The translations under genes were made by a program, and so were the position numbers. 64,000 nucleotides of DNA, taken from the NCBI GenBank assembly GCA_037142735.1, contig JBAXAB010000002.1, forward strand, positions 11,988-75,987, read 5' to 3'. The stretch comes from a bacterium. GTDB lineage: Bacteria; Patescibacteriota; Minisyncoccia; Phycocordibacterales; CAIZLB01. The notes beneath the pieces were generated by a model. The model did not search any database, had not been told where the DNA came from, and saw only the letters and a list, made by a program, of their open reading frames with translations. Shown piece by piece: positions 1 to 64,000 of the stretch (position 1 is its first letter; the number at the start of each line of letters is the position of its first letter).

Positions 1-86
1 TATATTTTGAGCCTGAGACAAAACCTCTTGGATTTTATCTTTAAGACTTTGTGGAAGTGTAGTGTTTTGGTCTGTATTCATAATTT

Positions 87-1430
87 TTATTGTTTTATTT
101 TAGCGTCATAAAACCCATCCTTCAGTGCATCGAAATTGGCCTCTAATTGTCCAGTACTCTTGAAATAAACTTTTAAAACCTTAGCGAAATCATTGAATTC
201 AGGTTTCTCATTTTCACCGTAACCAGTTTTTGCCGTAAAATGATCTGCTTGTATAAGAAGATCTGGTCGCTTACTTACAAAATGTTCCGTTATAAATTTA
301 TTAAATAGTTCTAGATATTTTTTGATTTCCATTTTTTCTTTGCCTTTTTCTATAACAGATTCGGCTGCAGGTGGCGCTTCGGCACCTGCATCACCTGCAC
401 CTGAAGAAACTGCCTCTGGTGCAACTTCGATACTCTTTGCAACTGGTTTTTTAGGCTGGCGCTCTTTCATCCCTTGTACCTTTTGAGCCTTGTCTTTATA
501 CACCTTAATCTCGGCCTCTGTTGTAACTATTTTAGCTTGTATGTTTGCCATTCTCTGTGCGTATTCAAGTCTGCTCTGTTGAACCTCAGCGCGACCATTT
601 TCTACTTCACTATTTAGCACTTGAATTGCGTCAAAATTGGCAATTTCCTTATCTGTCATTCCTCCCTGTTTTAATAAAATTATTAAATCTGCTCGATTTT
701 TTTCTATATCATCAACCCTTTCTAGCTGTGCTTTAAAACGAGTTTCATCTACTAATGAAAGGAGTTCCGTTTCCTCTTCGCAAGCTTTTAATTCTTCGAG
801 ACTTCTGGATAGTGGGCCAAGCTTGCTTTCATATTTACTGGCCCATTTATCAACTACTGCGTCTCTTTTTGTCGTGTATGTTTCAACCTTGGAATTTCTA
901 TCTGCTATTTCGGTATTCATCCCGTCTCGTTGCGATTGCAGCTCGTCTTTGGAAGCTTGAATTTCGTCAACTTTTGCTTGTAAAGATTCTAGACCTTGCA
1001 CACCTTGCGCTTTTAAGGATTCTAGTTTGGCGACAATTCCCTGCTGGTTTGTATGCAGATCTAAAATTTTCGAATCTGCCCCTGTGACTTTCTCTTTTAA
1101 AGCAGCCACACCTTTTGAGTGATTATCCATCCAGTGTTGATGGTGGGCAATTTGAATACGACTGACAGCTCGGTCGATTGCAGGGACCTTGCGGACCACT
1201 TCAAGGGCAAAGCTGGCCAAAGATCTAGCTGCTCCACCCATCTTTTGAAAAACATTTCGATTGTCTTTATTCAAGACTGCTTCTGGCTCTGGTGCTTCTT
1301 CAGTTAATACTTCTAGCTTTCCTGCCTCAGTATCATTAGTATCAGCGAGTTTTTCTGGAATGACAGGAGCGTCTGGTTTTAATTCAACTTTTAATTCAAC
1401 AGGTGTGTCTAAAAATTCGACTGACGTCAT
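87..1430 (-). CDS. hypothetical charged coiled-coil protein
   Basis: 447-aa ORF rich in Glu/Lys/Gln/Ala with heptad-like periodicity and an acidic N-terminus; no catalytic motif recognised. Confidence 0.45.
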   Translation of the reverse strand: MTSVEFLDTPVELKVELKPDAPVIPEKLADTNDTEAGKLEVLTEEAPEPEAVLNKDNRNVFQKMGGAARSLASFALEVVRKVPAIDRAVSRIQIAHHQHWMDNHSKGVAALKEKVTGADSKILDLHTNQQGIVAKLESLKAQGVQGLESLQAKVDEIQASKDELQSQRDGMNTEIADRNSKVETYTTKRDAVVDKWASKYESKLGPLSRSLEELKACEEETELLSLVDETRFKAQLERVDDIEKNRADLIILLKQGGMTDKEIANFDAIQVLNSEVENGRAEVQQSRLEYAQRMANIQAKIVTTEAEIKVYKDKAQKVQGMKERQPKKPVAKSIEVAPEAVSSGAGDAGAEAPPAAESVIEKGKEKMEIKKYLELFNKFITEHFVSKRPDLLIQADHFTAKTGYGENEKPEFNDFAKVLKVYFKSTGQLEANFDALKDGFYDAKIKQ

Positions 1431-1476
1431 TGGCTTAAATTATGATAGATAATTAATTAAAAGTATACCACGACAC

Positions 1477-2031
1477 CTAATCCTTCCAATGGATATCCTT
1501 CTGGTCGCGTATGGTGCAAACTTTGGCTTGGAATTCTGTGCGCCCTGAACCGTCTTTGTACGCATAATAATGTGAAGGATTCTTGCTGGAATAATTTTGA
1601 TGGTAATCTTCCGCATTATAAAATGGCATTTCTGGAAGAACCTTTACAGAAATAGGTTTATCGTACAATTTGCTGTCTTCAAGCTCTTTGATCAAGTTTT
1701 CGGCCGCAGTCTTTTCTTCTTCATTTTTATAATAAATGGCAGTAGTGTAAGCAGAACCTCTATCGAAGAATTGACCGCCTGCATCTGTCGGATCAATATG
1801 GTCCAGAAAAAATTGAGTCATTTTTTTAAAAGTAGTGAGGTTTGCGTCATATACAACTTTGACTGCTTCTCTATGCCCCGTGTGATTCTCGTAGCTAGGA
1901 TTATCTGATTGTCCACCAGTGTAACCAGAAACAACGTCGATCACCCCAGAAACCTTTCTAAGGTCACTCTCGGTACACCAAAAACATCCACCCGCATAAA
2001 CAGCATTATTTAATTTTTCTTGATCAATCAT
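1477..2031 (-). CDS. msrA: peptide methionine sulfoxide reductase MsrA
   Basis: 184 aa; N-terminal GGCFWC active-site motif and MsrA-like sequence throughout. Confidence 0.85.
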   Translation of the reverse strand: MIDQEKLNNAVYAGGCFWCTESDLRKVSGVIDVVSGYTGGQSDNPSYENHTGHREAVKVVYDANLTTFKKMTQFFLDHIDPTDAGGQFFDRGSAYTTAIYYKNEEEKTAAENLIKELEDSKLYDKPISVKVLPEMPFYNAEDYHQNYSSKNPSHYYAYKDGSGRTEFQAKVCTIRDQKDIHWKD

Positions 2032-2063
2032 ATTATTTTAATTCTACTGTATAAAAAGGTGTC

Positions 2064-2315
2064 TTGCTATACGTAACCTGTCGGTATAGTATAATTGCCA
2101 ACATGCAGGCTTTGCTTAACTATAAAGAGTGGCTAGAAATAGGGCTTTTAATCGGTATGACCATCTATTGGAGCTTTGTTTTTATAGTCATTTACCACCT
2201 TATTCGTTTCGGGGTTGGCACATTACCTAAGAAAATTGCGGTGATCTTTCTGGCTGGTGGCATTATGCTATCAATGATCACTATTTTATTCTTTGCTCAA
2301 ATGTTTAACGGGTAG
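2064..2315 (+). CDS. small hypothetical membrane protein
   Basis: 83-aa ORF with two hydrophobic helices; sits directly upstream of the next membrane protein gene. Confidence 0.35.
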   Translation: MLYVTCRYSIIANMQALLNYKEWLEIGLLIGMTIYWSFVFIVIYHLIRFGVGTLPKKIAVIFLAGGIMLSMITILFFAQMFNG

Positions 2316-2327
2316 CAATCACATATT

Positions 2328-3011
2328 ATGACAAACTTATTTTCAATTTTCACAAGCTCTTCAAATTCATTCGAAGGAAAACACGATGATGAGGTTGTAT
2401 TGCTTTATTTACATCGCCATTGGTACACACTCGTAAGTAAATTGGTCTACTTATTTCTTGGATCACTCCTTCCTTTTTTACTTATATACGTATTCGGTAC
2501 GTTGATTGTGCATTATCAATTAGCAAGTTTGGTAGTTTTTTTATGGTCGGCCTACTATATGATTTTGTGGTACGTCTTTGGTTACATAATTACCATGTAT
2601 TCCATGGATATTTGGATAGTCACCAATCAACGAATCATTGACAGCTATCAGCAAGGATTCTTTAACCGCTCGGTTTCAGAAGTGGGACTAGAAAACATCC
2701 AAGATATCTCAATTAAAATTGTAGGCGCTATACCAACAGCTTTCAATTACGGAGACATCGAGGTGCAATCTGCAGCAGCCGTTGATCGTTTTAACTTTGA
2801 CCACATACCCGACCCACAAGGAGTAAAAGATGTTATTTCAAAAGCTATAGGTGAGTTTAAGGCCAATCATTTTAAAGACGAAGCCTTTGAGGTGGTCCGT
2901 CAGGTAGAAAAAGCCAAAGTTGATACCTACACGCCAGCCGAACCTTCTGAATACACCGGAACTGGCGATGAGACCCCTACAGAAAATGTGCCTGAAAACC
3001 TGCCTCAGTAA
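2328..3011 (+). CDS. membrane protein with membrane-flanked PH-like (YdbS/YdbT-like) N-terminal region
   Basis: 227 aa; N-terminal 'LYLHRHWYTL' followed by two TM helices, typical of bPH_2-type proteins; acidic C-terminal tail. Confidence 0.4.
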   Translation: MTNLFSIFTSSSNSFEGKHDDEVVLLYLHRHWYTLVSKLVYLFLGSLLPFLLIYVFGTLIVHYQLASLVVFLWSAYYMILWYVFGYIITMYSMDIWIVTNQRIIDSYQQGFFNRSVSEVGLENIQDISIKIVGAIPTAFNYGDIEVQSAAAVDRFNFDHIPDPQGVKDVISKAIGEFKANHFKDEAFEVVRQVEKAKVDTYTPAEPSEYTGTGDETPTENVPENLPQ

Positions 3012-3032
3012 ATCCCTACCACCTGCTAAAGT

Positions 3033-3080
3033 AGAGACAAAACAAAAACGCCCATCGATGGGCGCTTTTGTTTTGTCTCT
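3033..3080. terminator. bidirectional rho-independent terminator (near-perfect 24-bp stem)
   Basis: agagacaaaacaaaaacgcccatc/gatgggcgcttttgttttgtctct hairpin with A/T runs on both sides, between convergent genes. Confidence 0.6.
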
Positions 3081-3091
3081 TTAGATTGAGA

Positions 3092-3367
3092 TTATTTGGC
3101 TGTAGCCTTTTTAACCATAGCAGCAAGTCTAGACTTCTTTCGAGCGGCTGTGTTCTTCTTTAAAGTACCTGATTTTGTTGCCTTATCGATAACTGCGTAT
3201 GCGAGAGAGAGCATTTTTAATGCTTCTTTTGCATTCTTTTTATCACTTAATAAGAATTTTTTAAGACCTTTTGACGCTTCGTCTGCATTTTTCTTTCGGC
3301 GTCCATTGAAAGAACGCTTTCTTAGAGAAGAGCGGAGGGCTTTTTTGGCTGATGATGTAATTGGCAT
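3092..3367 (-). CDS. rpsT: 30S ribosomal protein S20
   Basis: Lys/Ala/Arg-rich 91-aa product starting MPITSSAKKALRSS. Internal ATG chosen over the longer ORF-track start. Confidence 0.8.
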   Translation of the reverse strand: MPITSSAKKALRSSLRKRSFNGRRKKNADEASKGLKKFLLSDKKNAKEALKMLSLAYAVIDKATKSGTLKKNTAARKKSRLAAMVKKATAK

Positions 3368-3426
3368 AGTAGGGCTAGGATAACAGAATATATATAATTT
3401 GGCAATATTTTTGCTATAATCAACCC

Positions 3427-3996
3427 ATGATTGCACAACTTACTGGAACGGTAGCTTATATTGATTTAAAATTCATCATCCTTAATGTGAACAATGTTGG
3501 ATACAAAGTATTCACAACAAACGATGAACTCTCTACCCTCTCGGTTGGATCAGAGCGAGCATTTTGGATACATAGCACCATACGAGAGGATGCATTTGAT
3601 TTATATGGTTTTACTAAAAAAGAGAATCATGATTTTTTCGAGCTTCTCATCACGGTGTCTGGGATAGGACCCAAGTCCGCCTTAGGGATTTTATCGGTTG
3701 CTAGCGTAGAAAGCCTACGCGAAGCGATTGTTTCCGGAGAGACGTCATATATCACAAAGATAGGTGGTATCAGTAAAAAGATTGCAGAAAAAATCACAAT
3801 AGAGCTTCGTGGAAAAGTAACCAGTGATGAAGGTGAATTCTCTAAAGGGAGAGGTAAAAATGACGCTGATGCCCTTGATGCATTACGTGCGCTCGGATAT
3901 AGTCACAAAGAGGCTCGTGAGGCGCTAGAAAAGGTCCCAGCTACAATCAAGGACCCTGGAGAGAAGGTTAAAGCCGCACTGAAGAATCTCGCCTAA
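3427..3996 (+). CDS. ruvA: Holliday junction DNA helicase RuvA
   Basis: 189 aa; RuvA N-terminal OB domain, HhH region (GIGPKSA) and C-terminal domain; -10 TATAAT just upstream. Confidence 0.85.
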   Translation: MIAQLTGTVAYIDLKFIILNVNNVGYKVFTTNDELSTLSVGSERAFWIHSTIREDAFDLYGFTKKENHDFFELLITVSGIGPKSALGILSVASVESLREAIVSGETSYITKIGGISKKIAEKITIELRGKVTSDEGEFSKGRGKNDADALDALRALGYSHKEAREALEKVPATIKDPGEKVKAALKNLA

Positions 3997-3997
3997 T

Positions 3998-4891
3998 ATG
4001 CCGGAATTGCCAGAGGTAGAAACAACTTCACAGATGTTAAACAGGTTCGTTAAAGGACGAATGATTTTAGATGTTTGGACTGACTACAATAGCCCCTACT
4101 ATACAGGAAAGGATAATGTTAAGAATCCAGTTTATTTTAAGAAATTTAGGAAAGAAGTTAGTGGTAAAAAAATTGAGAAAGTTTTTCGTAGAGCAAAAAA
4201 TGTTTTGATTGATATTGAAGGAAAAAATACGATTTTGGTCCATATGAAAATGACCGGGCATTTATTGTATGGAAAGTATAAGTTTGAAAAGAAGAAGTGG
4301 GTACCAGAAGATCCAAAAAGCGCATTCGCTGATCCATTTAGTCGGTTCGTGCATTTGGTTTTCATTTTAGACAATGGAATGCATATCGCTTTTTCTGATA
4401 TGCGAAAGTTTGCGACGGTTACATTAGTTGATGATTTAGATACACATTTTAAGAAGATTGGCCCTGAACCTTTAGACGACAGTTTTACAGTAGAAGTTTT
4501 AAAAGAAAGGTTAAACAAGCAACCTAACGGAGCGGTAAAAACTGTTTTAATGAATCATGAAATTGTGGCAGGTATTGGGAATATTTATAGTGATGAAATT
4601 TTGTGGACGGCGGGAGTTCATCCTGAGAGAAAAGTATCGAAGATTAGTGATAAGGAATTGAAAGATATTCATAAGTGGATCAAGACCATCTTGCGCAAAG
4701 GAATTGATTTTGGAGGAGACTCTATGAGTGATTACAGAAATCCTATGGGTGAAAAAGGAAGTTTTCATCATGAGCATAATGCGTATAGAAGGACGGGGCA
4801 ACCTTGTGCAAGGAAGGGTTGCGAAGGAACAATTCGACGTAAAGTGATTGGCCAAAGATCAGCGCATTTTTGCGATGTGCATCAGAAATAA
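3998..4891 (+). CDS. mutM: formamidopyrimidine-DNA glycosylase
   Basis: N-terminal MPELPEVE catalytic motif and C-terminal zinc finger (CxxC...CxxC); 2-nt spacing after ruvA. Confidence 0.85.
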   Translation: MPELPEVETTSQMLNRFVKGRMILDVWTDYNSPYYTGKDNVKNPVYFKKFRKEVSGKKIEKVFRRAKNVLIDIEGKNTILVHMKMTGHLLYGKYKFEKKKWVPEDPKSAFADPFSRFVHLVFILDNGMHIAFSDMRKFATVTLVDDLDTHFKKIGPEPLDDSFTVEVLKERLNKQPNGAVKTVLMNHEIVAGIGNIYSDEILWTAGVHPERKVSKISDKELKDIHKWIKTILRKGIDFGGDSMSDYRNPMGEKGSFHHEHNAYRRTGQPCARKGCEGTIRRKVIGQRSAHFCDVHQK

Positions 4892-4914
4892 AAGGACCTG
4901 AGATTCACGTCCAT

Positions 4915-5385
4915 TTACACCCCCAATATCCTAAACAACACGACAGCACCAGCAACGGACACATTCAACGACTCCTTCTCCCCTTTCATAGGGATTTCCG
5001 CCACAATATCGCACATCTTTAGTAAATTTTTTGGAGCACCGTCAACTTCATTCCATAAAATAATTGCAGTGTCACCTTTTACTTTTACCTTTTTGTAATC
5101 GACAGAATTTTTAGATTGTTCGATTGCAATAATTGTAAATTTTTCTTTCTTAAGTTCTTTTAAGACTTTCTTAATGTCTTTTTCATGTCGCCATGATACG
5201 GATTTTTCTGCTCCGAGGGCTGTCTTTGCAATCTCTTTTACTGGGCGGTTGAACTTATCGATTGGTGTTGGAGTGTAGCCACTGAGGATGATTTCGTTTA
5301 TTCCAACACAGTCTGCAGTGCGAAAAAGTGACCCCACATTGTGGTTACTTCGGATGTCGTGAAGGATAAGGATGGTTTTCTTCAT
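4915..5385 (-). CDS. SpoU/TrmH-family RNA 2'-O-methyltransferase
   Basis: 156 aa; SPOUT-class motifs (NVGSLFRTADCVGI ... IAIEQ ... ILWNEVDG). Confidence 0.7.
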   Translation of the reverse strand: MKKTILILHDIRSNHNVGSLFRTADCVGINEIILSGYTPTPIDKFNRPVKEIAKTALGAEKSVSWRHEKDIKKVLKELKKEKFTIIAIEQSKNSVDYKKVKVKGDTAIILWNEVDGAPKNLLKMCDIVAEIPMKGEKESLNVSVAGAVVLFRILGV

Positions 5386-5398
5386 GTGATTCCATGAT

Positions 5399-5426
5399 AC
5401 CCATTGTTAATTAATTGACAATGGGT
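5399..5426. repeat. palindromic motif copy 1 (acccattgtYaattaattRacaatgggt)
   Basis: 28-nt near-perfect palindrome, 14 nt upstream of the SpoU gene start and about 60 nt upstream of tRNA-Lys; second copy at 60560-60601. Confidence 0.5.
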
Positions 5427-5489
5427 ATGGGAAAAACTCCTTTAAAAGTTGGACTTTCGGCTATTTTCTGGTATATTTTTGCTCTATAT

Positions 5490-5562
5490 GCGCCCGTAGC
5501 TCAGTCGGTAGAGCACCTGCCTTTTAAGCAGAGGGTCGTTGGTTCGATTCCAACCGGGCGCA
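5490..5562 (+). tRNA. tRNA-Lys (anticodon TTT)
   Basis: 73-nt cloverleaf: acceptor gcgcccg/cgggcgc, D-arm gctc/gagc, anticodon loop cttttaa, T-loop ttcgatt; CCA not encoded; -35/-10-like TTGGAC..TATATT upstream. Confidence 0.85.
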
Positions 5563-5651
5563 CAGACGATTTTTAGATCTATTTTATTTGATTAAAGTGA
5601 GGATCGATTCCAGTAGACTGCACAAAAGGTTAGAGGATGACGTATTCTGAG

Positions 5652-5966
5652 TTAGTGTGTTTTTCTAACTGCTTTAATCACTGTGAATATACCTCCTATA
5701 AAGATGACAAGAAAAACAATGCTGGTGAATATCTCAAGGAGCAAAGTGTTGAAGCTTCCATTAATAATAGGCAGGTCAAAAAAGAACCCGATAAACACAT
5801 ATGCACCGCCTGTAGCCGGAATAGAAATAAAAGAAAGAAGTATAAGAAGTAACCCTTTAATAATATTTTCCAAGCGAGTAGGAACTTTTTTGAGGGGGAG
5901 ATTTTTATCCGATTCCATACAATTATTATACAGCAAGAAGATAACATGAACAAAGTGTCGTATCAC
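5652..5966 (-). CDS. small hypothetical membrane protein
   Basis: 104-aa ORF with two to three hydrophobic helices; the overlapping plus-strand ORFs look spurious. Confidence 0.4.
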   Translation of the reverse strand: MIRHFVHVIFLLYNNCMESDKNLPLKKVPTRLENIIKGLLLILLSFISIPATGGAYVFIGFFFDLPIINGSFNTLLLEIFTSIVFLVIFIGGIFTVIKAVRKTH

Positions 5967-5976
5967 TTCACAAAAC

Positions 5977-6004
5977 AGGTTCTAACGTCATCCACTAGAC
6001 TGCA
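5977..6004. repeat. 28-nt direct repeat copy A (aggttctaacGtcatccactagactgca)
   Basis: 27/28 identical to copy at 6559-6586; partial third copy ccagtagactgca at 5609-5621. Confidence 0.6.
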
Positions 6005-6071
6005 CCTGTTCATAGAATCATATTTTCCAACGTAAATTTTTGTGAGTTTGTTGGAAATTGGAACTTAACCC

Positions 6072-6560
6072 ATGTTGGGTGGAATCGAACCTCTGATATA
6101 CTTAAAATTAATGAAAAAAGGGTTTTTAGCAAAGATATTTTTTGTGACAGTATTGGTTGCTTTACTGTCATATTTTTCATACATAACATTTGTCCTTGTC
6201 ACAGATCAGTTGCATATGGAAAAAACAGCTTACAGATCTGAGGGAACGGTGGTCTCCTTTCCTATAAGAAAAAGTCTTTTAAAATTAAGACATGGTGTTA
6301 TGACTAATACAAACTACTTCACCAATATTCAATATGTAACCAAAGAAGGTGAGACTAGAATCTTTACTTCCTATCTAGCGAGCAGTAAGCCAGCCTATAG
6401 TATTGGTGAGAAGGTAAAGATTCTTATACCTTCTGACGGTGGAGACCCTCAGGTAGATTCTTTTACTGCATCGTGGGTTGGACCAATTATTCTTGGGGTA
6501 TTTGTATTACTAAACCTGCTTATTCTTTTGTACACAATATATAGATTTTATTTAAAGTAG
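6072..6560 (+). CDS. hypothetical membrane protein (two TM helices flanking a beta-rich domain, DUF3592-like architecture)
   Basis: 162 aa; N- and C-terminal hydrophobic helices; flanked by the 28-nt direct repeats. Confidence 0.4.
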   Translation: MLGGIEPLIYLKLMKKGFLAKIFFVTVLVALLSYFSYITFVLVTDQLHMEKTAYRSEGTVVSFPIRKSLLKLRHGVMTNTNYFTNIQYVTKEGETRIFTSYLASSKPAYSIGEKVKILIPSDGGDPQVDSFTASWVGPIILGVFVLLNLLILLYTIYRFYLK

Positions 6561-6586
6561 GTTCTAACATCATCCACTAGACTGCA
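6559..6586. repeat. 28-nt direct repeat copy B
   Basis: aggttctaacAtcatccactagactgca; lies about 30 nt upstream of a TATATAAT -10 preceding ORF 6631. Confidence 0.6.
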
Positions 6587-6630
6587 TAAAAACTGTTCAA
6601 GCTTATCTTGTGCCTATATAATAGGAACAT

Positions 6631-6909
6631 ATGGCAGTAGAATTCGAAGAAGAAAATTACAACAAATATAGATCCCAAACCCTCCTAGGCGGACCCCAAA
6701 CATCCAAAATGACCAGGTGGCTGGTCAAGATAGGAATTGTAAAAAATGAGAGACATGCAAACTATATACTATGGGGAGTGTTTATCCTCTCTATTATTGT
6801 AATATTTTCTATTATTTTTTTTAATCCATTATCGGCGAAAAACGGACTACCTAGTGGTTACAAATTAACAGCAGAACAAGGACAACTACCTAGAATGGTA
6901 CCCAGATAA
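6631..6909 (+). CDS. small hypothetical membrane protein
   Basis: 92 aa, single TM helix; TATATAAT -10 element 9 nt upstream. Confidence 0.4.
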   Translation: MAVEFEEENYNKYRSQTLLGGPQTSKMTRWLVKIGIVKNERHANYILWGVFILSIIVIFSIIFFNPLSAKNGLPSGYKLTAEQGQLPRMVPR

Positions 6910-6916
6910 CACTTTC

Positions 6917-7513
6917 ATGAAAAAAGATAAATCAAATGGTGGCTTTACCCTTATAGAACTTCTTGTTGTCCTTTCAATCATCGGAGTTTTAGCGGCTATT
7001 ATAATGGCGAGCTTAAACACTGCTCGTGCCAACTCGCGTGACATGGTCAGAAAACAAGAATTAGTTCAACTTAGAAATGCGCTAGAGGTTTATCGCACCA
7101 CCCACAACTCGTACCCTTCAACCGGCGGAGTATGGTACGCATCGATTCCAGGTGGCGAGACGGCCAGTAACCCTGTTCTGAGCGACAATGGAGGAGATTG
7201 GATACCAGGGTTAGTACAATCTAAAGCAATAGCTAAACTGCCCCAAGACCCAATAGGTGGAATATCTACCATTCCTGACTGTGCAGTAGATGGTTGGCAT
7301 AAAACCTTTTTATACCAATCGAATGGCACTGATTACAAAATTGTTTCTCACTGTGCACCTGAGGGCACATGGACCACTAAAGACCAATTTTATGATCCCG
7401 CTCCCAGAGCATACTGGGCCTGGATGATCACAAGTAACCCCGCCAAACAACCAGGAAACAACGGGACTGACTGTAACCCGCAGTTTGACGTAAATTATCC
7501 TGCGTGTTGGTAA
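6917..7513 (+). CDS. type IV pilin-like protein (prepilin-type N-terminal cleavage/methylation domain)
   Basis: N-terminus KSNGG|FTLIELLVVLSIIGVLAAI is the class III signal peptide with conserved Glu+5; Cys pair near the C-terminus. Confidence 0.7.
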   Translation: MKKDKSNGGFTLIELLVVLSIIGVLAAIIMASLNTARANSRDMVRKQELVQLRNALEVYRTTHNSYPSTGGVWYASIPGGETASNPVLSDNGGDWIPGLVQSKAIAKLPQDPIGGISTIPDCAVDGWHKTFLYQSNGTDYKIVSHCAPEGTWTTKDQFYDPAPRAYWAWMITSNPAKQPGNNGTDCNPQFDVNYPACW

Positions 7514-7538
7514 AACCTACCGATGCACAAGAACCGAA

Positions 7539-8273
7539 CTATCTCCCCCACCTCACAATCAACCTTTCTATAGTGTTATAAAAATCAATTTTTCCTCGGT
7601 GTGCGAGATGATACATTTCGAATAAAGAATTTAATACCTGATCCAAATCTTCTGCTTTCCACTTTAAACTTGCTGATTTTGCATTTTTGAAGACATACGG
7701 ACCAAGGTCGGCACCTACAGCGGACTGTGCAGTACTCGCTAATCTGACAGCTTTCATTTGCCACCACAAAACCCCATGAACTTCCTCAGGCGCCAATTTT
7801 AAATCTAAGAGTGCATGAAAATATTTTTCGGTTTTTTGAAATTCTCGATTGGCAAACGACATAGCAAAAGCAAAAGTTGGAGCTTCATTTTTCCTAGGTT
7901 CATTAATGGGTATTTTTTTAAGCAGGAGTTCTTGTGATTTCTGAGCAACTTTTTTAATTTTTTCTTTGTTCTTTTCAGTAATATTTCCTTCAGCAATAAT
8001 ACACACATGATCTGCCGATTTCATTTGTGGGAGAAAATCTACAAGTTCTGAAAAGGCCTCTTTGTTTTCTGAAATAAAATTAAAAACAATTATATATTTA
8101 GAAAGAAATAGACCTTGAGCATTTAAAAGTTCTTGAACATATTCAGACCTCCAAGACCCGCCTTCAATTTTAAAAACGGATGCGTCCTTTTGTTTAGCCA
8201 ACAAAGCATCCACGGTCGCTGTGATTTTTTCTTTAACTTTTTTAATATCATCACCGTAAATAAATAAAATCAT
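7539..8273 (-). CDS. DNA polymerase III delta subunit (HolA)-like
   Basis: 244 aa; weak HolA-like pattern; immediately downstream of polA; start set at MILFIYGDD to avoid overlap with the polA stop. Confidence 0.4.
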   Translation of the reverse strand: MILFIYGDDIKKVKEKITATVDALLAKQKDASVFKIEGGSWRSEYVQELLNAQGLFLSKYIIVFNFISENKEAFSELVDFLPQMKSADHVCIIAEGNITEKNKEKIKKVAQKSQELLLKKIPINEPRKNEAPTFAFAMSFANREFQKTEKYFHALLDLKLAPEEVHGVLWWQMKAVRLASTAQSAVGADLGPYVFKNAKSASLKWKAEDLDQVLNSLFEMYHLAHRGKIDFYNTIERLIVRWGR

Positions 8274-8277
8274 TTTT

Positions 8278-10782
8278 TTATTTATTAAAGTCTTCCATTT
8301 CACCCCAGTTATCACCAACCTCGACTTCAGTAATTACAGGCACCCCGTGTGTTTCTTTTCCTTCAAAAACTGACTCCATAATTTTACGGATCTTTGGAAT
8401 AATTGTAGGTAACATTTTTTCTCTGACTTCATAAACCAACTCATCGTGCACTTGTAGAATTAGGCGGGCATCATCAAGCAGTTTTTCATTTTTTAAATAG
8501 TTGTGAACATTTTTCATCGCAATTTTAACAATGTCCCCTTCCGTCCCCTGAATTGGAGCATTTATAGCCATACGTTCGGCCATGGCACGGATAAAAGGCA
8601 GGGGTGATTTAAACCCTTGGAAATGACGGCGACGATCAAACATGGTTTCTGTAAAACCTTTTCGTTCAGCTTCTGCTTTGGTTTCATTCAAATAATGAGC
8701 CAGCCCTGGAAAGGTTTCAAAATAGGTATTGTAAAAGTCTTGAGCTTCTTCACGCGTGCCTCCTAGATTGGTTTTTAAAGCACTCACTCCCATTCCGTAT
8801 AATATTCCAAAATTAATCACCTTTGCTTTTCGGCGCATATCTTTTGTCACTTCCCCTTCCGGCACCTTGAAAACCTGAGAGGCCACACCGGTATGAATAT
8901 CAATTCCACTTTTAAACATCTGAATTAACTTTTCATCTTTTGACAACATGGCGGCTATACGCAGTTCAATTTGAGAATAATCTATAGCAACCAATTTGAA
9001 ACCTTTTTCAGCCACAAAAGCATTTCTGACCTTGCGACCCAGTTCTGTTTTGATCGGAATGTTTTGTAGATTAGGATCTTGAGAGGCCATACGTCCTGTG
9101 GTTGTTCCGGCTAGTAAAAAAGTCGCATGAAGCCTCCCGTCCTCTGCCACCAATGTTGGTATTGTGTCGATATAGGTTGAAAGAAGTTTTGCTAATTCAC
9201 GATATTCCAAAACAAAATCAATGATTGGGTGTTCACCACGCATTTTTTCCAACTCTGATTCCTTAGTAGACATGGCGCCGGTTGCTGTCTTTTTTATTTT
9301 TGATTTACCAGACTTTGCCCCGAGAGACAAAACATTAAACAAAATCTCACCGAGCTGTTTCGGTGAATTAATATTAAATTCATTTCCTGCCAGTTCCCAA
9401 ATTTTGGTTTCTAATTTTGAAAGCTGCCGATGGTATTCACCTGCTAAGATTTTTAAATACCCCACATCGATTTTTACTCCAACATCGTGCATAAGATTAA
9501 CAACTGGAATGAGAGGCCACTCTATTTCTTCGGCAACATGGAGCAGTTTTTGTTTTTCAAGATCAGCAATAATAACCTTCTCCGCTTCAGATAAAGTGTC
9601 TTTTTTTGTAAAGAACAACACATCCTCGACCGAAGGGTTGGTCTTGTTTGAATCGACCACCCACAAACCGACCGTCAGTTTCTGTGCAAGAAGTTGGTCA
9701 TCTTCACTCATCTTTATTGAATCATCGGGCTTAGGGGTGTCAGACCTATCTTCAACTTTCTTGATCACTTCATACCCCTTACCACCATTTTTTGTAAACA
9801 CCTCTTTTACCCTAGTGACCAGCGAGCGGAACTCAAACTCTCTAAAGAGACCTTCAACTTTTTCGATATTAACTTGGTCGATCCATTTTTTGTCAGGGAG
9901 TGAAAATGTAATTGGCGCGTCTCGACGAATAGTTGCCAACATCTTACTAAACCTTGCTTCCTCTTCCCCATTTTTTATTAAATCAAACATTCGATCTGTT
10001 AGACCAGAATCTTTTTTAAATTTTGCTTCGTCCTTTTTTAAAGCCTCGTACATAGCTTCTATTGTCTTGTACAAAGTAATTAACGTTGTTGCTGTTTTTT
10101 CACCGATTCCTTTTATACCAATAATATTATCCGACGGATCCCCTCTAAGACCTTTATAATCTGGTAAAGACAGTGGGGCAAAACCAAAACGTGACAATAC
10201 TGCAAGTTCGTCGTACACCACGACGTCTTTGATCCCCTTCTTTAAGGTGTACACAAGGACTTTGTCGCCATCAATTAACTGCATAGTATCCATGTCTCCT
10301 GAAGCAATAATAATTTTAATATCTGTTTCACCTTTTTTATTTGTTTCTGAAATCCTGTGAACAATCGTCCCCAACATATCGTCTGCCTCAAAACCTGGCA
10401 TGTCATACATTGGTACAGAAAACGCCTCAAAGATTTTTCTAGAATTTTTTAATTGTTCAACCAACGCATCATCAGTTTTTTGTCGAGTCCCTTTATAAGC
10501 CTCATATGCTTCATGTCGATATGTAGGCTGTGGAAGGTCATAACATGCAATCACAAAATCTGGATGAAACTTTTCAATGATTCCCATCAACATTGTTGAA
10601 AGCCCATAGAGCGCACCTGTTGGCATACCAGTACTGGAAGAAAAATCCGGCAAGGCGTGATAAGCGCGATGGATGATAGCGTGGGAATCCAAAAGGACGA
10701 GGGTCTGCGGTTCTGCCTTAGAAGAGAGGTTGTCTGTAAGCTTTTTGGATGATTTTTTATCAGTTTTTTTCATTACTACCAT
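8278..10782 (-). CDS. polA: DNA polymerase I
   Basis: 834 aa; N-terminal 5'-3' exonuclease/FEN domain and C-terminal family A polymerase motifs (DYSQIELRIAA, QVHDELVYEV). Confidence 0.9.
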   Translation of the reverse strand: MVVMKKTDKKSSKKLTDNLSSKAEPQTLVLLDSHAIIHRAYHALPDFSSSTGMPTGALYGLSTMLMGIIEKFHPDFVIACYDLPQPTYRHEAYEAYKGTRQKTDDALVEQLKNSRKIFEAFSVPMYDMPGFEADDMLGTIVHRISETNKKGETDIKIIIASGDMDTMQLIDGDKVLVYTLKKGIKDVVVYDELAVLSRFGFAPLSLPDYKGLRGDPSDNIIGIKGIGEKTATTLITLYKTIEAMYEALKKDEAKFKKDSGLTDRMFDLIKNGEEEARFSKMLATIRRDAPITFSLPDKKWIDQVNIEKVEGLFREFEFRSLVTRVKEVFTKNGGKGYEVIKKVEDRSDTPKPDDSIKMSEDDQLLAQKLTVGLWVVDSNKTNPSVEDVLFFTKKDTLSEAEKVIIADLEKQKLLHVAEEIEWPLIPVVNLMHDVGVKIDVGYLKILAGEYHRQLSKLETKIWELAGNEFNINSPKQLGEILFNVLSLGAKSGKSKIKKTATGAMSTKESELEKMRGEHPIIDFVLEYRELAKLLSTYIDTIPTLVAEDGRLHATFLLAGTTTGRMASQDPNLQNIPIKTELGRKVRNAFVAEKGFKLVAIDYSQIELRIAAMLSKDEKLIQMFKSGIDIHTGVASQVFKVPEGEVTKDMRRKAKVINFGILYGMGVSALKTNLGGTREEAQDFYNTYFETFPGLAHYLNETKAEAERKGFTETMFDRRRHFQGFKSPLPFIRAMAERMAINAPIQGTEGDIVKIAMKNVHNYLKNEKLLDDARLILQVHDELVYEVREKMLPTIIPKIRKIMESVFEGKETHGVPVITEVEVGDNWGEMEDFNK

Positions 10783-11252
10783 TGTACCTTACGAGTCGTT
10801 TCATCAACAAACTTGAAGAAAATCCATTTAGCATTGGCTGGAATTGCATCAGCCACCTTTTCTGGCCACTCTATAATCATGAGGTTTTTAGGGTCCTTTA
10901 GTAATTCATCAAACCCTAATGGGATTAATTCACCCAAACCCTCAATCCTATACATATCCACATGAATTATCTGTGAAATCTGTTTCAAGTTTTGATAACT
11001 GTTTTCAGTAATTTCATATCTTTTTTGTAACACAAACGTGGGGCTAGTGACATAATCAGTAATTTTAAAAATATTCGCAACCTGTTGAGTGAACGTAGTC
11101 TTGCCTGCTCCCAGATCACCAGAAAGACACAAAACTGTGGCACCAGCATTAGGGACACTGAGATCTTGTAGAAGACTGCGCGCAAAAACCTGCATTTCTT
11201 CAATACTTTTTATCTCTATTTCATTATTACATTTTACAATAAGATCGTTCAT
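10776..11252 (-). CDS. tsaE: tRNA threonylcarbamoyladenosine biosynthesis ATPase TsaE
   Basis: P-loop SGDLGAGKTTFTQ and YjeE/TsaE-like length; internal ATG (MNDLIV) chosen because a terminator hairpin lies at 11305-11337. Confidence 0.65.
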   Translation of the reverse strand: MNDLIVKCNNEIEIKSIEEMQVFARSLLQDLSVPNAGATVLCLSGDLGAGKTTFTQQVANIFKITDYVTSPTFVLQKRYEITENSYQNLKQISQIIHVDMYRIEGLGELIPLGFDELLKDPKNLMIIEWPEKVADAIPANAKWIFFKFVDETTRKVQW

Positions 11253-11304
11253 GGTTTTATTGTTTAATGATACTACAAGATAATCAACTTCTCGGCAAAA
11301 TCTG

Positions 11305-11337
11305 GCAACAAAAAAACGCAAACCGTCTGTTTGCGTT
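11305..11337 (-). terminator. rho-independent terminator
   Basis: minus-strand hairpin aacgcaaac-cagac-gtttgcgtt followed by a T7 run; downstream of the L,D-transpeptidase gene. Confidence 0.5.
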
Positions 11338-11429
11338 ATGAATCATATGAATCAAATGAACTTTTGGAAACACCCTCCTCCAGGGCCACGACCACACCCC
11401 TGCAGGGTGGGTCGTGGCTTCTTGGCTTA

Positions 11430-12326
11430 TCAAGGCATCACCATGTCCGGTATGCGAGGCATTTGCCGCTTTTCCAGTTCGGAATTCAGGACATCTGCGC
11501 TGATCGTGATAGCACAACCATCAAGGATGATACCAAACAAACGGTCCTTGACGATCTGCCCCCTCGGGACAGGACGGAACATCGGCTGAAAGGCCTTGGT
11601 ATGGGGGCTGGCAAGGAAAGCCCGGACCCGAGGATCGAGGCCGGTTAACCGGTACTCCCAAGTAAGGGCCGAGGAGTCCAAGATCAAGGCGATTATGTTG
11701 TTCGTGAGAACTCGATTTTCAACCTTGATGTCCCTACCGACAAGCGCATCGCCGTAGGGTCTTGCTAAAGGACTCAGGAATTCGCACACACCCTCGAGAC
11801 CTTTCGGCTTTTGGACGGCGAAGTAAACCCTGAGACCACCCTTGTTCTTCTGTGCGTCTGCACCGAGAAGCCCTGTAGGGAACTCCTGCCTGACCTCGAT
11901 GGTGTCACCCTTCTTGGCGATACTGTACAGCAACATGGCTGAGTACCAATCCAATCTGATGCAGCCGTGAGAACCTTCATCCCAATCCTTGTCGAGACCG
12001 AACAGTGTGCCCTGATGGATGCAAAACCCCCTGCCGCCCGAGAGGAGAAGGCACCAGAGCATGACCGCTCCGGGAAACTCCTGTGACACCCTTCTCAACA
12101 TTCTGTCTTCAACAAAATATGAGCCCTGGGGTGTCGGCAAACTACCTCTGCCTGTTGTTGTAGGACACACCATCATCACAACGCCTTCAGCGTTCACGTA
12201 GCAGAGCCTTTGCTCTTGCAAGCTGATGATAATGCGACCCGTCTTTTTACCTGCCATGCCGTTGCTGCCCGCCTCTGCATTGAATGCAAGGCACAGCACT
12301 AACCAGAAGGTCAGTATTTTTTTCAT
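11430..12326 (-). CDS. L,D-transpeptidase (YkuD domain) with signal peptide
   Basis: 299 aa from MKKILTFWLVLCLAFNAEAG; catalytic motif GSHGCIRL; lies in the GC-rich island. Confidence 0.6.
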   Translation of the reverse strand: MKKILTFWLVLCLAFNAEAGSNGMAGKKTGRIIISLQEQRLCYVNAEGVVMMVCPTTTGRGSLPTPQGSYFVEDRMLRRVSQEFPGAVMLWCLLLSGGRGFCIHQGTLFGLDKDWDEGSHGCIRLDWYSAMLLYSIAKKGDTIEVRQEFPTGLLGADAQKNKGGLRVYFAVQKPKGLEGVCEFLSPLARPYGDALVGRDIKVENRVLTNNIIALILDSSALTWEYRLTGLDPRVRAFLASPHTKAFQPMFRPVPRGQIVKDRLFGIILDGCAITISADVLNSELEKRQMPRIPDMVMP

Positions 12327-12560
12327 TTGTTTTAAAGGGCTGCGATGTACCAAGACAGATTCACTAGAATTTGCCTTGTAACACCTGGTTAAACTCAGAT
12401 CTAATTATACAATAGATAATAGCCTTATGTCAATATTAAAATTTAAACAATAGAAAAGGCCCTGGGTGCACTTCGTTTCGCCTTGCGGCTAACGAGAGTG
12501 CATTCCAGGACCTTGTTTTGCTTCACAGAGTGGATCGAGGGTGAAGCTTCCTCTTTGTCG

Positions 12561-13178
12561 CTATTGTCCGAGCGCGACTACGCCCCCCCCGTTACGCTGG
12601 AGGAATCGGGTTCCGGCTTCGGAACCTGCAGCCCTCTTCGTTGCCGTCGAGCCCCGCGTGTTGTTGTACGCGTTCTCTGCTGACCGGATTGCACCCGTGT
12701 ACAGATCAGGACGAAGGTGTTTCTTCCCGTCGAGACCCATGACAGCGACGCTGTCTGGGTACCCGCTGATGAAGACCTTCGTGGTGCCGTTCGTGTTCTG
12801 GTAAGGAATCACGGGTTGCGCGACTGGGACGTCGGGTTGCGGCGCCGGCAGCATCTGGGATCCGGGGATCTCGATGGGCACGAAGCTGGCCTGCCGATTG
12901 CTGCAGCATCCGAAGACCGCGCAGGCGATCCCGATCAAGGCGATGATGCCCAAGATCGCGAGGAGTGCGTACCAGACGTTTTTCCATCCGGTCCATGCGC
13001 AGGCCTGCGGGCAGGGCTGCGCGGCGGCGGCTGGAGCGCCTGCGGGTGCAGGTGCACCGGCGGGAGCTCCGGGAGCGGCTCCGACTCCGGTGGCGGACAA
13101 ACCCGTGAGGGTTGCCGTTCCGTTGCCGTTCCCGGTGGACGTGATAGCGGTGATGTCGAACTGTGCGTTGATTTTCAT
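12561..13178 (-). CDS. hypothetical Pro/Ala-rich membrane protein
   Basis: 205-aa ORF with PGAPAGAPAPAGAP low-complexity tract and one central TM helix; GC-rich, so frame choice is uncertain. Overlapping ORFs in other frames look like GC-driven artefacts. Confidence 0.35.
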   Translation of the reverse strand: MKINAQFDITAITSTGNGNGTATLTGLSATGVGAAPGAPAGAPAPAGAPAAAAQPCPQACAWTGWKNVWYALLAILGIIALIGIACAVFGCCSNRQASFVPIEIPGSQMLPAPQPDVPVAQPVIPYQNTNGTTKVFISGYPDSVAVMGLDGKKHLRPDLYTGAIRSAENAYNNTRGSTATKRAAGSEAGTRFLQRNGGGVVALGQ

Positions 13179-13198
13179 GGTGTTTTTGTTTTCTGAGT

Positions 13199-13259
13199 GT
13201 TGTTATCTGCAAAAAATAGCTTTAAGGCTTATTTATAGCCACTTTTTGCAGATAACAAC
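13199..13259. repeat. perfect 17-bp inverted repeat (gttgttatctgcaaaaa / tttttgcagataacaac) with 27-nt spacer
   Basis: read directly; 20 nt upstream of the minus-strand ORF start at 13178 and at the GC-rich/AT-rich boundary. Confidence 0.55.
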
Positions 13260-13516
13260 TAAACCCTTTCGAAACCTCCTCTACCTTGAAAATCTCTTGT
13301 AAGTAACTTTATCTGGTATTAGTATAGCATACTATCCTATCCTGTCAAGTACCCCCTTCCCGCCATGTTTTATGTGTGTTTTTGTTGTTTTTTGTACGTA
13401 AATGATCCTATCAATTCAATACCAAATCTTTTAAAAAAATTTAACATAAAAAAATAAAAAATTTATCACCATTTTTAATAGCTCACGTTACGATAATCAA
13501 GTATAATGTTTTTGAA

Positions 13517-15196
13517 ATGATCAAGTTCGACGAAGATAAACAAAATCAAAAAATACGAGAGCTCCGAATCAAAGAAGAAGAGCAGTCTGCACAACTCATT
13601 GCTGATAGATATGGTATTGCATACATCGACCTCACCAGAGTTCCGATCAACACAGATGCGCTTCGACTTATAGTAGAGGATGAGGCACGTGAAAACAAAT
13701 TAGCAGTTTTCGACATAGTGGGTAGAAAAATATCGGTGGCCATTCATTCCCCTACCGATGAAAAAATAAAACAATCAATTGAAGTCTTAGCGAAAAAAGG
13801 TTATGCCCCAACCTTATTTATGACATCAATTATTAGTTTAGAAAAAGCGTGGGACAGATACAAAGATCTTTCTTTTGCTTTTGAGACCGAGGCTGGATCG
13901 CTGGATATTTCAAGTGATGAAATTGAAAAGTTAATTGAAAAGTCGCACAAAATGCCAGACGTCATCGCTCTTTTGAACGAAGCGATGCAGATGAAGAAAA
14001 GTCATCGCACCTCACAATTGCTGGCTATCATGATGGCAGGTGCCTTGGCAACAAAAGCCTCAGACCTTCACATTGAACCAGAAGAAGACCACGCTCGCCT
14101 TCGCTACAGACTAGACGGTGTGTTAATCGAGACTGTTCAGTTCGATTTGGATACTTATAATTTATTATTGTCTCGTTTAAAATTACTTTCAGGCTTGAAA
14201 CTCAACATTAAAGAGAACTCTCAAGACGGACGCTTCACTGTAAAAATTTACACAAATGATATTGAAATTCGTACTTCAACCATTCCTGGTTCATATGGAG
14301 AATCAGTGGTAATGCGAGTCTTAAACCCTTCAAGCATCTCTGTGGGTATTGAAGATTTAGGAATGCCAACAAAACTTTATAATTTAATTCAAGCAGAAAT
14401 TAATCGACCGAGCGGTATGATTTTAACTACAGGACCAACTGGTTCCGGCAAAACCACAACCTTGTATGCCTTTTTAAGAAAAGTAACAAATACTGAAACA
14501 AAAATAATCACCATCGAAGACCCGGTTGAATACCACCTGCCCGGAGTTGTTCAAACGCAAGTAGAAGAAAAAAAGGGTTACACCTTTGAATCCGGATTGC
14601 GTTCTGCTATGCGACAAGATCCTGACATTATCATGGTGGGTGAAATCCGAGATGGCGAGACGGCAAACACTGCTATCCAAGCGTCTCTTACTGGTCACTT
14701 GGTTTTTTCTACCCTTCACACAAACAGTGCGGCGGGAACATACACTCGATTGGTGGATTTGGGCGCTGACCCAAAGGTTTTAACTTCTGCCATTCATGTG
14801 GCCCTTGCGCAACGATTGGTCCGAATTTTATGTAAAAAATGTGCCAAGAAAATTCCGGTGCCAGAAATCAGAAACAAATTAATTGATGACGTTATTGCCT
14901 CATTGGTTGGGCTAGACGAAGCCTCTGAATTTCCCACTAGACCAACAGAGATCTGGCAGGCAGTTGGATGTGATGCTTGTAATACCACAGGATATAAAGG
15001 ACGAATCGGGGTATTTGAAGCAATCTTCTCAGACCAATCAATTGAGCAAATTATTCGTGAAAGCCCTAGTGAAAGAGAGATAAAAGAGGTTGCAAAAAAA
15101 CAAGGAATCATCGATATGAAGCAAGATGGTGTTTTAAAGGTGCTACGCGGGGTTACTACTTTTGAAGAATTGGAACGTGTGGTTGATTTGGTTTAG
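13517..15196 (+). CDS. pilB: type IV pilus assembly / type II secretion ATPase (PilB/GspE family)
   Basis: 559 aa; Walker A GPTGSGKTTTLYA, Asp box, His box and C-terminal tetracysteine (CKKC...CDAC); -10 TATAAT at about 13500. Confidence 0.85.
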   Translation: MIKFDEDKQNQKIRELRIKEEEQSAQLIADRYGIAYIDLTRVPINTDALRLIVEDEARENKLAVFDIVGRKISVAIHSPTDEKIKQSIEVLAKKGYAPTLFMTSIISLEKAWDRYKDLSFAFETEAGSLDISSDEIEKLIEKSHKMPDVIALLNEAMQMKKSHRTSQLLAIMMAGALATKASDLHIEPEEDHARLRYRLDGVLIETVQFDLDTYNLLLSRLKLLSGLKLNIKENSQDGRFTVKIYTNDIEIRTSTIPGSYGESVVMRVLNPSSISVGIEDLGMPTKLYNLIQAEINRPSGMILTTGPTGSGKTTTLYAFLRKVTNTETKIITIEDPVEYHLPGVVQTQVEEKKGYTFESGLRSAMRQDPDIIMVGEIRDGETANTAIQASLTGHLVFSTLHTNSAAGTYTRLVDLGADPKVLTSAIHVALAQRLVRILCKKCAKKIPVPEIRNKLIDDVIASLVGLDEASEFPTRPTEIWQAVGCDACNTTGYKGRIGVFEAIFSDQSIEQIIRESPSEREIKEVAKKQGIIDMKQDGVLKVLRGVTTFEELERVVDLV

Positions 15197-15294
15197 TTAT
15201 TACCTGTTTATACAAAGTTTTACACTTAGTTATCAAGGTTTTTGGGTGGTTATTACACAACCCTTACACAACCAGACCACAGTCTATAAACATT

Positions 15295-15315
15295 TTATCC
15301 ACATATTTATCCACG
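15295..15315. promoter_or_regulatory. two tandem DnaA-box-like 9-mers (TTATCCACA, TTATCCACG)
   Basis: direct sequence match to the DnaA box consensus, 12 nt apart, in the pilB-ruvB spacer. Confidence 0.3.
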
Positions 15316-15321
15316 TCACGT

Positions 15322-15357
15322 AAAGAGCCCTACTGTCAATTGACAGTAGGGCTCTTT
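15322..15357. terminator. 36-nt perfect palindrome (terminator-like hairpin or operator)
   Basis: aaagagccctactgtcaa/ttgacagtagggctcttt; downstream of pilB; no strong T-run. Confidence 0.45.
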
Positions 15358-15428
15358 CGGCGCTATTGTGTAAGAAGTTCTTTTCACTCTTCTTAACAAG
15401 GCTCTCAACTATTTCAGAAACAGGTCTT

Positions 15429-15578
15429 TGAATTTCTAAGCAATGCTTTCAATTATAAAATCGGAAGCCCAATGAGCCTCCAAGGATAGCTCCAGTACAT
15501 CACCGTAAGGTGATAACCAGATCGTCCTTTAAGAAACATCGATACACCGCGGGACGGTGGTATTGCTTAGAAATTCAA
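15429..15578. other. 150-bp element bounded by 17-bp perfect inverted repeats (structured ncRNA or MITE-like)
   Basis: ttgaatttctaagcaat ... attgcttagaaattcaa, 116 nt apart; interior has GNRA-capped short hairpins (tcacc-gtaa-ggtga; caccg-cggga-cggtg). Confidence 0.3.
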
Positions 15579-15685
15579 GGAACCGTTGAAAAAAGAAAGT
15601 GCACACAATATCTCAAAGTCTTCCGAAAGTACAAAGGATATCATGCGCACAACTACGAACAATAGGTTAACATGATCTATATTTT

Positions 15686-16690
15686 ATGTCAAGTACACCC
15701 GATAAACAACCAATAGAAGAGCGCGCCTTGGATCAGACCCTCCGACCCAACACCTTTAATGATTATATTGGTCAGGAAAACATCAAAGACAACCTGCACA
15801 TCCTTCTGACTGCAGCAAAACAAAGGAATCACCCACCGGAACACGTACTTTTTTATGGCCCGCCAGGACTTGGAAAAACAACACTTGCTTACCTCATTTC
15901 AAAAGAGATTAATGCTCAAATAAAGGTCACTTCTGGTCCAGCCATTGAACGCGTCGGCGACCTTGCTTCTGTGTTAACCAACCTTTCACCAGGGGATATT
16001 TTATTTATAGATGAAATACACAGGTTAAACAAAACCGTTGAAGAGGTTCTCTACCCCGCCATGGAGTCAGGACAAATTGATATCATTATCGGCAAAGGCC
16101 CGTCAGCAAGAACCATTCAACTGGACTTGCCACCCTTCACTCTTCTTGCGGCAACAACAAGAATCGCAATGATCTCATCCCCTCTGCGTTCAAGATTCTC
16201 TGGTGGCGTGTTTCGTTTAGAGTTTTATACAGAAAGCGAAATTGCAAAAATCGTAAGTCGCTCAGCCAAACTGCTTGGGATAAATATTGCTGATGAAGCG
16301 GTTAACGAAATCTCAAGACGCAGCAGATCAACACCACGAACTGCGAACTATCTATTGAAACGATGTAGAGATTTTGCACAAGTAAGAGGCACAGACTTAA
16401 CAAAATCAGTTATTGACGAAGCTTTGTCTATGTTAAGCATTGACCACAAAGGCCTTGCCTTATCTGATCGAAAAATTCTTCAGACGGTGATTGAAAAGTA
16501 TAACGGAGGCCCTGTTGGATTAAACACCATCGCAGCATCCCTTGCTGAAGACCAAGCAACCATCGAAGAGTTCAACGAGCCGTATCTAATACAAATTGGC
16601 TTTATTGAGAGAACTCCCCGTGGAAGAATAGTAACTAAGGCGGGTTACGACCATCTTGGAATACCCTATCCGACTGAAAAGTTACTATGA
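15686..16690 (+). CDS. ruvB: Holliday junction DNA helicase RuvB
   Basis: AAA+ Walker A GPPGLGKTTLA, sensor motifs, winged-helix C-terminus. Confidence 0.9.
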   Translation: MSSTPDKQPIEERALDQTLRPNTFNDYIGQENIKDNLHILLTAAKQRNHPPEHVLFYGPPGLGKTTLAYLISKEINAQIKVTSGPAIERVGDLASVLTNLSPGDILFIDEIHRLNKTVEEVLYPAMESGQIDIIIGKGPSARTIQLDLPPFTLLAATTRIAMISSPLRSRFSGGVFRLEFYTESEIAKIVSRSAKLLGINIADEAVNEISRRSRSTPRTANYLLKRCRDFAQVRGTDLTKSVIDEALSMLSIDHKGLALSDRKILQTVIEKYNGGPVGLNTIAASLAEDQATIEEFNEPYLIQIGFIERTPRGRIVTKAGYDHLGIPYPTEKLL

Positions 16691-17184
16691 TTATTCTTGC
16701 TATTGATCCAGGATATGAAAGATTGGGAATTGCTGTGGTAGAAAAAACCCACACCAAAAAAGAAACCGTTTTGTTTTCAGAATGCTTCAGAACTTCTTCT
16801 AAATTGGATTTTTATGAGCGACTCCTTTTGATTGGTGACAGGGTTTTAGAAATTATAAAAAATTATTCCCCTTCATCACTTTCGATCGAGAATCTTTTCA
16901 TCAGCAACAACCAAAAAACAGCAATGCGTGTGTCTGAGGTACGTGGTTCAATTATTTTTCTAGCAAAAAAACAAGGATTGACCATTTATGAAATGACACC
17001 TCTCCAAATAAAATCAGCCGTCACAGGAAATGGAAAAAGCAGCAAAGTAGAAATGATAAAAATGGTCGGACTCCTTACTAAAAATTCTTTAAAAACCCTT
17101 AAAAGCCAACCTCTTTTGGACGACGAGTTTGATGCTATTGCGATTGGTTTAGCCTATTTTGCATACAACAAATTACCGATATAA
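16687..17184 (+). CDS. ruvC: crossover junction endodeoxyribonuclease RuvC
   Basis: MIILAIDPGYERLGIAVV RNase H-fold start; overlaps the ruvB stop by 4 nt. Confidence 0.85.
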   Translation: MIILAIDPGYERLGIAVVEKTHTKKETVLFSECFRTSSKLDFYERLLLIGDRVLEIIKNYSPSSLSIENLFISNNQKTAMRVSEVRGSIIFLAKKQGLTIYEMTPLQIKSAVTGNGKSSKVEMIKMVGLLTKNSLKTLKSQPLLDDEFDAIAIGLAYFAYNKLPI

Positions 17185-17271
17185 AACTTATTCACAATAA
17201 TTTTTCTTGCATATTTATGTGAGTATGTTAGATATATTCAACATAACAGCCAATATTGAAAAATCGGGTTT

Positions 17272-17634
17272 ATGAAAAGCAAAAAAGTGGATCAACAAAA
17301 CAACAAAAAAAGTAAAAAAAATAAAGACGCCGAAGAAGAAGTTTCTGACAAAATTTTAGTCGACGATAAAGAGGTGGATGAGGACCATCCTGAAAACCCA
17401 GGAGTTCCCCTTTCAGAAGAAGCCGCGGACGCTCAATTAAACCCGGAAGTTTTGGCTGGCGCTGAAGAAGAACACTCAGAACTTCCAGACGAAGTTGGCT
17501 TTGATGATTTAACAGATGATGAGAGAGAAATGTTGGGCCTTGAAGCAAAACCTAAGGCTGTATCTGAAGATGGTGAAGAGGAAGCCGGAACTAGTTGGGA
17601 AGAGTTCGGTTACGACGAAGAAGAACTACAGTAG
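17272..17634 (+). CDS. hypothetical highly acidic protein
   Basis: 120 aa, Asp/Glu-rich with basic N-terminus; the antisense ORF 17270-17548 looks spurious. Confidence 0.4.
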   Translation: MKSKKVDQQNNKKSKKNKDAEEEVSDKILVDDKEVDEDHPENPGVPLSEEAADAQLNPEVLAGAEEEHSELPDEVGFDDLTDDEREMLGLEAKPKAVSEDGEEEAGTSWEEFGYDEEELQ

Positions 17635-17635
17635 T

Positions 17636-18877
17636 TTATCTTTTTATATTGATCTTTAAAAATCTTTTCTTTCCAACCTTTACTGTCACGTCCTGATCTA
17701 TGGTGATTGAGAAAGAATCCACCTTTTGATTTTCGTTAATGTTTACTGCACCCTCCTTTACTAATCTTTTAAACTCTCCGACAGAATCTATAAGGTTATT
17801 TTCGAAAAGGATCTTTGACAACAACTCGCCCGACACAACAGAGACTGTCTGGATCTCATCAGGCAGCTGGTGTTTTTGGAATGTTTGCGTAAAGTTTTTT
17901 CCTGCAGACAATGCCTTGTGTTCATCGTAGTACAGAGAAACCACTTCGTGAGCAAGCTTCATTTTCACATCACGCGGGTTCGTTTCAGTTCTTCCGAGGT
18001 CATCAGAAATATTTTTTAAATCTTGATCTGTGATCCTGGTGCACAACTCAAAACCAGGAACTATCATACTGTCGGTCCAACTCATAACCTTTCCGTACAT
18101 TTCATTTGGCCCATCTTCTAGAGTCACCATGTTCCCCTCGCTCTTACCCATTTTTTTACCTGAAGAGTCAGTGAGGAGTTTCATAGTAAGGACAAACTTT
18201 TCTTTATTGTTAATTTTCTTCTGAAAATCACGCCCTACCAACATATTAAATAGCTGGTCATTACCACCGACCTCAACATCTACATCGAGAATCACACTAT
18301 CGTAACCCTGCATTAATGCATACATAAATTCATGTAGGTAAATTGGCTTGCCTTCTAATACTCTTTTTTCAAACATATCGCGCTTTAACAATTGGTCCAC
18401 AGTAATCAAAGAAGACAGCTTTAGGATGTCTGAAAAATTCATCTTTTTCAACCATTTTGAGTTGTTCAAAACCTTAGCTGGGTTTTTACCCTTAAAATTT
18501 AAAATTTTAGCTGCCTGTTCTACGTATTTTTTAGCATTAGAAGCGACCTCATTTTCGGTTAAAACCTTACGAGCTGTGTCTTTGCCTGTCGGGTCTCCAA
18601 TTGTTGCAGTAAAACCACCAATCAGCAGAACAATTTCATGCCCCAAATCCTGAAACTGTCTTAGCTTTTCAAGCCAAATTGAATGACCAAGATGAAGGAA
18701 GGGTCCTGTTGGATCAATACCTGTATAGATTTTAAGGCGTTGGCCTGATTTTAACTTGGAGCGCAAAAAATCAACAGAAGGGAGTATTTGTTCCACCCCC
18801 CTATTTAATAAATGTTCAATTTTTTCCTCATCTTTCTTGGTAATAGGTCCTATTTGTGTTTTTTTTCCAAAAATCAT
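17636..18877 (-). CDS. tyrS: tyrosine--tRNA ligase
   Basis: class I HIGH (HLGH) and KMSKS (KMGKS) motifs, C-terminal S4-like domain. Confidence 0.9.
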   Translation of the reverse strand: MIFGKKTQIGPITKKDEEKIEHLLNRGVEQILPSVDFLRSKLKSGQRLKIYTGIDPTGPFLHLGHSIWLEKLRQFQDLGHEIVLLIGGFTATIGDPTGKDTARKVLTENEVASNAKKYVEQAAKILNFKGKNPAKVLNNSKWLKKMNFSDILKLSSLITVDQLLKRDMFEKRVLEGKPIYLHEFMYALMQGYDSVILDVDVEVGGNDQLFNMLVGRDFQKKINNKEKFVLTMKLLTDSSGKKMGKSEGNMVTLEDGPNEMYGKVMSWTDSMIVPGFELCTRITDQDLKNISDDLGRTETNPRDVKMKLAHEVVSLYYDEHKALSAGKNFTQTFQKHQLPDEIQTVSVVSGELLSKILFENNLIDSVGEFKRLVKEGAVNINENQKVDSFSITIDQDVTVKVGKKRFLKINIKR

Positions 18878-18973
18878 AGGTAGAGTTTATCACAAAAATA
18901 GAGCTATTGACCACAATTTTCTATTGTGTAGCATTGGTCAGTTGGTGGAGATAACCACAGGCAAATAATACAA

Positions 18974-21511
18974 ATGAACAAAATTATAAGTATAATGGTA
19001 GGTGTCGCAGATTTTATAATAGAAAAAATTGGTATAGCTTTAGAAAAAGCGACCTTTTTTGTAAGAAAACTAATTCACTTGTCTACTCATCATATTTCAA
19101 AAACCAATTACAAGACAAGCAAAAAACGCCTACTTGTAGATGCTTTATTGGTCTTAATTACCCTAGCGTTTCTCGGGTTAGCGGTCGTTGTCTTTTGGGC
19201 AGTTTCCCTAAAAACACCTAGCCCTGACTCTTTTGACAACAGACTGCTTGGTCAATCGGCCAAAATATATGACAGAACCGGCACCATTCTCCTTTATGAC
19301 TTGAGCCAAAAGATTCGAAGAACTGTGGTTCCTTTCGATAAAATATCACCTTATATTAAGAAAGCTTCTATTGCTATCGAGGATGAAAACTTTTATCAAC
19401 ACGGTGGTATTCAGGCCAAATCTATCATTCGAGCGATATTTGCAAACATTCTTTCTTTGAAGTTTAGCCAGGGTGGCTCTACTATCACCCAGCAAGTGGT
19501 CAAAAACTCACTCCTTTCTAACGACAAATCCATTGCGAGAAAAATCAAAGAATGGATTCTGTCTATAAAACTAGAACAAGTTGCGGATAAGGACACTATT
19601 TTAAACATGTACTTAAACGGGTCGCCTTATGGGGGAAACATTTACGGTGTAGGTGAGGCCACAGAACAGTTTTTTGGAAAAAAGCCTGATGAAGTAAATC
19701 TTGCAGAGGCTGCGTATATTGCAGCCCTTCCCCAGTCTCCAACTACACTGTCTCCTTATGGCACCAATACTCAGAAATTGGAAGATCGTAAAAATACTGT
19801 CTTGAGAAAAATGTTGGACCTAAAGACGATCACCCAAAGTGAATATGACGAAGCCCTTAAAATAAAAGTTGTTTTCCAACCAAAAAACCTTGCTGGGATC
19901 AAGGCTCCTCACTTTGTAATGTATATAAAAGATTACTTAGAAAATAAGTATGGAGATGACATGCTTCAAAACGGGGGTCTAAAAATTGTTACAACCCTAG
20001 ACTACGACCTTCAACAAAAAACTGAAGACATCGTAAAGAAATATGTTATTGATAATCAAAAAAACTTTAAAGCTACTAATGGTTCTATGGTTGCTACTGA
20101 TCCAAAGACAGGACAGATTCTTATGATGGTTGGATCACGAGATTATTTTGACAAAGACATAACTGGAAACTTTAACGTAGCAACGGCCCGAAGACAGCCA
20201 GGGTCTTCCTTCAAACCTTTTGTGTACGGAACAGCCTTTAACCAAGGATATCTTCCTGAAACACCTGTTTTTGACGTTAATACTGAATTTAACTCGGGAT
20301 GTACCGTTTCTGGAACTCCCATTTCAGGAAGTGCTAAGTGTTATCACCCACAAAACTATAGTCTCAACTATAAAGGACTCATGAGCTTCAGACAGGCGTT
20401 AGGAGCGTCTCAAAACATCCCTGCGGTTAAAGTTTTATATTTAGTTGGAGTAGATAATGCAATTAAAACGGCTCGGGCTATGGGAATTGAAGGTCTCTCT
20501 GGTGCAAATCAGTATGGACTATCTCTTGCTCTTGGTGGAGCAGAGGTTTCATTACTCGACATGACTTCTGCATATGGGGTATTTGCAAATAATGGGTTAA
20601 GAAATCCAACAACAGGAGTATTGAGCGTCACGACAGCTGATGGTCAAGTATTAGAATCGTATGATTCTCAGAAAACAACAGGTCAACAAGTGATTCCAGT
20701 TCAAACTGCTGAAATGATGAACGATGTTTTGTCAGATATATATGCCAGAAATTCAATTTTTACTCTTTCTTATACAGGAGACAGACAGGTGGCTATTAAA
20801 ACAGGAACAACCAACAGCTCTCGTGATGCTTGGACTATTGGTTACACTCCGAGTATCTCAATTGGGGCGTGGATGGGAAACAATGATAACACTCCGATGG
20901 CTCAAATCGCTTCTGCTAGAATTGTCTCCCCTATGTGGAAACAAGTTCTTGATTATGCCCTCCAAAAAGTACCTGTTGAACAATTCGAAAAACCTGTGTA
21001 CGACGATTCTGCTAAAAAACCTTTCATTCGCGGAGTTTGGCACACCAACAGCGGTGAAGTTCATTCTGAACTATATTGGATTGATAGATCTAACCCTATG
21101 GGGCCACAACCTTCAAACCCCTCTTCCGATCCTGAATTCAATTTATGGGAAGCTGGAGTGACTGGTTGGGCTCAATCTGGATCTGCACAAGGACTCCTCC
21201 CTCAGCCTGTTATTAACCCTTTAAATCAATCTGGGGCATTTGGTGTAAGAATAGACAGCCCTGTATACACACCTAAAAATAATCGAATAACTGTCAGTGT
21301 TTACAACTATGCTCCGGAAACATCGAAAGTCGACTATACAGTTAATGGTGAAAGTATTGGGACAGCAACACAAGCACCTTTCTCTATTTTGTTTACACCA
21401 GCACAAGTGAAAGGTCTTCAGGATGAAAACGAAATCAAAGCTACAGCTTTTGATCTTTTAGGTAGACATTTTGAAGCAACAACGGTCTTTTCAACTGATT
21501 CTGGAAACTAA
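18974..21511 (+). CDS. class A penicillin-binding protein (glycosyltransferase + transpeptidase)
   Basis: N-terminal TM helix; GT51 motifs (EDENFYQHGG, GGSTITQQ); transpeptidase SxxK (SSFKPF), SxN, KTGT; extra C-terminal beta-rich extension. Confidence 0.85.
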   Translation: MNKIISIMVGVADFIIEKIGIALEKATFFVRKLIHLSTHHISKTNYKTSKKRLLVDALLVLITLAFLGLAVVVFWAVSLKTPSPDSFDNRLLGQSAKIYDRTGTILLYDLSQKIRRTVVPFDKISPYIKKASIAIEDENFYQHGGIQAKSIIRAIFANILSLKFSQGGSTITQQVVKNSLLSNDKSIARKIKEWILSIKLEQVADKDTILNMYLNGSPYGGNIYGVGEATEQFFGKKPDEVNLAEAAYIAALPQSPTTLSPYGTNTQKLEDRKNTVLRKMLDLKTITQSEYDEALKIKVVFQPKNLAGIKAPHFVMYIKDYLENKYGDDMLQNGGLKIVTTLDYDLQQKTEDIVKKYVIDNQKNFKATNGSMVATDPKTGQILMMVGSRDYFDKDITGNFNVATARRQPGSSFKPFVYGTAFNQGYLPETPVFDVNTEFNSGCTVSGTPISGSAKCYHPQNYSLNYKGLMSFRQALGASQNIPAVKVLYLVGVDNAIKTARAMGIEGLSGANQYGLSLALGGAEVSLLDMTSAYGVFANNGLRNPTTGVLSVTTADGQVLESYDSQKTTGQQVIPVQTAEMMNDVLSDIYARNSIFTLSYTGDRQVAIKTGTTNSSRDAWTIGYTPSISIGAWMGNNDNTPMAQIASARIVSPMWKQVLDYALQKVPVEQFEKPVYDDSAKKPFIRGVWHTNSGEVHSELYWIDRSNPMGPQPSNPSSDPEFNLWEAGVTGWAQSGSAQGLLPQPVINPLNQSGAFGVRIDSPVYTPKNNRITVSVYNYAPETSKVDYTVNGESIGTATQAPFSILFTPAQVKGLQDENEIKATAFDLLGRHFEATTVFSTDSGN

Positions 21512-21762
21512 ACAAATCTCTTTATCTGCCTGTCTTTCAGTTTTTCACTTAAAATCATTAAAATTTTAGCCTGGTTCATAAATACAGTATTCCTTTCGGG
21601 GGAACTAATGTTTAATTTTATAGAATCTTTAGAAAAATCAATTTTTTTAGAATCTATAATAAAACCACACACCTCTTTTATTGTGGAAACAACAAAATCC
21701 TTGTCTTCTTGTGGATTTTTAATGCCAATAATTTTTGAAATCAATTCTTTGATGTCCTTCAT
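21508..21762 (-). CDS. small hypothetical protein downstream of dnaN
   Basis: 84-aa ORF in the position often held by DUF721/small RNA-binding proteins; no motif recognised. Confidence 0.35.
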   Translation of the reverse strand: MKDIKELISKIIGIKNPQEDKDFVVSTIKEVCGFIIDSKKIDFSKDSIKLNISSPERNTVFMNQAKILMILSEKLKDRQIKRFV

Positions 21763-21780
21763 GTTTTTCTTATACCAAAA

Positions 21781-22881
21781 TTAGCGGTTCATGGGCATAA
21801 CTACGTATGAAAACGAATCATCATTTACAACTTTTATTACCAAAGGTGTATTTGTACCACTAAACATAAAAGTAAGACTGTCTGCTTTCAAAGAATTAAA
21901 AGCATCACTAATATATCTAAAATTAAAATTCAGACTAAGGTCGTCCCCTTTTACTGTTGCATTAATTAGAGAGGAATTTTCTCCAACTTCGTTGTTTTTA
22001 GAGATTATTTCCATCTGTTTCTCTTTTGAGTGGACGGTTAGTTTTACGTGATTAAAGGTATCAGTGAAAATAGTGCTTAGTTTTAAGCTGTTTATGAGGT
22101 CTTGTTTCAAAATAGTGACCTCAGAGGTAAACTCTTTTGGAAAAATAGCCTTATAATTAGGAAAGTTTCCTTCTGTTGTTCTTGAGACAAGATACAAATC
22201 GTCAACCATAATAGCCATTTGATTTTTATCTATCAAAATTGATATTTCAGCCTTTATATCGTCAATAATCCTTATAATTTCAGAGACGTTCTTGATAGGA
22301 ACAAGAATTGCAGGAAAATCTACTCCTTTTTTTGTTCTTACTTTCTTTTCAGCAAGACGGAAGCCATCTGTGGCAACAAAAACAATAGAATCTCCCTCAG
22401 GATAGATTTTAACACTAGATAGCTCTGGTTTTATAGTAGAGGTAGCGGAACTGTATGAAACACTCCTTAAACCCTCTATAAAGTCTTCTGAGGCTATATT
22501 AAAACCATTAGGTGATTCAATTCGCGGTATTGAAGGAAATTCTTCAGGGGAGAAACTTTTGATAATCGTACTGTTTTTTGAAGTTGATACGTGAAGATTG
22601 TTTTCTATGGTCTCTAATATTATAGATTTTTCGTTTCCAACATTTGAAAGAAATCCGTTCAAGATCGTACCCGGTGCAGCTACCTGTCCTTTTTCTGTCA
22701 CTTTAACAGGAATTTGAATTTCAATCCCTAAATCCAAGTTAGTGGCTTTGATAGTTAAACTATTATCCTGCGCTTCTATAAATATGCACTTCAAAATAGG
22801 CAAAGAAGCGTTTCTTCCGGTGACTTTTTCTGCTTTCGCTACAGCATGTGCCAGTTTTTCTTTAACGGATTCAATTTTCAT
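21781..22881 (-). CDS. dnaN: DNA polymerase III beta sliding clamp
   Basis: 366 aa, three-domain clamp; sits immediately downstream of dnaA. Confidence 0.85.
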   Translation of the reverse strand: MKIESVKEKLAHAVAKAEKVTGRNASLPILKCIFIEAQDNSLTIKATNLDLGIEIQIPVKVTEKGQVAAPGTILNGFLSNVGNEKSIILETIENNLHVSTSKNSTIIKSFSPEEFPSIPRIESPNGFNIASEDFIEGLRSVSYSSATSTIKPELSSVKIYPEGDSIVFVATDGFRLAEKKVRTKKGVDFPAILVPIKNVSEIIRIIDDIKAEISILIDKNQMAIMVDDLYLVSRTTEGNFPNYKAIFPKEFTSEVTILKQDLINSLKLSTIFTDTFNHVKLTVHSKEKQMEIISKNNEVGENSSLINATVKGDDLSLNFNFRYISDAFNSLKADSLTFMFSGTNTPLVIKVVNDDSFSYVVMPMNR

Positions 22882-23180
22882 TTCTTTATTGTATGTATTT
22901 AATTTTTATTTAATTTTTTACAAACCCCTTATTATTAGTCCTGTTGATATGTGGATAATCCCCAATCCCTTTTAATCTCTTTGTCTAATCGAAATTTTTA
23001 TCCCCACTCGTTTGTATAAGGTGTTGTTGGTTTGCGGGAAAAGTTCCATTGTTTATTTTTTCTGTGGAGAACTCCTTAATTATACACAACCTATTCTAAA
23101 ATAATTATGTATTTATCCTATACTTTTCCCGAAGTTTTCCACCGCTAGTACACAATCTTATTAACAAAAGATACAATTTT
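22882..23180. promoter_or_regulatory. candidate oriC (dnaA-dnaN spacer with DnaA-box cluster)
   Basis: AT-rich 299-bp spacer with TGTGGATAA (22950-22958, perfect), TTATCCCCA (22998-23006), TGTGGAGAA (23063-23071), TTATCCTAT (23113-23121). Confidence 0.55.
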
Positions 23181-24512
23181 TTAAATGAGCGCCTTAATCT
23201 GGTTTATTTCTCCGGCCAGTTCACTGTTGTTTTTCAATTCGTTTCTAATCTTTTCACACGAGTGAATGATGGTTGTATGGTCTCTTCCTCCCATTTTTTG
23301 TCCAATTGACGGGAAAGAGTGGTTAAATTCTTCACGGAGAAGATACATGGCCACTTGTCTGGGTTTAACTATCTCTTGGCGGCGAGTTTTGCTGTAAATA
23401 ATCTCTTCTTCTATGTTGTAGTAAGCAGAAACGGCCTTTATAACATCCTTAGCAGAGACATTTTTCTGAGGTTTTGTGGTATTTTTGGTAAGATTCTTAA
23501 TTTCCAACAGTGTTAAGTCCCGGTTCTTTAACTGGGACTGACAAATAATATTGTTTAAGATCCCTTCTAGTTCTCGAATGCTGCCGTGTACTGTTGTGGC
23601 AAGGAAGTCAGCTGTTTCGTGAGGTAAGTTAAAATTTCCATGCAGAGCTTTGGTCTTCAGGATGGCAATACGAGACTCTTGGTCAACAGGAGAAATATCA
23701 ATGATCATTCCCTGCATAAATCTTGATTTTAAACGATCCTCGAGGTTTTGGAGGTAATTGGGGTGCATATCAGAAGAAAAGATAATCTGTTTATTGCTGT
23801 CATATAAATAGTTGAACAGATGAAACAATTCTTCCTGGGTCTTTTCCTTATTAGAAAGAAATTGGATATCATCCATTATAAAAACATCGTATTTTCGGTA
23901 CTTTTCCTTAAAATTGTTAACTTTGTTGGCCTGCACAGCATTTACATAGTCCACCGTGAACTTTTCTGAGGTTACGTAGTGTACCCTCTTCTCTTTGTTG
24001 TGGTTTTTAAAGTAGTTCCCTACCGCCTGCATAAGGTGGGTTTTTCCCAAGCCGGTATTTCCGTGGAAAAAGAGCGGGTTATAAGCCACTGGCTTCTTTA
24101 AAATTGCCTGGGAAGCCGCATGCGCCAGTTCGTTAAAGGGCCCAACCACAAAAGTTTCGAAAGTATAGCGTGGATTAAGGTTGTCTTCAGGATTTATAAC
24201 AAGATTGTCCAAAGGAAGTTCTTTTGTGGGTCCTGGCTGAGGTGTTTTATCAGACTTTTTCTTCTCAGCTTGTCCTATTGAATACTCTAAAGACCTAACG
24301 TTTTCCTCTATATTACGTAAAGATTGCAAAATAACCTTATGGTACTTGGTCTGGAGCCAATCTTTAACAAAAGTGTTAGGAACCGCAAGAAACACTACAC
24401 CGTCCTCAATTTTGGATATAAAAGTATCTTTGAACCACGTGGTGAAGTTCGGGCGCGAGACTTCGAGTTCAACTTGAACCAAAGCTGTATCCCAAATTTT
24501 CTGTGTGTTCAT
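23181..24512 (-). CDS. dnaA: chromosomal replication initiator DnaA
   Basis: 443 aa; AAA+ Walker A GNTGLGKTHL, domain IV DNA-binding helix-turn-helix. Confidence 0.9.
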   Translation of the reverse strand: MNTQKIWDTALVQVELEVSRPNFTTWFKDTFISKIEDGVVFLAVPNTFVKDWLQTKYHKVILQSLRNIEENVRSLEYSIGQAEKKKSDKTPQPGPTKELPLDNLVINPEDNLNPRYTFETFVVGPFNELAHAASQAILKKPVAYNPLFFHGNTGLGKTHLMQAVGNYFKNHNKEKRVHYVTSEKFTVDYVNAVQANKVNNFKEKYRKYDVFIMDDIQFLSNKEKTQEELFHLFNYLYDSNKQIIFSSDMHPNYLQNLEDRLKSRFMQGMIIDISPVDQESRIAILKTKALHGNFNLPHETADFLATTVHGSIRELEGILNNIICQSQLKNRDLTLLEIKNLTKNTTKPQKNVSAKDVIKAVSAYYNIEEEIIYSKTRRQEIVKPRQVAMYLLREEFNHSFPSIGQKMGGRDHTTIIHSCEKIRNELKNNSELAGEINQIKALI

Positions 24513-24657
24513 AGTGGTTGCTATTATAGCTGTTCACAAACTCTTTGGAACTTGTGGAAAGTTTATAAACATGTTGATAAGGTGTGGACGGGGTGGATAA
24601 CCTCATTTCAACATATAATTTTGCCAAATCGGATAAATAGTATATACTCTCCCCATC
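24513..24657. promoter_or_regulatory. dnaA/rpmH divergent promoter region with DnaA-box-like sites
   Basis: gGTGGATAA at 24592-24600 (1 mismatch), TGTGGAaAg and TGTGGAcgg nearby. Confidence 0.35.
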
Positions 24658-24792
24658 ATGTCTCAAACATATAATCCATCAAAGCGAAAAAGAGCAACCA
24701 CTCACGGGTTTCTTGTTCGATCTAAAACTCACGGAGGCAAGCGCGTTCTAAAGGCTAGACGTCGAAAGGGACGAAAGAAGCTTTCTGTATAA
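24658..24792 (+). CDS. rpmH: 50S ribosomal protein L34
   Basis: 44-aa product [44 protein letters not shown]; not in the ORF track (<60 aa); canonical position before rnpA. Confidence 0.85.
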
Positions 24793-24804
24793 GGGTTTTG
24801 TACT

Positions 24805-25158
24805 ATGTTGCCAAAAAAACAAAGACTAACTTCTGTTGAAATAGAAGAGGTTATGATCAAAGGAAAGCCACTCTTTTCTGATTTTTTTGTGGTTAAATTC
24901 ATAAAAAACCACACATTAGAGATTGCGCAGGGTTTTAAGATCTCAGCTGTGTCTCCAAAAAAACCTTTTTCCACAGCCGCTCTTCGTAACAAGGCTCGCC
25001 GTAGAATATACTCTGCTCTAACTTCTTTTTTGGAGACACAAAAACCAAAATCAGGACTTCTAATTGCTATTGTTGGAAATAAAAAAGTCCTGGATATTCC
25101 CCTTTCTGACTTAAGTTTCTCTCTAGAGCAGACTTTCAGAAAAGGAGGTATACTGTAG
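24805..25158 (+). CDS. rnpA: ribonuclease P protein component
   Basis: 117 aa, basic, RnpA-like; rpmH-rnpA-yidC synteny. Confidence 0.8.
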   Translation: MLPKKQRLTSVEIEEVMIKGKPLFSDFFVVKFIKNHTLEIAQGFKISAVSPKKPFSTAALRNKARRRIYSALTSFLETQKPKSGLLIAIVGNKKVLDIPLSDLSFSLEQTFRKGGIL

Positions 25159-25161
25159 CCC

Positions 25162-25896
25162 ATGTTTTCATCATTTTATAACAATTTTCTTTATCATCCT
25201 TTATACAACGGCCTTGTTTATCTTATTGGGGTTGTCCCCTACCACGACGTTGGTATAGCGGTAGTGGTTCTTACTTTGGTAGTTAAGTTTATCCTTTTCC
25301 CTCTTTCAAAGAAGAGTGTAGTAACTCAGATCAAAATGAAACAGCTTGATCCTGAATTAAAAGCATTACAGGCAAAGTATAAAGATAATCGACAGGAATT
25401 GTCGCAACAATTACTTACGTTCTATAAAAAGAATCAATTAAACCCTTTCTCTGGCCTTTTTCTGATCCTTCTCCAGTTGCCTATTATCTTTGCTCTTTAT
25501 AAAGTTTTTTACTCTGGAGACATCCACATTATAAATACAACAATTCTCTATTCTTTTGTGGGCATTCCCGCTGCTATTAATACTATTTTCTTGGGAATAT
25601 TCGACCTTGCTATTAAACACTCGCTTTTCCTATCTATATTTGTCGGTATTACCCAGTTTATCCAAGCTCAGTTGGTTGTTCCTCCCCACGATAAAACTAA
25701 ACCAATAGATCCTAAAGACATGGGACAAAATTTGGCTCGTAGTATGAATACTCAAATGAAGTATGTTCTACCTGTATTTGTTGCCTTTATTTCATATTCC
25801 TTAGCCAGTCTGGTTTCTGTCTACTGGATCACAAGTAACATTTTCGCTATCGGTCAAGAGTTGTATTTCCGTAAAACTATTAAGAAGAAGTCTTAA
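25162..25896 (+). CDS. yidC: membrane protein insertase YidC (short Gram-positive/CPR type)
   Basis: 244 aa, five TM helices, conserved hydrophilic groove region; synteny after rnpA. Confidence 0.8.
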   Translation: MFSSFYNNFLYHPLYNGLVYLIGVVPYHDVGIAVVVLTLVVKFILFPLSKKSVVTQIKMKQLDPELKALQAKYKDNRQELSQQLLTFYKKNQLNPFSGLFLILLQLPIIFALYKVFYSGDIHIINTTILYSFVGIPAAINTIFLGIFDLAIKHSLFLSIFVGITQFIQAQLVVPPHDKTKPIDPKDMGQNLARSMNTQMKYVLPVFVAFISYSLASLVSVYWITSNIFAIGQELYFRKTIKKKS

Positions 25897-25899
25897 AAA

Positions 25900-27312
25900 C
25901 TAACGAGTTTTAGTGCTGCTTGCACTAGTTGTAGATGTTGGTGTTGTTATAACTGCTGCAGGTTTACCCAGTTTCAGTCCCCAGAATGAATAAGTATTCT
26001 TGTCTGTAAATACCAAGTAGTCGTCATTTTTACTTAGGCTTAGGCTTGTGATATCAAATGGTATTTTGGTTAGAGCGGTTGGGTTAAGTATGAATGTGCT
26101 TTCCCCGGTACTCAGGTTAAACTTCCAGATGCTGTCATCGAAGTGTACTGTGCCCATGTACCAATCATCAGGATAGTTGTTTTGGTTTGGAACTTGCTTT
26201 GGAACCGCACAATACACAACAGACGGTTCTTTGTTGCCCCACACGCATTTCTCAGGCATAGTTTGTGCAAACAGTGTCCTTTCTGATGTGTCTTTTATAT
26301 TGTGAACAATCAATTGTAGTCCGTTATTGTTAGTGTCGCTGTATAGAATATTCTTTCCGTCTTTTGATACAAGGGTTGTTAAACCAGTTACACCACCTAG
26401 CACTTTTTTAATGGTAGAAGTTTTAACATCCAATGAATATAAATATCCATAAGCCAGAGCCGAAGGTTTTGTGTTTAAAAAGATTGTGCTGGCGCTTCCC
26501 CATTGTGGAAGCCATTCTCTGAACGGAGAATCAAAAATTCCAATTTTAGAACCACCGTCTAAGTTTGCAATGGTTCCTCGAGGGTTACCATTCCTAACAT
26601 AGAAGAAACGTGTTTTGTCAGGAGACATTGCCATCTCTGTAACGTTTAAAGGAAGGTTCGCGACGGTGGTTGTTGCAATACTTGATGTTGCTAAGTTTGG
26701 AATTTCCTGCAGACTCATTAGTCTAGTCTGTATACCATCGTCCCCTACTATGTTTCTTATAATTACTTGGTTTCCTGAGGTATTAAAATATGCTTCTTGT
26801 AGTTTTGTTAAGGTAACGTTTGTTAATCGATCGAGCTCGTTTGTGCTTGTTGCTGTTTCATAGATATTTCCATTAGCCTTTAAAATAAAACGGATAAATT
26901 CCATAGGCACAAGTTTTCGTTTACTTAAGGCCAATTTAATTTCTTTTGTGGATGTCCCTGTTGGGGTGCTAGATGTAGAAATGTCTACGTTTCTGGTTAT
27001 AAAGTCCCCTCCTGCTACAGGTTGAGCAGAGATTAGTCGCAATACATAGATGGGTTTTGTGGTAGTCGCAGGAGTTTGGTTAGTAGAGGTGCTTGAATCT
27101 GTGTCAAAAGATCCCAAGTTTTTATTTTTAGCAGTGTTTTGAGTTGAATCAAGATTGACCTGATCAAATCCATAAAAAGTTGGAGTATTTTTTGCGATAG
27201 GATTTTGAGGTTCTGGGATAACTCTATTCAAATAAAAATAGAAACCTAAAAGCCCTCCAATTGAAACGATGAGTATTATAAAAACAGCGATGGTAACTTT
27301 CGAGCTGGACAT
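25900..27312 (-). CDS. membrane-anchored protein with Ser/Thr-rich linker and beta-propeller-like (TolB-like) repeats
   Basis: 470 aa; N-terminal TM helix, low-complexity S/T region, repeated DGK/DD..Y beta-strand motifs; last gene of the T4SS-like minus-strand operon. Confidence 0.4.
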   Translation of the reverse strand: MSSSKVTIAVFIILIVSIGGLLGFYFYLNRVIPEPQNPIAKNTPTFYGFDQVNLDSTQNTAKNKNLGSFDTDSSTSTNQTPATTTKPIYVLRLISAQPVAGGDFITRNVDISTSSTPTGTSTKEIKLALSKRKLVPMEFIRFILKANGNIYETATSTNELDRLTNVTLTKLQEAYFNTSGNQVIIRNIVGDDGIQTRLMSLQEIPNLATSSIATTTVANLPLNVTEMAMSPDKTRFFYVRNGNPRGTIANLDGGSKIGIFDSPFREWLPQWGSASTIFLNTKPSALAYGYLYSLDVKTSTIKKVLGGVTGLTTLVSKDGKNILYSDTNNNGLQLIVHNIKDTSERTLFAQTMPEKCVWGNKEPSVVYCAVPKQVPNQNNYPDDWYMGTVHFDDSIWKFNLSTGESTFILNPTALTKIPFDITSLSLSKNDDYLVFTDKNTYSFWGLKLGKPAAVITTPTSTTSASSTKTR

Positions 27313-27369
27313 TACGGATATTATATCATTAATCTAAAAGCAAAATAAATAGTTTGTGCACTACGGATT

Positions 27370-28671
27370 TTATTTTGCCGGACCTACATATGTATACACA
27401 TATGTAGGCAGGCCTCTTCTGTCTCCAACCTTACTTCCCCAGTTTGATGTTGTATAGTCGCCCTTTGTCATTAGTCCTGTATTTGAGTTGTTTGCTATTA
27501 TCTGCCCATTGGTCCCAACAATTCCGGCGTGCCCAAATGTTCCTTGTGTTGGAGAAACTACTATATCCCCGGGTTGTGCGTCTGTTAGTCCTCCTGGCAC
27601 CAGCTTCCAATCAGGGTTCTGACCAAGCGCTTCAGCAAGGTTTGCTGTGCTCGCTCCTCCCCCTGCTTGTTTACCTGTGGCTTTTAATGTAACTGTGTTT
27701 ACTCCGTCAGCACACCCAACTCTATCGGAGGAACAAAAGTCTGATTGGTGTGTACCTACGGAATTTTCAGCTGTTCTTGCGATCGCTTCTCTTCCAGAAG
27801 ATCCGCTTATATCAGCAGAGCCTGTATTTGCAGCCGCTAAACTGCCCGGAACAGAGGCTGATGTTCCAGCTGAGGCAACACTTGTGCCCGCCCCAACACT
27901 TCCAAGTGCTGTCGTCGCCTTCGCATCCAACGAACAATTCGTCAACGCAGGATTGATTGTATTAAGTATCAACCATGTACCCAACGCTAAGGCTAAACCA
28001 AACAAAGCATTATCAACCTTTGTCCTCCCTTCTGACTTACCAAACAGTGAATCTGTTGTTGCATATTGAAAGCCACCAATCACAATCATGACTACAGCCA
28101 ACATTCCTGCTAGTGCAATACCAATACGAAACCAAGAGTTTAACAACTTACACAGAGAGTTACTGTCTTGGGTGATTTGATATATCTTTCCTTTGCTCTC
28201 GTCTGTTCCTATAAATGTACCAACAGGTGCAAGAAGTGTGTAGTTACAGATTCCGTTTTTGCAGATGTTGGTGGAAGTGTCTTTGTAAGTTGGGGTAGGG
28301 TTTTTTTCTGCTTGTGCTGCATAATAGCGAGAGTCTGGGTACATGTTTGGCACCAGGCTGTCTGCGGGTTTCGCCAAGTAAGCACTATAGTCAAAGTTTG
28401 ATGTGGGAGAAGGGCTCATTGTAGGACTTCCCCCTAGTTTGTCTGGACCGGCAACCACTGTTCCTGCAGCGTTTGATGTGTCAACGTTCAGTCGTTGCGT
28501 AGTGTAGGGTAGTTTTACACTAGTGACCGCAGGAGCATTTTCTTTTATGTCTGGTAGCGGTGGCAAGGGTGATATTACATCTTGCTGAGCCAGAACAGAA
28601 ATGGGTGTAACTAAAAGGAGTAGTAAAACAGTTGAAAATATTAACTTTAAATTAAAGAAACTTTTATTCAC
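27370..28671 (-). CDS. VirB2/TrbC-like pilin module fused to C-terminal CHAP peptidoglycan hydrolase domain
   Basis: signal peptide; NGICNYTLLAPVG (compare VirB2 NNICTFILGPFG) then two TM helices separated by a charged loop; C-terminus has CHAP-type Cys...His (FCSSDRVGCADG ... GHAGIVG). Confidence 0.55.
   Translation of the reverse strand: MNKSFFNLKLIFSTVLLLLLVTPISVLAQQDVISPLPPLPDIKENAPAVTSVKLPYTTQRLNVDTSNAAGTVVAGPDKLGGSPTMSPSPTSNFDYSAYLAKPADSLVPNMYPDSRYYAAQAEKNPTPTYKDTSTNICKNGICNYTLLAPVGTFIGTDESKGKIYQITQDSNSLCKLLNSWFRIGIALAGMLAVVMIVIGGFQYATTDSLFGKSEGRTKVDNALFGLALALGTWLILNTINPALTNCSLDAKATTALGSVGAGTSVASAGTSASVPGSLAAANTGSADISGSSGREAIARTAENSVGTHQSDFCSSDRVGCADGVNTVTLKATGKQAGGGASTANLAEALGQNPDWKLVPGGLTDAQPGDIVVSPTQGTFGHAGIVGTNGQIIANNSNTGLMTKGDYTTSNWGSKVGDRRGLPTYVYTYVGPAK
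27911..28175. repeat. 265-bp nucleotide-identical repeat, copy 1
   Basis: identical to 29315-29579; similarity continues more loosely for about 110 bp beyond. Confidence 0.85.
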
Positions 28672-28716
28672 TTTTTTATTATATCAAAAATAAACAAAAT
28701 AAGTTTATGTAAAAAA

Positions 28717-30216
28717 CTACTCTCCGCGGTTTGCAGGTCCCCAGTAACCGTTTGGCCCACTGATATATCCCCTCTCTTGTATTACTCTTTTCATTATGTC
28801 TACACTGGATTTAATACTTAAGATCGGGTCACCTAGAACATCTTGTGGGGTGACTCCGTTATTTCTTGCAACTACTATTACCTCAGGGTCTCTTACACTA
28901 AGTGAAAACAACCCTTCTGAAGAAAATGAGGATTTTCCGTCCAGCTTGTGTGCAACAGTGTTGTCTTTCGCATTGAATCCTGTTGTCTCTTTGTTTGCAA
29001 TGCTTACAAATAAGCTTGCCCATTGGTCCTGGGTTGGATTTCCATTTGGAAAATATTTTGCTGAGTCTGAAGGACTTAAATTCATTATTCCAGAATCTTT
29101 AATATCCTGTATTAAAGCCTCGTTCCATGTTTGGTCTGGAAACATTAGACCAGCTTGGGTGTTGGCTACTATAGACCCTGGGCCTTTTACACCATAAGAA
29201 GCACCTGATCCTAAGTCCAATGTTCCGTTTGTTGCATTTCTCATTACTGTCCCGCCCGCCAGGGCCCCTGTCATCATTCCGTCACTGACTGTCGCCACCG
29301 TACTATTAATCGCCGTCGTCGCCTTCGCATCCAACGAACAATTCGTCAACGCAGGATTGATTGTATTAAGTATCAACCATGTACCCAACGCTAAGGCTAA
29401 ACCAAACAAAGCATTATCAACCTTTGTCCTCCCTTCTGACTTACCAAACAGTGAATCTGTTGTTGCATATTGAAAGCCACCAATCACAATCATGACTACA
29501 GCCAACATTCCTGCTAGTGCAATACCAATACGAAACCAAGAGTTTAACAACTTACACAGAGAGTTACTGTCTTGGGTGAATTGATACACCGTTCCGTTGC
29601 TTTTATTCCCCAAGAACGTGCCTATTGGTGCAAGAAGTGTGTAGTTACAGATTCCGTTTTGGCAGATGTTGGCGGAGTTTGCGGTTCCGTTAGTTGTTCC
29701 ACCTTGAGTCACATTATTATTTCTACCGGTAGGCCAATTCCAGGTATCTGGACCTTGTTGGAATAGAGACTTTTCCTGTTTTACAGCTTCATCCCCAACT
29801 ATATCGCTGTTTGGAAAAGGTAACGCCCCTGTGTTGTTTGAGTACGAACCATCTAGGTTTAGGGTGTATCCTGTCCCGTCACCTGTTAAAGTGGTAGACG
29901 GTTTGCCGTCAGTGCCCAACTGCAAGTGTTGGCTGGTTATAGACGTGTTAGGTGAATATGGTGTTAAGTCTGAACCACTGAAGTCTCCATTCGCAGGTCC
30001 TGTAAGTGCTTTTGTGTCGGCCGGTTTGTTATTTGCTGTACCGCTCAACCCACCGCCTAGCACTACTGTTTTTTGGCCTGGGCCAGTAACAGCTTCGTTG
30101 GGCACTCCTTCTGGTAGTGGGGGTAGATCATCAGCTTTCGCGTAAATAGGTGTAACTAAAATTGCTAGTATATAAAAAGTGAGTATTGATTTATGTTTAA
30201 AGAAACTTTTATTCAC
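28717..30216 (-). CDS. VirB2/TrbC-like pilin module fused to C-terminal putative lysozyme-like/lytic transglycosylase domain
   Basis: paralog of 27370-28671 with the same central pilin module; different N-terminal region and a different C-terminal domain (ANKETTGF...SEGLFSLSV, tentatively SLT-like). Confidence 0.5.
   Translation of the reverse strand: MNKSFFKHKSILTFYILAILVTPIYAKADDLPPLPEGVPNEAVTGPGQKTVVLGGGLSGTANNKPADTKALTGPANGDFSGSDLTPYSPNTSITSQHLQLGTDGKPSTTLTGDGTGYTLNLDGSYSNNTGALPFPNSDIVGDEAVKQEKSLFQQGPDTWNWPTGRNNNVTQGGTTNGTANSANICQNGICNYTLLAPIGTFLGNKSNGTVYQFTQDSNSLCKLLNSWFRIGIALAGMLAVVMIVIGGFQYATTDSLFGKSEGRTKVDNALFGLALALGTWLILNTINPALTNCSLDAKATTAINSTVATVSDGMMTGALAGGTVMRNATNGTLDLGSGASYGVKGPGSIVANTQAGLMFPDQTWNEALIQDIKDSGIMNLSPSDSAKYFPNGNPTQDQWASLFVSIANKETTGFNAKDNTVAHKLDGKSSFSSEGLFSLSVRDPEVIVVARNNGVTPQDVLGDPILSIKSSVDIMKRVIQERGYISGPNGYWGPANRGE
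29315..29579. repeat. 265-bp nucleotide-identical repeat, copy 2
   Basis: identical to 27911-28175. Confidence 0.85.
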
Positions 30217-30263
30217 CTTTTTATTATATCAAATCTGACCTCTCAGTAATACCAAAAAAACTA

Positions 30264-31388
30264 TTAATAGATAAGGTCAAGTTGAGTTCCGGCCTGCTGC
30301 AGAACTTTGTCGCCATTTGAGGCAGACACATCAATTGTAGACTGGCCGCTATCTTGTTTCACTTTTTGTAACACAAGAAAATCTTGATTTTGAGGTAGGG
30401 TGTCTAATGTTGTCCCGTTTATTTTCCATACATATGGAATAGATTTTTTACTGCCAGTACTAAAGAAATATGGATAAGCTCCCATTTGTAAATCCTGGGC
30501 TCCAAAATTGTATGTTCCAATTGCTGCTGTGTTAAATATAGGTCCATAAGTTGGATGGATCTCATACATTACTAATGCGGGCTGGACCGGTCCAACATCT
30601 AGACTTCCTACACCTGTAGAATCTTTATTAAAGGGGTCATAGGCTGTCACCTCTACCGAGGTCGGTTTCGCTAGGATGGATCCTGAAAAATCATAGAAGT
30701 TTTTTCCATAACCAGATTTGTCTGCATAGTTTGTATGGTCAATTCTCCAATTATAGATGGCCTTAGAAGGTTGAATTTTTGCTCCAACATCATTTGTGAT
30801 ATTTGGCATGGCCACGAATTGCACATATGCTTCTGGTGTGTACAGAGCTTTTCCTTTATAGAAAGGGGGTGTGTATGTATTAGCTTGCCAAAGCACATCC
30901 ACATCAGAAGGTTTAAAATTGAAGTTTTTAATAACTTCTGCACCGTATTTTGGTTGAATATGAAGTTCAATTTTGTTTGATTGCCCGTCCGTCCCTGCTT
31001 TAAATATGAACTGCTTTTCACCTTGCCCCTTAAGAACGCTCTTTCCATTCATGACCCAATTTATCTGAGCGGCATCTATGTCTATTCCTCCGTATGCACT
31101 TACATTAATAGTCACCGTCTCTCCTGGTTGTGGCACCTCCGGGTTCACATCAACAGATACTTGTTCTTTGATATCAGGTTCCTTGGCGCTAAGTGGAAGT
31201 TTAGCCTGCTCCTCAGGTGACAGATTTGCGTAGGGGTTTGGTAATATCAAAACATGAGGTTCTGTAGAGGTTGCAGATGTGTTGATGTCTTGGGCTTTAA
31301 CTAAACCTGCACCAAAAAATAGAATCAAAAAAGATAAGAGAAATATAAAAAAATATTTACGAGTAAACTTTTTATTCATCGATTTCAT
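30264..31388 (-). CDS. hypothetical secreted beta-rich protein
   Basis: 374 aa with signal peptide; no catalytic motif recognised. Confidence 0.45.
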   Translation of the reverse strand: MKSMNKKFTRKYFFIFLLSFLILFFGAGLVKAQDINTSATSTEPHVLILPNPYANLSPEEQAKLPLSAKEPDIKEQVSVDVNPEVPQPGETVTINVSAYGGIDIDAAQINWVMNGKSVLKGQGEKQFIFKAGTDGQSNKIELHIQPKYGAEVIKNFNFKPSDVDVLWQANTYTPPFYKGKALYTPEAYVQFVAMPNITNDVGAKIQPSKAIYNWRIDHTNYADKSGYGKNFYDFSGSILAKPTSVEVTAYDPFNKDSTGVGSLDVGPVQPALVMYEIHPTYGPIFNTAAIGTYNFGAQDLQMGAYPYFFSTGSKKSIPYVWKINGTTLDTLPQNQDFLVLQKVKQDSGQSTIDVSASNGDKVLQQAGTQLDLIY

Positions 31389-31418
31389 TATAACACTATT
31401 TACTTGTGACCCGCATCA

Positions 31419-31862
31419 CTACTTACCAACAATCTGCTTAAGCTTCTTCCCACCAGAAATTGCGATTTTCATATATATGATTTCACAAGTCCACTTTGGA
31501 AAAGCATTCAAAACGGGTATAAAACCTACGATTCCCACAATGACAGTCACTAATCCTCTAGATCCTTTGGTAAACTTTATCCCCTTCATTTTGAACCAAA
31601 TCCAGAAACTAAGTATGGCTGCTGGAGTAATCGTGACATCTTCCAAGAATCCACCCGCAATCGGTATTAAGTTCATTAAAAAACAACCTACATCAAAGAT
31701 TATTGCTAAAATTAACATTAAGAAAAAAGTTCCCCAAGGTAGGTCTGGATCGTCATCTTTAATTACTCCTGCGGCCGCTACCTTGGCCTTAATTTTTTGA
31801 TCTGCGAGTCTCGCATCCTCCACACCAGCCATTTCTTCAATTGTTGCTTCTGCGCTACTCAT
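31419..31862 (-). CDS. hypothetical small membrane protein
   Basis: 147 aa, three to four TM helices; overlaps the upstream VirB4-like gene by 8 nt. Confidence 0.4.
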   Translation of the reverse strand: MSSAEATIEEMAGVEDARLADQKIKAKVAAAGVIKDDDPDLPWGTFFLMLILAIIFDVGCFLMNLIPIAGGFLEDVTITPAAILSFWIWFKMKGIKFTKGSRGLVTVIVGIVGFIPVLNAFPKWTCEIIYMKIAISGGKKLKQIVGK

Positions 31863-33732
31863 TTATTCTTCCGAGGGCTGACTTTAACTTGTCGCTTCGC
31901 TCTTTACCCTCTTCTATGCTTTTTGTTGCCAAGTCCTCTTTTGCTTTTTTCATCGCTAGAATTTCTGATGGTTTTGTCGTAATGATCTGTTCTTCTGTGT
32001 ACGAAGCAATGATTTTAATCGCTACGTGTTTCAGTCCTGCAAAGAAGATCCCCTCTCCTACGTCTGATTCAAGAAGTAAATATTTTTCCTCATCTGTTAA
32101 GTTGAATGTCTTTTGAACAATATCAATAGATGATGGAGACTGTTTCAAGAGAACTTGAATTGAAGAGTTGGTAATGATTGGTAATCCATATGGAGACTTA
32201 AGGAAGTCCTCAACGTCTTGTGTGATTGTTGCCATACCTAAATAATATTTTCGTCCTCTCTTTGCTAGTCCATACAAGAATGAGGCTGTGTCGTCTGATT
32301 TCATCATCCACCACGCTTCATCGATAACAAGAAGGCGTTTTTTGATTTCTTTTCGAATAGAGTTCCAAATGAAGTGCATCACGATGTACATTGCGATTGG
32401 CTTCAATTCGTCTTCCATGTCTCGAAGTGAGAACACCACGAATTTTTTATTTATGTCCACGTTTGAAGGGCGGTTGATGAAACCTGCCCACGTACCCTTT
32501 GTGTATTTTGTGAGACGTTGTGCCAGGGACTCTCCCCCTTCCATGCCAGCCAGTACCAATTCGAAATCTGACATTAGGGGCGGTTCGACTGCTGCAAAAT
32601 TTGAATCGGCGGTGATGTCTTTTAATGCATATGTTTCGCTGATGGCTCGGTCAATAATCGCATCTTCTTCAGGTGTTAATCCTCCCAACATAATTCTGAA
32701 AAGTCCCACCAAGTTAACAATGTTTGAACGTAAAATATCAGCTGGAGCTTCGTCTTCGCGTGGTACCGGCAAATCAAACGGGTTGATGTGGTGTTCAGAT
32801 GTAAGGGAGATGTTGAAATATCTTCCACCTGTCGCTTCTGCGAGGTATTCGTATTCTTTTTCAGGATCAAGAACGATTACATCTGTATCAAACATAAGGC
32901 TTCTCAAGATTTCCAGTTTTGTGGCAAAAGATTTACCAGAACCTGCCTTGGCAAAAGTCACTGAGTTGTAGTTTTCCAGAGAAAATCTATCAAACAAAAT
33001 TAAACTTGAATTGTGACGATTGATGCCATAAAGGATTCCCTTATCTGAGGTAAGGTCAAATGAAATGAATGGAAAAAGACTAGAAAGTGGTGAAGAGTTT
33101 AGTTTAGAGTGCACCAATAATTCGTCCTTTGCTATAGGTAAAATACTTCGATAACCCTGCTCTTGTTGGAAGAGTGCCGGTTTGATGTAAATAAGCGCTG
33201 ATTCAAGGATGGATTTGATCTCAGACTCGATCTTGTCCAACTCTGTTTCACTTTCTCCGTAGACGGAGATGTACAAGCCAACATCGAATAGTTTTTCTTG
33301 AGCTTGTTGCAAGTTGTCTCGCAAGGCTTCTAGGTCTTGGTACGCAGTATCGAGCATCGGGTCTCGAACCAACCCCTTCTCTTCTCGCATGTGGATCTGG
33401 CTTTGGACTTCGGCTACTTTCTTTTGAAATTGGCGAAGCACTGTAGCTGTATCAATCGGGTGAATGAATATTGAAATATCAAAAATTTTATCTAGGTTAA
33501 TGATTGGAGAAAACCAACCTTCGTTTAGAAATCTCGGGTATGAGATAACAAAAAATGTTCTCACAATCTTGTCTCCAAGGTTAAGACCTCGCGGTGTTAC
33601 CTTAAGCGCAGACGGGGCGATAATGTCCTGTAATTCTAAGACCCCCGCTTCATATATTTCCTGAGGAAGAATCGAAGTGAGCGAATTCTTTTCTTTTTCT
33701 TTTTTGGATTTTAAAAAGTCTAATATTCCCAT
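31855..33732 (-). CDS. VirB4/TrbE/CagE-like type IV secretion ATPase (C-terminal ATPase body)
   Basis: 625 aa; Walker A FAKAGSGKS, Walker B LLVIDEAWWMM, VirB4-like C-terminal motifs. Confidence 0.7.
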   Translation of the reverse strand: MGILDFLKSKKEKEKNSLTSILPQEIYEAGVLELQDIIAPSALKVTPRGLNLGDKIVRTFFVISYPRFLNEGWFSPIINLDKIFDISIFIHPIDTATVLRQFQKKVAEVQSQIHMREEKGLVRDPMLDTAYQDLEALRDNLQQAQEKLFDVGLYISVYGESETELDKIESEIKSILESALIYIKPALFQQEQGYRSILPIAKDELLVHSKLNSSPLSSLFPFISFDLTSDKGILYGINRHNSSLILFDRFSLENYNSVTFAKAGSGKSFATKLEILRSLMFDTDVIVLDPEKEYEYLAEATGGRYFNISLTSEHHINPFDLPVPREDEAPADILRSNIVNLVGLFRIMLGGLTPEEDAIIDRAISETYALKDITADSNFAAVEPPLMSDFELVLAGMEGGESLAQRLTKYTKGTWAGFINRPSNVDINKKFVVFSLRDMEDELKPIAMYIVMHFIWNSIRKEIKKRLLVIDEAWWMMKSDDTASFLYGLAKRGRKYYLGMATITQDVEDFLKSPYGLPIITNSSIQVLLKQSPSSIDIVQKTFNLTDEEKYLLLESDVGEGIFFAGLKHVAIKIIASYTEEQIITTKPSEILAMKKAKEDLATKSIEEGKERSDKLKSALGRINE

Positions 33733-33737
33733 GGTGT

Positions 33738-34382
33738 TTATTTTTGTGGTACGTGAATTGGTTTATCTACGTCGCCTGGGTTAAAGATTTTATAGAAGAC
33801 TTCAACCAGTTCTTCTGTGCCTAATTGTACAACACGAATACCACAACGAACCAATCCTTGCTGTACTACCTCGAGACGTTGAATAAGTTGACTGCGGTGT
33901 TCTTCGAAATTGGCTGTTTTGTCTGCTGACTCCTCTGCTTTACTCTTTTTTGAAAAGAAACTAGATGCCAGACTACTCTTCCCTCCTAGGATTGGTGGTG
34001 TGTATGGAATAACGATGAAAAAGTTTTTAGTCATGATGTTCGTCTGCTCTGTAAAACTTTTGATGAACTCTATATATTCACGTGTCTGTAAGCGCATTAA
34101 ATCAGTTGATTGATCCTTGTAACGAGTTTCAAGAAGGGCGATGTATGGTCGAATGTCCAAGCGTCGTGATTGAACACTGATCTGAACCGAGAAATTCAAA
34201 GAGTTTAGAAAGTTCTGGAATTGAAACGTGATAGCTTGTTGCTCATCGGCAGATTTCAATGCAAAGTTTAATGACGAAGCAAGCAAGACCGCACGCATAG
34301 ATCCGTCTTTTAAAATCAACACACCATCACGAACCTCTTTTATTGGGACAAATGATTGTGTTGGAGAAGCGTCTAGTACCAT
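33738..34382 (-). CDS. VirB4 N-terminal-domain-like protein (separate ORF)
   Basis: 214 aa ending 5 nt before the ATPase ORF start, in a different frame; pattern resembles the N-terminal region of Gram-positive VirB4 homologs. Confidence 0.4.
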   Translation of the reverse strand: MVLDASPTQSFVPIKEVRDGVLILKDGSMRAVLLASSLNFALKSADEQQAITFQFQNFLNSLNFSVQISVQSRRLDIRPYIALLETRYKDQSTDLMRLQTREYIEFIKSFTEQTNIMTKNFFIVIPYTPPILGGKSSLASSFFSKKSKAEESADKTANFEEHRSQLIQRLEVVQQGLVRCGIRVVQLGTEELVEVFYKIFNPGDVDKPIHVPQK

Positions 34383-34403
34383 ATTGTTAAAAGTATAACA
34401 TTT

Positions 34404-34877
34404 TTAAAATGGTTTTGTATTTGGAACAGTGCTGCCATGAATCATACCTCCTTGTTCGTGTGAATATATAGTGTCATTTATGTCCAAGCTCCAGCTCAAT
34501 TCTTTTAATTTACTGTCAGACAATTTTGGCACAGCGTTCCATGGCATAAAACTTGCAATAGCTTTTTCCTCGATCTCCTTTTCTGTTTGTGGTTTCTTCT
34601 CTTCCTTTTTCCATATATAAAGCCGATTTTTAGTGAAATATTCAAAGGCAGATTGAATGACGTCAATCATGGGGCGTCCGTTCACTTTGTAGAATGCCAT
34701 CATGATACCTAAAATTATAAAGGGTATGGCAGCAACTATGCCAATAAAAGTTGGAAGTAATTTGTACGCAAGAAAAGCTGCCCCTGCCCCTCCAGCCAAG
34801 TATGCGAATTGCTTAAATGTAAATGGTCCGAAAATTTTATCCTCTACTTCGATGAACTGAGGGACTTGGTACTTCAT
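34404..34877 (-). CDS. PrgI/VirB3-like small membrane protein
   Basis: N-terminus MKYQVPQFIEVEDKIFGPFTFKQFAYLAGGAGAAFL, characteristic of the PrgI family; two TM helices. Confidence 0.5.
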   Translation of the reverse strand: MKYQVPQFIEVEDKIFGPFTFKQFAYLAGGAGAAFLAYKLLPTFIGIVAAIPFIILGIMMAFYKVNGRPMIDVIQSAFEYFTKNRLYIWKKEEKKPQTEKEIEEKAIASFMPWNAVPKLSDSKLKELSWSLDINDTIYSHEQGGMIHGSTVPNTKPF

Positions 34878-34894
34878 GCAGGGATTATACCAGA

Positions 34895-35785
34895 TTAAAT
34901 AACTTCCTTGTATGGATCTGTACTTGGAGATGAGACTACAACTGATGAACTTTTTTGAGCGATGGGGTCAACGGTCAATTTTGGAACAACAGCGCCTGTT
35001 GTTTTTGCTGGCAAGATGACTGGCGTTTCCGCAGGGAGATTGCTTGGTTTTTCAGCCTTAACTTCAGGTGTTTTTGGTGATAGAGGTGCGTGGTGAATTG
35101 CCTTTTCTATTTCGTTTGCATCGTTCCATTTGACCTTGTTGGAACCACCTCCCATCACATCAGCATAGCTCTTTGAGCCGGAAACCTTTTTTATGGGGCT
35201 ATTCTCCATTTTAAATGGTTCAGCAGGTTTAATTTGTTGTAGTGAAGAGTGAGGGTTTTCAATTCCATGGAGAATATCCGCATGAGTCAAGGTTGTTCCA
35301 TTGTTGTGCTTCTTAGGCTCTTCGTCTGTAATTGATTCGTTGTATAAAGACTTTGGGTGGAATTCCTGAGGCGATGGAACTGATGGATTTATGGCTACGT
35401 TTGTAGTTTTGTCCTCCCCTTCTATTTTAGACTCGTCAATTTCAATGTCTTTATAGTCTTCCAACATTGTATTTATGTAATCTTGGATAGATTTTCTGAC
35501 AGGCTCTATGATGTTTGTATTAGTGTCGTCTGTTAGTTCTTTGGCCGTTACAGGAGCAAGTTTGAAGTCCGAAACCAATTTTGCGGTAAAGTCCGCTGGC
35601 TTCATGTCAGCGAACATAACTCGGAAAGTCATGTCTTCTAGGTCGTCGGCCTGGTCAAGATGAAGCTTGTACTTGTTTATCAGAGACGTGAATCCTCCTG
35701 TGAAGTTGAATTCAAGAACCACAGAGGCGATCTCGGGTGGTAACTTGTCTGTGCTTTCGAATAAATAATCAAATCCTTTTTTCAT
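34895..35785 (-). CDS. hypothetical protein
   Basis: 296-aa ORF in the operon, Pro/Lys/Glu-rich C-terminal half. Confidence 0.4.
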   Translation of the reverse strand: MKKGFDYLFESTDKLPPEIASVVLEFNFTGGFTSLINKYKLHLDQADDLEDMTFRVMFADMKPADFTAKLVSDFKLAPVTAKELTDDTNTNIIEPVRKSIQDYINTMLEDYKDIEIDESKIEGEDKTTNVAINPSVPSPQEFHPKSLYNESITDEEPKKHNNGTTLTHADILHGIENPHSSLQQIKPAEPFKMENSPIKKVSGSKSYADVMGGGSNKVKWNDANEIEKAIHHAPLSPKTPEVKAEKPSNLPAETPVILPAKTTGAVVPKLTVDPIAQKSSSVVVSSPSTDPYKEVI

Positions 35786-35794
35786 AGTGGTTTT

Positions 35795-38101
35795 TTATAT
35801 TTTACCGTCCTCTTCTTGTTGTTTTGTAAAGGCGTTTTCAACTGAACGTAATTTTGCAGCAAGTTCTTTGAGTTTCTGTTTGTATGTTGTACTTCCAGGC
35901 CTGTTTGTGTTGTATGCCTGCACTATTTGCGATGAATCTGGCACCTTTACTTTGCCAAATCTGTATGCCGTCTCCCGAGTTGTTAAGTCTGTTGAGAGGG
36001 TAAGATCTTCTCCGTCAGTAATTGCATCCAACATGTCAATTGCTAACTTTTCTTTTACAGGATCGATTTTTTCTAAGTAATTTCCTGGGTTTAATGGATC
36101 TTCTTTTCGCATTTCTAATCCTAGGACCTTCCCTACTCCCTTTGCGTTACTTAGACGGTTTTTGTCTTTACGCTCTTCACTTGCAGCGCTTGCTTTTGCT
36201 TGTTTTGCTTTACCTCTTTGATAACCAGAATAGGCGGTTCCACCAAAGAATGTTTTTACCGCATCAACACCGGCTCCAACCCCTGTAACAGGATTACCAG
36301 AAGAATCAAGCCCGACCCCTCGAAGTCCTCTGCCTTTTGCTGCCTTCTTTCTTGTCTTATAAGCCGCATCACTCTCCCATCTGCCCTGTGGAGAAACACC
36401 AGAAAGATATGCATCCTTTTCTTTAAGTGCCGCAGTCTTTCTATCGCGCACATCTTGGTACCCTGTCAGCTTCCCAACACTGCCTAGAAATTTCTCTGTT
36501 CCTGGTATTGGAATAAACCTTGATGCTGACCTCATGGCCTCTGACTCTGCAATTTTTGTTGCAGCTTGCCCGAGTGTTCTTGTTGCCATTCCTTTTGTTC
36601 CAAACCAATTCCCCATTCCAAATCTCTTGTCCATAAAACTATGTGCAAAGTCAGCACCCTTCACACCAAGACTTTTTGATATTAACAAGACTCCGACTAA
36701 CGCTCCCATAATCATACAGAAACTAACTAACCCGCTGATACTTTGTCCATTCAAGATCATTGCTCCAAAGTTTATACTAGTACCCCCAACCCCCTTCATC
36801 GCTTTTATTAATATATATAAAAGCCCAACGAAAACAGGTGCAAATATACAGTTATCTATAAGTTTGTGTAGCCAATTTTTAAAGTGTTTCTCGGTCTCTG
36901 GTAGCGCTCTCGAAGCAAAAGCAATTGAAGAGAACATTAACAAGAACATCAGGGTGAGCGTTCTGCTTAGAAACATAAAAGCACCAGCAAAAAATACAAC
37001 TGATGTTCCTAGGATAAATACTGAACCAACAAAGGCTAATAATGCGAGTCTCCAATATGGCGCTGCCCCACCGCTTGTAACAGTGCCTGTTACTGAACCG
37101 TTGCTTAGGCTTGTTCCAGCGCCTGCATTCGTTAAAAGAGAGGCATTAGAATACTTATCCTGAGAGGTAGAATAAACACTCTGTAAATTTACCACTTGCA
37201 TGAATTGTTCAGTTATTCCTGTCGGGGCACTGGTGTTGCTGCCATTGGCTGGAGTAATGAGGTTGTAAAACTGTATGGCAACTATGTTACTCGCGTCGAC
37301 AACCACCTTTGCACCAAAAAGGCTAAAGTTTACCAAAACTGCAGTCACTATAATCTGGGCAATAATACTCTTGTCTTTATATGTCGAAGTTCCCAGTATC
37401 ATATTTAAAGCAACATACAGTAGTATGAATATGTAACCGAGATTTGTGATGTCTCTCAATATATTCCAGCCCACATTTACTATAGGAAGTTCCTTCAATA
37501 GTTTGGCCATGTTCAAACTGTAGTTGACTGATAGATCAAATAACATTGCGGCAAACCATAAAACCAAAGACATTAACCATAGTACAAATTGTCCAATCTT
37601 CATGATTCCACAGGGTAACCATGTTCCAGGGCTCCACCAGGCACAACCGTTATCGTCGGTTGGGACATTGTCTAGTATTTTTTTTTCTGTGTTGTTGTCA
37701 GGGTTCGGAGTATTTACTGTACTGTGCATGCTAGGAGCAATTGTTCCTGCTGGTTTTGCTAGGTAAGGACTAAGGTCTTCCCCGCTCCCCGTTGTGTCGG
37801 AAGGAGTCTGGGGATTATTAATTAAATTATTAAGTTTTGCAATATCTTCCGCCGTGAAAGGTCCACCGTTTACGAGGCCGCCCGCCGTTCCGTTTCCTCC
37901 AGCTCTGCCTCCTGTATTTTCCTGCTGAGCAGCCGCATCAGAGGCCTTTACGTTTGGGGCCAGAAGCCCACTTTCTGCTGGGGCTCCTCCTCCTCCTATA
38001 GGTAATGCCTGCGCCAATGCCAAATTACCACCTGTGTTTGTTAACAGTATAAGCAGGCCTAAACCAAATAACAGAGTGTTTTTAATAAATAGTTTTTTCA
38101 T
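35795..38101 (-). CDS. VirB6/TrbL-like polytopic membrane protein with Gly-rich N-terminal region and long C-terminal tail
   Basis: 768 aa; signal peptide, Gly/Ala-rich segment, at least six TM helices, charged C-terminal extension. Confidence 0.45.
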   Translation of the reverse strand: MKKLFIKNTLLFGLGLLILLTNTGGNLALAQALPIGGGGAPAESGLLAPNVKASDAAAQQENTGGRAGGNGTAGGLVNGGPFTAEDIAKLNNLINNPQTPSDTTGSGEDLSPYLAKPAGTIAPSMHSTVNTPNPDNNTEKKILDNVPTDDNGCAWWSPGTWLPCGIMKIGQFVLWLMSLVLWFAAMLFDLSVNYSLNMAKLLKELPIVNVGWNILRDITNLGYIFILLYVALNMILGTSTYKDKSIIAQIIVTAVLVNFSLFGAKVVVDASNIVAIQFYNLITPANGSNTSAPTGITEQFMQVVNLQSVYSTSQDKYSNASLLTNAGAGTSLSNGSVTGTVTSGGAAPYWRLALLAFVGSVFILGTSVVFFAGAFMFLSRTLTLMFLLMFSSIAFASRALPETEKHFKNWLHKLIDNCIFAPVFVGLLYILIKAMKGVGGTSINFGAMILNGQSISGLVSFCMIMGALVGVLLISKSLGVKGADFAHSFMDKRFGMGNWFGTKGMATRTLGQAATKIAESEAMRSASRFIPIPGTEKFLGSVGKLTGYQDVRDRKTAALKEKDAYLSGVSPQGRWESDAAYKTRKKAAKGRGLRGVGLDSSGNPVTGVGAGVDAVKTFFGGTAYSGYQRGKAKQAKASAASEERKDKNRLSNAKGVGKVLGLEMRKEDPLNPGNYLEKIDPVKEKLAIDMLDAITDGEDLTLSTDLTTRETAYRFGKVKVPDSSQIVQAYNTNRPGSTTYKQKLKELAAKLRSVENAFTKQQEEDGKI

Positions 38102-38102
38102 C

Positions 38103-39230
38103 TTATTTACCAGAGCCTAAAGCTTCATTTAATGCGACCTTGATCAAGCTATTAACAATTGCCTCAACAACCTGATCAAATTTTTGCGCCAAAACGAGAC
38201 GGTCTTTCCCAAGGTTTAAGGTTTTTTCCAGTTGCCCTTGAATAACTATACCCGGAGTGACGGTTTTACAAGACGTTGCGTCACCTGGCTTACTGCACTT
38301 TTTATAGTTCAGAAATCCTTTGTTAAGTCCCAATTCAAGAGTTGCCGTATTGTTTTTCGCTGTAATTCTTCCATGTAATTCATCGTTCGACATAATCCAT
38401 GCCCCTACGCCATTATTTTGCGGGTTCTGCGTCATCGAATACCAACCATTCCACCCGCCTGAAGAAAAATCTGCCCCCGTGGTAAATTTATCAATATTAC
38501 CTACTACTTTAGTAAGGGAACATTTAGCACTGTTTTTAAAATTACTACCATTGCTATAATAATTAGATAACCCAACAGAGATCTGCAACTTAAACGGTGA
38601 ACATAGGTCCACCCCACCGTTTGTAATGTTTTTGGCCAAACTGCTCACAAAACTTCCTGCCTCTCTGTCAGCTAGGTCTTGAAAAAAGTTTCCAGTGTTT
38701 TCAATAAATGAAGGATTACCATTGAATCCACTGTTTGCCCATCTAATAGTGCTGTCAGCGATGTATGAAATTACACTATTTACAATACAGTATGCGATTG
38801 CATCCCAGCCTGGTGTGTCTATAATTCCACTACCGAAAGCGAAATGTCCAATTTGAGCATTGTTGGCATTCTTCTGGTTATTGTGCGTTGAATCGTCGTC
38901 TACGCTAACTTTACGACTGATAGTGCTTACGGTGTCTCCAATTGTGTCAGTCACTTTATTCAAGACACTGGAAATGGCTGAACTCAGAAGGCTGGATAAA
39001 ATCTGTCCTGCCGAGCAAGAGAGAGATTCTGTAGCGATGCTAGAATAGTTCCCATTAGAGCTACTGCTTTTCGACACCCCGTTGCTGTAGGCTGATTCCT
39101 GGCTGTCTCCATTTGCTTTTTGAGCGAATGCTCCGATTGGAAAAGACGCACAGAAAATTGCAATAACTAAAACCGATATTTTTAGCGTCTTAATTCCCTG
39201 TTGCATTGTTTTGTTGTGTGCTTTGGTCAT
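38103..39230 (-). CDS. hypothetical secreted Ser-rich protein
   Basis: 375 aa with N-terminal signal/TM, Ser/Asn-rich. Confidence 0.4.
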   Translation of the reverse strand: MTKAHNKTMQQGIKTLKISVLVIAIFCASFPIGAFAQKANGDSQESAYSNGVSKSSSSNGNYSSIATESLSCSAGQILSSLLSSAISSVLNKVTDTIGDTVSTISRKVSVDDDSTHNNQKNANNAQIGHFAFGSGIIDTPGWDAIAYCIVNSVISYIADSTIRWANSGFNGNPSFIENTGNFFQDLADREAGSFVSSLAKNITNGGVDLCSPFKLQISVGLSNYYSNGSNFKNSAKCSLTKVVGNIDKFTTGADFSSGGWNGWYSMTQNPQNNGVGAWIMSNDELHGRITAKNNTATLELGLNKGFLNYKKCSKPGDATSCKTVTPGIVIQGQLEKTLNLGKDRLVLAQKFDQVVEAIVNSLIKVALNEALGSGK

Positions 39231-40134
39231 TAATTTTCAGGTTCATGAACTGATTCCAGAAGGCGCCAGAATCATTTGTTGAAAATATTATATCATTCTT
39301 CTTAAAGTATTGACTGATATTTATTAACACCTGTGATTGAGATTGACCCACCTCTTTGACAGTTTTTAATCCAAGTAGAGATTTGACCGGATCGGTTTCT
39401 TGAAGAGCTACCATTTTCATACCTTCTGACGCAAGAACAAAAGAATTTGCAAGGCTTGATTGCTCCACATTCATTTCAATAGGGGCTTTAACTTTCATGA
39501 TGTTGTAGCCTATTTGGCTGTATATTTTAGCCATTTCAGTAAGATTGTTAGCATATTTCTCCTTATTATTAGCCACTATTTGGTAATTTTGAACGATCAC
39601 ATCTGCCAAGTTGTTACCGTACTGTTTAATCTGGTCTTTCGAAGTCGGCACGAAAAAATGGACTTGGTTTGCAAGGAATTCCGGTTGAGGTAGATCTGAT
39701 TGGTTAATTTGTCCCATAACCACGCTGGTTACATCAGCTGTCGACTGGTCGGTTACCCCATCTGTTTGTTGGGCATACATATAGCCTGAGAATATCTTTT
39801 TGGTCACTCGGTCAGACACAGAATCTCCTGGCTGAGGTGCAAAAGGGTCACTAGAAGTAGCAAGTCCTTCGATGTTTGAGTTGTCTTGTGCGTCTTGTAT
39901 CGCATTCGTAACTACGTTTCCAAGGTCTGTTGTTGTTCCTTGTAATCCAATAATAGCGTCATTTGGGTGGAGGGCTCGTTGAGCAATCGCTATTTTGTAT
40001 GCTACCGAGCCTAAAATAATGGAAAAACATACTGCCCCAAGAATGAGAATAGTCTTACTGGGTGCACTATCGGTGCGTGAGTTTTTATTCTGAAAGTTTT
40101 TTTGAAGAGTCTGCTGATTTTTTTTCAGATCCAT
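39190..40134 (-). CDS. hypothetical bitopic membrane protein (VirB8-like topology)
   Basis: 314 aa; cytoplasmic N-terminus, single TM helix, Gln/Asn-rich extracytoplasmic domain; first gene of the operon. Confidence 0.35.
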   Translation of the reverse strand: MDLKKNQQTLQKNFQNKNSRTDSAPSKTILILGAVCFSIILGSVAYKIAIAQRALHPNDAIIGLQGTTTDLGNVVTNAIQDAQDNSNIEGLATSSDPFAPQPGDSVSDRVTKKIFSGYMYAQQTDGVTDQSTADVTSVVMGQINQSDLPQPEFLANQVHFFVPTSKDQIKQYGNNLADVIVQNYQIVANNKEKYANNLTEMAKIYSQIGYNIMKVKAPIEMNVEQSSLANSFVLASEGMKMVALQETDPVKSLLGLKTVKEVGQSQSQVLINISQYFKKNDIIFSTNDSGAFWNQFMNLKINDQSTQQNNATGN

Positions 40135-40180
40135 TCTGAAATTATATCATAAGCTGTTCAGAAAGAATGATGGGAAATGT

Positions 40181-40954
40181 CTAATTGAGGATATCTGAAA
40201 GTGCAAGCCAATCAGAAACTGACAATTCCTCAGGCCTGCTCTTGGTTGAAAGATTTTGGTTCACTGATTTTACCTGTTCGTCAGTCACGCCAAGAGTGTT
40301 CCCTATTTGCTTACGTCTTTGGCCGAAGGCTTTTTTAAGTGTAAGGAAAAACTTTTCTTCAATCTCTTTCGTGATGTTATTTTTGTGTATATCATTTATT
40401 AAAATAATAGCAGAATCAACGTTTGGAATCGGTCGAAATGCACCACGGGGCACTCGATCTATAATGCGAGGAGTTCCATACAATTTTACACTCATGGATA
40501 AAATACTCTCTTTTCCATCTTTGGTTGTGATTCTCTCGGCTACTTCTTTTTGTACCAAAAGTACGATTTGTTCTGGTTTATGGTCAGCTCCTAAAAACAT
40601 TTCCATGATCATGCCGGTGATGTAGTACGGAATGTTTGCAATCAGTTTATATTTTCTATCCCCAACTAATTTTTGGATGTCTACTTTTAAGATATCATCG
40701 TGGACTAAAATTAATTTCCCATTTTTAATTTGTTCTGAATATTTTTGTTGGAGAATTGGAATAAGACGGTCATCTTTTTCTATGGCAAAAATTGTTGCCC
40801 CTGTGGCCAAAAGTTTTTCTGTAAGCGCCCCTTCTCCTGGTCCAATCTCGATTCCAATTTCATCTTGTGTTAATCCTGAGGCTTCAGCGATTTGCCGCAG
40901 TGCTTTGTCTGATTGAAGAAAGTTTTGACCAAGTGATTTTTTTGCAAAGATCAT
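40181..40954 (-). CDS. rsmA: 16S rRNA (adenine1518/1519-N6)-dimethyltransferase
   Basis: SAM-binding IEIGPGEGALT motif; KsgA-like length. Confidence 0.85.
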   Translation of the reverse strand: MIFAKKSLGQNFLQSDKALRQIAEASGLTQDEIGIEIGPGEGALTEKLLATGATIFAIEKDDRLIPILQQKYSEQIKNGKLILVHDDILKVDIQKLVGDRKYKLIANIPYYITGMIMEMFLGADHKPEQIVLLVQKEVAERITTKDGKESILSMSVKLYGTPRIIDRVPRGAFRPIPNVDSAIILINDIHKNNITKEIEEKFFLTLKKAFGQRRKQIGNTLGVTDEQVKSVNQNLSTKSRPEELSVSDWLALSDILN

Positions 40955-40963
40955 GTTGATGTT

Positions 40964-42970
40964 TTAGAAATCTATAAAGATTGATTTGATGCCAGATACT
41001 TGTTCTTTTTGTTCTATAAAATCTGGTTCGATTTCATTTAAAAATTCAGAAGGAATATTCACCTGCTTGTTTCCATAAATGGTTCGTGTTTGGGCATATG
41101 ATAAATACAATTTTTTACGAGCGCGTGTAAGGGCTACATAAAACAAGCGACGTTCCTCCTCGGACTCTTCACCTGATAGTGTCCCCTCATTCATTTTGGC
41201 GTGCGGAAAAAGGTCTTGTTCTAGGCCAGAAATAAAGACCGTATCGAATTCAAGGCCTTTTGATGCATGCACTGTCATAAGACGTACCGCTTCGTTTTCT
41301 TTTATCTCATCTTGGTCAGATGATAGTGATGCTTCCTCAATTAATTTTTCAATTCCTTCTGGTGCAGTGAGGTGGTCAAACTTTGTTGCAATAGAAACTA
41401 ATTCACGTACGTTTTCCAAGCGCTCTTCGTCTTCCTCTTTTCCAAATTTATACATCGCCTCTATTCCACTTCTTGTAAGAACAAATTTAATAATTTCTGA
41501 GGGTTTTTTTGCCAACAGGTCAGTCTGTCCCTGTGTTCCTCTATTTATTTCACTCGCAATGTCTTTCAAGATTAACCTAAACTCATTAAATTTTATTTTC
41601 ACAGAATCTGTCAGTTCCTCTGCCTTTCCTTCCATGATTTTTAATAATGTCACTTTTCCGATTCCTCTAGCAGGAATATTAATCACACGTTTTATATCCG
41701 CATTTTGATCTGGATTTAATGCCAATTTTAAATATGAAAGGACATCTTTAATTTCTTTTCTCTCATAAAATTTTGTACCCAAAAGCTGATATGGTAATTC
41801 ACGAGTGAGAAAAGCTTCTTCAAGTGCGCGCGATTGAAAGTTGGCACGATACAAAATTGCAATCTCGGAAGCTTTCGCACCTTCACGGATTAAATCTCTA
41901 ACGGTATTTGCAACAAAACTTGCCTCATCTGTCTCATCATATGCAGTATAGGTTGTGATTTTTTCACCTTCCCCGTTTTCCGTAAAAAGATTTTTTTCGC
42001 GACGGTGAATGTTTTTTGAAATAATTGAATTGGCCACAGATAAAATATTTTGTGTTGATCTATAGTTTTGCTCCAGAAGGACAACTTTTGCACCTGGATA
42101 ATCTTGTTCAAAATTTAAAATGTTTTTGATGTCTGCACCTCTCCAGCTATAAATATTTTGGTCGATGTCCCCCACTACGGCCAAATTCTGTTCTGGTCCT
42201 ACAAGGTATTTTGCCATGTTGTATTGAACTTTGTTCGTGTCTTGATACTCATCTATGTGAACATATTTCCAACGTTGTTGATATTTTGAACGAATCTCAG
42301 GGTTCTTGGCTAGTAGTTCAGCTGCTTTAAAGAGCAGGTCATCAAAGTCAAAAGCTTTGTCTTTTTTTAAGATGCCATCATATAGTCTCCATACATTTGA
42401 AACTATTCCGCCAAAATATTCGTCCCCATTTTTTGCTTCGTATTCTTCTTGAGAAACATAGTTCCCCTTCTCTCTTGAGATTATTCCTAAAATCTTTCCA
42501 GGCTCGTATTGTTTTGGGTCATAACCTGACGTCACGATAGCTTCCTTAACGGCAGATTTTGAATCCCCCCTATCGTAAATACTAAAATTTCGGTTGTAAC
42601 CGAACAATTGAGCGTGTTCCTTTAGAATATGAACCCCCAAAGAGTGAAACGTCGACACAAAGGGCCGGGCACCTTCGGCAACAGGAAGGTTTAGTTCTTG
42701 TGAGGTCGAGATTGCATGGTACACCCGTTCCCTCATTTCTTTGGCGGCCTTATTTGTAAAGGTAATTGCCAATATTTGGTCCGGTGAAACACCTTTGTGT
42801 ATAAGGTGTAGGATGCGGTGTGTAACTGTTTTTGTCTTGCCGGCACCTGCACCTGCTAGAATTAAGAGGGGGCCATCTGTACTTAAAACCGCCTCTTTTT
42901 GCTTATCGTTGAGACTTTTAAGGTATGAAACAGATTGTGAATTAGGGTTTTCTTCTTTCATTCGGCACAA
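40964..42970 (-). CDS. UvrD/PcrA/Rep-family ATP-dependent DNA helicase
   Basis: 668 aa; Walker A AGAGAGKTKT, SF1 helicase motifs. Confidence 0.85.
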   Translation of the reverse strand: MCRMKEENPNSQSVSYLKSLNDKQKEAVLSTDGPLLILAGAGAGKTKTVTHRILHLIHKGVSPDQILAITFTNKAAKEMRERVYHAISTSQELNLPVAEGARPFVSTFHSLGVHILKEHAQLFGYNRNFSIYDRGDSKSAVKEAIVTSGYDPKQYEPGKILGIISREKGNYVSQEEYEAKNGDEYFGGIVSNVWRLYDGILKKDKAFDFDDLLFKAAELLAKNPEIRSKYQQRWKYVHIDEYQDTNKVQYNMAKYLVGPEQNLAVVGDIDQNIYSWRGADIKNILNFEQDYPGAKVVLLEQNYRSTQNILSVANSIISKNIHRREKNLFTENGEGEKITTYTAYDETDEASFVANTVRDLIREGAKASEIAILYRANFQSRALEEAFLTRELPYQLLGTKFYERKEIKDVLSYLKLALNPDQNADIKRVINIPARGIGKVTLLKIMEGKAEELTDSVKIKFNEFRLILKDIASEINRGTQGQTDLLAKKPSEIIKFVLTRSGIEAMYKFGKEEDEERLENVRELVSIATKFDHLTAPEGIEKLIEEASLSSDQDEIKENEAVRLMTVHASKGLEFDTVFISGLEQDLFPHAKMNEGTLSGEESEEERRLFYVALTRARKKLYLSYAQTRTIYGNKQVNIPSEFLNEIEPDFIEQKEQVSGIKSIFIDF

Positions 42971-43266
42971 ACTATATCATGAGTCGCACCTTTTTATGAA
43001 TTTTAGATAAAAATTAGACAAATAGGACAACAAATTACACATCACTTATTGGTTGACAGTACTTTTTAATCCTATATCATTATATCCTGTACCTAATAGA
43101 ATACTGATATATACCAAATATGGCCTGAAATAAGGCTTTTTTACTGAAAGACTGAACATTCTGATTAAAAAATAACTTCAAAGATATTTTACAAAACCCA
43201 CAAGACAGCTCGACATTCCCAATTTGCCCAGAAGTTTCCACAGGTGCAGAAAAATACAGTGTCGGC

Positions 43267-44313
43267 TTGAAATATATGAATTTAGGTCTATCGAAGAGGA
43301 TCGGTATATTTTGGGGTGGAATGCTTATTCTTGGCCTTATTTTAGCAACAACTGTTCACCCTTCCGTCGTGCTTGCTAGTGCCCCATCTAGTATTAAGCC
43401 CATCGAAGCCTTTGAAGCTGTTAGAAATAGTAGCCCACAAAACAGAATCCTTTCAGTCAAGATCTCAAGAGCTTTGGTCTTAGATGATTCTGCACTTTCT
43501 CCTATACACAGTCCTATATATGATGGAACTAGTAGTATGGATTCAATTCCTACTTCTATTGATAATGAACAGATTTACCTTTATACCGTCAAAGATGGAG
43601 ATACCGTGCAGGACGTTGCTAAGATGTACGACGTATCTGTTAATACAATTCTATGGGCAAACGACATATCAACCAAAACTTCCCTGAAAAGTGGCCAAGT
43701 TCTGATGATTTTACCCGTAAATGGTGTTAAGTATACGATTAAGAAGGGTGATACTGTGGAAAGTATTGCTAAACGCTTTAAATCACACACAGAAGACATC
43801 GTCCATTTTAATGCTTTGGATGAGAAGGGGGGGCAAATCTCAATTGGTGACGAAATTATTATTCCAGACGGCCAAATGGAATCTTCAAAGCCTCTAAGTA
43901 ATGTTAACCCTATAGACCTGGCTTCAACTGCTGGTAAGAACGGATTAATTATTGGTTATTTTATTAGACCAGTCGTAAATGGTATTAAGACTCAAAACCT
44001 CCATGGCCACAACGGTATCGACATTGGAGCGCCAATTGGAGCTACCATTAGAGCTCCAGCAGACGGAACTGTGGTTCTTGCTAGAGTTGGTGGATGGGGT
44101 GGTGGTTACGGGAACTACGTGATCCTTCAACACCCTAATGGAATGCAGACATTGTATGGACACATGAGCAAGGTGGACGTGTCAATCGGAGACTCTGTAA
44201 CTCAAGGAGAAAAAATTGGTGAAGTTGGCTCATCCGGGGACTCTACCGGCCCTCACCTTCATATCGAGGTTCATCGCAAAGGTGGTGCTAATCCCCCGAA
44301 TAAGTTTTACTAA
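43267..44313 (+). CDS. LysM-domain M23 family metallopeptidase
   Basis: two LysM repeats (YTVKDGDTVQDVAKMY; YTIKKGDTVESIAKRF) and M23 motifs (HNGIDIGAP ... GPHLHIEVH). Confidence 0.8.
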   Translation: MKYMNLGLSKRIGIFWGGMLILGLILATTVHPSVVLASAPSSIKPIEAFEAVRNSSPQNRILSVKISRALVLDDSALSPIHSPIYDGTSSMDSIPTSIDNEQIYLYTVKDGDTVQDVAKMYDVSVNTILWANDISTKTSLKSGQVLMILPVNGVKYTIKKGDTVESIAKRFKSHTEDIVHFNALDEKGGQISIGDEIIIPDGQMESSKPLSNVNPIDLASTAGKNGLIIGYFIRPVVNGIKTQNLHGHNGIDIGAPIGATIRAPADGTVVLARVGGWGGGYGNYVILQHPNGMQTLYGHMSKVDVSIGDSVTQGEKIGEVGSSGDSTGPHLHIEVHRKGGANPPNKFY

Positions 44314-45796
44314 TTTGTTGTCGGTAGGATGCAGCTTCTAGTAAATGATCCATTGTCACCTCTCTCGAGTTCGCCAAAGAAGCGATTGTTTTTGCAACTT
44401 TTGTAATCTTGGCCAACCCCCGTCTCGATAATTTTAATTTCCGAGCAATCACATTCAATTTTTCTTTTGTTGAGATTTTTATACTAAATTTTATTGATGC
44501 TAAATTTTTTCTAGCTTCACGTACTTGTTGTCGGGCCGCATTTATGCTCAACTGGCCCTGTTCTAGAATCGTTCCTGCCCTATCTTCGAATCTGTCTATA
44601 TGTATCAGCATATCGAACCTGTCCAACATAGGTCCAGATATTTTTTGTGAGTAACGCAAGGCATCAATTGTCCTACATGTGCACTTTTTATAATCACTTC
44701 CTCTGAAGCCACATTTACAAGGATTCATTGAAGCAATTAATGTAAACTTTGTAGGTAAGATTGTTGAACCTTTGGCTTTGGAAAGTGTGAGTCGTCCGGA
44801 CTCCATTGGTTCACGTAATGAATCAATGGCTCTGGAATCGAATTCTGGCAATTCATCTAAAAATAGAAATCCATTATGCGACTTCGTTACTTCGCCTGGA
44901 TTTAATTGTGCATCACCAATTAGTGCGCTGTACGATGAGGTGTGGTGAGGATCACGAAATGGTGGGTAGATAATGGGTGAAAATTCAGTTTTATTTGTGT
45001 TTAATTGAGATAAAGCTGTGCATTCAAACGATTCAGCCTTCGATAAAGGTGTATTAATCTCAGGAATACTTTTTGCCAGCATTGTTTTTCCTACCCCGGG
45101 TGGCCCTACCAGAAGTAAATTGTGTCGCCCTGAAACTGCAATAACAAGAGCTCTCTTGGCAGATTCACATCCTTGTATGTGCTGAAAAATCTCTTCACTT
45201 TTTAGGTCCATCTGTTCTGTAGCGATTGTATATTTGTCTGGGGATTGTTTTGTATCCATGGATATCTTTCGAGTTTCTTTATTTCCCAAATTAAGAACCT
45301 CTTTTATGTTTTTGCAATATATTATTCTTTCATCAATAAAGTATTCACACAGGTTTTTACATTCTAAAGAAGTGACGATAATCACCTCTTTGTTTTGCTT
45401 CTGAATTTCTCTAAATAGAAATAAAAAATTCTTTGGTGCACGGATCTCTCCGTTCAAAGAAAGTTCCCCAATAAAAATATAATTATCTGCATTAAAATTG
45501 ACTATACCCACAGCTAGTAGATATGACATTGCTATAGCCAAATCAAAACCACTGCCCTCTTTTTTGATATAAGCAGGAGCAAGTAAGACTGTGATTTTCT
45601 GATTAGGACTCTTTAGGGATCTTAGGTCTGAATTTTTTATAGCAGATTGTACCCTACCCTTCGATTCCTCGACGGCTTTATCACCCATTCCTATTATTGA
45701 GAAATGATAAAGTCCCCGTGAAATATCTGTTTCGACAGAAATCTCTCGTGCATTAAAATTCTCTAAACAGTAGGTTCTAGTTTTTACATAAACCAC
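44288..45796 (-). CDS. comM: YifB/ComM-family Mg-chelatase-like AAA+ ATPase
   Basis: Lon-like N-terminal domain, MCM/AAA+ Walker A VGPPGVGKTMLA, C-terminal ChlI-like domain. Confidence 0.8.
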   Translation of the reverse strand: MVYVKTRTYCLENFNAREISVETDISRGLYHFSIIGMGDKAVEESKGRVQSAIKNSDLRSLKSPNQKITVLLAPAYIKKEGSGFDLAIAMSYLLAVGIVNFNADNYIFIGELSLNGEIRAPKNFLFLFREIQKQNKEVIIVTSLECKNLCEYFIDERIIYCKNIKEVLNLGNKETRKISMDTKQSPDKYTIATEQMDLKSEEIFQHIQGCESAKRALVIAVSGRHNLLLVGPPGVGKTMLAKSIPEINTPLSKAESFECTALSQLNTNKTEFSPIIYPPFRDPHHTSSYSALIGDAQLNPGEVTKSHNGFLFLDELPEFDSRAIDSLREPMESGRLTLSKAKGSTILPTKFTLIASMNPCKCGFRGSDYKKCTCRTIDALRYSQKISGPMLDRFDMLIHIDRFEDRAGTILEQGQLSINAARQQVREARKNLASIKFSIKISTKEKLNVIARKLKLSRRGLAKITKVAKTIASLANSREVTMDHLLEAASYRQQISKTYSGD

Positions 45797-45843
45797 AGTA
45801 TGTAACCGAGAAAAAATATCACACTATACAAATGACGTACCTG

Positions 45844-46194
45844 TTACATGTGTGACATGCACGTCTTCGCGGGAGGGTTTGCCAGAAGTCTTGCTTCCTC
45901 TATTTGCTTTTTACAAACTACACACAGTCCGTACTCACCCATTTCGATATTTACCAAAGCTTCGTTGATATCAGAGATTTGGTTTTTTAAATCCTCTGCA
46001 AAAGTTCCATTCTCTCTAAATTCAGATGCAGCTTCAGCAACCTCTTCATTGTCCGCCAGGGATTCGTTTGTTTCAGTTTGTTTAGCTTGCCAGACGCCGT
46101 GCTCGTCCTTTTGAGCTATATGTGATAATTCCTCCTCTATTTTGTTTTTTTCAGCTAATAATTTATTTTTCTGTTCTTGTATATCGATAGTCAT
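45844..46194 (-). CDS. DksA/TraR-family C4-type zinc-finger protein
   Basis: 116 aa; coiled-coil N-terminal part and CVVCKKQI...C zinc-finger motif. Confidence 0.6.
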   Translation of the reverse strand: MTIDIQEQKNKLLAEKNKIEEELSHIAQKDEHGVWQAKQTETNESLADNEEVAEAASEFRENGTFAEDLKNQISDINEALVNIEMGEYGLCVVCKKQIEEARLLANPPAKTCMSHM

Positions 46195-46249
46195 TATTTT
46201 AGTATTGTAAGATTAATTATAAATAAATTTTTAATAAACTCTGTGTAGC

Positions 46250-47434
46250 TTAACGGGTTATCTTACCGGTGGTTAAGCGCGATATAATCTCTCTAAGCCC
46301 TGCTTCACTAGACACTATAACAAGAGTTTTTGGATCGATGAAGCTGTAAAGCATTCTGGATTGGCCATTCGGCTCATACAAAATTCGACTATCTTTGTTA
46401 AATATGATTCTGTCCGTGAAGACTTTTTGATCGGTTATGTCTGTACGAACAAGGCTTGTTGTTGCGGACTTCTTACTTTTTGTGCTTGTTGCAAGTGTTG
46501 GGGCTACAGGGAGTGTTGATGTGTCTCTGGCAATGAGGTCTCCAATATCATCATTCATATAAGATTCCCAACTAAGCATTCCAGCAAAGGCACTATCGTA
46601 TGATTTAACATTTAAAATAAGGAAGGTGTCTTTTAATGCGTCGCCGTATACACCAAATATATAATCATCCCCAAGCGATCGAATGAGCTGTGGAGACGCG
46701 TGTGTTCCAAGTCGGCCAAACCATTCAGACGTACTGATTTTTTGGACAGTACTGGTCCCTTGAGTCCCATTTTGGGATCCAAGTATAATTTCTTTTACAG
46801 TTGCTAAATCTACATCTTCCGACTTGGCCCGCATCAAATAATTGATAACCGAAACAGGATCCTTACCGTCTACCGGTAATATTTGACGTTTCTCTATTTT
46901 TATTGAGATTTGGTTTTGTGTTATGACAGTATTTTTTTCTTGTGTCCCATTGTTTATATCATTACTGTTTGGTACCAAATAGCCCGCCCACCACAAATAG
47001 CCCCCGATAATCACTGCAAGTAGTAATAATATCATTAATATTTTAGCGAATAATCCACTCGATTTTTGATTGACCACTTCCCCGACATCTTGACGTTCCT
47101 GTTGTTTTCTCTGTTCTGCTAGTGCAATTTGCAAAGCCGACATGTTGTCTTTCTTAAGGGCAATGGACACGTCTCCGTTATAAGTTTCTATTGGTGAAAT
47201 TGAAGTCTCATTACTTAGAAACTGTGAAGTTTCTTGTTCCATCACATCCTTAAACTTTACAGTATCTTTTTCGTTGTTGTTTATTGGATTTACTGGCCCC
47301 CTTGTTACCTCCTTAGAGCCCAAAGGACGATCGGCATTTGGAAATGCGTATTCCGTTTTTTTGTTTTTATTAGTGTCATCCATATTGTTTGTATTATCGC
47401 AGTAATATATAAAATGAACAAGTGTTGCAAGCAA
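46250..47434 (-). CDS. hypothetical single-pass membrane protein
   Basis: 394 aa; cytoplasmic N-terminus about 125 aa, one TM helix (ILMILLLLAVIIGGYLWWAGYLV), large extracytoplasmic domain. Confidence 0.4.
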   Translation of the reverse strand: MLATLVHFIYYCDNTNNMDDTNKNKKTEYAFPNADRPLGSKEVTRGPVNPINNNEKDTVKFKDVMEQETSQFLSNETSISPIETYNGDVSIALKKDNMSALQIALAEQRKQQERQDVGEVVNQKSSGLFAKILMILLLLAVIIGGYLWWAGYLVPNSNDINNGTQEKNTVITQNQISIKIEKRQILPVDGKDPVSVINYLMRAKSEDVDLATVKEIILGSQNGTQGTSTVQKISTSEWFGRLGTHASPQLIRSLGDDYIFGVYGDALKDTFLILNVKSYDSAFAGMLSWESYMNDDIGDLIARDTSTLPVAPTLATSTKSKKSATTSLVRTDITDQKVFTDRIIFNKDSRILYEPNGQSRMLYSFIDPKTLVIVSSEAGLREIISRLTTGKITR

Positions 47435-47476
47435 AAAGCCCCGTTGAAGGGCCCTCGGCTTGTAACATGCAGGTTT

Positions 47477-48235
47477 TTATTTTTTTGCCTCGCCTCCCCC
47501 TGAGAATTCTTCCAAAATTGATTTTGCCAGATCTTTCGAGGATTGTTTTTGAACATTTCTATTGCTCTGTTGTACCCTTCCGCGAGCCAATCTTGGTTTT
47601 GCTTGCTCCGGACTTGTTGGTGCTGTGTTTCCTTCCTCTGCTTGGTTTACTGCTGCCCCACTACCCTCATCTGTTTCACGGTTCCCTGTGTTTCTATTTG
47701 GGTATGGCTGGTTATGTGAATACATTGATGGATTTATGACATATTTTTTTGGATTGTCACACATATCAATAAACTCATCAGCTGTTTCCTTTAATTTGGC
47801 AGAAGAAGATTTTCCAAACGAAATAACCTCGACCTGACAACCTTTGTTGATTTTCAAGTACTCAACCAGTGGAATAAAGTCCCCGTCCCCTGATGCGATG
47901 ATTACAGTATCAAGTTTTGGGGCTAAAGATATTGCATCAACCGCCAAACCAACGTCCCAGTCAGCTTTTTTAGCTCCTCCCATAAATATTTGTAAATTTT
48001 TTGTCTTAGTTTCTATCCCCAACTTCCCTAGTGCCTCGAAAAAGTTTTTTTCCTCACCAGATTCTGTTGTAATAACGTATGCAATTGCTCTAATAAGTGA
48101 TCGTCCCGCAATCGCCTCTTTCATGATTGCACCGAAATTTACCCTTGCGTGGTAAAGGTTTTTTGCACTGTGATAAAGGTTTTGTGTATCAATAAAAATC
48201 CCAACTCGTTGCTCTTTGTGTTTAATAACTGCCAT
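47477..48235 (-). CDS. NYN-domain (LabA-like/DUF88) putative nuclease with disordered C-terminal tail
   Basis: VGIFIDTQNLY ... IASGDGDF motifs typical of NYN/LabA; Gly/Ser/Glu/Arg-rich tail. Confidence 0.65.
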   Translation of the reverse strand: MAVIKHKEQRVGIFIDTQNLYHSAKNLYHARVNFGAIMKEAIAGRSLIRAIAYVITTESGEEKNFFEALGKLGIETKTKNLQIFMGGAKKADWDVGLAVDAISLAPKLDTVIIASGDGDFIPLVEYLKINKGCQVEVISFGKSSSAKLKETADEFIDMCDNPKKYVINPSMYSHNQPYPNRNTGNRETDEGSGAAVNQAEEGNTAPTSPEQAKPRLARGRVQQSNRNVQKQSSKDLAKSILEEFSGGGEAKK

Positions 48236-48354
48236 GTAAATAATTTTTTATAAAAATAGTAATGCCATATTGACTGTAACTGGACACTTTTGTATTTAAA
48301 ACCCACAAAGCGCCAAATTCCTTACAAAAAACAGATCGAAGCTTAAAAAAAATG

Positions 48355-48400
48355 TTTTAAAAACTAAAACCTGCCGTTTAGAATTAAATTCGGCAGGTTT
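48355..48400 (-). terminator. rho-independent terminator of rpsO
   Basis: aacctgccg/cggcaggtt hairpin followed on the minus strand by a T-run. Confidence 0.55.
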
Positions 48401-48408
48401 TAGAAAGA

Positions 48409-48690
48409 TTATGCTGTTTTTTTCTTTAAATCAAGAGCCTTTACTACTTTTGAGTGTCTGGCTGTGTGATTTTTTTGCAAATATTGTAGATGGTTCTGTC
48501 TATCAGCTACAAGTTGCAGTAGTCCTCTTCGAGAGCTCTTATCTGCTTTGTGCTTTTTTAAATGCTTAGTCAATTCGCTGATTCTTGTACTAAGAATCGC
48601 AATTTGAGCTTCAGCTGAACCTGTATCTGAATCATGCAAATGCACTTCTTTTATGACTTTTGCCTTTTTTGTTTTGGTCAACATGGTCAT
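48409..48690 (-). CDS. rpsO: 30S ribosomal protein S15
   Basis: 93 aa; GSAEAQIAILSTRI..LTKHLKKHKADKSSRRGLLQLV typical of S15. Confidence 0.85.
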   Translation of the reverse strand: MTMLTKTKKAKVIKEVHLHDSDTGSAEAQIAILSTRISELTKHLKKHKADKSSRRGLLQLVADRQNHLQYLQKNHTARHSKVVKALDLKKKTA

Positions 48691-48815
48691 GCTAATTTAT
48701 CATAAATACTTTAAAAAAGCAAGGGTTAGCAAGGTATATAGGGATATACAACCAGCACCTATGTAAAATTGGAGGCTTTATCTTATTGCTGGTATAATGT
48801 AAATAGTTAAAACTT

Positions 48816-49793
48816 ATGAAAAATAAGCCTAAATCCCCTACTCTAGAATCAAGTTCAGAAAAGAAGATTAGCAAGCCTATAAGTGAGCTTGAGATGTATA
48901 AGAACCAATTTTTGGAATATGTAGAAATTGAAAAAGGCAGAAGTCTTAAAACAATAGAAAATTACGACAGGTATGTTCTTAGTTTCATTGAATATCTCAA
49001 AAGAGACATTTCTTCGCCAAATGTTTCTCATGTAACACAAGAAGTAATAAGAAGTTACAGATTATGGCTTAACAGAAGGGCATTGGGGGATATATATGGG
49101 TTGAATAACATTAGTAATGTTTCACGTGAGACATTAAAGAAGAAAACTCAGAATTACTACCTTATTGCCTTAAGGTCATTCCTTAAATACCTCAATAAAC
49201 GAGATATTAAAACAATTCCAGCGGACTCGATTGAATTGGCTAAGGTTTCAGAAAGGTCAATTGAGCTAATCTCAACAGAAGAGCTAAACAGGCTATTGGA
49301 TGCGCCAGATCAAGAAAAAGACACCCAAAAGGCATTGAGAGACAAGGCTATTTTGGAACTCCTGTTCTCGACTGGTCTGCGAGTTTCAGAGCTCTGTAAC
49401 TTACCAGTAGACCTCGATGTCTCAAAGGACGAGTTCTCAGTTCGAGGAAAAGGAGAAAAAGTCAGGGTTGTGTTTATATCAGACGGGGCTAGGGAAGCCG
49501 TAATGGCCTATAAGAAGGCGAATAAGACTATAGATAAGGCAAAGTTGTTTCATGTGACACCAAGGACAGTGGAGCGTGTTATAAGACAATACGCAATTAT
49601 TGCAGGAATCTCTAAAAAGGTGACCCCCCACGTTATAAGACATAGTTTTGCCACTGGATTGCTTCAGAATGGTGCGGACCTCAGGTCAGTTCAGATGTTG
49701 CTCGGACATGCCAGCATCTCTACGACCCAGATATACACACACTTAACAGACAAGCACCTAAGGGAGGTTCATAAAAAGTTCCATAAACGTTAA
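48816..49793 (+). CDS. tyrosine site-specific recombinase (XerC/XerD-like)
   Basis: 325 aa; catalytic R..HxxR..Y arrangement (LRVSEL ... HVIRHSFATGLL ... LLGHASISTTQIYTH); TATAAT -10 upstream. Confidence 0.75.
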   Translation: MKNKPKSPTLESSSEKKISKPISELEMYKNQFLEYVEIEKGRSLKTIENYDRYVLSFIEYLKRDISSPNVSHVTQEVIRSYRLWLNRRALGDIYGLNNISNVSRETLKKKTQNYYLIALRSFLKYLNKRDIKTIPADSIELAKVSERSIELISTEELNRLLDAPDQEKDTQKALRDKAILELLFSTGLRVSELCNLPVDLDVSKDEFSVRGKGEKVRVVFISDGAREAVMAYKKANKTIDKAKLFHVTPRTVERVIRQYAIIAGISKKVTPHVIRHSFATGLLQNGADLRSVQMLLGHASISTTQIYTHLTDKHLREVHKKFHKR

Positions 49794-49828
49794 TATCAGG
49801 TTAGAATAGGGCGGCACTTCATTCGACA

Positions 49829-50641
49829 TTGTGCCGCCTGATTTTGCTAAATCATATGAAACAAAGAAGCCTAAACATCTACTGCTGGAACGTCAATGGT
49901 ATAAGGGCCTGGCACAAAAAAGGATGTTTTGACGAAATGTTACACAAGAAACCTGACATCCTGTGTTTGCAAGAGACTAAGGCTCGTCCAGATCAATTAT
50001 CTGCCGATGTTCTGGCTCCTAAGGGTTATTACTCCTATTTTGAATATCCAAAAGTAAAAAAAGGTTACAGCGGGGTAGCTGTATATACCAAAATCAAGCC
50101 CGAAAAAGTAGAGTATGGCCTAAATATTGAAGATTTGGACATGGAAGGTAGGCAGATAACTCTATATTTTGAAGATTTTGTACTTATTAACTGCTATTTT
50201 CCAAATGGAGGAGGGGAGGATCATCGCCTAGAGTATAAAATGAAGTACTATAAGGCGTTTCTTGTGAAACTTAATAAGATAAGAGATAAATATAAGAAAA
50301 TCATATTTTGCGGAGATTTAAATGTTGCTCATACTGAAATTGATATTGAAAGACCTAAGGAAAATGAAAATCATGTTGGTTTCTTGCCTCAGGAGCGTAA
50401 ATGGGTGGATAGTCTTATAGAAAATGATTATTTGGATGTTTATCGTGAAACACACCCTGGTGAAACGAAGCATTATACTTGGTGGGATGTAAAGACCCGC
50501 TCTAGAGAAAGGAACGTAGGGTGGAGGATAGATTACTTTTTTACCACTAAGAACTTGTTGAAAAATGCTGTTAAGGCCGAAATTCATGAAAATATATTGG
50601 GATCTGACCACTGTCCTATATCATTGGAGATTCAGTTATAA
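49829..50641 (+). CDS. xth: exodeoxyribonuclease III (AP endonuclease)
   Basis: LNIYCWNVNG N-terminal motif and C-terminal DHCP motif of the EEP/ExoIII family. Confidence 0.85.
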   Translation: MCRLILLNHMKQRSLNIYCWNVNGIRAWHKKGCFDEMLHKKPDILCLQETKARPDQLSADVLAPKGYYSYFEYPKVKKGYSGVAVYTKIKPEKVEYGLNIEDLDMEGRQITLYFEDFVLINCYFPNGGGEDHRLEYKMKYYKAFLVKLNKIRDKYKKIIFCGDLNVAHTEIDIERPKENENHVGFLPQERKWVDSLIENDYLDVYRETHPGETKHYTWWDVKTRSRERNVGWRIDYFFTTKNLLKNAVKAEIHENILGSDHCPISLEIQL

Positions 50642-50693
50642 ATGCGAGGCGTATTTTAGTGGGTGTTTAAATAAAGGACAAATATATTTTATA

Positions 50694-50730
50694 TAGGACA
50701 GTTATCCCCATAAATGTCCTATACATTTTT
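50694..50730 (+). terminator. rho-independent terminator of xth
   Basis: taggaca-(14 nt)-tgtccta hairpin followed by a TTTTTT run. Confidence 0.5.
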
Positions 50731-50994
50731 TACGTAGGGTATATAATGTTTTCAGGTGGCGGCTTTGAAGAATTTAGCGCGATTGGTCTTTGATGGTTTA
50801 GGTAAGTTGGTTCGACATTAGTATCTAATTTCGAAGATTTTGTTAATAAATAGTCCTAGCAGATTTATTAACAATAAGTTTTTCGCTACCACTTGTTCTT
50901 TGAGTTTCCATTTTCGTTCCCCGGTCCAAGCCTTCCAAGTAATGGTTCAATAAAGCAAAAAGCGATTGGCAGGTTTTACAGTAGACACACAAAT

Positions 50995-51162
50995 TCATTC
51001 TTGAAAATGTTCTGACTGTTTTAAAACTCGTGCGCCAATCCTCTTTGAGCTAAAGCAATTACAAGGATTCACGGAGTCCATTCCGTGACGTGCACAAAAC
51101 GGACCTAGATTTCCCCCTAGTTCTTTACATTTTTTCTTACGCTTCCACTTGAAGCGTAACAT
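50995..51162 (-). CDS. possible 55-aa basic Cys-rich small protein (or fragment of a decayed gene)
   Basis: MLRFKWKRKKKCKELGGNLGPFCARHGMDSVNPCNCFSSKRIGARVLKQSEHFQE; no clear RBS; lies in a 616-bp gap. Confidence 0.2.
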   Translation of the reverse strand: MLRFKWKRKKKCKELGGNLGPFCARHGMDSVNPCNCFSSKRIGARVLKQSEHFQE

Positions 51163-51257
51163 GGTACTTAATACAATTCGGTGTTAAGTCTTACAAGGCC
51201 GCCTTCTTCCCGCAGGTGGCCTTTGTTGTTGAAGGGCTATTTTAGTACATAATAAAA

Positions 51258-52733
51258 TTATTGTACCCGGTGTTTATCACGAATTTCCTGAACTTCTACA
51301 CTTTCAGCGTTTTCTTTGGCCTTCAGCGCTAGCTCACTCATTTTTTTTAGTTCAGGTAATCCAAGACCGTTTAGTTCCATAGCTTTGTCTTTTAGGTAGC
51401 TTTCAGTGTTGTGTTCAGAATTTTCAATAATATCTTCTAATAAAATATTCAGAATGAAACCAATTTTAGGTCCTGGATTAAGCCCAGCTAACTTCATCAG
51501 TTCATTCCCATCAATTTTTAATTTTGAAACAGAAACTGGCTCACGTAGCACTTCATCTATCATCGACATATATTTTCTCAAACGGTAAGGGTCTTCTTTT
51601 GGTCTTCCTGTTCCAACACGGTCGCAAATTCTTAGGTTTACTAGATCCCAAATGTGATCAGTTCCAACATTTCTCACAATACGTCGTACGGCAGAGAGGG
51701 TGATTTGCTCTGTGTCAGAGAAAAACATGTGCCAACGAATCATAGTCGTCACTAGTTTGATTATTTCATTTTTAAACTTAAGTCTCTTTAAGATTACATC
51801 TGCCATTTTAGCCCCAACAACCTCGTGTCCGTGGAAAGTGTAATCTTTTCTTTCCTTCGCGTACCTTTGAGTTGGTGGTTTTCCAATGTCATGAAAAAGA
51901 GCAGATAGCCGAACATAAAATGGAAATCTTTTATCCGCACTACACTGGAGACTTCTTAATAAGTGTTCAAAAACGTCATAAGAGTGTGCTTGGTTTTGTT
52001 TAACGCCTACCGCGTTGCTTATTTCAGGGACAATATGTTTTAGCAATCCAAGTTTTTCTAGGAATACAAAACCCATCATTGGATTTTCTGACATGATAAT
52101 TTTAGATAGCTCATCACGAATCCTCTCAGAAGAAATTTGTTTAATTAAGTCAGCATTTTTTATTATTGAATTCTGTGTTTCAAAATCTATAGTAAAACCA
52201 AGTTCTGCGGAAAAACGAATCGCTCTCATTAGACGCAATGCATCTTCGGTGAATCTTTTATCAGGACTTCCAACCGCACGGATAGTTTTCGTTTTGATGT
52301 CTTGTAGTCCACTAAACTGATCAGTAATCTCACCGGTTATAACATCTGCTGCTAAGGCGTTGATGGTAAAATCTCGACGTTTAAGGTCGTCAGAAAGATT
52401 TTGACTGAACTGGACACTATCTGGGTGCCTATTGTCGCTATAAGACGATTCTATGCGGTAAGGCGTAACCTCTACAGTCTGTCCGTCCTCAAGAACAACA
52501 CCTACTGTCCCGAAGATGTTTTCATAAAAAGTCTTGGTGAAGAGGGGAATGATTTGTTCGGGCACGGCATTTGTTGTTAGGTCCCAGTCCTTTGGAACCC
52601 TTCCTAAAATTAAATCTCGCACACATCCACCCACAATATAAGCCTCGAAGCCTGCCTTCGATAAGGTCTCAGAGACATCGATAATTTGCTTCGGTATTGA
52701 ACTGATATCTATTTTTTCAGCAGCAGACTTCAT
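51258..52733 (-). CDS. cca: CCA tRNA nucleotidyltransferase / HD-domain poly(A) polymerase family
   Basis: N-terminal nucleotidyltransferase motif GGCVRDLILG..DWDL, C-terminal HD domain (HDIGK). Confidence 0.75.
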   Translation of the reverse strand: MKSAAEKIDISSIPKQIIDVSETLSKAGFEAYIVGGCVRDLILGRVPKDWDLTTNAVPEQIIPLFTKTFYENIFGTVGVVLEDGQTVEVTPYRIESSYSDNRHPDSVQFSQNLSDDLKRRDFTINALAADVITGEITDQFSGLQDIKTKTIRAVGSPDKRFTEDALRLMRAIRFSAELGFTIDFETQNSIIKNADLIKQISSERIRDELSKIIMSENPMMGFVFLEKLGLLKHIVPEISNAVGVKQNQAHSYDVFEHLLRSLQCSADKRFPFYVRLSALFHDIGKPPTQRYAKERKDYTFHGHEVVGAKMADVILKRLKFKNEIIKLVTTMIRWHMFFSDTEQITLSAVRRIVRNVGTDHIWDLVNLRICDRVGTGRPKEDPYRLRKYMSMIDEVLREPVSVSKLKIDGNELMKLAGLNPGPKIGFILNILLEDIIENSEHNTESYLKDKAMELNGLGLPELKKMSELALKAKENAESVEVQEIRDKHRVQ

Positions 52734-52794
52734 AAGTACTGCAATACTAGTATCTTTTTGATTTTATATCAATTTAATGTATCATGTTGTGTAC

Positions 52795-52867
52795 GCGCTC
52801 GTGGCTCAATGGATAGAGCACTTGGCTTCGGACCAAGGGATTGCAGGTTCGAATCCTGCCGAGCGCA
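52795..52867 (+). tRNA. tRNA-Arg (anticodon TCG)
   Basis: 73-nt cloverleaf; acceptor gcgctcg/cgagcgc; anticodon loop cttcgga; T-loop ttcgaat. Confidence 0.85.
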
Positions 52868-52940
52868 CACGACCTTTAGTTATTTTTTTTATTAAGATTC
52901 CTTTCCGGGGTCTAAGTTAAGAAAAGTATAAAAGACAAAT

Positions 52941-53011
52941 GCAGGTATGGTTTAGTGGTAGAATGCGTCCTTGCCAAGGACGAGACGAGAGTTCGATTCT
53001 CTCTACCTGCA
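52941..53011 (+). tRNA. tRNA-Gly (anticodon GCC)
   Basis: 71-nt cloverleaf; acceptor gcaggta/tacctgc; anticodon stem cgtcc/ggacg with loop ttgccaa. Confidence 0.85.
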
Positions 53012-53351
53012 CAGAATATAATTCTAGCCTCTAGTTTCAAAAAACATTGATAAGTAAGGATTTTTATGAATTGGCCATTGCCAAAATGTGCAAAACTGTG
53101 GATAACTCAGTGGATATGTGTATAAAAGACAGATATCAAAAATGACAAAAATTGTCCTCTAGAAGTGTATTTTTCTAATATATCTATATTTATCAAGCTA
53201 TTTTGCGTTTTGGTGCATAAAAGACGCGGCTATAACATGTGACTTTTTATGTATCACGTGAAACATTGGTTTTATAGGATTTTAAGACAAATTAAGCAAT
53301 AATTCATTCAAGATTAAGGTTTATTTGCCTTTCGAAGCTTAAAATAGGAGA

Positions 53352-53843
53352 ATGATTGAAAGTAAGATTTTAGGTGAGTTTGGAGAGTTTTTGGCAGGGT
53401 GCCGACTTGTATCTAAAGGTCACAAAATTTTGCGAACTAGATATAGGAAGTGGGGTGGGGAAATAGATATTATTTCAACAAAAAACAAGGTTATCTATTT
53501 TAACGAAATTAAGACCAGGATTGGTAAAGGGAAGGATGGGGTGGATCTTCGGAACATAGGTATCACTAGACACAAAGTCAGCAAGGTCATTAAATGCGCC
53601 CAACATTTTATCCAGAATGAGATAGCTGATATTTTCTATACAACTAAGCAATTCGATGCCTATTTTTTAGAGGTTGTCCTAAATCAAGAGATTAAGAGGA
53701 TTCAAGAAGATGTTTCTACAGTTTCGGACCTGAAATGCTACTTTACTGAAGGAAAGATAAGAATTTTGGCCACATATATAGAAAATATGGATAGGGAAGT
53801 TTTCGGGTGCTATGGAACAAGTTTAATAAGTGATAAAGATTGA
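53352..53843 (+). CDS. YraN/UPF0102-family (restriction-endonuclease-like fold) protein with C-terminal extension
   Basis: N-terminal ~110 aa match the YraN pattern (GE..A..YL..KG..IL.RNYR...GEIDII); extra roughly 50-aa C-terminus. Confidence 0.5.
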   Translation: MIESKILGEFGEFLAGCRLVSKGHKILRTRYRKWGGEIDIISTKNKVIYFNEIKTRIGKGKDGVDLRNIGITRHKVSKVIKCAQHFIQNEIADIFYTTKQFDAYFLEVVLNQEIKRIQEDVSTVSDLKCYFTEGKIRILATYIENMDREVFGCYGTSLISDKD

Positions 53844-53888
53844 GATATGAGGATATCTGTGTTAGGATTCAACACGTTATCGGCATAT

Positions 53889-53961
53889 CGGGGCGTAGTG
53901 TAACGGTTAACATTCCTGTTTTGGGAACAGGCGACTCAGGGTTCGAATCCCTGCGCCCCGA
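53889..53961 (+). tRNA. tRNA-Pro (anticodon TGG)
   Basis: 73-nt cloverleaf; acceptor cggggcg/cgccccg; anticodon loop tttggga. Confidence 0.85.
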
Positions 53962-53966
53962 CAATT

Positions 53967-54305
53967 TTGAAAAAGTTTATAAAAAACAAGGAGGATTTTG
54001 AGTGTGAGAAATGCCATACCAAAGTGATTGGTACTGGCTATACAAACCATTGCCCTAATTGCCTCTATAGTAAGCATGTTGATGTGTCTCCAGGAGATAG
54101 GGCTAATCCATGTGGGGGATTAATGAAGCCTGTTAGAGTAGAGGGAACAGGTATAGACAAAATGCAGATAGTTCACAGGTGTGTTAAGTGTGGCGTAGAG
54201 AAAAATAACAAAATCCAATCCTCTGACAACATAGAGATGGTTGCAAATGTCGCCAAAGAGTTTGCGAAGGAAAAAGTAGAGGGTTGGAAGTTGAAAAGAG
54301 ATTAA
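53967..54305 (+). CDS. RNHCP-domain zinc-ribbon protein
   Basis: EDFECEKCHTKVIGTGYTNHCPNCLYSKHVD matches the RNHCP signature. Start is uncertain: the ORF track uses a TTG 5 nt after tRNA-Pro. Confidence 0.5.
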   Translation: MKKFIKNKEDFECEKCHTKVIGTGYTNHCPNCLYSKHVDVSPGDRANPCGGLMKPVRVEGTGIDKMQIVHRCVKCGVEKNNKIQSSDNIEMVANVAKEFAKEKVEGWKLKRD

Positions 54306-54351
54306 ATTGTAGATTTCAAGGCTCTCTGGTATATTACCAGGGTACAAAAAT

Positions 54352-54422
54352 GCGGGATTGGTTTAGTGGTAGAATGACTGCCTTCCAAGCAGTAGACAAG
54401 GGTTCGATTCCCTTATCCCGCA
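54352..54422 (+). tRNA. tRNA-Gly (anticodon TCC)
   Basis: 71-nt cloverleaf; acceptor gcgggat/atcccgc; anticodon stem actgc/gcagt with loop cttccaa. Confidence 0.85.
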
Positions 54423-54426
54423 CTAG

Positions 54427-55209
54427 TTAAAGTTTGAGAGACTTTCGCATATCCTCAATCGGTGCTGTTTTCCCAGTAAAAATCTCAAACTGTCTTATTG
54501 CCTGGTAAAGCAACATTTCTTTTGCATCCAATGTTTCTAAACCCAACCTCTTCGCTGTCCTTGTCAGCAAAGTATCACCATAAGTCAAATCAAAAACTAC
54601 CGAAACGTTTTTTAGCCAATCTTCAGGGACAATTAGATCATCTTTAGAATTGAAAGCGGATGAGGTAGCATTTATAAGAAAGTCTACTGCAGGTAAATTA
54701 TTATTTTTCACAAATTTAACGTCAAACTCTTCAGCCAATTTCTTACCCTTCTCTTCACTTCTATTTGTCAGGAATAAATTATCTTTTAGGATGCCAAATG
54801 CATACAAACAAGCACGTGCAGCACCTCCTGCGCCATAGATTAAAAACTTTTTATTTTTCATGTCCACTTTATGCTCAATTAATACCTTTAAAAACCCGAG
54901 CCAGTCTGCATTTTCCCCAGTAACTTTTCCATCAAGGGATAAAAATATTGTATTCACCGATTTAATTTCTCGTGCTTCAGCCGTAAGCTCATCAACGTAC
55001 TTAAGAATCTCTTCTTTATATGGAGAAGTGATTGCTAATCCTGAATATTCCCCAGAACGAACTTTAGCAATTACTGTTTTTATTTCTGTTATATTTATAT
55101 CTTCTTTCATATATACATAATCAAGCCCTAATGTTTTAAAACCTGCATTGAATAATGTGGGAGCTAAACTGTGGTTTAGTGGATGTCCGACAAGGGCAAA
55201 TTTTTTCAT
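54427..55209 (-). CDS. aroE: shikimate dehydrogenase
   Basis: N-terminal LVGHPLNHSLAP and NADP-binding GAGGAARA motifs. Confidence 0.75.
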   Translation of the reverse strand: MKKFALVGHPLNHSLAPTLFNAGFKTLGLDYVYMKEDINITEIKTVIAKVRSGEYSGLAITSPYKEEILKYVDELTAEAREIKSVNTIFLSLDGKVTGENADWLGFLKVLIEHKVDMKNKKFLIYGAGGAARACLYAFGILKDNLFLTNRSEEKGKKLAEEFDVKFVKNNNLPAVDFLINATSSAFNSKDDLIVPEDWLKNVSVVFDLTYGDTLLTRTAKRLGLETLDAKEMLLYQAIRQFEIFTGKTAPIEDMRKSLKL

Positions 55210-55358
55210 TTCGGAAGTCCTTTAACCATCTCCCTATAACACTTCTTACAAATATGAAATTTAATTACCCGATTTTTTGCATTTGGAGGACTTAATAAAA
55301 TCGCACCGAATTCCTTCAATTCCTTTTTACATTTATCGCATTTAGGTTTTATAGCCAT
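55206..55358 (-). CDS. 50-aa zinc-ribbon protein (CxxC...CxxC), translationally coupled to aroE
   Basis: MAIKPKCDKCKKELKEFGAILLSPPNAKNRVIKFHICKKCYREMVKGLPK; its stop TGA overlaps the aroE ATG (ATGA); not in the ORF track. Confidence 0.45.
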   Translation of the reverse strand: MAIKPKCDKCKKELKEFGAILLSPPNAKNRVIKFHICKKCYREMVKGLPK

Positions 55359-55411
55359 AATATTATTATACCAAAGAAAGAGCCCACGAAATTAATCGTG
55401 AGCCCTTGCTG

Positions 55412-56263
55412 TCACCTAGAAAGAACTTCAAAAGGACCAAAAGTAAAATGTTTTTCAACACAACTTTCGAAACTCTCCATTGCTCTCTGCCACTTATCCA
55501 TTTCATTTTCTCCAACTTCAACCTCAATGGCGAAATGATAAACGCCATTTCCCGCATGTACCGAATGGATCTGAATCATGTTCAAACCTTCCGTCTTGAA
55601 CGGAAGGAGTGAGTCAACCAACGCACCTGGTTTATGTGGTGTTTTGTACACAATCAGCGCACGATTTTTCTTTCCTACTGCAACCTTGTGTTCCTTCGGT
55701 GTAATTAAAAAGAAGGTCGTGATCGCCTCCTTGTCCTCGAATGCTTCGTCTAGAACTTTCAATCCATATTTCTCCGCCGCTGAACGAGGTCCGAGCGCTG
55801 CACAGCTTTTGTGTTCTTCGCTTTCTGCTACGAGTCGCGCCGCTTCACCGTTGCTTGATGCATTTAATGTTGGGAGTTCAATTTTGCCCTTACAGGCCTC
55901 CAGTGCCTTCGGGTGTGCGATTACAGAAGTTATTTCTTCATTATCTTGTCTTACCATCAAGCAGAAATGAAGTTTCATCTGTACTGCGCCGACGATGTGA
56001 AACGTGCATTCAGGAGACTGTAACGTCTCAATGAATGCCTCCAATGGCTCTGCTACTCGGCCCCCAGCTAGTGTTTCCATGGCAATTGCTCCGTAACCTT
56101 CGTGTTTAGCGATTAGTCGCAAAACTTCTCCATTATTTTTTGCTTCAATATAGTTTTCTGTAGTAACTGCAGGCGCGCCGTAGATGCCCGCCAATGCAAC
56201 ATATGCATCATGCGAGAATGTTGCCCCGATAGGGCCGAGGAATGTGATGTGTGGTGTTTTCAT
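55412..56263 (-). CDS. pheA: prephenate dehydratase with C-terminal ACT domain
   Basis: ITFLGPIGATFSHDA PDT N-terminal motif; ACT-like C-terminal region. Confidence 0.75.
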   Translation of the reverse strand: MKTPHITFLGPIGATFSHDAYVALAGIYGAPAVTTENYIEAKNNGEVLRLIAKHEGYGAIAMETLAGGRVAEPLEAFIETLQSPECTFHIVGAVQMKLHFCLMVRQDNEEITSVIAHPKALEACKGKIELPTLNASSNGEAARLVAESEEHKSCAALGPRSAAEKYGLKVLDEAFEDKEAITTFFLITPKEHKVAVGKKNRALIVYKTPHKPGALVDSLLPFKTEGLNMIQIHSVHAGNGVYHFAIEVEVGENEMDKWQRAMESFESCVEKHFTFGPFEVLSR

Positions 56264-56290
56264 GTTGTTTCTAATGGTTGTGTTGTTTAT

Positions 56291-56340
56291 GTGTGATACA
56301 TCAAAACAAAAAACCGCCGGTCCGGAGAGGATTAGCGGTT
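56291..56340. terminator. bidirectional rho-independent terminator
   Basis: aaaccgc...gcggttt hairpin flanked by an A-run and a T-run. Confidence 0.5.
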
Positions 56341-56498
56341 TCTTTGTCTAGATTTTTACAACGCTAATTTACTCTTCGGTTTGCCGATTGGTTAAAAAAG
56401 AAACTAAAGAATGAGTTAGTATGTTGTATCACGGGATTAAGGGTAACTTAATTTTAAAACTTATGCAAATATGTGAATTTTTCTTAATCTTTTCTTAA

Positions 56499-56526
56499 TT
56501 GACATTTCATCTCCATTTTCTATACT
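56499..56526 (+). promoter_or_regulatory. sigma70-like promoter TTGACA-16-TATACT
   Basis: consensus -35 at 56499-56504 and -10 at 56521-56526 on the plus strand, in a region with no plus-strand CDS. Confidence 0.45.
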
Positions 56527-56532
56527 TGTACC

Positions 56533-56617
56533 AAGCTATAGATTAATCTCAGATTAGCCTATAGCATTTTTGGGACTTCCCACGGCCCCGCCCCCACAAG
56601 GGGCGGGGAGTATTTTT
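56533..56617 (+). ncRNA. candidate ~85-nt small RNA
   Basis: bounded by the promoter above and a GC-rich terminator (ccccgcccc-cacaa-ggggcgggg then TTTTT at 56586-56617); internal extended hairpin gctatag..ttaatc-tca-gattag..ctatagc; 3' end abuts the stop codon of the convergent mazF-like gene. Confidence 0.35.
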
Positions 56618-56622
56618 ATAAA

Positions 56623-57015
56623 TTACAGATCCAAAAGGCTCTTTAACCGAGCTTTTAGGGATAGATAAGTATTAATATCGAGTTGCCCATATTTATCCTG
56701 CAACCTTCGGTAGTTAAATGTTTTTATTTGGGCCAAGTTCGCAGTACTAATTTTTCCACTAAAATTGATTGATATATACCAACTCCCAGCCTTAATTTTA
56801 CTGGTCATTGGTATACCAACAAAAGAATCTTTAGATAATTTCTTTAAAATAATAACAGGTCGTATATATAAATTATCCTTACCGTTGATTTCTGAACCTA
56901 TATTAATTCCAACACTGCACCACCAGGCCTCACCTTCATTGAAATAAGGAGGTTGGTTGGCTGTAGCATCAAGATTTTGTTTTAATTCAGACCATTTCAA
57001 AAAATCTTTTAGCAC
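56623..57015 (-). CDS. MazF/PemK-family endoribonuclease toxin-like protein (GTG start)
   Basis: 130 aa; GEAWW...GSEINGK...RPVIIL...GIPMTSK pattern parallels PemK/Kid (GEIWLV...GHEQQG.RPVLIV...VVPVTS). Confidence 0.6.
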   Translation of the reverse strand: MLKDFLKWSELKQNLDATANQPPYFNEGEAWWCSVGINIGSEINGKDNLYIRPVIILKKLSKDSFVGIPMTSKIKAGSWYISINFSGKISTANLAQIKTFNYRRLQDKYGQLDINTYLSLKARLKSLLDL

Positions 57016-57073
57016 ACCCTATAAATATCATGCGGGGTATGAATATTTATTAAATGATTTATAAATTCTTCTC

Positions 57074-57107
57074 TCCAAAATAAAACACCCCACTTGCGTG
57101 AGGTGTT
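57074..57107 (-). terminator. rho-independent terminator of hup
   Basis: aacacc..cac-ttgc-gtg..ggtgtt hairpin followed on the minus strand by TTTTATTTT. Confidence 0.5.
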
Positions 57108-57136
57108 TTATTAAGTGGGTTTAAATAATCGAAGGA

Positions 57137-57409
57137 TTATTTAACAGCATCTTTAAATGCTTTCGCCGCGCGGAACTTTGGAACTTTCATAGCTGGAACT
57201 TTAACCGCTTCACCAGTTCTAGGGTTTCTAGCTGTGCGAGCCGCTCGCTGTTTAGCAGAGAAGATACCAAGACCAGCAATAGAAACTTCTTCTCCTTTCT
57301 TTACTGACTTGATGATAGCATCGATAAGTGTGTCAACAACTTGTTCAGCCTGAACTTTAGTTGTGTTGATGATACCGTGTACTACATCTGCAAGACTTGC
57401 TTTGTTCAT
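57137..57409 (-). CDS. hup: DNA-binding protein HU
   Basis: 90 aa; HU/IHF fold signature (GLGIFSAKQRAARTARNPRTGEAVKVPA). Confidence 0.85.
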   Translation of the reverse strand: MNKASLADVVHGIINTTKVQAEQVVDTLIDAIIKSVKKGEEVSIAGLGIFSAKQRAARTARNPRTGEAVKVPAMKVPKFRAAKAFKDAVK

Positions 57410-57546
57410 GTTTTTTTAAAAATTTCTTTTTAATTAATTTCGACCACCTAGCGTAATACCATTATATAGCAAGGTATTTTTAATGCAATATGTCACAAAT
57501 CGGTTAAAATAAGGTGTTATTTATTCTAAATTCAGCTGGTTTTAAC

Positions 57547-59079
57547 TTATCTTGCTATCTCTATTACACGTGTTTCTCTGATCACTGTAACCTTTATTTC
57601 ACCTGGGTAACGTAATTCAGATTCGATTTTGAGGGCTATGTCTCGTGCTAGGGCACGGGATTCTGCATCTCCGAGGTCTGCTGGATTGATGAAAACCCTT
57701 ATTTCTCGGCCTGCCTGGAGAGCGTAGGCCTTATCTACTCCTACAAAGGAAGTCGCAATTTGTTCAAGTTCAGCTAGGCGTTTTAAGTACATTTCTATAT
57801 TGTCTTTACGAGCACCGGGGCGCCCTCCAGAGATAGCGTCAGCAGTTTGTACAATGCGGGACTCTATTGTGTCATAAGGGTATTCTTCGTGATGAGCACG
57901 CATGGCACGGATCACATCATCATGTACCCCAAATTTCTCTAATAGTTTAATACCAATCTCAACATGAGTCCCCGCCACTTCATGATCGAGCGCTTTGCCT
58001 ATGTCGTGTAGAAGGGCAGCAGTTTTGGCTACTCGAACGTTTGCGCCTATCTCTTCAGCAATTATTCCAGCAATATGTGAACATTCAATAGAATGTTGCA
58101 AGACATTGTGTCCGTAACTAGTTCTGAAGTGTAGGCGGCCTAGGATTGATACAAGTCGAGGGTCTAGATTTAAAATTCCACATTCATATGTTGCCTCTTC
58201 TCCTTTTTCTTTCACAATTTTGTTCATCTGTTTCTTGGCGTCTTCAATTTCTTTTTCAATACGTGCAGGTTGAATGCGCCCATCCTTAATTAAGCTTTCA
58301 AGCGCAATAGTAGCAATTGCACGGCGAATTGGATCGAATGAAGATAGGGTGATGACTCCAACAGTGTCATCAATGACAACCTCAACGCCAGTTTCTTTTT
58401 CAAAAGTTTTAATATTACGGCCTTCTTTTCCAATTATTTTTCCTTTAATATCCTCAGACTCTATTTTGACATGGGAACTAAAAAAATCAGATGAGACTGA
58501 GGATGCAAGTCGTTGTATTGACATTGCCAGAATTTCTTTCGAAGCGTTTAACACGGCGTCTTCACCGGCAACCTCAAGTTTTCTTAAACGAGATTGAATA
58601 TCAGCCTTGTTTTCTTTCTCAACTAGTTTAAAGATTTCGTCTCGAGCTTCGTCTTTGTCTAATTTGGCTATACGTTTCAATTCTTTTTCAGCCTTTTCCA
58701 ATGTTTTATCTAGACTTGCCTTACTTTCTTCAATTTCTATTTTAGTCTTATTTATATCCTCTATCTGCTTGTCGGATTCTGTTTGACGTGTGTCCAGAAA
58801 TTCTTCCTTTTTTACCAGTCGTTCCTCGGTTTTTTTTATATTTTCTTCACGCTCTTTAACTTGTTCACGGGCAGATTTCAAGGTATCAGAAGCGGTCTCT
58901 TCTGCTTTCAACGTGACGTGCTTAGCTTCTTCTTTGGCATCAACCATCATTCGTTTGATGTCCAGTTCGAGAGATCCTTTTTTTCCAAGTGCAATCAATA
59001 TGCGGATGATGTATCCCAAAGAGAACCCCAGGCCTCCCGCAAGGGTTGCGACGAGGAGTGCTGCTTTAAGGCTTATCAT
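57547..59079 (-). CDS. rny: ribonuclease Y
   Basis: N-terminal TM helix, coiled coil, KH domain and HD domain (LLHDIGKA). Confidence 0.85.
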   Translation of the reverse strand: MISLKAALLVATLAGGLGFSLGYIIRILIALGKKGSLELDIKRMMVDAKEEAKHVTLKAEETASDTLKSAREQVKEREENIKKTEERLVKKEEFLDTRQTESDKQIEDINKTKIEIEESKASLDKTLEKAEKELKRIAKLDKDEARDEIFKLVEKENKADIQSRLRKLEVAGEDAVLNASKEILAMSIQRLASSVSSDFFSSHVKIESEDIKGKIIGKEGRNIKTFEKETGVEVVIDDTVGVITLSSFDPIRRAIATIALESLIKDGRIQPARIEKEIEDAKKQMNKIVKEKGEEATYECGILNLDPRLVSILGRLHFRTSYGHNVLQHSIECSHIAGIIAEEIGANVRVAKTAALLHDIGKALDHEVAGTHVEIGIKLLEKFGVHDDVIRAMRAHHEEYPYDTIESRIVQTADAISGGRPGARKDNIEMYLKRLAELEQIATSFVGVDKAYALQAGREIRVFINPADLGDAESRALARDIALKIESELRYPGEIKVTVIRETRVIEIAR

Positions 59080-59092
59080 TTTATTTTATAGT

Positions 59093-59665
59093 TTAAGATA
59101 GAACTTTATCAATAATTCCGTATTTCTTGGCATCCTCAGCATTCATGAAAAAATTTCTGTCCATGTCTTTTGAAATTTTTTCGAGGGTCTGACCAGTATA
59201 TTTAGCCATCATCTTGTTGAGGCGCTCTCTATTCATGAGGATGTGTTTCGCGCTGATCTCAATATCAGATGCCTGACCTTCTGCTCCTCCAAGTGGTTGA
59301 TGAATCATTATTTCTGAATTTGGTAGAGCAAAACGTTTACCTTTAGTTCCTGCCGATAGAATGTGAGAGCCCATCGAAGCTGCTATACCGACGCAGATCG
59401 TAGAGACATCGTTCTTTATATGATTCATGGTGTCAATAATCGCCAAGCCATCAGTTACGACACCTCCAGGTGAGTTTATGTAAAGCTGGATATCCTTTTT
59501 GGGATTTTCTGATTGCAAGAAGAGCAATTGGGCAATAACCGTATTTGCTACATTATGGTCAATAGGGCCTCCAAGAAATATGATATTTTCTCGTAATAAA
59601 CGAGAGTAAATGTCGTAAGCCCTTTCCCCGAAATGTGATTTTTCTATTACTGTTGGTATAAGCAT
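59093..59665 (-). CDS. clpP: ATP-dependent Clp protease proteolytic subunit
   Basis: catalytic Ser in GIAASMG, His in IHQPLGG, Asp; 190 aa. Confidence 0.9.
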
Positions 59666-59725
59666 GTTTTTTATGTTAGTTTTACTCAGTATATCATCAC
59701 TGTCAAATTTTTAGGTTAAAAACAT

Positions 59726-60487
59726 ATGAGACAACATAGATTTTTCGTCGGTCAAGATTTAAGCAAGTTTTTAGGGCAAAACCCAGCAGTTTTTGATTTC
59801 GACCCAGATACAACTGATTTTGAACCAAAGGACGCCATTGTCAGTCATCAGCACGAGATCATTCGTCAGTGGAAAAAGGTTTTTCGCTATGAACCAGGAG
59901 CAGAAGTCATTTTATTCGATGGAAAAATTGAATATGAAGCAAAAATCCTAGAGCTTTCAAAAAAAGACGAAACAGCAAGGTTGGTTTTAGAGAAAGAGGT
60001 CAGGGCGACCCATAATGATAAAACTGGGGTTTGGTTGGGGTTAGCTATCTTGAAAGGTGAACATACAGATATGGTTATCGAGAAAGCAACAGAGCTGGGT
60101 GTCAGAGGAGTGATCCTTTTTCAGAGTGATAGGGTGGTAAAAAAAGGTGTAAATTTAGAAAGGTTAAGAAAAATTGCGATCGAGGCTGCAGAGCAGTGCG
60201 GAAGAATAGATGTTCCAACAATTGATGTGTGCGGAAACATTGAAGAACTATTAAACAAAGATAGTTTTGATCAGAAGGTTATTTTGGACATGGACGGAGA
60301 GAGGGTAAAAGGTTCTACTAAAGAAAATACCCTTATTTGTATTGGCCCTGAGGGTGGATGGTCTGATGACGAGAGGAAGATATTTAAAGCCAGGAAAGAT
60401 GTTGTTATCGAAAGTCTAGGTGAAAATGTTTTAAGAGCAGAAACGGCAGCGATTCTTGGGGCGGGGGCACTCTATCTAAAGTTCTAG
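59726..60487 (+). CDS. rsmE: 16S rRNA (uracil1498-N3)-methyltransferase RsmE family
   Basis: MRQHRFFV N-terminus (PUA-like) and SPOUT C-terminal motifs (ICIGPEGGWSDDE). Confidence 0.75.
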   Translation: MRQHRFFVGQDLSKFLGQNPAVFDFDPDTTDFEPKDAIVSHQHEIIRQWKKVFRYEPGAEVILFDGKIEYEAKILELSKKDETARLVLEKEVRATHNDKTGVWLGLAILKGEHTDMVIEKATELGVRGVILFQSDRVVKKGVNLERLRKIAIEAAEQCGRIDVPTIDVCGNIEELLNKDSFDQKVILDMDGERVKGSTKENTLICIGPEGGWSDDERKIFKARKDVVIESLGENVLRAETAAILGAGALYLKF

Positions 60488-60498
60488 GTTATTGTGAA

Positions 60499-60546
60499 AC
60501 GAAAAGAAAAAAGCACATCACTGGTGATGTGCTTTTTTCTTTTCGA
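60499..60546. terminator. bidirectional rho-independent terminator (22-bp perfect stem)
   Basis: cgaaaagaaaaaagcacatcac-tggt-gtgatgtgcttttttcttttcg. Confidence 0.6.
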
Positions 60547-60559
60547 CTAACTTTTCTGC

Positions 60560-60601
60560 ACCCATTGTCAATTAATTATAAAGAATTAATTGACAATGGG
60601 T
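60560..60601. repeat. palindromic motif copy 2 (18-bp perfect inverted repeat, 6-nt spacer)
   Basis: acccattgtcaattaatt-ataaag-aattaattgacaatgggt; same arms as the palindrome at 5399-5426. Confidence 0.55.
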
Positions 60602-60611
60602 ATTCAAACTT

Positions 60612-61673
60612 CTACTTAACTCCTTCTAAAAACTGCCAAACCTTTTCATTTGTGAGCATTGTTTCTACGAAAATCATCGCACGTAACTTGTCTGTATCCT
60701 TATACTGAGCCATAATTGTAGCCACTTCTTTGTCTACATCAGCCTCTTCAGGTTTAATTTTTTCAGTATTCGCAATTTCATTAAGCACAATTTGTGTTTG
60801 AGCGCGTTTCACCGCTTCACCTTCCCAACTCTTGTGGAGTTCCGACATAGTTTTATTAACGTGCTTCAGGTAATCATCAACCTTAAGACCCATTTGGCCA
60901 ATTTGATGTGTCATTTCTGATTCCATACGGTGAATTTCATTTTCCACCAGTACGCGTGGCATTTTTATTTCACTTTTAGCAATAATTCCATCGATAGATT
61001 CGATTCGCTTCTTTTCCTTTTCCTTCCTTCCTTTTTGAAGTTTGATGCTCTCTCGAATTTTGTTTTTAAATTCTTCAAAAGTTTTAAAATCTCCAAATTT
61101 CTTGATGAAGTCTTCATTTGTTTCCGGTAGGGGGAGCTCTCCGTGATCGTGCTTATCGTGATCTCCATTTTTCTGATGGAAATCAGTGTGTGCTACTTGT
61201 TGCTGTAACTCTTTGATAGCATCTTCGACTTCTTTGTCGGTCGCTTCTACATCTCCAATCTTCTTGGCCATAATCTCCTTTGAGATCTTTTTGTAATCAG
61301 TCAACTTAACCACAGGGTGTGTAGATGTAGTAATTTTTACCTCAAATGTCTCATTAGGCACAATTTTATTGATAGCTACTTCAGGATTTCCAATGGCATC
61401 GATGTCCGCCTCCTTGATTATGTCGGCGTAGTGTTTCTCCAAAGCCAAGCGTCCTGCCTCTTCTGTTACGATAACTTCTCCAAATTTTTCAGTGACAACC
61501 TTTTCTGGTACATGGCCTGGGCGGAACCCGTCGATTTTTAAGCCTTCTGAAATATTAGATAAGGCTTCTTCACGGAATTCTGCAACGGCTTTTTTATCAA
61601 TAGAAATAAGGATTTCGTACTGGCAGTCAACTTTTTCAACTGGCTTTTTGCTTATGATTTTGAATGATGACAT
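60612..61673 (-). CDS. tig: trigger factor (short form lacking an evident PPIase domain)
   Basis: N-terminal ribosome-binding signature KIDGFRPGHVP; only 353 aa. Confidence 0.75.
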   Translation of the reverse strand: MSSFKIISKKPVEKVDCQYEILISIDKKAVAEFREEALSNISEGLKIDGFRPGHVPEKVVTEKFGEVIVTEEAGRLALEKHYADIIKEADIDAIGNPEVAINKIVPNETFEVKITTSTHPVVKLTDYKKISKEIMAKKIGDVEATDKEVEDAIKELQQQVAHTDFHQKNGDHDKHDHGELPLPETNEDFIKKFGDFKTFEEFKNKIRESIKLQKGRKEKEKKRIESIDGIIAKSEIKMPRVLVENEIHRMESEMTHQIGQMGLKVDDYLKHVNKTMSELHKSWEGEAVKRAQTQIVLNEIANTEKIKPEEADVDKEVATIMAQYKDTDKLRAMIFVETMLTNEKVWQFLEGVK

Positions 61674-61675
61674 TG

Positions 61676-62206
61676 TTATTTACTGTATTTATCTTTGTAA
61701 AGTTTAACTGATTTCTCGAAAGCTTCCATAGCTTTTTCCGCCCCATCAAAACCTTCAACAGTTACCACTTTCTTTTGTAATTGTTTGTAAGTCAAAAAGA
61801 AATGCTCCATCTCTTTGAGGAAATGTGAATTCACATCTTTCAGATCTTTCACATTATCAAATCGGGGGTCTTCTTCAGGCACTGCAATTATTTTAGCGTC
61901 ACTGTCACCACCATCAATCATCCACATGACACCTACTGGGCGCACTTTAACTAAACAGCCAGGGAATAGTGGGTATGTTGTAAGAAGTACAACATCTAAC
62001 GGGTCACCATCGTCCCATAAGGTCTGAGGTACAAACCCATAATCAAAAGGATAATCCTGAGCAGTGTGCAACACTCGATCAAGAGCAATTAATCCCGTTT
62101 TTTTATCAATCTCATATTTGTTTTTTGAACCCTTATTAATTTCTATGATTGTAGTGATTGAGTCCTTTGAGCCTGCTTCTAAATCGTGCCATAAATTCAT
62201 TGACAT
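61676..62206 (-). CDS. ppa: inorganic pyrophosphatase
   Basis: DGDPLDVVLL signature and family I PPase length. Confidence 0.85.
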   Translation of the reverse strand: MSMNLWHDLEAGSKDSITTIIEINKGSKNKYEIDKKTGLIALDRVLHTAQDYPFDYGFVPQTLWDDGDPLDVVLLTTYPLFPGCLVKVRPVGVMWMIDGGDSDAKIIAVPEEDPRFDNVKDLKDVNSHFLKEMEHFFLTYKQLQKKVVTVEGFDGAEKAMEAFEKSVKLYKDKYSK

Positions 62207-62237
62207 ATTTTTTTGAAATTTTTAGTTTATTAATTTA

Positions 62238-63416
62238 TTACGAAGTTGAAACTTCTGCGGCTCCCTCCGTCTTTTCTGTAGTTTCTTCAGTTCCTTCTAC
62301 TGCCACTGACTGAATATCGATTCTCCAACCAGTTAGTTTTGCAGCAAGTCGTACATTTTGTCCGCCCTTGCCGATAGCAAGTGATTGTTGCAGGGGGACC
62401 ACTTCTACCTTTGCAGATTTCTCTGCTTCGTTGATAGTGATATTGATGATCTTTGCAGGTGAAAGAGCTTCCTCAATAAATTTTGCAGGATTCTCTGACC
62501 ATTCGATGATGTCAATTTTTTCTCCACCCAATTCACTCATAACTGTATTCACACGAACTCCACGCTGACCAACCATCGATCCAACTGGATCAACGTGCGT
62601 GTCAATTGAAGCTACTGCGATTTTAGATCGGGCACCTGCTTCACGAGCAATTGATTTTATTTCGACACTGCCTGACGCAATTTCGGGTACTTCTGATTTG
62701 AAAAGTTCAGCCAAGAATTTTGGATGTGAACGAGAAAGGCGAAGAAAGATTCCTTTTGGAGTTTCTTCTACACGAACCAATAGCATTCGAAGGCGCTCAC
62801 CTTGGTTATAGTGTTCATTTGGAATTTGTTCTTCATACGGAAGCATACCAACAGCTCGGCCCATATCAATAAACACATTACCTCGTTCCATTCTTTGAAC
62901 TGTTCCAGATACAATTTCGTTCTCTTTCTTACCGAATTCAGCCAAAACAGAGGTTTTTTCTGCTTCACGGATCTTTTGAATAATTACTTGTTTAGCAGTT
63001 TGAGCAGAGATACGGCTAAAATCATCCTTATATTCCAAAGGGAATATCAATTCTTCACCAACTTTGATGTCTTTTTTGATTTTCTGGGCGTCTTCTATAT
63101 ATATGTGCTGTTCTTCGTTAAAACGGATCTTTTCAGGATTTTCGCCTTCAAGTGAAAGCGCCAGGTCTGGATTTGCCTCAATTTCTTCGTCAGTAACGAT
63201 TTGACTTGGTTCAACTACCACTTTTACCTGGCTGAACTCTGTCTTTCCACTTGAAAGGTCAAAATGGGCACGAACAAACTGTCCGCGACGTCCATATTCC
63301 TTTTTATAAGCCGTAGCCAGAGACATTTCAATAGCCTCAAGCACCCGCGCTCGAGGAATACCACGCTCTTCTTCTAATTGTTCTAGTACCGAATTGATTA
63401 CTTTTAAGTCAAACAT
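62238..63416 (-). CDS. nusA: transcription termination/antitermination factor NusA
   Basis: N-terminal domain, S1 and tandem KH domains; start set at MFDLKVINSVL with TATACT -10 upstream, not the 27-codon longer ORF. Confidence 0.85.
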   Translation of the reverse strand: MFDLKVINSVLEQLEEERGIPRARVLEAIEMSLATAYKKEYGRRGQFVRAHFDLSSGKTEFSQVKVVVEPSQIVTDEEIEANPDLALSLEGENPEKIRFNEEQHIYIEDAQKIKKDIKVGEELIFPLEYKDDFSRISAQTAKQVIIQKIREAEKTSVLAEFGKKENEIVSGTVQRMERGNVFIDMGRAVGMLPYEEQIPNEHYNQGERLRMLLVRVEETPKGIFLRLSRSHPKFLAELFKSEVPEIASGSVEIKSIAREAGARSKIAVASIDTHVDPVGSMVGQRGVRVNTVMSELGGEKIDIIEWSENPAKFIEEALSPAKIINITINEAEKSAKVEVVPLQQSLAIGKGGQNVRLAAKLTGWRIDIQSVAVEGTEETTEKTEGAAEVSTS

Positions 63417-63830
63417 ATATTTTATTGTGATTTTATAACGCCCTTTCAAAAAAATGAGTCCGCCCGGGAAGGCGAACTTACATCTTTCATGAGGCATAGT
63501 ATACGGGGGATTGAGAGGGGTGTCAAATACAAGATTTTTGGTGATGCTCCAAAGGTCGGAGGATGTTCGAACCTATATTACTACTTCAAATCGGCAAATT
63601 TAGCCCTAATTTCCTTTACAGAAAGTAGTTCTGTGTAATTTTGAGTATTTACAGTTTGACCATCAATTCTAAGAGTCGAGTCTCTGATTCAGGACTGCTG
63701 TGATTAAAACTATAAAAAACAATTTGGCTCCAATATTTTCATTCCCAAAGTCTTTTGGCCACTTACTGTTCGGAAATAGCTTTTCTAAGATTTTTGTGAT
63801 TAATTTGGAAAATCTACACTGCTACAAAGT

Positions 63831-64000
63831 ATGCTCAAAAGCAGGCCAGTTCAGATATTGATAAACGCTTTTTTGAATTTAAAGCCTTCTACGGCATCAA
63901 GAACCGAAGACTTGAGAGACTACTTGAGTGTTTATCATAAAATACAAAAGGCCCGCTACTACGAACCTTTCATATGGTTCGCGGCAGGGGCCGTGGTTAC
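63831..64000 (+). CDS. 5' part of an ORF running off the window end (unknown function)
   Basis: MLKSRPVQILINAFLNLKPSTASRTEDLRDYLSVYHKIQKARYYEPFIWFAAGAVV...; last 50 nt noticeably GC-richer. Confidence 0.25.
   Translation, partial: MLKSRPVQILINAFLNLKPSTASRTEDLRDYLSVYHKIQKARYYEPFIWFAAGAVV

Follow-up and report, generated by a model that had tools for sequence, protein, structure and literature searches.

The window, by which we mean the whole 64,000-nt stretch analysed from an ultrasmall Patescibacteria bacterium, houses a monoderm-type T4SS cluster (PrgI, VirB4) that lies on the minus strand and adjoins dnaA. Within this cluster are two tandem genes, here called pA and pB, which both start with GTG and whose products carry the NCBI label 'MAG: pilin'. 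The genes and their neighbors are as follows.

25900..27312, minus strand: p470, conserved downstream neighbor with an N-terminal TM; homolog in 70 of 79 related loci
27370..28671, minus strand: pA, 433 aa (MEI8061840.1), pilin-like module plus NlpC/P60-CHAP domain
28717..30216, minus strand: pB, 499 aa (MEI8061841.1), pilin-like module plus SLT/lysozyme-like domain
30264..31388, minus strand: p374, conserved upstream neighbor, predicted secreted or anchored; homolog in 70 of 79 related loci
31855..33732, minus strand: VirB4-like ATPase (TraG P-loop/AAA_10), 1.6 kb upstream of the gene pair
33738..34382, minus strand: separate TraC/VirB4 N-terminal-like ORF, 214 aa
34404..34877, minus strand: PrgI (VirB3-like) protein, 4.2 kb upstream of the gene pair

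The association with the T4SS extends across GTDB species genomes: of 79 loci, 67 have VirB4 no more than 6 kb from the module, as do 47 of the 48 whose flanks are complete. Neither VirD4 nor a relaxase turned up in those ORFs of the cluster that were scanned, and no small same-strand ORF that could encode an immunity protein occurs in the pB-pA gap (45 nt) or in the pA-p470 gap (57 nt). No protein of the cluster had an informative match in NCBIfam. Peptidoglycan synthesis in the organism is indicated by a class A PBP encoded at 18974-21511.

The two proteins are 48% identical in a BLASTP alignment and share a layout in which a Sec signal peptide is followed by a disordered variable region, a PF18895 hairpin, a flexible linker, and a C-terminal enzyme domain. 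The corresponding segments, all on the minus strand, are listed below.

28588..28671, minus strand: pA Sec-type signal peptide, aa 1-28, putative cleavage ...SVLA|QQ; helix 4-21 in the model
30139..30216, minus strand: pB Sec-type signal peptide, aa 1-26, putative cleavage ...PIYA|KAD; helix 4-21 in the model
28273..28587, minus strand: pA variable P/S/A/T-rich N-terminal region, aa 29-133, orthologous to the N-terminus of gene 2 in the closest relative (L001)
29674..30138, minus strand: pB variable G/T/N/P-rich N-terminal region, aa 27-181, predicted disordered, orthologous to the N-terminus of L001 gene 1
27922..28272, minus strand: pA pilin-like module, aa 134-250, with β-hairpin 141-145/163-167, helix 172-205, loop, helix 212-239, and LNTINPAL motif
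29326..29673, minus strand: pB pilin-like module, aa 182-297, with Cys-containing cap, helix 218-252, loop, helix 258-286, and LNTINPAL motif
27796..27921, minus strand: pA flexible A/S/G/T linker, aa 251-292
29185..29325, minus strand: pB flexible T/G/A/S linker, aa 298-344, pLDDT <50
27373..27795, minus strand: pA NlpC/P60-CHAP papain-like domain, aa 293-433, with Cys320-His381-Asn394
28720..29184, minus strand: pB SLT/GH23 lysozyme-like domain, aa 345-499, with putative catalytic Glu E410 in NKETTGF

A preliminary description of this DNA had read the central module as a VirB2/TrbC-like pilin with two TM helices. AlphaFold2 recovers both helices in each protein at the positions above, with pLDDT of about 80-94; TTDSLFGKSEGRTK forms the short loop between them, and the N-terminal helix 4-21 of each protein is hydrophobic. 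The Pfam family PF18895 'T4SS_pilin' scores 21.8 bits with pA (E 2e-4) and 21.6 bits with pB over model positions 4-69 of 71, both below the cut-off of 26.6 bits. The positional orthologs in L003, whose cores are 66-69% identical, pass it (32.7 bits for gene 1 and 31.0 bits for gene 2), as does P0007 at 28.6 bits, and the family is matched at E <1e-3 in 45 of 47 and 81 of 91 proteins in two sets of relatives. Because these close homologs match, we assign the module of pA and pB to PF18895 even though their own scores are sub-threshold. Module sequence is strongly conserved among the relatives, with the LNTINP motif nearly invariant. No pilin module other than those of pA and pB occurs in the 64 kb.

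The kinship with canonical VirB2/TrbC appears only weak. Comparison of the module profile with nine VirB2/TrbC sequences by hhalign gave a probability of 13% and an E of 0.002; the 65 aligned columns keep the two helices in register. A PDB profile search returned VirB2 (8exh) at E 8.3. Pfam TrbC/VirB2 (PF04956) did not match pA or pB at E up to 0.1; 2 of 47 and 7 of 91 relatives did match, with E values near 1e-4 to 1e-3 and scores of 19-22 bits where the cut-off is 27.9. Fold searches with the pA and pB models returned no pilin, and the hairpin part gave unrelated hairpins only. The motif thought to be common to the paralogs is present in both, as NGICNYTLLAPVG in pA and NGICNYTLLAPIG in pB, which are one residue apart rather than the same. 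Its equation with VirB2 NNICTFILGPFG failed, since three alignments put VirB2 'MVNNICTFILG' against 'SLCKLLNSWFRIGIA' at the start of helix 1.

At 433 and 499 aa, pA and pB exceed the size of stand-alone pilins (about 100-170 aa). This is typical of their subfamily, in which 87 of 95 modules are followed by at least 100 residues and seven by fewer than 30. Stand-alone pilins of the same subfamily do exist and stop right after LNTINPxL, which suggests that the fused proteins are a pilin plus an extension.

The extension in pA is the CHAP-type Cys/His domain expected from the preliminary description, or more precisely a papain-like NlpC/P60-CHAP domain. The residues Cys320, His381, and Asn394 are invariant across 60 relatives, and the top 13 Foldseek matches of the domain are all NlpC/P60 endopeptidases (best: probability 1.0, target TM-score 0.60-0.66). 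Its own Pfam scores, 18.2 bits for CHAP and 14.1 bits for NlpC_P60, are below the cut-offs; among the 60 relatives, 15 match CHAP and seven match NlpC_P60. An exhaustive phmmer search with this domain (143 aa) found 532 relatives. The fold and the Cys-His-polar triad are those of DL-endopeptidases such as CwlO, LytE, SagA, and MepS/Spr and of CHAP amidases, but where NlpC/P60 enzymes carry LysM, SH3, or coiled-coil domains, the pA domain is tethered to a pilin-like hairpin.

The tentative lysozyme/SLT assignment of the pB C-terminus also held, as a GH23-type domain with E410. Its closest solved structure is DslA (Bd0314; PDB 6TA9) of the predator Bdellovibrio bacteriovorus, a soluble secreted lysozyme specific for the deacetylated prey wall (PMC7511926). 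Across the pB family, the ES-motif Glu lines up with the catalytic E143 of DslA. pB itself has E-T instead of E-S, and the second catalytic residue of DslA, Glu154, has no clear counterpart in the pB alignment. For both C-termini, single-sequence PDB searches found nothing, whereas family profiles and fold searches did match.

The start regions of the two genes are likewise repeated. A repeat search found 90 nt at 77% identity (28599-28688 and 30144-30233) covering the promoter and signal-peptide stretch, and reading of the sequence located an extended -10-like element ahead of each gene.

28678..28686, minus strand: TGATATAAT, 6 nt 5′ of the pA GTG
30223..30231, minus strand: TGATATAAT, 6 nt 5′ of the pB GTG

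The common TATAAT noted previously lies inside these elements, at 28678-28683 and 30223-30228 on the minus strand, and the two sites are probably leaderless promoters. A sigma-70 consensus scan found promoter-like sites no more common than in shuffled sequence; the scan missed these TGnTATAAT sites because there is no -35 element.

Between the two genes, a 265-nt segment is identical as initially noted, and the identity cannot be extended by one base in either direction.

27911..28175, minus strand: gene-conversion tract, pA copy, aa 166-254, covering the end of the putative extracellular cap, both helices, and the linker start
29315..29579, minus strand: gene-conversion tract, pB copy, aa 213-301, 100% identical to 27911-28175

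The repeat search found a second shared stretch of 62 nt at 89% (28214-28275 and 29615-29676), which encodes NGICNYTLLAP. In a codon-guided alignment the tract borders are sharp, with 100% identity over pA residues 166-254 and unalignable sequence (18-60% at the nucleotide level) outside. Tandem paralogs in five assemblies have exact nucleotide identities of 265 (the window), 407, 430, 358, and 322 nt, whereas the longest exact run shared by cores of different genomes is at most 33 nt. An exact 33-mer from the window core had no match among metagenome contigs, and a degenerate pattern matched four of them. Over a 64-codon core, 16 of the 62 codons with identical amino acids differ between the window and L001, whereas 0 of 64 differ between the paralogs inside either genome. 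If the paralogs had diverged as far as the window and L001 cores, the chance of finding no synonymous difference across the tract's 88 codons would be ∼4e-12 by our estimate. Because identical cores recur in the syntenic pairs of independent assemblies and sharing between genomes is limited to 33 nt, we conclude that the core identity is the result of recurrent gene conversion between the tandem copies, beyond chance or protein-level constraint. Plain purifying selection as its cause is ruled out by the comparative data.

Both gene conversion and recent duplication had been offered as origins of the identity. The contrast of within- and between-genome identity bears out the former and the latter is excluded, since relatives have the pair in the same syntenic slot with N-termini orthologous by position, so that the duplication predates the split of the window from the L001 and L003 lineages. 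It is highly improbable that the 265-nt identity instead reflects a collapsed or consensus-corrected repeat, or a very recent duplication. The window does come from a metagenome assembly and the comparison was made on contigs rather than reads, but the same pattern is seen in independent assemblies of other samples, one of them a 790-kb contig, and the tract length varies by assembly; against a very recent duplication stand the retained slot and the positional orthology of the N-termini. It should be noted that short-read assemblers, when they pop bubbles, may remove a small number of true differences within near-identical repeats, and the '100%' may be slightly overstated.

The modules on either side of the core behave differently. 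Among GTDB species genomes we found 244 relatives of this architecture. Comparative data confirm the suspected shuffling, with N- and C-terminal modules reassorted between orthologous slots. The SLT domain is in gene 1 in the window (pB) and in gene 2 in L001, where the C-terminus is 78% identical to that of pB (E 1e-111), and yet the N-terminus of pB resembles that of L001 gene 1 (E 7e-28) and the N-terminus of pA that of L001 gene 2 (E 4e-13). One core plus C-terminus was found with three different N-termini. Of 118 protein pairs whose cores match at 70% identity or more, 107 have C-termini unrelated to each other, and 86 proteins fall into 29 C-terminal clusters that are decoupled from the core phylogeny. 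In a second genome, a glycan-type 3D domain is paired with CHAP on an identical 322-nt core, and other partners include the wall-remodelling YkuD and VanY and the non-enzymatic Calx-beta, TIG, and fn3. A third C-terminal type, present in gene 1 of L001 and of L003 ('YVV.P...GTP...W AV.GD.G...GE.S'), had no Pfam match and no PDB sequence match; our guess is a DPBB, 3D, or GH75-like barrel. The pilin-hydrolase fusion, first regarded as unusual, is so relative to classical T4SSs but is common within this Patescibacteria lineage. We did not find the architecture of a pilin-like hairpin with a wall enzyme described in the literature searched.

We favor, at a probability of roughly 0.6, the reading that pA and pB belong to a Patescibacteria (CPR) T4SS in which the locus's only VirB2-like (PF18895) modules are fused to extracytoplasmic peptidoglycan enzymes that open the wall. 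Both proteins would be exported by Sec and their signal peptides cleaved. The two-helix hairpin would anchor them in the membrane, with both termini outside and the Lys/Arg-containing loop on the cytoplasmic side; from this predicted topology it would follow that the variable N-region and the enzyme, on a linker of about 40-47 residues, both lie outside the cell. pB is predicted to cut glycan strands via its SLT/lysozyme-like domain and Glu410, and pA to cut stem-peptide or amide bonds via Cys320/His381/Asn394, so that the pair may hold together both activities that the Gram-positive VirB1-type proteins PrgK and TraG of pIP501 hold in one polypeptide. The wall would be opened at the secretion apparatus and would probably be the cell's own, possibly also that of a host, should the module be extruded. 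The pilin-like module would serve as the common docking or assembly part, homogenised by recurrent conversion with tracts that end at the module borders, and could act as a recombination hub for the exchange of N-terminal regions and enzyme domains. Against this reading, activity, topology, and T4SS dependence are predictions, the PF18895 scores of pA and pB are sub-cut-off, and PF18895 is only weakly tied to true VirB2 pilins (hhalign 13%, PDB profile E 8.3, no pilin fold match).

Patescibacteria are known to carry arrays of VirB2-like pilins as tandem paralogs of low identity, with a maximum of 54% (Wang et al. 2023, PMC10633639; Quinonero-Coronel et al. 2025, PMC12102498). pA and pB resemble these in having PF18895, a monoderm-type T4SS with PrgI and VirB4, and a position near dnaA, and their 48% identity is inside the reported range. 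Both studies take the array members to be small stand-alone pilins, whereas the modules here have an additional N-region of 105-155 residues and a C-terminal wall enzyme, and a core made identical by gene conversion is unreported in both studies. PrgK (pCF10) and TraG (pIP501) combine SLT and CHAP in one protein with a single N-terminal TM, as summarized in PMC12102498. Like these, pA and pB have SLT-type and CHAP/NlpC-type predicted activities, membrane-anchored within a monoderm T4SS cluster. Unlike them, the activities are split over two proteins, the anchor is a pilin-like hairpin that follows a signal peptide and a lengthy variable stretch, and relatives exchange the enzyme domains freely. 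Since the partners include wall remodelers (YkuD, VanY) and non-enzymatic domains, 'VirB1 equivalent' is possibly too narrow a term.

In a second reading, which we regard as a tentative possibility, the fused pilins polymerise, or cap or decorate a polymer, and the T4SS extrudes an enzyme-studded filament with host-binding N-regions that breaches the host wall; the conserved core with swappable N- and C-modules would then be a cassette system like that of polymorphic effectors. pA and pB do carry the locus's sole pilin-like modules, the subfamily's stand-alone pilins end after LNTINPxL so that the fused forms amount to extended pilins, both linkers are flexible and long, the N-termini are variable and the 29 C-terminal clusters decoupled from the core phylogeny, the nearest solved structure of the pB domain is a predator lysozyme (PMC7511926), and a T4SS with a pilin array is essential for the epibiotic growth of S. 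epibionticum (PMC10633639). However, these systems have not been observed to form a pilus, subunits that each bear a globular domain of 140-155 residues may be sterically hard to pack, homology to polymerising VirB2 pilins is weak, no immunity gene lies beside either enzyme, as p470 follows directly after pA, and VirD4 and relaxase were not found among the cluster ORFs scanned. More doubtful still is the specific form in which the T4SS builds or tips such a filament as an 'enzymatic drill' through the wall of a host bacterium for epibiotic feeding, with the core as both assembly interface and recombination hub for host-recognition and enzyme cassettes. That pA and pB are ordinary membrane-anchored autolysins, with the hairpin as anchor only, an incidental position in the T4SS locus, and a role in wall growth or division, we consider unlikely. 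Helical hairpins are generic, fold searches return only unrelated ones, and YkuD and VanY are housekeeping wall enzymes; but the linkage across species is tight (VirB4 in 47 of 48 loci, p374 and p470 each in 70 of 79), the module is strongly conserved with LNTINP nearly invariant and matches PF18895, and a plain anchor would need no sequence homogenisation.

Two further systems bear on these readings. Xanthomonas X-Tfe are peptidoglycan hydrolases that a T4SS delivers into rival bacteria, with a C-terminal XVIPCD read by VirD4 and with immunity proteins (PMC8740702). The link of a T4SS to modular, diverse wall-degrading domains is shared, but X-Tfe are cytoplasmic, whereas pA and pB each begin with a Sec signal peptide and contain a TM hairpin, with no adjacent immunity gene and no VirD4 seen in the cluster. 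As in polymorphic toxins (CDI, Rhs, X-Tfe), a conserved part carries C-terminal enzymatic domains that are exchanged between close relatives; unlike these, no cognate immunity gene lies immediately downstream of pA or pB. In Neisseria, gene conversion at pilE/pilS serves antigenic variation, with silent copies diversifying the variable part of the pilin. VirB2 paralog arrays occur in Bartonella and Anaplasma, as cited in PMC12102498. The window shares with both the recombination among pilin gene copies, be they tandem or dispersed, and variable exposed parts, but here it is the conserved core, in two genes taken to be expressed, that conversion homogenises, and entire flanking modules make up the variable part.

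The T4SS of Patescibacteria is essential for epibiotic growth in one tested species and comes without relaxases or known substrates (PMC10633639, PMC11665869). In a large Paceibacteria-like group, the locus's only VirB2-like proteins are physically joined to predicted peptidoglycan enzymes, and this fusion of VirB1-type domains to pilin-like proteins would account for the apparent lack of VirB1 that a 2025 survey noted (PMC12102498). pA and pB are thus concrete candidates for wall breaching, of the cell's own wall or a host's. They are also a clean case in nature where concerted evolution is limited to a single domain and the modules on either side are shuffled, a pattern which suggests that the pilin-like core is the constrained interaction surface. 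For annotation, caution is advised, as proteins labeled 'pilin' here are predicted multi-domain enzymes.

The fusions of a pilin-like hairpin to a wall enzyme are encoded by two adjacent genes, pA and pB. Their public records both bear the NCBI name 'MAG: pilin [bacterium]', and the JGI copy of the pair is the same in sequence as the NCBI copy.

27370-28671, minus strand: pA, ORF of 433 aa (MEI8061840.1)
28717-30216, minus strand: pB, ORF of 499 aa (MEI8061841.1)

The preliminary description reported a 265-bp segment of 100% identity and a common upstream promoter/leader, and both are borne out. Positions 27911-28175 and 29315-29579 agree at 265/265 positions and the first base beyond them differs on either side, while each gene is preceded by TGATATAAT, 6 nt, and GTG. 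Two further stretches are shared, one of 62 nt (89% identical) that codes for NGICNYTLLAP and one of 90 nt (77% identical) that spans the start region and signal peptide. Protein identity is 48% by BLASTP; in a codon-guided alignment, residues 166-254 of pA are 100% identical to pB and both flanks are abruptly unalignable.

AlphaFold2 models built from family alignments show the same plan throughout for pA and pB. An N-terminal hydrophobic helix (4-21), the signal peptide, is followed by a stretch of low model confidence enriched in Gly, Thr, Asn, Pro, Ser, and Ala (pA 29-133, pB 27-181), a confidently modelled two-helix hairpin (pA 172-205 and 212-239; pB 218-252 and 258-286), a low-confidence Ala/Ser/Gly/Thr linker of ∼42-47 residues, and a globular C-terminal domain with pLDDT >90. 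In pA, a small beta-hairpin precedes the helices. The four Cys residues all lie in segments predicted outside the membrane, and the short inter-helix loop, TTDSLFGKSEGRTK, contains Lys and Arg. Given a cleaved signal peptide, we infer an N-out, loop-in, C-out topology, which would place the enzyme domains outside the cytoplasm. The outer end of helix 2 carries LNTINPAL (pA 236-243). Across the 47 aligned homologues its T238 and N240 never vary, and its I239 and P241 almost never do. The motif may serve as a contact during assembly or as the place where processing separates the pilin part from the enzyme part.

The hairpin module matches Pfam PF18895 (T4SS_pilin) with an E-value of 2e-4 and 21.8 (pA) and 21.6 bits (pB), under the 26.6 cut-off. 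The same family is matched by 45 of the 47 database homologues and by 81 of 91 ORFs from GTDB genomes, and positional orthologues of pA and pB score above the cut-off. Judged by these profile matches, the module is clearly related to PF18895 despite its own sub-threshold scores, in line with the pilin assignment made earlier. The C-terminal domain of pA also scores below threshold when compared directly with Pfam (CHAP, 18.2 bits; NlpC_P60, 14.1 bits). An exhaustive phmmer search returned 532 relatives, and across the top 60 of these Cys320, His381, and Asn394 are invariant, with Pfam matches to CHAP (15), NlpC_P60 (7), and Amidase_5 (6). The best 13 Foldseek hits consist solely of NlpC/P60 peptidoglycan endopeptidases (CwlO, SagA, MepS, and LytE among them), and the best 11 reach probabilities of 0.99 or more, with target TM-scores between 0.54 and 0.66. 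The CHAP-type Cys/His terminus originally noted on one paralog is thus supported for pA.

Syntenic loci, each with a tandem pair, were recovered in an NCBI MAG (L001), in L002, and on a 790-kb JGI contig (L003) whose gene order is the same as that of the window as far as dnaA. Paralogs of one genome match exactly over up to 265 nt in the window, 407 nt in L001, and 430 nt in L003, with 358 nt (L041) and 322 nt (L039) in two more GTDB genomes; between genomes the longest such match is 33 nt. By position, the N-terminal regions pair off as orthologues (pB with L001 gene 1, E 7e-28; pA with L001 gene 2, E 4e-13), so the tandem pair arose before these lineages separated. The identity of the cores must therefore, on these sequence comparisons, reflect repeated gene conversion, i.e., concerted evolution. 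Of the two origins first suggested, conversion is favored and recent duplication falls away. Constraint at the protein level was ruled out as the cause: the 64-codon hairpin has 90.6% identity between the window and L001, with differences at 16/62 codons for the same amino acid, compared with 0/64 within each genome. Recurrence of the identity in independent assemblies, with varying tract lengths, also argues against an assembly artefact, and we regard artefact or recent duplication as a highly improbable explanation. Homogenisation is not universal among pairs, as the two genes of L063 have no exact 15-mer in common. On the 6645-bp JGI contig Ga0194051_1004105 (L002/L094), a 3018-bp unit with two pilin-enzyme genes is repeated ∼2.2 times, giving five modules; the units are near-identical, not completely so, and may stem from a true tandem amplification or from faulty assembly.

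Outside the core, the modules change partners. pB, gene 1 of the window pair, has an SLT domain that is 78% identical (E 1e-111) to the C-terminal domain of gene 2 in L001. Core pairs at least 70% identical carry unrelated C-terminal domains in 107 of 118 cases, the 86 fused proteins fall into 29 C-terminal sequence clusters, and in a second clade three unrelated N-terminal regions precede one core and C-terminal domain. These results agree with the initial suggestion that hydrolase or N-terminal regions are shuffled. Gene 1 of L001 carries a third C-terminal domain type, common to gene 1 of L003 (56% identity), which is without a match in Pfam or PDB sequences; it is encoded within 1718-3199 of L001 and 8573-9949 of L003 and has the conserved pattern 'YVV.P...GTP...WAV.GD.G...GE.S'. 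Seven SLT matches occur in the 47 database homologues. The L039 pair combines a 3D domain and a CHAP domain on its identical 322-nt core, which echoes the pairing of a glycan cutter with a peptide cutter in the window.

Partner domains assigned by Pfam among 91 GTDB ORFs
VanY: 9
NlpC_P60: 9
YkuD: 5
Peptidase_M15_4: 3
Calx-beta: 3
SLT_2: 2
Amidase_5: 2
SLT, Amidase_2, 3D, CHAP, Peptidase_M15, TIG, fn3, Pur_ac_phosph_N: 1 each

The minus-strand cluster around pA and pB encodes PrgI (VirB3-like), a separate TraC-N-like ORF, a VirB4-like ATPase, and several membrane or secreted proteins without family assignment, and it adjoins yidC, rnpA, dnaA, and dnaN (21781-25896). This position puts the secretion genes near the likely replication origin; such an arrangement, dnaA proximity included, has been reported for some Patescibacteria (PMC12102498). 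Features in and near the cluster are as follows.

25900-27312, minus strand: p470, 470 aa, flanks pA/pB, secreted or anchored
30264-31388, minus strand: p374, 374 aa, flanks pA/pB, secreted or anchored
31855-33732, minus strand: P-loop part of VirB4, 625 aa
33738-34382, minus strand: TraC-N-terminal-like part of VirB4, 214 aa
43267-44313, plus strand: LysM and Peptidase_M23 protein, another wall hydrolase, ∼3 kb past the cluster

The apparent split of VirB4 recurs in L003 (217 and 626 aa), so in the window it is probably genuine rather than the result of a frameshift. Hydrolases of the LysM/Peptidase_M23 type were counted as VirB1-like candidates in a 2025 survey (PMC12102498). The module profile detects no copies in the 64-kb window beyond pA and pB. 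In GTDB species genomes 244 relatives of the module were found, and 79 loci were kept, labelled Paceibacterota, Nomura-, Taylor-, Zambryski-, Lloyd-, or Wolfebacteria, Saccharibacteria, or 'bacterium'. VirB4 lies at most 6 kb away in 67/79 loci and in 47/48 loci with full flanks, and homologues of p374 and p470 occur in 70/79, so the module-plus-enzyme gene is a regular part of this T4SS type. These relatives, together with the synteny, suggest that the window itself belongs to Patescibacteria. p374 and p470 are likely unrecognised T4SS components.

Our current hypothesis, to which we assign a probability of about 0.6, is that pA and pB are T4SS-associated wall enzymes tethered by a pilin-like hairpin. 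Together they would provide the SLT and CHAP-type activities found on a single chain in Gram-positive VirB1 proteins, whereas in the window these are split over pB and pA. The hairpin would be the part that must fit the T4SS machine or the sister subunit, which would explain both the identity kept by conversion and the ends of the tract at the module borders, and the conserved core may provide the homology that allows flanking modules to be swapped. Plain autolysins are improbable, fitting poorly with the tight VirB4 linkage.

The main rival to tethered wall enzymes makes the fused proteins genuine subunits of a pilus, or of its tip, directed at the host wall. Stand-alone pilins of the same subfamily stop right after LNTINPxL, the linkers are long, and among solved structures the pB domain has its closest relative in DslA, a lysozyme of the predator Bdellovibrio bacteriovorus. 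However, subunits each bearing a domain of 140-155 residues would be sterically awkward, an immunity gene is absent, and no pilus has been seen; we consider this reading rather unlikely, albeit well ahead of plain autolysins.

The module is VirB2-like in topology, size, and locus, but any homology to VirB2 would be weak. Its profile reaches an E-value of only 8.3 with Agrobacterium tumefaciens VirB2 (8exh). With nine VirB2/TrbC sequences, assembled and verified against plasmid records, hhalign gives a probability of 13% and an E-value of 0.002 over 65 columns, both helices in register. Pfam TrbC is matched sub-threshold (19-22 bits) in a minority of relatives. The preliminary description had likened NGICNYTLLAP to a VirB2 motif, which is not supported: all three alignments set VirB2 'MVNNICTFILG' against 'SLCKLLNSWFRIGIA' instead.

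Patescibacteria T4SS and VirB2-like arrays are already known (PMC10633639, PMC12102498, PMC12857230), and VirB2-like proteins were handled as small pilins in the 2025 survey (PMC12102498). In the literature searched, fusion to wall enzymes, concerted evolution, and shuffling are not described. The fusion, earlier called unusual, is thus without prior description there, yet it is regular within this T4SS type. The raw architecture is in plain view: precomputed Pfam annotations show the combined domains, and NCBI uses the name 'pilin'.

The window contains 11 TGNTATAAT motifs, seven of which sit 6-7 nt before the start codon of an ORF that is 60 aa or longer (starts at 40134, 34877, 31379, 30216, 28671, and 27312, all minus strand, and at 3427, plus strand). 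Six of the seven are inside the T4SS cluster, and at none of these starts is there a Shine-Dalgarno sequence between motif and start codon. The pattern suggests leaderless mRNAs from putative extended -10 promoters and a cluster transcribed as several separate units. In L001 and L003 the orthologous genes keep this motif-to-start spacing.

Follow-up and report, generated by a model that had tools for sequence, protein, structure and literature searches.

The question raised by this locus is what occupies the 616 bases between xth and cca in a genome that otherwise leaves little room between its genes. Much of bacterial diversity belongs to the Patescibacteria (the Candidate Phyla Radiation), whose genomes are tiny and whose spacers are very short. 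In the 64,000-nt stretch of DNA that was analysed (the window), the median gap between open reading frames is 56 nt. The xth-cca gap (50642-51257) ranks second by size among the 63 inter-ORF gaps of the window, and the single larger gap contains two tRNA genes. A sequence-only reading had described the gap as gene-free, and had offered three accounts of it: an undescribed plus-strand RNA of about 480 nt, a decayed mobile element next to a recombinase gene, or a gene for a small zinc-binding protein. The description was borne out, in that no tRNA, tmRNA or Rfam match lies inside the gap, and the first of the three accounts is preferred here. The gap probably holds a conserved gene for a structured non-coding RNA: synteny, a kept TATAAT promoter and compensatory base changes point to this, as does the lack of a match to any Rfam family.

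The xth-cca junction was compared in relatives. In each of the 31 genome loci having both genes, the order is xer-xth-gap-cca and the gap measures 353 nt or more, and the larger block NYN-rpsO-xer-xth-RNA-cca is syntenic in dozens of genomes. The closer relatives (loci L082-L090) have the same arrangement around the gap as the window. In three loci (L005, L028 and L048), the orientation of the RNA unit is inverted between the same neighbours, as an autonomous gene would allow. Judged from comparative sequence, Paceibacteria-type Patescibacteria keep an RNA between xth and cca, and the window carries its local form, which was joined to the other members (subtypes A-E) because of synteny, promoter homology, orientation, the terminator and a short box. 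The body of the RNA changes quickly: the subtypes range from about 175 to 600 nt, with subtype E at about 175-190 nt, and the only sequence common to them is the short GUUCUUU box. Profile comparisons of subtypes A-E gave no alignable common core, the body of the window RNA had no significant match to the subtype A-E profiles, and when relatives at 50-60% cca identity were searched by nhmmer with the window gap as query, the promoter alone was matched. Closer relatives with an alignable RNA (L082-L089) were obtained through xth homologues.

The predicted fold and its covariation point to an independent gene on the plus strand, which would be transcribed over approximately the interval given in Table 1. 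Compared with shuffled sequence, the fold gave z = -4.35 for the plus strand and z = -1.98 for the minus strand. In the subtype A and window-type alignments, numerous invariant G-U pairs are compatible with no strand but the plus strand. The sole direct structural support for the window RNA comes from the window-type alignment, which consists of six close lineages with xth 77-86% identical. In its 3′ domain, 89.2% of the cells are paired, compared with 34-48% in slid controls, 16 of the 34 pairs are changed on both sides, and none of 500 shuffles reaches the score. The same tests on the 22 sequences of subtype A gave 88.5% paired cells (38-49% with slid partners), with changes on both sides in 37 of the 57 pairs, and again none of 500 shuffles reached the score. 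The long-range helix of the window type comprises ten pairs, four of which are changed on both sides, with about 92% of cells paired. The RNA 5′ end, CAGGUGGCGGC, is kept in close relatives. A candidate 5′ closing helix, GGUGGCG (50756) with CGCUACC (50884), was dropped, as close relatives do not keep the pairing. Despite the fast evolution of the body, the helices are maintained by compensatory changes. On this comparative evidence, the locus, its strand, the conserved promoter and terminator and the covarying helices are taken as established, as are the lack of a coding frame and of an Rfam family, while the exact promoter, start site and 3′ end are predictions from sequence.

The transcript is predicted to terminate at a GC stem with a U-rich tail behind it. 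Comparison of close relatives delineated a terminator stem formed by AAGGCCGCC (51195-51203) and GGTGGCCTT (51215-51223), followed by TGTTGTTG. Its core pairing, GGCCGCC with GGUGGCC, precedes the U-rich tail, and its helix of nine pairs has 98% of cells paired, with three pairs changed on both sides. The earlier reading had placed the 3′ end slightly downstream, at a terminator-like hairpin that does exist (GCCTTT at 51219-51224, AAGGGC at 51232-37, then TATTTT) but was not called as a terminator by the scan. The conserved terminator lies just upstream of that hairpin and overlaps it, and the predicted 3′ end was moved accordingly in Table 1.

Table 1. Features of the xth-cca locus, in window coordinates
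Feature	Position	Strand	Sequence, basis or remark
xth (exodeoxyribonuclease III)	49829-50641	+	Upstream flank; Pfam Exo_endo_phos 1.3e-32; homologues at most 86% identical
Reverse TGTCCTWTA repeats, two	50672-50680; 50692-50700	-	TAAAGGACA; TATAGGACA; read from sequence; putative transcription-factor sites
DnaA-box-like element	50702-50710	+	TTATCCCCA; 5 nt 5′ of the -35 repeat
Predicted core promoter	50715-50747	+	TGTCCTATACA; -35 TATACA (50720-50725), 16-nt spacer, -10 TATAAT (50742-50747)
Predicted structured ncRNA, about 478 nt	50754-51231	+	Fold, alignment with L082-L089, covariation, G-U pairs
Box-like element	50785-50792	+	GGUCUUUG; kept as GGUCUUUGA in close relatives
GUUCUUUG box	50895-50902	+	Counterpart, by position, of the box in subtypes A, B and C
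Long-range helix	50960-51044	+	AAGCGAUUGGC (50960-50970) with GCCAAUCCUCU (51034-51044); encloses conserved UGUUCU
55-aa ORF, four Cys	50995-51162	-	Judged spurious; antisense to the RNA
Hairpin UCACGGA-GUCCAU-UCCGUGA	51069-51088	+	Conserved loop; 3 of 7 pairs changed on both sides (e.g. CACAGA/UCUGUG in L082)
GUUCUUU box	51120-51126	+	Identical in six of six close lineages; predicted unpaired
Hairpin UACGCUUC-CACUU-GAAGCGUA	51138-51158	+	6 of 8 pairs changed on both sides
Conserved predicted intrinsic terminator	51195-51231	+	Stem AAGGCCGCC / GGUGGCCUU; conserved loop UUCUUCCCGCA; U-rich tail UGUUGUUG
Hairpin GCCUUU-GUUGUUG-AAGGGC, then UAUUUU	51219-51243	+	Proposed earlier; not conserved; overlaps the tail of the conserved terminator
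cca (CCA-adding tRNA nucleotidyltransferase)	51258-52733	-	Convergent flank; Pfam PolyA_pol, PolyA_pol_RNAbd, HD

Transcription is predicted to start from a sigma-70-type promoter (TATACA-16-TATAAT) that lies inside a conserved control region. The strong -10 element noted earlier (TATATAAT, 50740-50747) is present, and the promoter scan pairs its TATAAT with the TATACA -35 element; the combination matches 10 of 12 positions and is the top promoter-like site of the region. A profile built from the promoters of 39 relatives matches the window at 50698-50758 (E = 0.0024, 64 kb searched). The composite promoter, TTATCCACA-N(4-15)-TGTCCTTTACA-N17-TAnnnT-CAG, was found at 46 loci, and at 10 more with relaxed spacing. 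It occurs once per related locus, each time at the xth-cca RNA, and the succession of promoter, RNA and terminator was found at about 56 of 70 related loci. The DnaA-box-like position is occupied by TTATCCACA or TTATCCCCA in about 56 of the relatives' loci, and copies of ATAAA(A/G)GACA are kept at the equivalent upstream position in L082-L089. The window's own box, TTATCCCCA, is off consensus at one conserved position; the box cluster of dnaA-dnaN, at 22998, contains this variant too. The control region comprises the DnaA-box-like element and three TGTCCTWTA repeats, putative sites through which RNA synthesis might be tuned by DnaA and by a factor binding TGTCCTWTA. The same composite promoter also precedes protein genes on some IMG/VR contigs, and because it drives these as well, it may simply be a promoter of a strong, general type and not one dedicated to regulatory switching. 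The genes behind it on phage contigs had no PHROG family match.

How such an RNA might act is suggested by its short conserved boxes. Of 43 non-redundant RNAs, 28 contain GTTCTTT, while the top k-mer of shuffled sequences reaches 11. Together with the UCUUCCC-type loop of the terminator, these invariant, unpaired pyrimidine boxes raise the possibility, held tentatively, that the RNA is a regulator acting in trans. The boxes would pair with purine-rich, ribosome-binding-site-like segments of mRNAs, as the C-rich loops of RNAIII and RsaE do; alternatively, they would be putative protein-binding sites. As in trans-acting small RNAs generally, the gene has its own promoter and a Rho-independent terminator, both recognised from the letters only. 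No target was found: sites complementary to the GUUCUUUG box show no enrichment across the window (20 compared with 13.4 expected), and none is kept where cca, xth, rpsO and the NYN gene begin. Anti-Shine-Dalgarno-like C-rich motifs showed a modest enrichment (4.5 compared with 3.6 per RNA). The loop motif UAUCUAA/C, which occurs in hairpin loops of subtypes A and B, is complementary to the universal 790 loop of 16S rRNA. The motif was dropped for the window RNA, because the closest relatives do not keep it and because, by a rough estimate, 16S matches of such length are expected by chance; its occurrence in the window (50821-50829) is ascribed to chance.

It is also conceivable, if rather doubtful, that the RNA is an abundant protein-binding or scaffold RNA (6S-, CsrB- or RNP-like), with the GUUCUUU-like boxes as protein sites and the promoter serving high constitutive expression. 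The window RNA and that of L028 each carry three box-like copies, which would suit such a role, but most subtypes have about one (mean 1.16 per RNA). A seed-type small RNA would not usually have so elaborate a covarying architecture or reach 600 nt, the sharing of the promoter type with phage-contig protein genes suggests a strong promoter, and the RNA is found at a fixed locus in nearly every member of the clade. Against these points, the core structure is not kept between subtypes, as it is in typical RNP RNAs. 6S RNA forms a rod-like hairpin, about 180-200 nt long, that opens into a large bubble at its centre. The consensus folds found here are multi-branched, with sizes of 175-600 nt and no Rfam match, RF00013 included, which argues against a 6S-like role in particular.

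A highly divergent housekeeping RNA (RNase P RNA, tmRNA, 6S or SRP RNA) that standard models have missed appears very unlikely. RnpA is encoded at 24805-25158 (Pfam Ribonuclease_P 6.4e-8), so that an RNase P RNA must exist somewhere in the genome, and none was found in the 64 kb window; the neighbours of the gap are, moreover, tRNA-related (cca and four tRNA genes). RNase P RNA has a conserved core in all of its members, is not smaller than about 270 nt, and has a P4 helix with CR-I and CR-V. The sequence-only reading had reported no P4 motifs. In agreement with this, RF00010 and RF00011 gave no match, and neither CR-I and CR-V of types A and B (GGAAAGUCC, ACAGAAnCCGGCUUA) nor another conserved RNase P core sequence was noticed when the sequences and alignments were read by eye. 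The subtypes have no alignable core, and subtype E, at 177-188 nt, falls below this size. The absence of tmRNA features was likewise confirmed, as ARAGORN reported five tRNAs in the window, none of them in the gap, and no tmRNA, RF00023 gave no match, and the 3′ end is an intrinsic terminator without a T-arm or acceptor stem. The Rfam scan that had been proposed gave no known family in the gap. At the gathering score, the window and 12 relatives yielded only tRNAs and noise, and at E values of up to 10 there was nothing beyond noise in the window-type, subtype A and subtype B RNAs. Structured RNAs of Patescibacteria can nevertheless escape standard models, as is reported for divergent group I introns, which can escape RF00028 (PMC13011429). 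A group I or II intron was rejected here, since the promoter lies directly 5′, a terminator stands at the end and no intron model matched; no split tRNA, rRNA or protein halves were found in the flanks. A riboswitch, T-box or leader was also rejected, because the next gene, cca, is convergent and some loci have the unit in inverted orientation although its neighbours are unchanged; the cis-regulatory Rfam models gave only Phe_leader at 22 bits (gathering score 55), which is noise. OLE, GOLLD, ROOL, HEARO and raiA were set aside in the absence of covariance-model matches in the window and the 12 relatives (gathering score) or in the three RNAs (E up to 10).

The locus might instead matter as DNA, as an origin-proximal control region with a DnaA box, parS and factor repeats in which transcription is incidental. 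The conserved DnaA-box-like element is in keeping with this, as are dnaA and oriC-like box clusters about 26 kb away. Five parS-like sites were found where 0.5 were expected, all within 49.0-53.3 kb, and such sites adjoin the RNA terminator in relatives. However, the compensatory changes keep helices over some 300-500 nt 3′ of the promoter, which only selection on RNA explains; the G-U pairs set a single strand, the terminator is kept at the end of the unit, and each locus has just a single DnaA-like box. A role confined to the DNA is very improbable.

The basic 55-aa ORF with four Cys, which had been put forward as a possible zinc-binding protein gene, is present on the minus strand, but its reading as a gene, like that of any other small ORF in the gap, is scarcely credible. 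A homology search with the peptide returned no homologue among 5.8 billion protein clusters, and the two longest ORFs of the gap had no Pfam match. Relatives with xth 77-86% identical keep only a 7-residue stretch that coincides with an RNA hairpin, the ORFs in their gaps vary in strand, length and sequence, none of them keeping its position or strand, and the 55-aa ORF runs antisense to covarying helices. Equally hard to credit is the reading of the gap as the decayed remnant of a mobile element, or as a spacer without function, beside the xerC/D-like recombinase: a tyrosine recombinase gene does lie two genes upstream, but the locus is present in every relative with both flanking genes, the gap is held at 353 nt or more against a median spacer of 56 nt, its promoter, helices and terminator are conserved, and the synteny of the whole NYN-to-cca block marks xer as a resident chromosomal gene and the gap as a maintained structured locus.

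The structured RNA favoured here, of 0.2-0.6 kb, is kept at one locus across a class-level lineage, behind a promoter that is unusual and tightly conserved, and it is probably of biological importance. Literature searches found no description of the xth-cca RNA among accounts of Patescibacterial ncRNAs, and no paper describing regulatory RNAs in Patescibacteria. The family is missing from Rfam 15, so that annotation pipelines leave the locus blank, and its definition would improve the annotation of thousands of metagenome-assembled genomes. The promoter with its DnaA box and TGTCCTWTA repeats, shared with some putative phage contigs, offers a handle on transcription control, and the xth-cca RNA itself a fast-evolving yet clearly structured RNA to study. 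More speculatively, and with a low probability, these RNAs could form an undescribed class of large structured RNA of Paceibacteria-type Patescibacteria, located in the origin-proximal parS zone and made from a DnaA-controlled promoter. Such RNAs would link gene expression, or another core process, to chromosome replication or to the state of the cell cycle. If so, the RNA might replace regulators that are missing from these minimal, host-dependent bacteria.

Among known systems, the control region resembles DnaA-regulated promoters (dnaA autoregulation, the nrd genes) in that a DnaA box close to consensus, which reads TTATCCACA in most relatives, lies at a fixed distance 5′ of the -35 element. 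It differs in that the product is a predicted non-coding RNA, the putative DnaA box is joined with TGTCCTWTA repeats, and the arrangement is also found on viral contigs. Like 6S RNA and the Ms1 RNA of Actinobacteria, the xth-cca RNA is fast-evolving, free-standing, clade-wide and probably highly expressed; in addition, the 5′ GGCGGC of the window type is complementary to a 3′ GCCGCC, which recalls a closing stem. The multi-branched consensus fold, which is no rod with a central bubble, the sizes up to 600 nt and the lack of an Rfam 6S match set it apart. OLE, GOLLD, ROOL and the raiA motif RNA share with it a large size, an elaborate fold supported by covariation and a restriction to certain lineages, and GOLLD and ROOL are often near tRNA genes, as this RNA is. 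In contrast to these, it has no Rfam match, its core is much less conserved between subtypes, its range is Paceibacteria, and its synteny is chromosomal and fixed rather than prophage-associated. There is no sequence or Rfam relationship to RNAIII of Staphylococcus or the RsaE/RoxS-type small RNAs, which belong to another phylum, and compared with typical small RNAs the xth-cca RNA is larger (175-600 nt), with more extensive covarying long-range helices. It nonetheless resembles them as a free-standing gene with its own regulated promoter, an intrinsic terminator and many hairpins, in its conserved unpaired pyrimidine or C-rich elements, including the conserved terminator loop UUCUUCCCAC, and in the fast turnover of sequence outside short conserved boxes.

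In the low-GC patescibacterial genome of the window, coding sequence makes up ~90% of the DNA and spacers have a median length of 56 nt (crude non-overlapping ORF map), yet xth and cca are separated by a gap that ranks second in size among 63; the sole larger one contains two tRNA genes. The third-largest spacer, at 15197-15685, measures 489 nt, separates a T2SSE-type ATPase gene from ruvB, and carries two adjoining DnaA-box-like sites (15295-15315). Relatives collected by a cca search (37 genome and 33 metagenome loci, nearly all at 49-60% identity, with Paceibacteria, Parcubacteria, Zambryskiibacteria, Taylorbacteria and Kaiserbacteria named in the record titles) keep the order cca, gap, xth-xer-rpsO-NYN. 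Direct adjacency of xth and cca, which the sequence-only reading had named as counting against a functional element, was found in none of the 31 genome loci having both genes. The gap there spans 353-2193 nt, and it is considered a maintained feature because it measures at least 353 nt in all 31 of such compact genomes. The plus strand of the gap folds with z = -4.35 relative to shuffled sequence (0 of 100 shuffles equally good), compared to z = -1.98 for the minus strand.

Features of the xth-cca gap and of its surroundings in the window
Feature	Position	Strand	Remarks
dnaN	21781-22881	-	
dnaA	23181-24512	-	
rpmH	24658-24792		
rnpA	24805-25158		
yidC	25162-25896		
parS-like sites	49022-49037, 49118-49133, 49546-49561, 50437-50452, 53250-53265		4 of 5 inside xer or xth
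xth	49829-50641	+	Pfam-confirmed; convergent with cca
Gap	50642-51257		616 nt
Extra reverse-orientation repeat copies	50672-50680, 50692-50700		upstream; window and close relatives
Core promoter	-35 TATACA 50720-50725; -10 TATAAT 50742-50747	+	spacing 16 nt; 10/12 positions matched; best site of region
Long-range helix	50960-50970 with 51034-51044	+	covaries: GCGAUUGGC/GCCAAUC, GCAGUCAAC/GUUGAUUC, GUAAUCAGC/GCUGGUUAU
Hairpin	51069-51088	+	CACGGA/UCCGUG (window), CACAGA/UCUGUG (close relative L082)
GUUCUUU box	51120-51126	+	invariant, predicted unpaired in close lineages
Hairpin	51138-51158	+	double changes in 6/8 pairs
ACAUGG		+	conserved in close lineages
Terminator	51195-51223, tail to 51231	+	loop UUCUUCCCAC also conserved
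cca	51258-52733	-	Pfam-confirmed; convergent with xth

A composite promoter was identified at the RNA position. In window orientation, it consists of TTATCCACA (the DnaA-box consensus), a spacer, TGTCCTTTACA (containing the -35), 17 nt, TAnnnT, ~6 nt, and CAG. A strict pattern recovered it in 46 of 70 loci and relaxed spacing in ten more, single per locus and always at the RNA; loci without it are mostly short contigs or more distant lineages. The box-to-TGTCC distance falls into two classes (~14 nt and ~5 nt), and the window promoter, TTATCCCCA-5 nt-TGTCCTATACA, belongs to the short-spacing class. The -10 element claimed from the sequence proved real, pairing with a -35 at 16 nt spacing (Table). 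TGTCYTTTA is present a second time, close to the -10 or immediately past the -35. When 39 non-identical promoters were combined into a profile, it matched window 50698-50758 (E = 0.0024), its only further match in the window being a DnaA-box-like site at 53087-53111. The DnaA-box-like element at the promoter suggests possible control by DnaA; its TTATCCCCA variant recurs in the dnaA-dnaN box cluster.

Elements of the RNA promoter also occur, in another order, in a second control-like cluster at 53087-53131 (minus strand) in the tRNA-Gly/UPF0102 spacer, which comprises AGTTATCCACAGTTTTG, ATATCCAC as a second box, and TGTCTTTTATA, with a parS-like site 120 nt off. On four IMG/VR contigs of putative phage (L071:185-260, L077:1452-1530, L080:1994-2070, L072:1041-1110), the composite promoter lies directly upstream of protein-coding genes, in the form TTATCCACA-N13/14-TGTCCTTTACA-...-TACAAT plus a second TGTCTTTTAT. 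Two L071 proteins, of 575 aa (behind the promoter) and 203 aa (downstream), matched no PHROG family. Phages of these bacteria may copy the promoter type, or the contigs may be misassigned host sequence.

The replication-origin neighbourhood occupies window 21781-25896, with DnaA-box clusters at 22950-23088 and 24572-24975, ~26 kb from the RNA gene. Five parS-like sites (TGTTTCACGTGAAACA, at most 3 mismatches) were found against 0.52 expected, all within 49.0-53.3 kb, and in relatives copies of GTTTCACGTGAAA lie in the stretch that separates the RNA terminator from the cca stop; because of this clustering and these copies, the RNA gene appears to lie inside a putative ParB/parS centromere zone.

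Closer relatives were sought via xth, since the window RNA body matched none of the RNA subtypes described below by sequence alone. Their xth homologues are 86, 84, 85, 81, 77 and 63% identical, and all of these contigs (L082-L090) carry xer-xth-cca with a gap of 420-800 nt before cca. Five close lineages are alignable with the window over the entire unit, keeping the upstream repeats, TTATCC(A/C)CA, TGTCCTATACA and TATAAT in the control region, and CAGGUGGCGGC, then GCGCGA..GGUCUUUGA, at the RNA 5′ end. Window-type RNAs measure 480-596 nt. Across the six lineages, 89.2% of cells in the 3′ domain are paired, compared to 34-48% in slid controls, 16 of 34 pairs changed on both sides (2-6 when slid), and none of 500 shuffles attained the covariation score. 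Through this pairing and covariation, the predicted RNA of the window is directly backed by comparison, in a small sample of six sequences whose 5′ half is poorly alignable. A predicted terminator does end the unit, as had been proposed; the conserved one occupies 51195-51231, and the hairpin originally put forward (51219-51243) partly coincides with the tail of this terminator and lacks conservation.

The presumed transcribed regions of the more distant relatives sort into subtypes that are not alignable with each other (lengths approximate): A (280-310 nt; nhmmer assigns 23 loci), B (350-395 nt; e.g., L015, L020), C (400-425 nt; e.g., L024, L025), D (335 nt; e.g., L033, L059), E (177-188 nt; e.g., L052, L056, L065), and singletons of about 200-400 nt (e.g., L026, L028, L090). 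Each unit closes with a GC-rich stem and, after it, a run of U. For subtype A, RNAalifold was applied to a 22-sequence alignment, with 3′ partners slid by 1-3 columns and 500 shuffles as controls. In these 22 sequences 88.5% of cells are paired (38-49% when slid), 37 of 57 pairs show changes on both sides (12-22 when slid), and no shuffle reached the covariation score. The fold comprises a 5′ hairpin bearing an invariant AUAAACCC loop, unpaired UUGUUCUUUG, a 7-bp hairpin covarying at every pair, a long-range helix around additional hairpins, and finally a long terminator stem; its invariant G-U pairs are compatible solely with the promoter-defined strand. In L005, L028 and L048, the whole promoter-RNA-terminator unit is flipped, with unchanged neighbours on either side, as an autonomous gene would permit. 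In L031, a more distant relative whose cca is 52% identical, the slot downstream of this gene (7477-7915) resembles, by eye only, a frameshifted HIT-family gene, and also has TTTCACGTGAAA, a parS-like site; no composite promoter was detected in this slot, which would mark a limit of the RNA's distribution.

The window type and the remaining subtypes are likely to have a common origin, given five shared features: syntenic slot and orientation, homologous composite promoter, CAG start, GUUCUUU(G/C) box, and CCGC/GCGG-type terminator. The box occurs in 28 of 43 non-redundant RNAs (maximum 11 in shuffled sets), at 1.16 copies per RNA compared to 0.38 in shuffles. The most distant xth-found relative (L090, 63% identical) is intermediate, combining a long-spacer B-like promoter with GUUCUUUCACAA, a box context of the window type. 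Hairpin loops of subtypes A and B share a recurrent UAUCUA(A/C) motif (e.g., L022:1800-1815, L015:7595-7610). The window hairpin 50811-50835 has GUAUCUAAU in its loop (50821-50829), complementary to the 16S rRNA 790 loop; this is probably chance, because the window's closest relatives do not keep the motif.

The elaborate conserved promoter, Rho-independent terminator, fast-changing body and few invariant unpaired pyrimidine-rich elements form a pattern from which we infer a regulatory RNA, which would act via those elements: GUUCUUU, UCUUCYCC located in the terminator or preceding it, and C-rich loops such as AUAAACCC of subtype A. Enrichment of C-rich motifs in the RNAs is modest, and a search for targets in the window and at neighbouring gene starts found none. 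Alternatively, the transcript could be a protein-binding RNA or an abundant RNP component, a reading favored by the multiple boxes of the window type, by how large the RNA is, and by the occurrence of this promoter type ahead of protein genes on the IMG/VR contigs.

Other identities were also weighed. The gap does contain the reported 55-aa ORF with four Cys; as a small Zn-binding protein gene it was discounted, having no Pfam match, no homologue in a search of 5.8 billion protein clusters, and no conservation in relatives. The match in close relatives is limited to a 7-residue stretch coinciding with a conserved RNA hairpin, their gap ORFs vary in strand, length and sequence, and ORFs of the window gap have no counterpart across the 70 loci; the 55-aa frame is fortuitous and runs antisense to the RNA. 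With rnpA encoded beside dnaA, together with rpmH and yidC, the genome must also have an RNase P RNA; the gap RNA was rejected as that molecule, showing no model match to E up to 10, no common core among subtypes, and no P4-type motifs on reading. Also rejected were tmRNA (ARAGORN found nothing in the gap; no tRNA-like end), 6S RNA (multi-branched fold instead of a bubble-bearing rod), a leader or riboswitch (no same-strand gene downstream), and an intron (the unit is bounded by promoter and terminator, with no exon halves). A decayed mobile element is contradicted by the fixed, syntenic locus.

The remaining early proposal, an undescribed ncRNA, agrees with the plus-strand fold, the conserved promoter and terminator, and the covarying helices. 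Rfam scans of the gap gave no hit, whether at gathering score or with E up to 10, none of the large orphan RNAs in Rfam matched, and 12 relative loci yielded tRNAs only; no description was found in the literature searched. Comparative sequence evidence makes this a well-supported RNA family absent from Rfam 15. A free-standing structured bacterial ncRNA is of a familiar kind; what is new is the sequence, architecture, promoter, and phylogenetic setting. If the regulatory reading holds, the nearest functional analogues would be RNAIII and RsaE-type RNAs, which pair with ribosome-binding sites through C-rich loops, including a terminator loop.

Follow-up and report, generated by a model that had tools for sequence, protein, structure and literature searches.

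A mobile MazF-fold toxin gene and a conserved convergent small RNA, its candidate antitoxin, in uncultured bacteria

The window (the whole stretch of DNA that was analyzed, 64,000 nucleotides) contains a gene for a MazF/PemK-family protein that faces a strongly promoted gene for a predicted small RNA (sRNA), and uncultured bacteria show the same convergent pairing of toxin and sRNA at 64 or more related loci. This gene pair has a defined anatomy, is conserved, and is mobile. Judging from comparative sequence analysis, the sRNA is most likely the toxin's antidote, and the pair would be a previously undescribed toxin-antitoxin arrangement. We infer the transcription, toxicity, neutralization, and mode of action of this module. 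With slightly less than even confidence, we favor a mobile module of a MazF-fold RNase and an sRNA antitoxin in which the toxin would recognize the RNA directly. An initial annotation of this DNA had described an sRNA converging on an orphan MazF/PemK toxin, with a possible role as its RNA antitoxin or regulator; the profile match, the predicted fold, and the pairing in related loci all support this description.

The features of the locus are as follows.

56421-56498, (+): flanking ORF of 25 aa
56479-56499, (+): direct repeat of TTTTCTTAATC, 1.9 copies, abutting the -35 box at the boundary of the cassette insert
56499-56526, (+): sRNA promoter (-35 TTGACA at 56499-56504, 16-nt spacer, -10 TATACT at 56521-56526)
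56533-56617, (+): predicted sRNA of about 85 nt, with an inferred start and its end in the U-run after the terminator
56535-56565, (+): lineage-specific 5' hairpin, an inverted repeat (GCUAUAG-A-UUAAUC / GAUUAG-C-CUAUAGC)
56566-56616, (+): conserved family core (leader AUUUU at 56566-56570, hairpin 1, linker CGG, hairpin 2, U-rich tail)
56570-56668, (+): flanking ORF of 32 aa with a TTG start, crossing the terminator hairpin
56571-56574 and 56579-56582, (+): hairpin 1, UGGG pairing with CCCA, loop ACUU
56586-56608, (+): hairpin 2, the terminator, with stem CCCCGCCCC/GGGGCGGGG, then tail AGTATTTTTA
56623-57015, (-): gene for the MazF/PemK-fold toxin of 130 aa, starting with GTG and ending with TAA (56623-56625)
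56957-57064, (+): flanking ORF of 35 aa, overlapping the toxin start
57016-57078, (-): short 5' region of the toxin gene, from the hup terminator to the GTG start, without a strong consensus promoter
57079-57112: hup terminator hairpin
57137-57409, (-): hup gene

The toxin gene, its setting, and the search for a protein antitoxin

The 130-aa protein had been read as PemK/MazF-like. Its membership in the MazF/PemK family is confirmed; RNase activity and toxicity are predicted. PF02452 (PemK_toxin) is the only Pfam family that the ORF matches at E ≤ 1: the match (E = 8.3e-9, 36.1 bits versus a curated cutoff of 23.1) spans positions 2 to 108 of the 109 in the profile, and the same domain is present in all of the relatives listed. 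The AlphaFold2 model (pLDDT 92.8, pTM 0.87) has the MazF/Kid fold, which is an SH3-like barrel with a C-terminal helix. When the model was compared to the PDB with Foldseek, the best 50 matches were all to MazF, MoxT, or YdcE (target-normalized TM-scores of 0.63 to 0.79), led by MazF from S. aureus, B. subtilis, and M. tuberculosis. A profile search against the PDB gave EndoA/YdcE as the best match (E = 5e-8), and this alignment brings the RPV and T/S positions together. In particular, R52-P53 aligns with R25-P26 of B. subtilis MazF (4mdx/1ne8), and T71, which lies in PMTSK, aligns with T48. The catalytic Thr/Ser position, like the catalytic Arg, is aligned and conserved in the family, and R52 and P53 are invariant across 103 family sequences; the full set of family invariants is W32, G36, N38, E42, G45, K46, R52, P53, P69, and R104. 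The toxin also has an additional N-terminal helix (residues 5 to 17). In NCBIfam, the matches to the MazF equivalog were no more than weak, and PADLOC did not match the toxin. The family is large, with 3,140 clusters at E ≤ 1e-10. Databases label every member of the subfamily as "type II toxin-antitoxin system PemK/MazF family toxin," with the partner unannotated.

The initial annotation saw no antitoxin-sized ORF next to the toxin, and this held up. On the toxin strand, neither flank of the gene contains an ORF of 25 aa or more, and the three (+)-strand ORFs in the list above are the only flanking ORFs of at least that length. Across 80 related loci, no small ORF within 350 nt of the toxin was recurrent, and no third conserved gene accompanied the toxin and the sRNA. 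The largest cluster of small ORFs near the toxins came from five closely related loci, and these ORFs mostly overlapped the sRNA. We also considered a protein antitoxin accompanying a paralog of the toxin, but the 64-kb window holds neither a second PemK-like gene nor a protein antitoxin.

Upstream of the toxin, the 120 nt that had been assigned to the hup terminator are indeed largely taken up by it: the hairpin occupies most of the 121-nt gap. A promoter score of 10/12 is reached upstream of the toxin gene in only 4 of 84 family loci.

The pair is found in unrelated neighborhoods: hup/PDT, rpoC, dnaX-like/tRNA-Gln, prfA/rpsB, GAPDH, and lexA/IMPDH. Its distribution is patchy, its chromosomal position varies, and some genomes contain two or three copies. 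In a close relative, the same hup-PDT site is occupied by a RelB and YafQ/HigB-like pair. The boundary of the cassette in the window was set by comparison with another relative (L100).

The convergent RNA gene and its family

The near-consensus sigma70 promoter that had been reported on the opposite strand (TTGACA-16-TATACT) is present and matches the consensus at 11 of 12 positions. This is the best score in the 4 kb that was scanned, where the remaining sites reach 9/12 at most. The reported GC-rich terminator, 5 nt from the toxin stop, is also there: its stem lies at 56586-56608, and its U-run stops at 56617, 5 nt short of the stop codon (the complement of 56623-56625). Read directly on the toxin strand, the sequence has an A-run before the hairpin and no U-run after it. 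We placed the probable start at an A that is 7 nt past the -10 box, where the family profile has Y-A (89% conserved). The predicted transcript of about 85 nt had been called hairpin rich, and the putative transcript (56530-56618) does fold strongly: the folding energy is -39.5 kcal/mol (z = -5.7), which was not equaled by any of 200 shuffled sequences.

The 5' hairpin (56535..56565) is an insert that separates the conserved core from the start site and that most relatives lack. It is also present in three other loci (L003, L004, and L101), with differences confined to the loop and the bulge; in L034, an unrelated hairpin occupies its position. The core itself was matched by a covariance model (R2) that was built only from real sequences of other genomes, with the window and its close relatives excluded. 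R2 matches 56566-56616 (+) at 37.3 bits (E = 1.2e-13). This is the sole strong match in the window; the second-best match in the 64 kb, located within an ORF, scores 15 bits. The conserved core at 56566-56616 (+) is more than a chance resemblance.

The annotation had suggested a search for the same pairing in related genomes, and the outcome was strongly positive. Our related set comprises 84 loci with sufficient downstream sequence, and the non-redundant set comprises 65. The metagenome collection contains at least 564 loci. The core motif lies opposite the toxin strand, directly beyond the stop codon, in 75 of the 84. A stricter core pattern occurred 66 times at the site after the stop, versus seven times elsewhere in 505 kb. 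A second covariance model (R1, in whose seed 3 of the 12 sequences had one linker base removed to restore the register) gave 67 matches at E ≤ 0.01 in 237 kb on both strands, and every one was opposite the toxin strand; 62 of these were at the toxin stop, and another 2 were behind a second, truncated paralog of the toxin. The promoter recurs as well. It scores at least 10/12 in 48 of the 65 non-redundant loci, and the -10 box ends exactly 10 nt ahead of the core in 54 of them. Across loci, this promoter shows a full sigma-70-type profile, and the bases between the -10 box and the core are unconserved up to the Y-A (A in 89%) at the expected start site. In most loci, the interval from the promoter to the toxin stop holds only the 40- to 50-nt unit. 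Just one locus (L088) has two units in tandem. Two variant RNAs (L094 and L095) have a hairpin without any U-run that abuts the stop codon.

The family core consists of A-Y-W-U-U, a 4-bp hairpin (YGGS/SCCR), and a GC hairpin. The pairs of hairpin 1 are standard in 62 of 62 sequences, with swaps between U-A and C-G and between G-C and C-G that arise at several separate points of the toxin tree, which are confounded by common ancestry. The GG/CC orientation of hairpin 1 is invariant and the preceding UU is found in 100% of loci, with toxins that are only 35-50% identical. Hairpin 2 was found in 61 of 65 loci, versus 24% of shuffled sequences, and its stem sequences are diverse. In the N-padded alignment (A5), the stems of hairpin 2 were chosen as perfect stems, so its 100% pairing is circular, and the information lies in the variety of pair types alone. 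We also considered using wobble pairs in hairpin 2 to call the strand and rejected this: the asymmetry (14 G.U versus 9 A.C) is too weak. Therefore, the strand assignment relies on the promoter and the U-run.

The type of leader (ACAU, AUAU, or ACUU) tracks the toxin clades. It reappears in the 3' tail in 36 of 62 sequences, versus 21.9 ± 2.8 in shuffles, a co-occurrence that is also confounded by common ancestry. An extra hairpin with a U-run sits within the toxin's last 10 to 15 codons in 20 of the 30 loci whose hairpin 2 lacks a good U-run but in just 3 of the 32 whose hairpin 2 has one (Fisher's exact test, p = 4e-6). For about a third of the relatives, the apparent end of the RNA is a third hairpin within the last toxin codons. 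Pairing between the sRNA and the 5' or ribosome-binding region of the toxin was no different for cognate than for non-cognate combinations.

Searches of Rfam 15 found no match for the sRNA in the window, at the gathering score or at E ≤ 10, and none in seven related loci at E ≤ 1. A subthreshold match to Chlorobi-1 was merely the hup terminator. A "pemK RNA motif" reportedly comes from a 2017 survey by Weinberg and is presumably in Rfam; the survey's main text makes no mention of it, and the Rfam scans of the window and the seven related loci gave no match of this motif to the sRNA. In the literature that we searched, no MazF/PemK toxin is described as having a convergent sRNA that is conserved. 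Repeat searches found no ToxI-like tandem repeats in the window. Among viral contigs, there was only one distant relative of the toxin; two exact 17-mer matches to viral contigs were put down to chance, as they have no toxin, promoter, or hairpin context.

How the RNA might act

The segment from about 56495 to 57075 would be a self-contained, mobile, two-part cassette resembling a toxin-antitoxin system. One part would be a gene for a MazF-fold endoribonuclease whose own promoter is weak or absent, and the other would be the strongly promoted convergent sRNA gene, with its terminator abutting the toxin stop. The sRNA would be the neutralizing partner in place of a protein antitoxin. The most likely mode would be direct, sequence-specific recognition of the sRNA by the toxin, with a logic like that of type III systems. 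In most relatives, the RNA would begin exactly at the A of the conserved single-stranded A-Y-W-U-U, which resembles the cleavage sites of MazF/PemK-type enzymes (U^ACAU, U^AY) minus the 5' nucleotide. After this leader would come a 4-bp hairpin under sequence constraint and a GC clamp. The sRNA might sit in the RNA groove of the toxin as a poorly cleavable or uncleavable pseudo-substrate.

Several observations suggest direct recognition. First, the core is conserved across toxins that are 35-50% identical, with rigid spacing from the start site. Second, leader types follow the toxin clades and recur in the tail, and one locus has tandem units. Third, there is no cognate-specific pairing with the 5' region of the toxin. 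Two observations argue against it. The layout is invariably convergent and abutting, which antisense action needs but a protein-binding RNA does not strictly need. Also, the RNAs that seem to end inside the last toxin codons, in about a third of relatives, would be true antisense RNAs.

A more specific version of the idea is that these toxins form a MazF-fold subfamily whose protein antitoxin has been replaced by a 40- to 50-nt RNA antitoxin which, because it starts at a truncated recognition site of the toxin, is held as an uncleavable pseudo-substrate. We regard this version as doubtful. In the window and four relatives (L003, L004, L101, and L034), the extra 5' hairpin makes the leader internal instead of 5'-terminal, which weakens the pseudo-substrate idea for the window's locus.

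The sRNA is perfectly complementary to a read-through transcript of the toxin, so antisense pairing at the 3' end of the toxin may supplement direct recognition or replace it. The latter would be a cis-antisense system like those of type I: the sRNA would pair with the 3' read-through of the toxin mRNA, which would be degraded, either because RNase III cuts the duplex or because a protective 3' hairpin is lost. As an explanation of the whole locus, we consider this somewhat unlikely, but it accounts for much of the layout. The two genes always converge, with the RNA gene abutting the stop codon. The hairpin has an A-run before it and no U-run after it on the toxin strand, so the toxin transcript would read through the sRNA gene. 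The excess of toxin-internal terminators in the loci with U-poor hairpins (20/30 versus 3/32) and the abutting hairpins of L094 and L095 fit as well, and a strong sRNA promoter facing a weak toxin promoter is the usual imbalance in type I systems. However, complementarity is automatic in such an arrangement, and so antisense action leaves unexplained why the 15-nt core, the GG/CC orientation, and the distance to the start site are constant across such divergent toxins. Furthermore, the short-form RNA, including the window's, does not overlap the coding region: the sRNA gene in the window abuts the stop codon, and overlap with the toxin mRNA requires read-through of a hairpin that lacks a U-run.

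Alternatively, the protein and the RNA might be a dedicated ribonucleoprotein or an enzyme-substrate pair with a role other than self-neutralization, such as RNA processing, guiding, or regulation. The locus would then perform a housekeeping or defense task and would not be a usual toxin-antitoxin system. We think this improbable. It is consistent with the tight association of toxin and RNA, with the conservation of their sequences, and with the size of the family, whose members often lie amid housekeeping genes. However, the pair is patchily distributed, varies in position, and is multicopy in some genomes, and in a close relative its site is occupied by a classical type II pair instead; a selfish or defense cassette fits these facts better than a housekeeping factor does. 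The lack of a third conserved gene alongside the pair also counts against this alternative.

It is less probable still that a protein antitoxin encoded elsewhere acts in trans and that the sRNA is only an accessory regulator. The DNA covered here is 64 kb plus short metagenomic contigs, which leaves some room for a distant gene. On the other hand, neither a paralog in the window nor a recurrent small ORF in the 80 loci points to one, and toxin-antitoxin cassettes that hop between sites need a linked antidote.

Finally, there might be no functional sRNA at all: the hairpin would be a shared terminator of converging genes, and the promoter hexamers would be due to chance or would serve something else. 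We already disfavor this and give it very little weight: promoter-like sites are not enriched in the 4-kb region (5 found versus 8.8 expected) and the strand asymmetry of wobble pairs is weak, but the promoter spacing is fixed in 54 of 65 loci with a full sigma-70-type profile, the 40- to 50-nt unit is all that separates the promoter from the toxin stop in most loci, hairpin 1 is conserved apart from the terminator, and all 67 covariance-model matches are on one strand. A DNA-level variant of this explanation, an integron attC-like recombination site, was rejected by inspection: the sequences contain neither a long imperfect palindrome nor GTTRRRY/RYYYAAC core sites.

Known toxin-antitoxin systems and the rest of the intergenic region

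Textbooks present MazF as the model type II toxin, and members of its family are assumed to need a MazE-like protein. The locus resembles mazEF and pemIK (kis-kid) in having a genuine MazF/PemK toxin, by profile, predicted fold, and catalytic Arg/Thr, and in being a small, mobile cassette. Unlike those systems, it has no adjacent gene for MazE, PemI, or another protein antitoxin, either in the window or in 80 relatives; instead, a conserved convergent RNA gene stands in the antitoxin's stead. The toxin also differs by its extra N-terminal helix and by a subfamily motif, WWC..G.N.G.E..GK.

Type III systems (toxIN, cptIN, tenpIN, and AbiQ) likewise combine a protein endoribonuclease with a conserved structured small RNA, and the structure of ToxN is related to the Kid/MazF fold. 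Short motif repeats on the flanks and the one locus with tandem units are reminiscent of ToxI processing sites. However, by Pfam and fold matches, the toxin is PemK/MazF proper and not ToxN, AbiQ, CptN, or TenpN. Type III RNAs are arrays of 2 to 5.5 direct repeats, whereas here there is a single unit of 40 to 50 nt (about 85 nt in the window). The type III RNA precedes the toxin on the same strand, and a terminator separates the two; here, the RNA is downstream on the opposite strand and has its own strong promoter.

The layout recalls type I systems (txpA/RatA, bsrG/SR4, and bsrE/SR5 of B. subtilis): a strongly promoted convergent sRNA would be complementary to the 3' end of a toxin transcript that reads through, and the long-form RNA of relatives appears to overlap the last toxin codons. 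In B. subtilis, 3' antisense pairing in txpA/RatA and bsrG/SR4 leads to degradation of the toxin mRNA. Type I toxins are usually small hydrophobic peptides of under 60 aa, whereas this one is a soluble MazF-fold protein of 130 aa; SymE (symE/SymR) and RalR (ralR/RalA) illustrate that type I toxins are not necessarily membrane peptides. Also unlike type I, the short form overlaps no more than about 45 nt of 3' UTR. Cis-antisense RNAs are usually not conserved, but this RNA core is conserved over a very wide family, and it differs from the Rfam families, including known antitoxin RNAs, in that none of them matches it.

If the RNA is the toxin's partner, then many "orphan" toxins of genome-reduced uncultured bacteria would be explained, and the range of RNA antitoxins would widen to the MazF fold. 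It would also provide a minimal, easily synthesized RNA inhibitor of a MazF-type RNase and a clean system for studying how RNA replaces protein as an antidote. If the pseudo-substrate reading were also true, this would be a new class of RNA antitoxin that links type II MazF to type III ToxN; it would be the simplest RNA antitoxin known, with thousands of members, mostly from Patescibacteria/CPR.

The initial annotation gave 280 nt for the region beyond the 3' end of the toxin, which was too short: the intergenic region is 359 nt (56264-56622). Only about 56495-56622 belongs to the toxin unit. For the conserved block in the rest, we considered SRP RNA, RNase P RNA, tmRNA, and a T-box; we dropped them because neither Rfam nor ARAGORN supported them and because the block proved to be something else. 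It is a classical Phe leader-peptide attenuator of the prephenate dehydratase gene.

The toxin gene and its flanks

The 130-aa reading frame that the initial annotation took for an orphan MazF/PemK-like toxin lies between hup and a prephenate dehydratase-like gene (PDT):

57137-57409, minus strand: hup, upstream of the toxin gene
57079-57112: hup terminator hairpin
56623-57015, minus strand: toxin gene (130 aa)
55412-56263, minus strand: PDT, downstream of the toxin gene

The PemK/MazF assignment held on every aspect that could be tested, namely profile, fold, and catalytic residues. The protein matches Pfam PemK_toxin (E = 8.3e-9; 36.1 bits, cut-off 23.1), and the best PDB matches of a confident AlphaFold2 model (pLDDT 92.8, pTM 0.87; 103-sequence alignment as input) are all MazF-type proteins, from S. 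aureus, B. subtilis, B. anthracis, M. tuberculosis, and E. coli. In a profile search of PDB sequences, B. subtilis EndoA (YdcE) came top (E = 5e-8); at the positions of its catalytic Arg25-Pro26 and Thr48, the window toxin has R52-P53 and T71, and neither R52 nor P53 varies within the family. The predicted product is a MazF-fold protein with intact catalytic positions, plus one additional N-terminal helix (residues 5-17). Across the family, a 10/12 promoter precedes the toxin gene in just 4 of 84 loci.

Close relatives of this toxin are few, but the family is large. A profile search returned 3140 clusters at E ≤ 1e-10, and those with any name were called solely "mRNA interferase MazF" or "type II ... 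PemK/MazF family toxin." Scanning metagenomes with the family motif gave at least 564 relatives, of which 80 loci were retained.

The toxin has no linked protein antitoxin. As first read from the sequence, no antitoxin-sized gene lies beside it: neither flanking gap (hup side or PDT side) has a toxin-strand open reading frame of at least 25 aa. The window also holds no second toxin copy. When we clustered the small open reading frames that lie no more than 350 nt from the toxin, across 80 loci, no family reached beyond five closely related loci, and most members of that largest family overlap the small RNA (sRNA) gene described below.

A conserved convergent small RNA gene

The initial annotation also proposed a promoter- and terminator-defined sRNA converging on the toxin gene, and our scans and shuffling test agree with it:

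56499-56526, plus strand: sRNA promoter TTGACA-16-TATACT (11/12 match)
56535-56565: 31-nt hairpin inserted between start site and core
56586-56608, plus strand: all-GC hairpin of 9 bp, followed by the tail AGTATTTTTA

The promoter-to-terminator stretch folds much more stably than its shuffles (z = -5.7). A motif, (T)TTCTTAAT(C), occurs twice at 56479-56499, abutting the -35 element; similar copies, often repeated, lie upstream of the toxin gene in L003, L004, L056, L058, L069, L079, and L083. The motif may serve as a promoter element particular to this lineage or as a binding site for a regulator.

We compared the DNA just beyond each toxin stop codon, as its reverse complement, across loci. 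Nearly all have a toxin-facing sigma-70-type promoter, a short conserved core, and a GC-rich hairpin ending at the stop. The core pattern lies past the stop on the opposite strand in 75 of 84 loci and on the toxin strand in one, so the pairing looked for in related genomes is indeed there. A stricter pattern occurs 66 times past the toxin stop versus 7 times elsewhere in 505 kb, and some of those 7 are second modules. Toxin and sRNA are co-inherited across a large family.

The sRNA gene has features of a strong promoter and a structurally constrained product. Among 65 nonredundant loci, the best promoter scores at least 10/12 in 48, and the core starts exactly 10 nt after the -10 element in 54 (11 nt in 4 more). 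The base profile is that of a textbook promoter (-35: T.93 T.74 G.72 A.72 C.69; -10: TATA(A/C)T). The next five bases are unconserved, and after them come Y, A (89%), Y, W, U, and U; from this profile, the RNA should begin at that A. From there to 5 nt beyond hairpin 2, the predicted RNA is 40 to 52 nt long (median, 44).

The core consists of A-Y-W-U-U (the leader), a 4-bp stem, (U/C)GG(G/C) ... (C/G)CC(A/G), with a loop of 4 to 5 nt (usually AUUN), then (C/U)G and GC-rich hairpin 2. Hairpin 1 is paired in the standard way in all 62 sequences: pair 1 is U-A in 50 and C-G in 12, pair 4 is G-C in 52 and C-G in 10, and the two middle G-C pairs never change. On a neighbor-joining toxin tree, the change from G-C to C-G maps to at least six separate places, and that from U-A to C-G to at least two; these look like repeated compensatory events rather than a single inherited change. 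Hairpin 2 (5 to 11 bp, often closed by GCAA, GAAA, or UUCG) is found in 61 of 65 loci versus 24% of shuffles, with many different stems.

A covariance model from 12 seeds of the same geometry, searched in 79 loci (E ≤ 0.01), gave 67 matches, all opposite to the toxin strand: 62 just beyond the toxin stop, 2 beyond a second, contig-truncated toxin paralog, 1 in a second tandem unit, 1 at a locus edge, and 1 weak. (The tandem case, L088:1393-1469, has two sRNA units and one toxin.) A second model, rebuilt from these matches with the window and its close relatives left out, hit the window once, at 56566-56616 on the plus strand (37.3 bits, E = 1.2e-13). The next best match, 30799-30852 on the plus strand (15 bits, E = 0.005), lies inside a 374-aa reading frame with no promoter or toxin nearby, and we consider it a chance match. 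A search of Rfam yielded no family matching the RNA.

The window RNA is a variant form: the inserted hairpin brings its length to about 85 nt. An unrelated hairpin occupies the equivalent position in L034. The family also has a longer form. Of 32 loci with a good U-run after hairpin 2, the layout seen in the window, 29 have no further hairpin; of 30 with a U-poor tail, 20 have a third hairpin with a U-run on the same strand, within the toxin's last 10 to 15 codons (Fisher p = 4e-6, a value that ignores kinship). In two more distant loci, L094 and L095, the core is a variant, AAAUUGGC(A/G)AUAGCCACA, and the hairpin adjoining the stop codon lacks a U-run. These cases suggest that in part of the family the RNA is a true antisense RNA to the toxin 3' end.

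How the RNA might act on the toxin

The locus does not fully fit any of the known classes: type II systems are defined by an adjacent protein antitoxin gene, which it lacks; type III systems have a ToxN-type toxin and an upstream same-strand repeat array, and it has neither; and type I toxins are small hydrophobic peptides, unlike this one, while the antisense RNA of type I systems may or may not have its counterpart here. We infer a module that pairs a MazF toxin with an RNA antitoxin, in which the sRNA would neutralize the toxin. Full-text literature searches found no description of a MazF/PemK toxin paired with a conserved convergent sRNA. The pairing is widespread and carries no annotation; it would not be expected in so well-known a toxin family, and it lends itself to direct tests.

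We tentatively favor, at somewhat short of even odds, direct recognition, in which the toxin protein itself would read the sRNA core. While the toxins diverge to 35 to 50% identity, the core keeps its sequence, the orientation of its two central G-C pairs, and its exact distance from the -10 element; for a cis-antisense RNA, complementarity to the target is automatic. Also, the type of 5' leader tracks toxin clades, and the same type recurs in the sRNA 3' tail. MazF/PemK-type toxins cleave at sites such as U^ACAU and U^AY, which the leader resembles. An RNA starting exactly at the A, as predicted, would be without the nucleotide whose 2'-OH attacks and would thus act as a ligand, not a substrate. 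A point against direct recognition is that the extra 5' hairpin of the window sRNA leaves its leader internal.

The competing mode, antisense pairing of the sRNA with the toxin transcript, seems somewhat less likely. In its favor, the convergent layout is invariant, the toxin strand lacks a U-run, and the long form extends into the toxin coding region. Direct recognition and antisense pairing may also act together. We found no cognate-specific pairing between the sRNA and the toxin 5' region.

Genomic settings and the neighboring attenuator

The strongest context evidence comes from L100, whose PDT is 84% identical to the window's and which shares the order RNase Y - hup - X - PDT. At X (1662-2229), it carries, on the other strand, a RelB-like antitoxin with a YafQ/HigB/ParE-like toxin, a classical type II pair. 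Identity to the window is 85 to 91% through about 56296-56490 and drops to 43% over the sRNA with its promoter. This loss of homology marks the MazF-like gene and the sRNA as a single inserted cassette (about 56495-57075); the pair is mobile as one unit. The hup-PDT intergenic site looks like a hot-spot for toxin-antitoxin cassettes.

The remaining intergenic block, 56296-56490, belongs to PDT and not to the toxin. It is 88 to 95% identical among relatives (their other spacers, 42 to 60%), is absent from all other toxin loci, and precedes PDT in both L100 and L102, the latter with a 66% identical PDT and different synteny (nhmmer E = 1.5e-19). It contains:

56432-56364, minus (PDT) strand: leader ORF, 20 to 22 codons, GUG start
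56345-56305, minus strand: attenuator hairpin and U-run, 40 nt ahead of the PDT start codon
56263, minus strand: PDT start ATG

The leader peptide, (GUG)IQHTNSFFSFFFNQSANRRVN, stays in frame in six genomes, even across a 3-nt indel (FFSFFF, FFSFW, FFGFFF). Together with the terminator, it forms a classical phenylalanine leader-peptide attenuator, which accounts for a weak match to Rfam Phe_leader (56305-56426, minus strand). A -10-like TACCCT ends 7 nt upstream of the GUG, which raises the possibility of a leaderless leader mRNA. In L003 only among the relatives, a 41-nt GC-rich hairpin (CGCGTCGCGC...GCGCGACG; approximately 3704-3744) lies between the attenuator terminator and the PDT start codon.

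L005 and the window come from the same genome (100% identity over 4.7 kb). L003, L004, and L101 share the order RNase Y - hup - toxin - PDT, with toxins 70 to 74% identical. More distant homologs (34 to 52%) have unrelated neighborhoods:

L001: toxin 3' of rpoC
L002 (Saccharibacteria): toxin between a dnaX-resembling gene and tRNA-Gln
L007: toxin ahead of a GAPDH gene
L009: toxin 3' of prfA
L094: toxin 3' of lexA
L011: three toxin copies on one 775-kb contig

The L011 paralogs (2501-2896, 3731-4126, and 4291-4680) each have their own convergent promoter, with a more divergent RNA, and two of them flank a NYN-domain gene. All three have TGA codons at conserved Trp positions, within the WW motif in two, which suggests that UGA encodes Trp here (code 4-like). 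L037 (2-301) and L061 (3-251) each have two adjacent toxin+sRNA modules. In L095 and L097, an element directly upstream of the toxin gene, some 450 nt before its start, looks by eye like RNase P RNA (GAGGAAAGUCCGG ... ACAAAAUCCGGCUUAU). L016:2463-2617 (plus strand) has a subthreshold match to the Rfam RT-7 RNA (52 bits, gathering score 117; E = 7e-10). The window has five tRNA genes, in regions 52795-54423 and 5490-5563: Arg-TCG, Gly-GCC, Pro-TGG, and Gly-TCC, which are loosely clustered, and Lys-TTT. The cluster is syntenic in L003.
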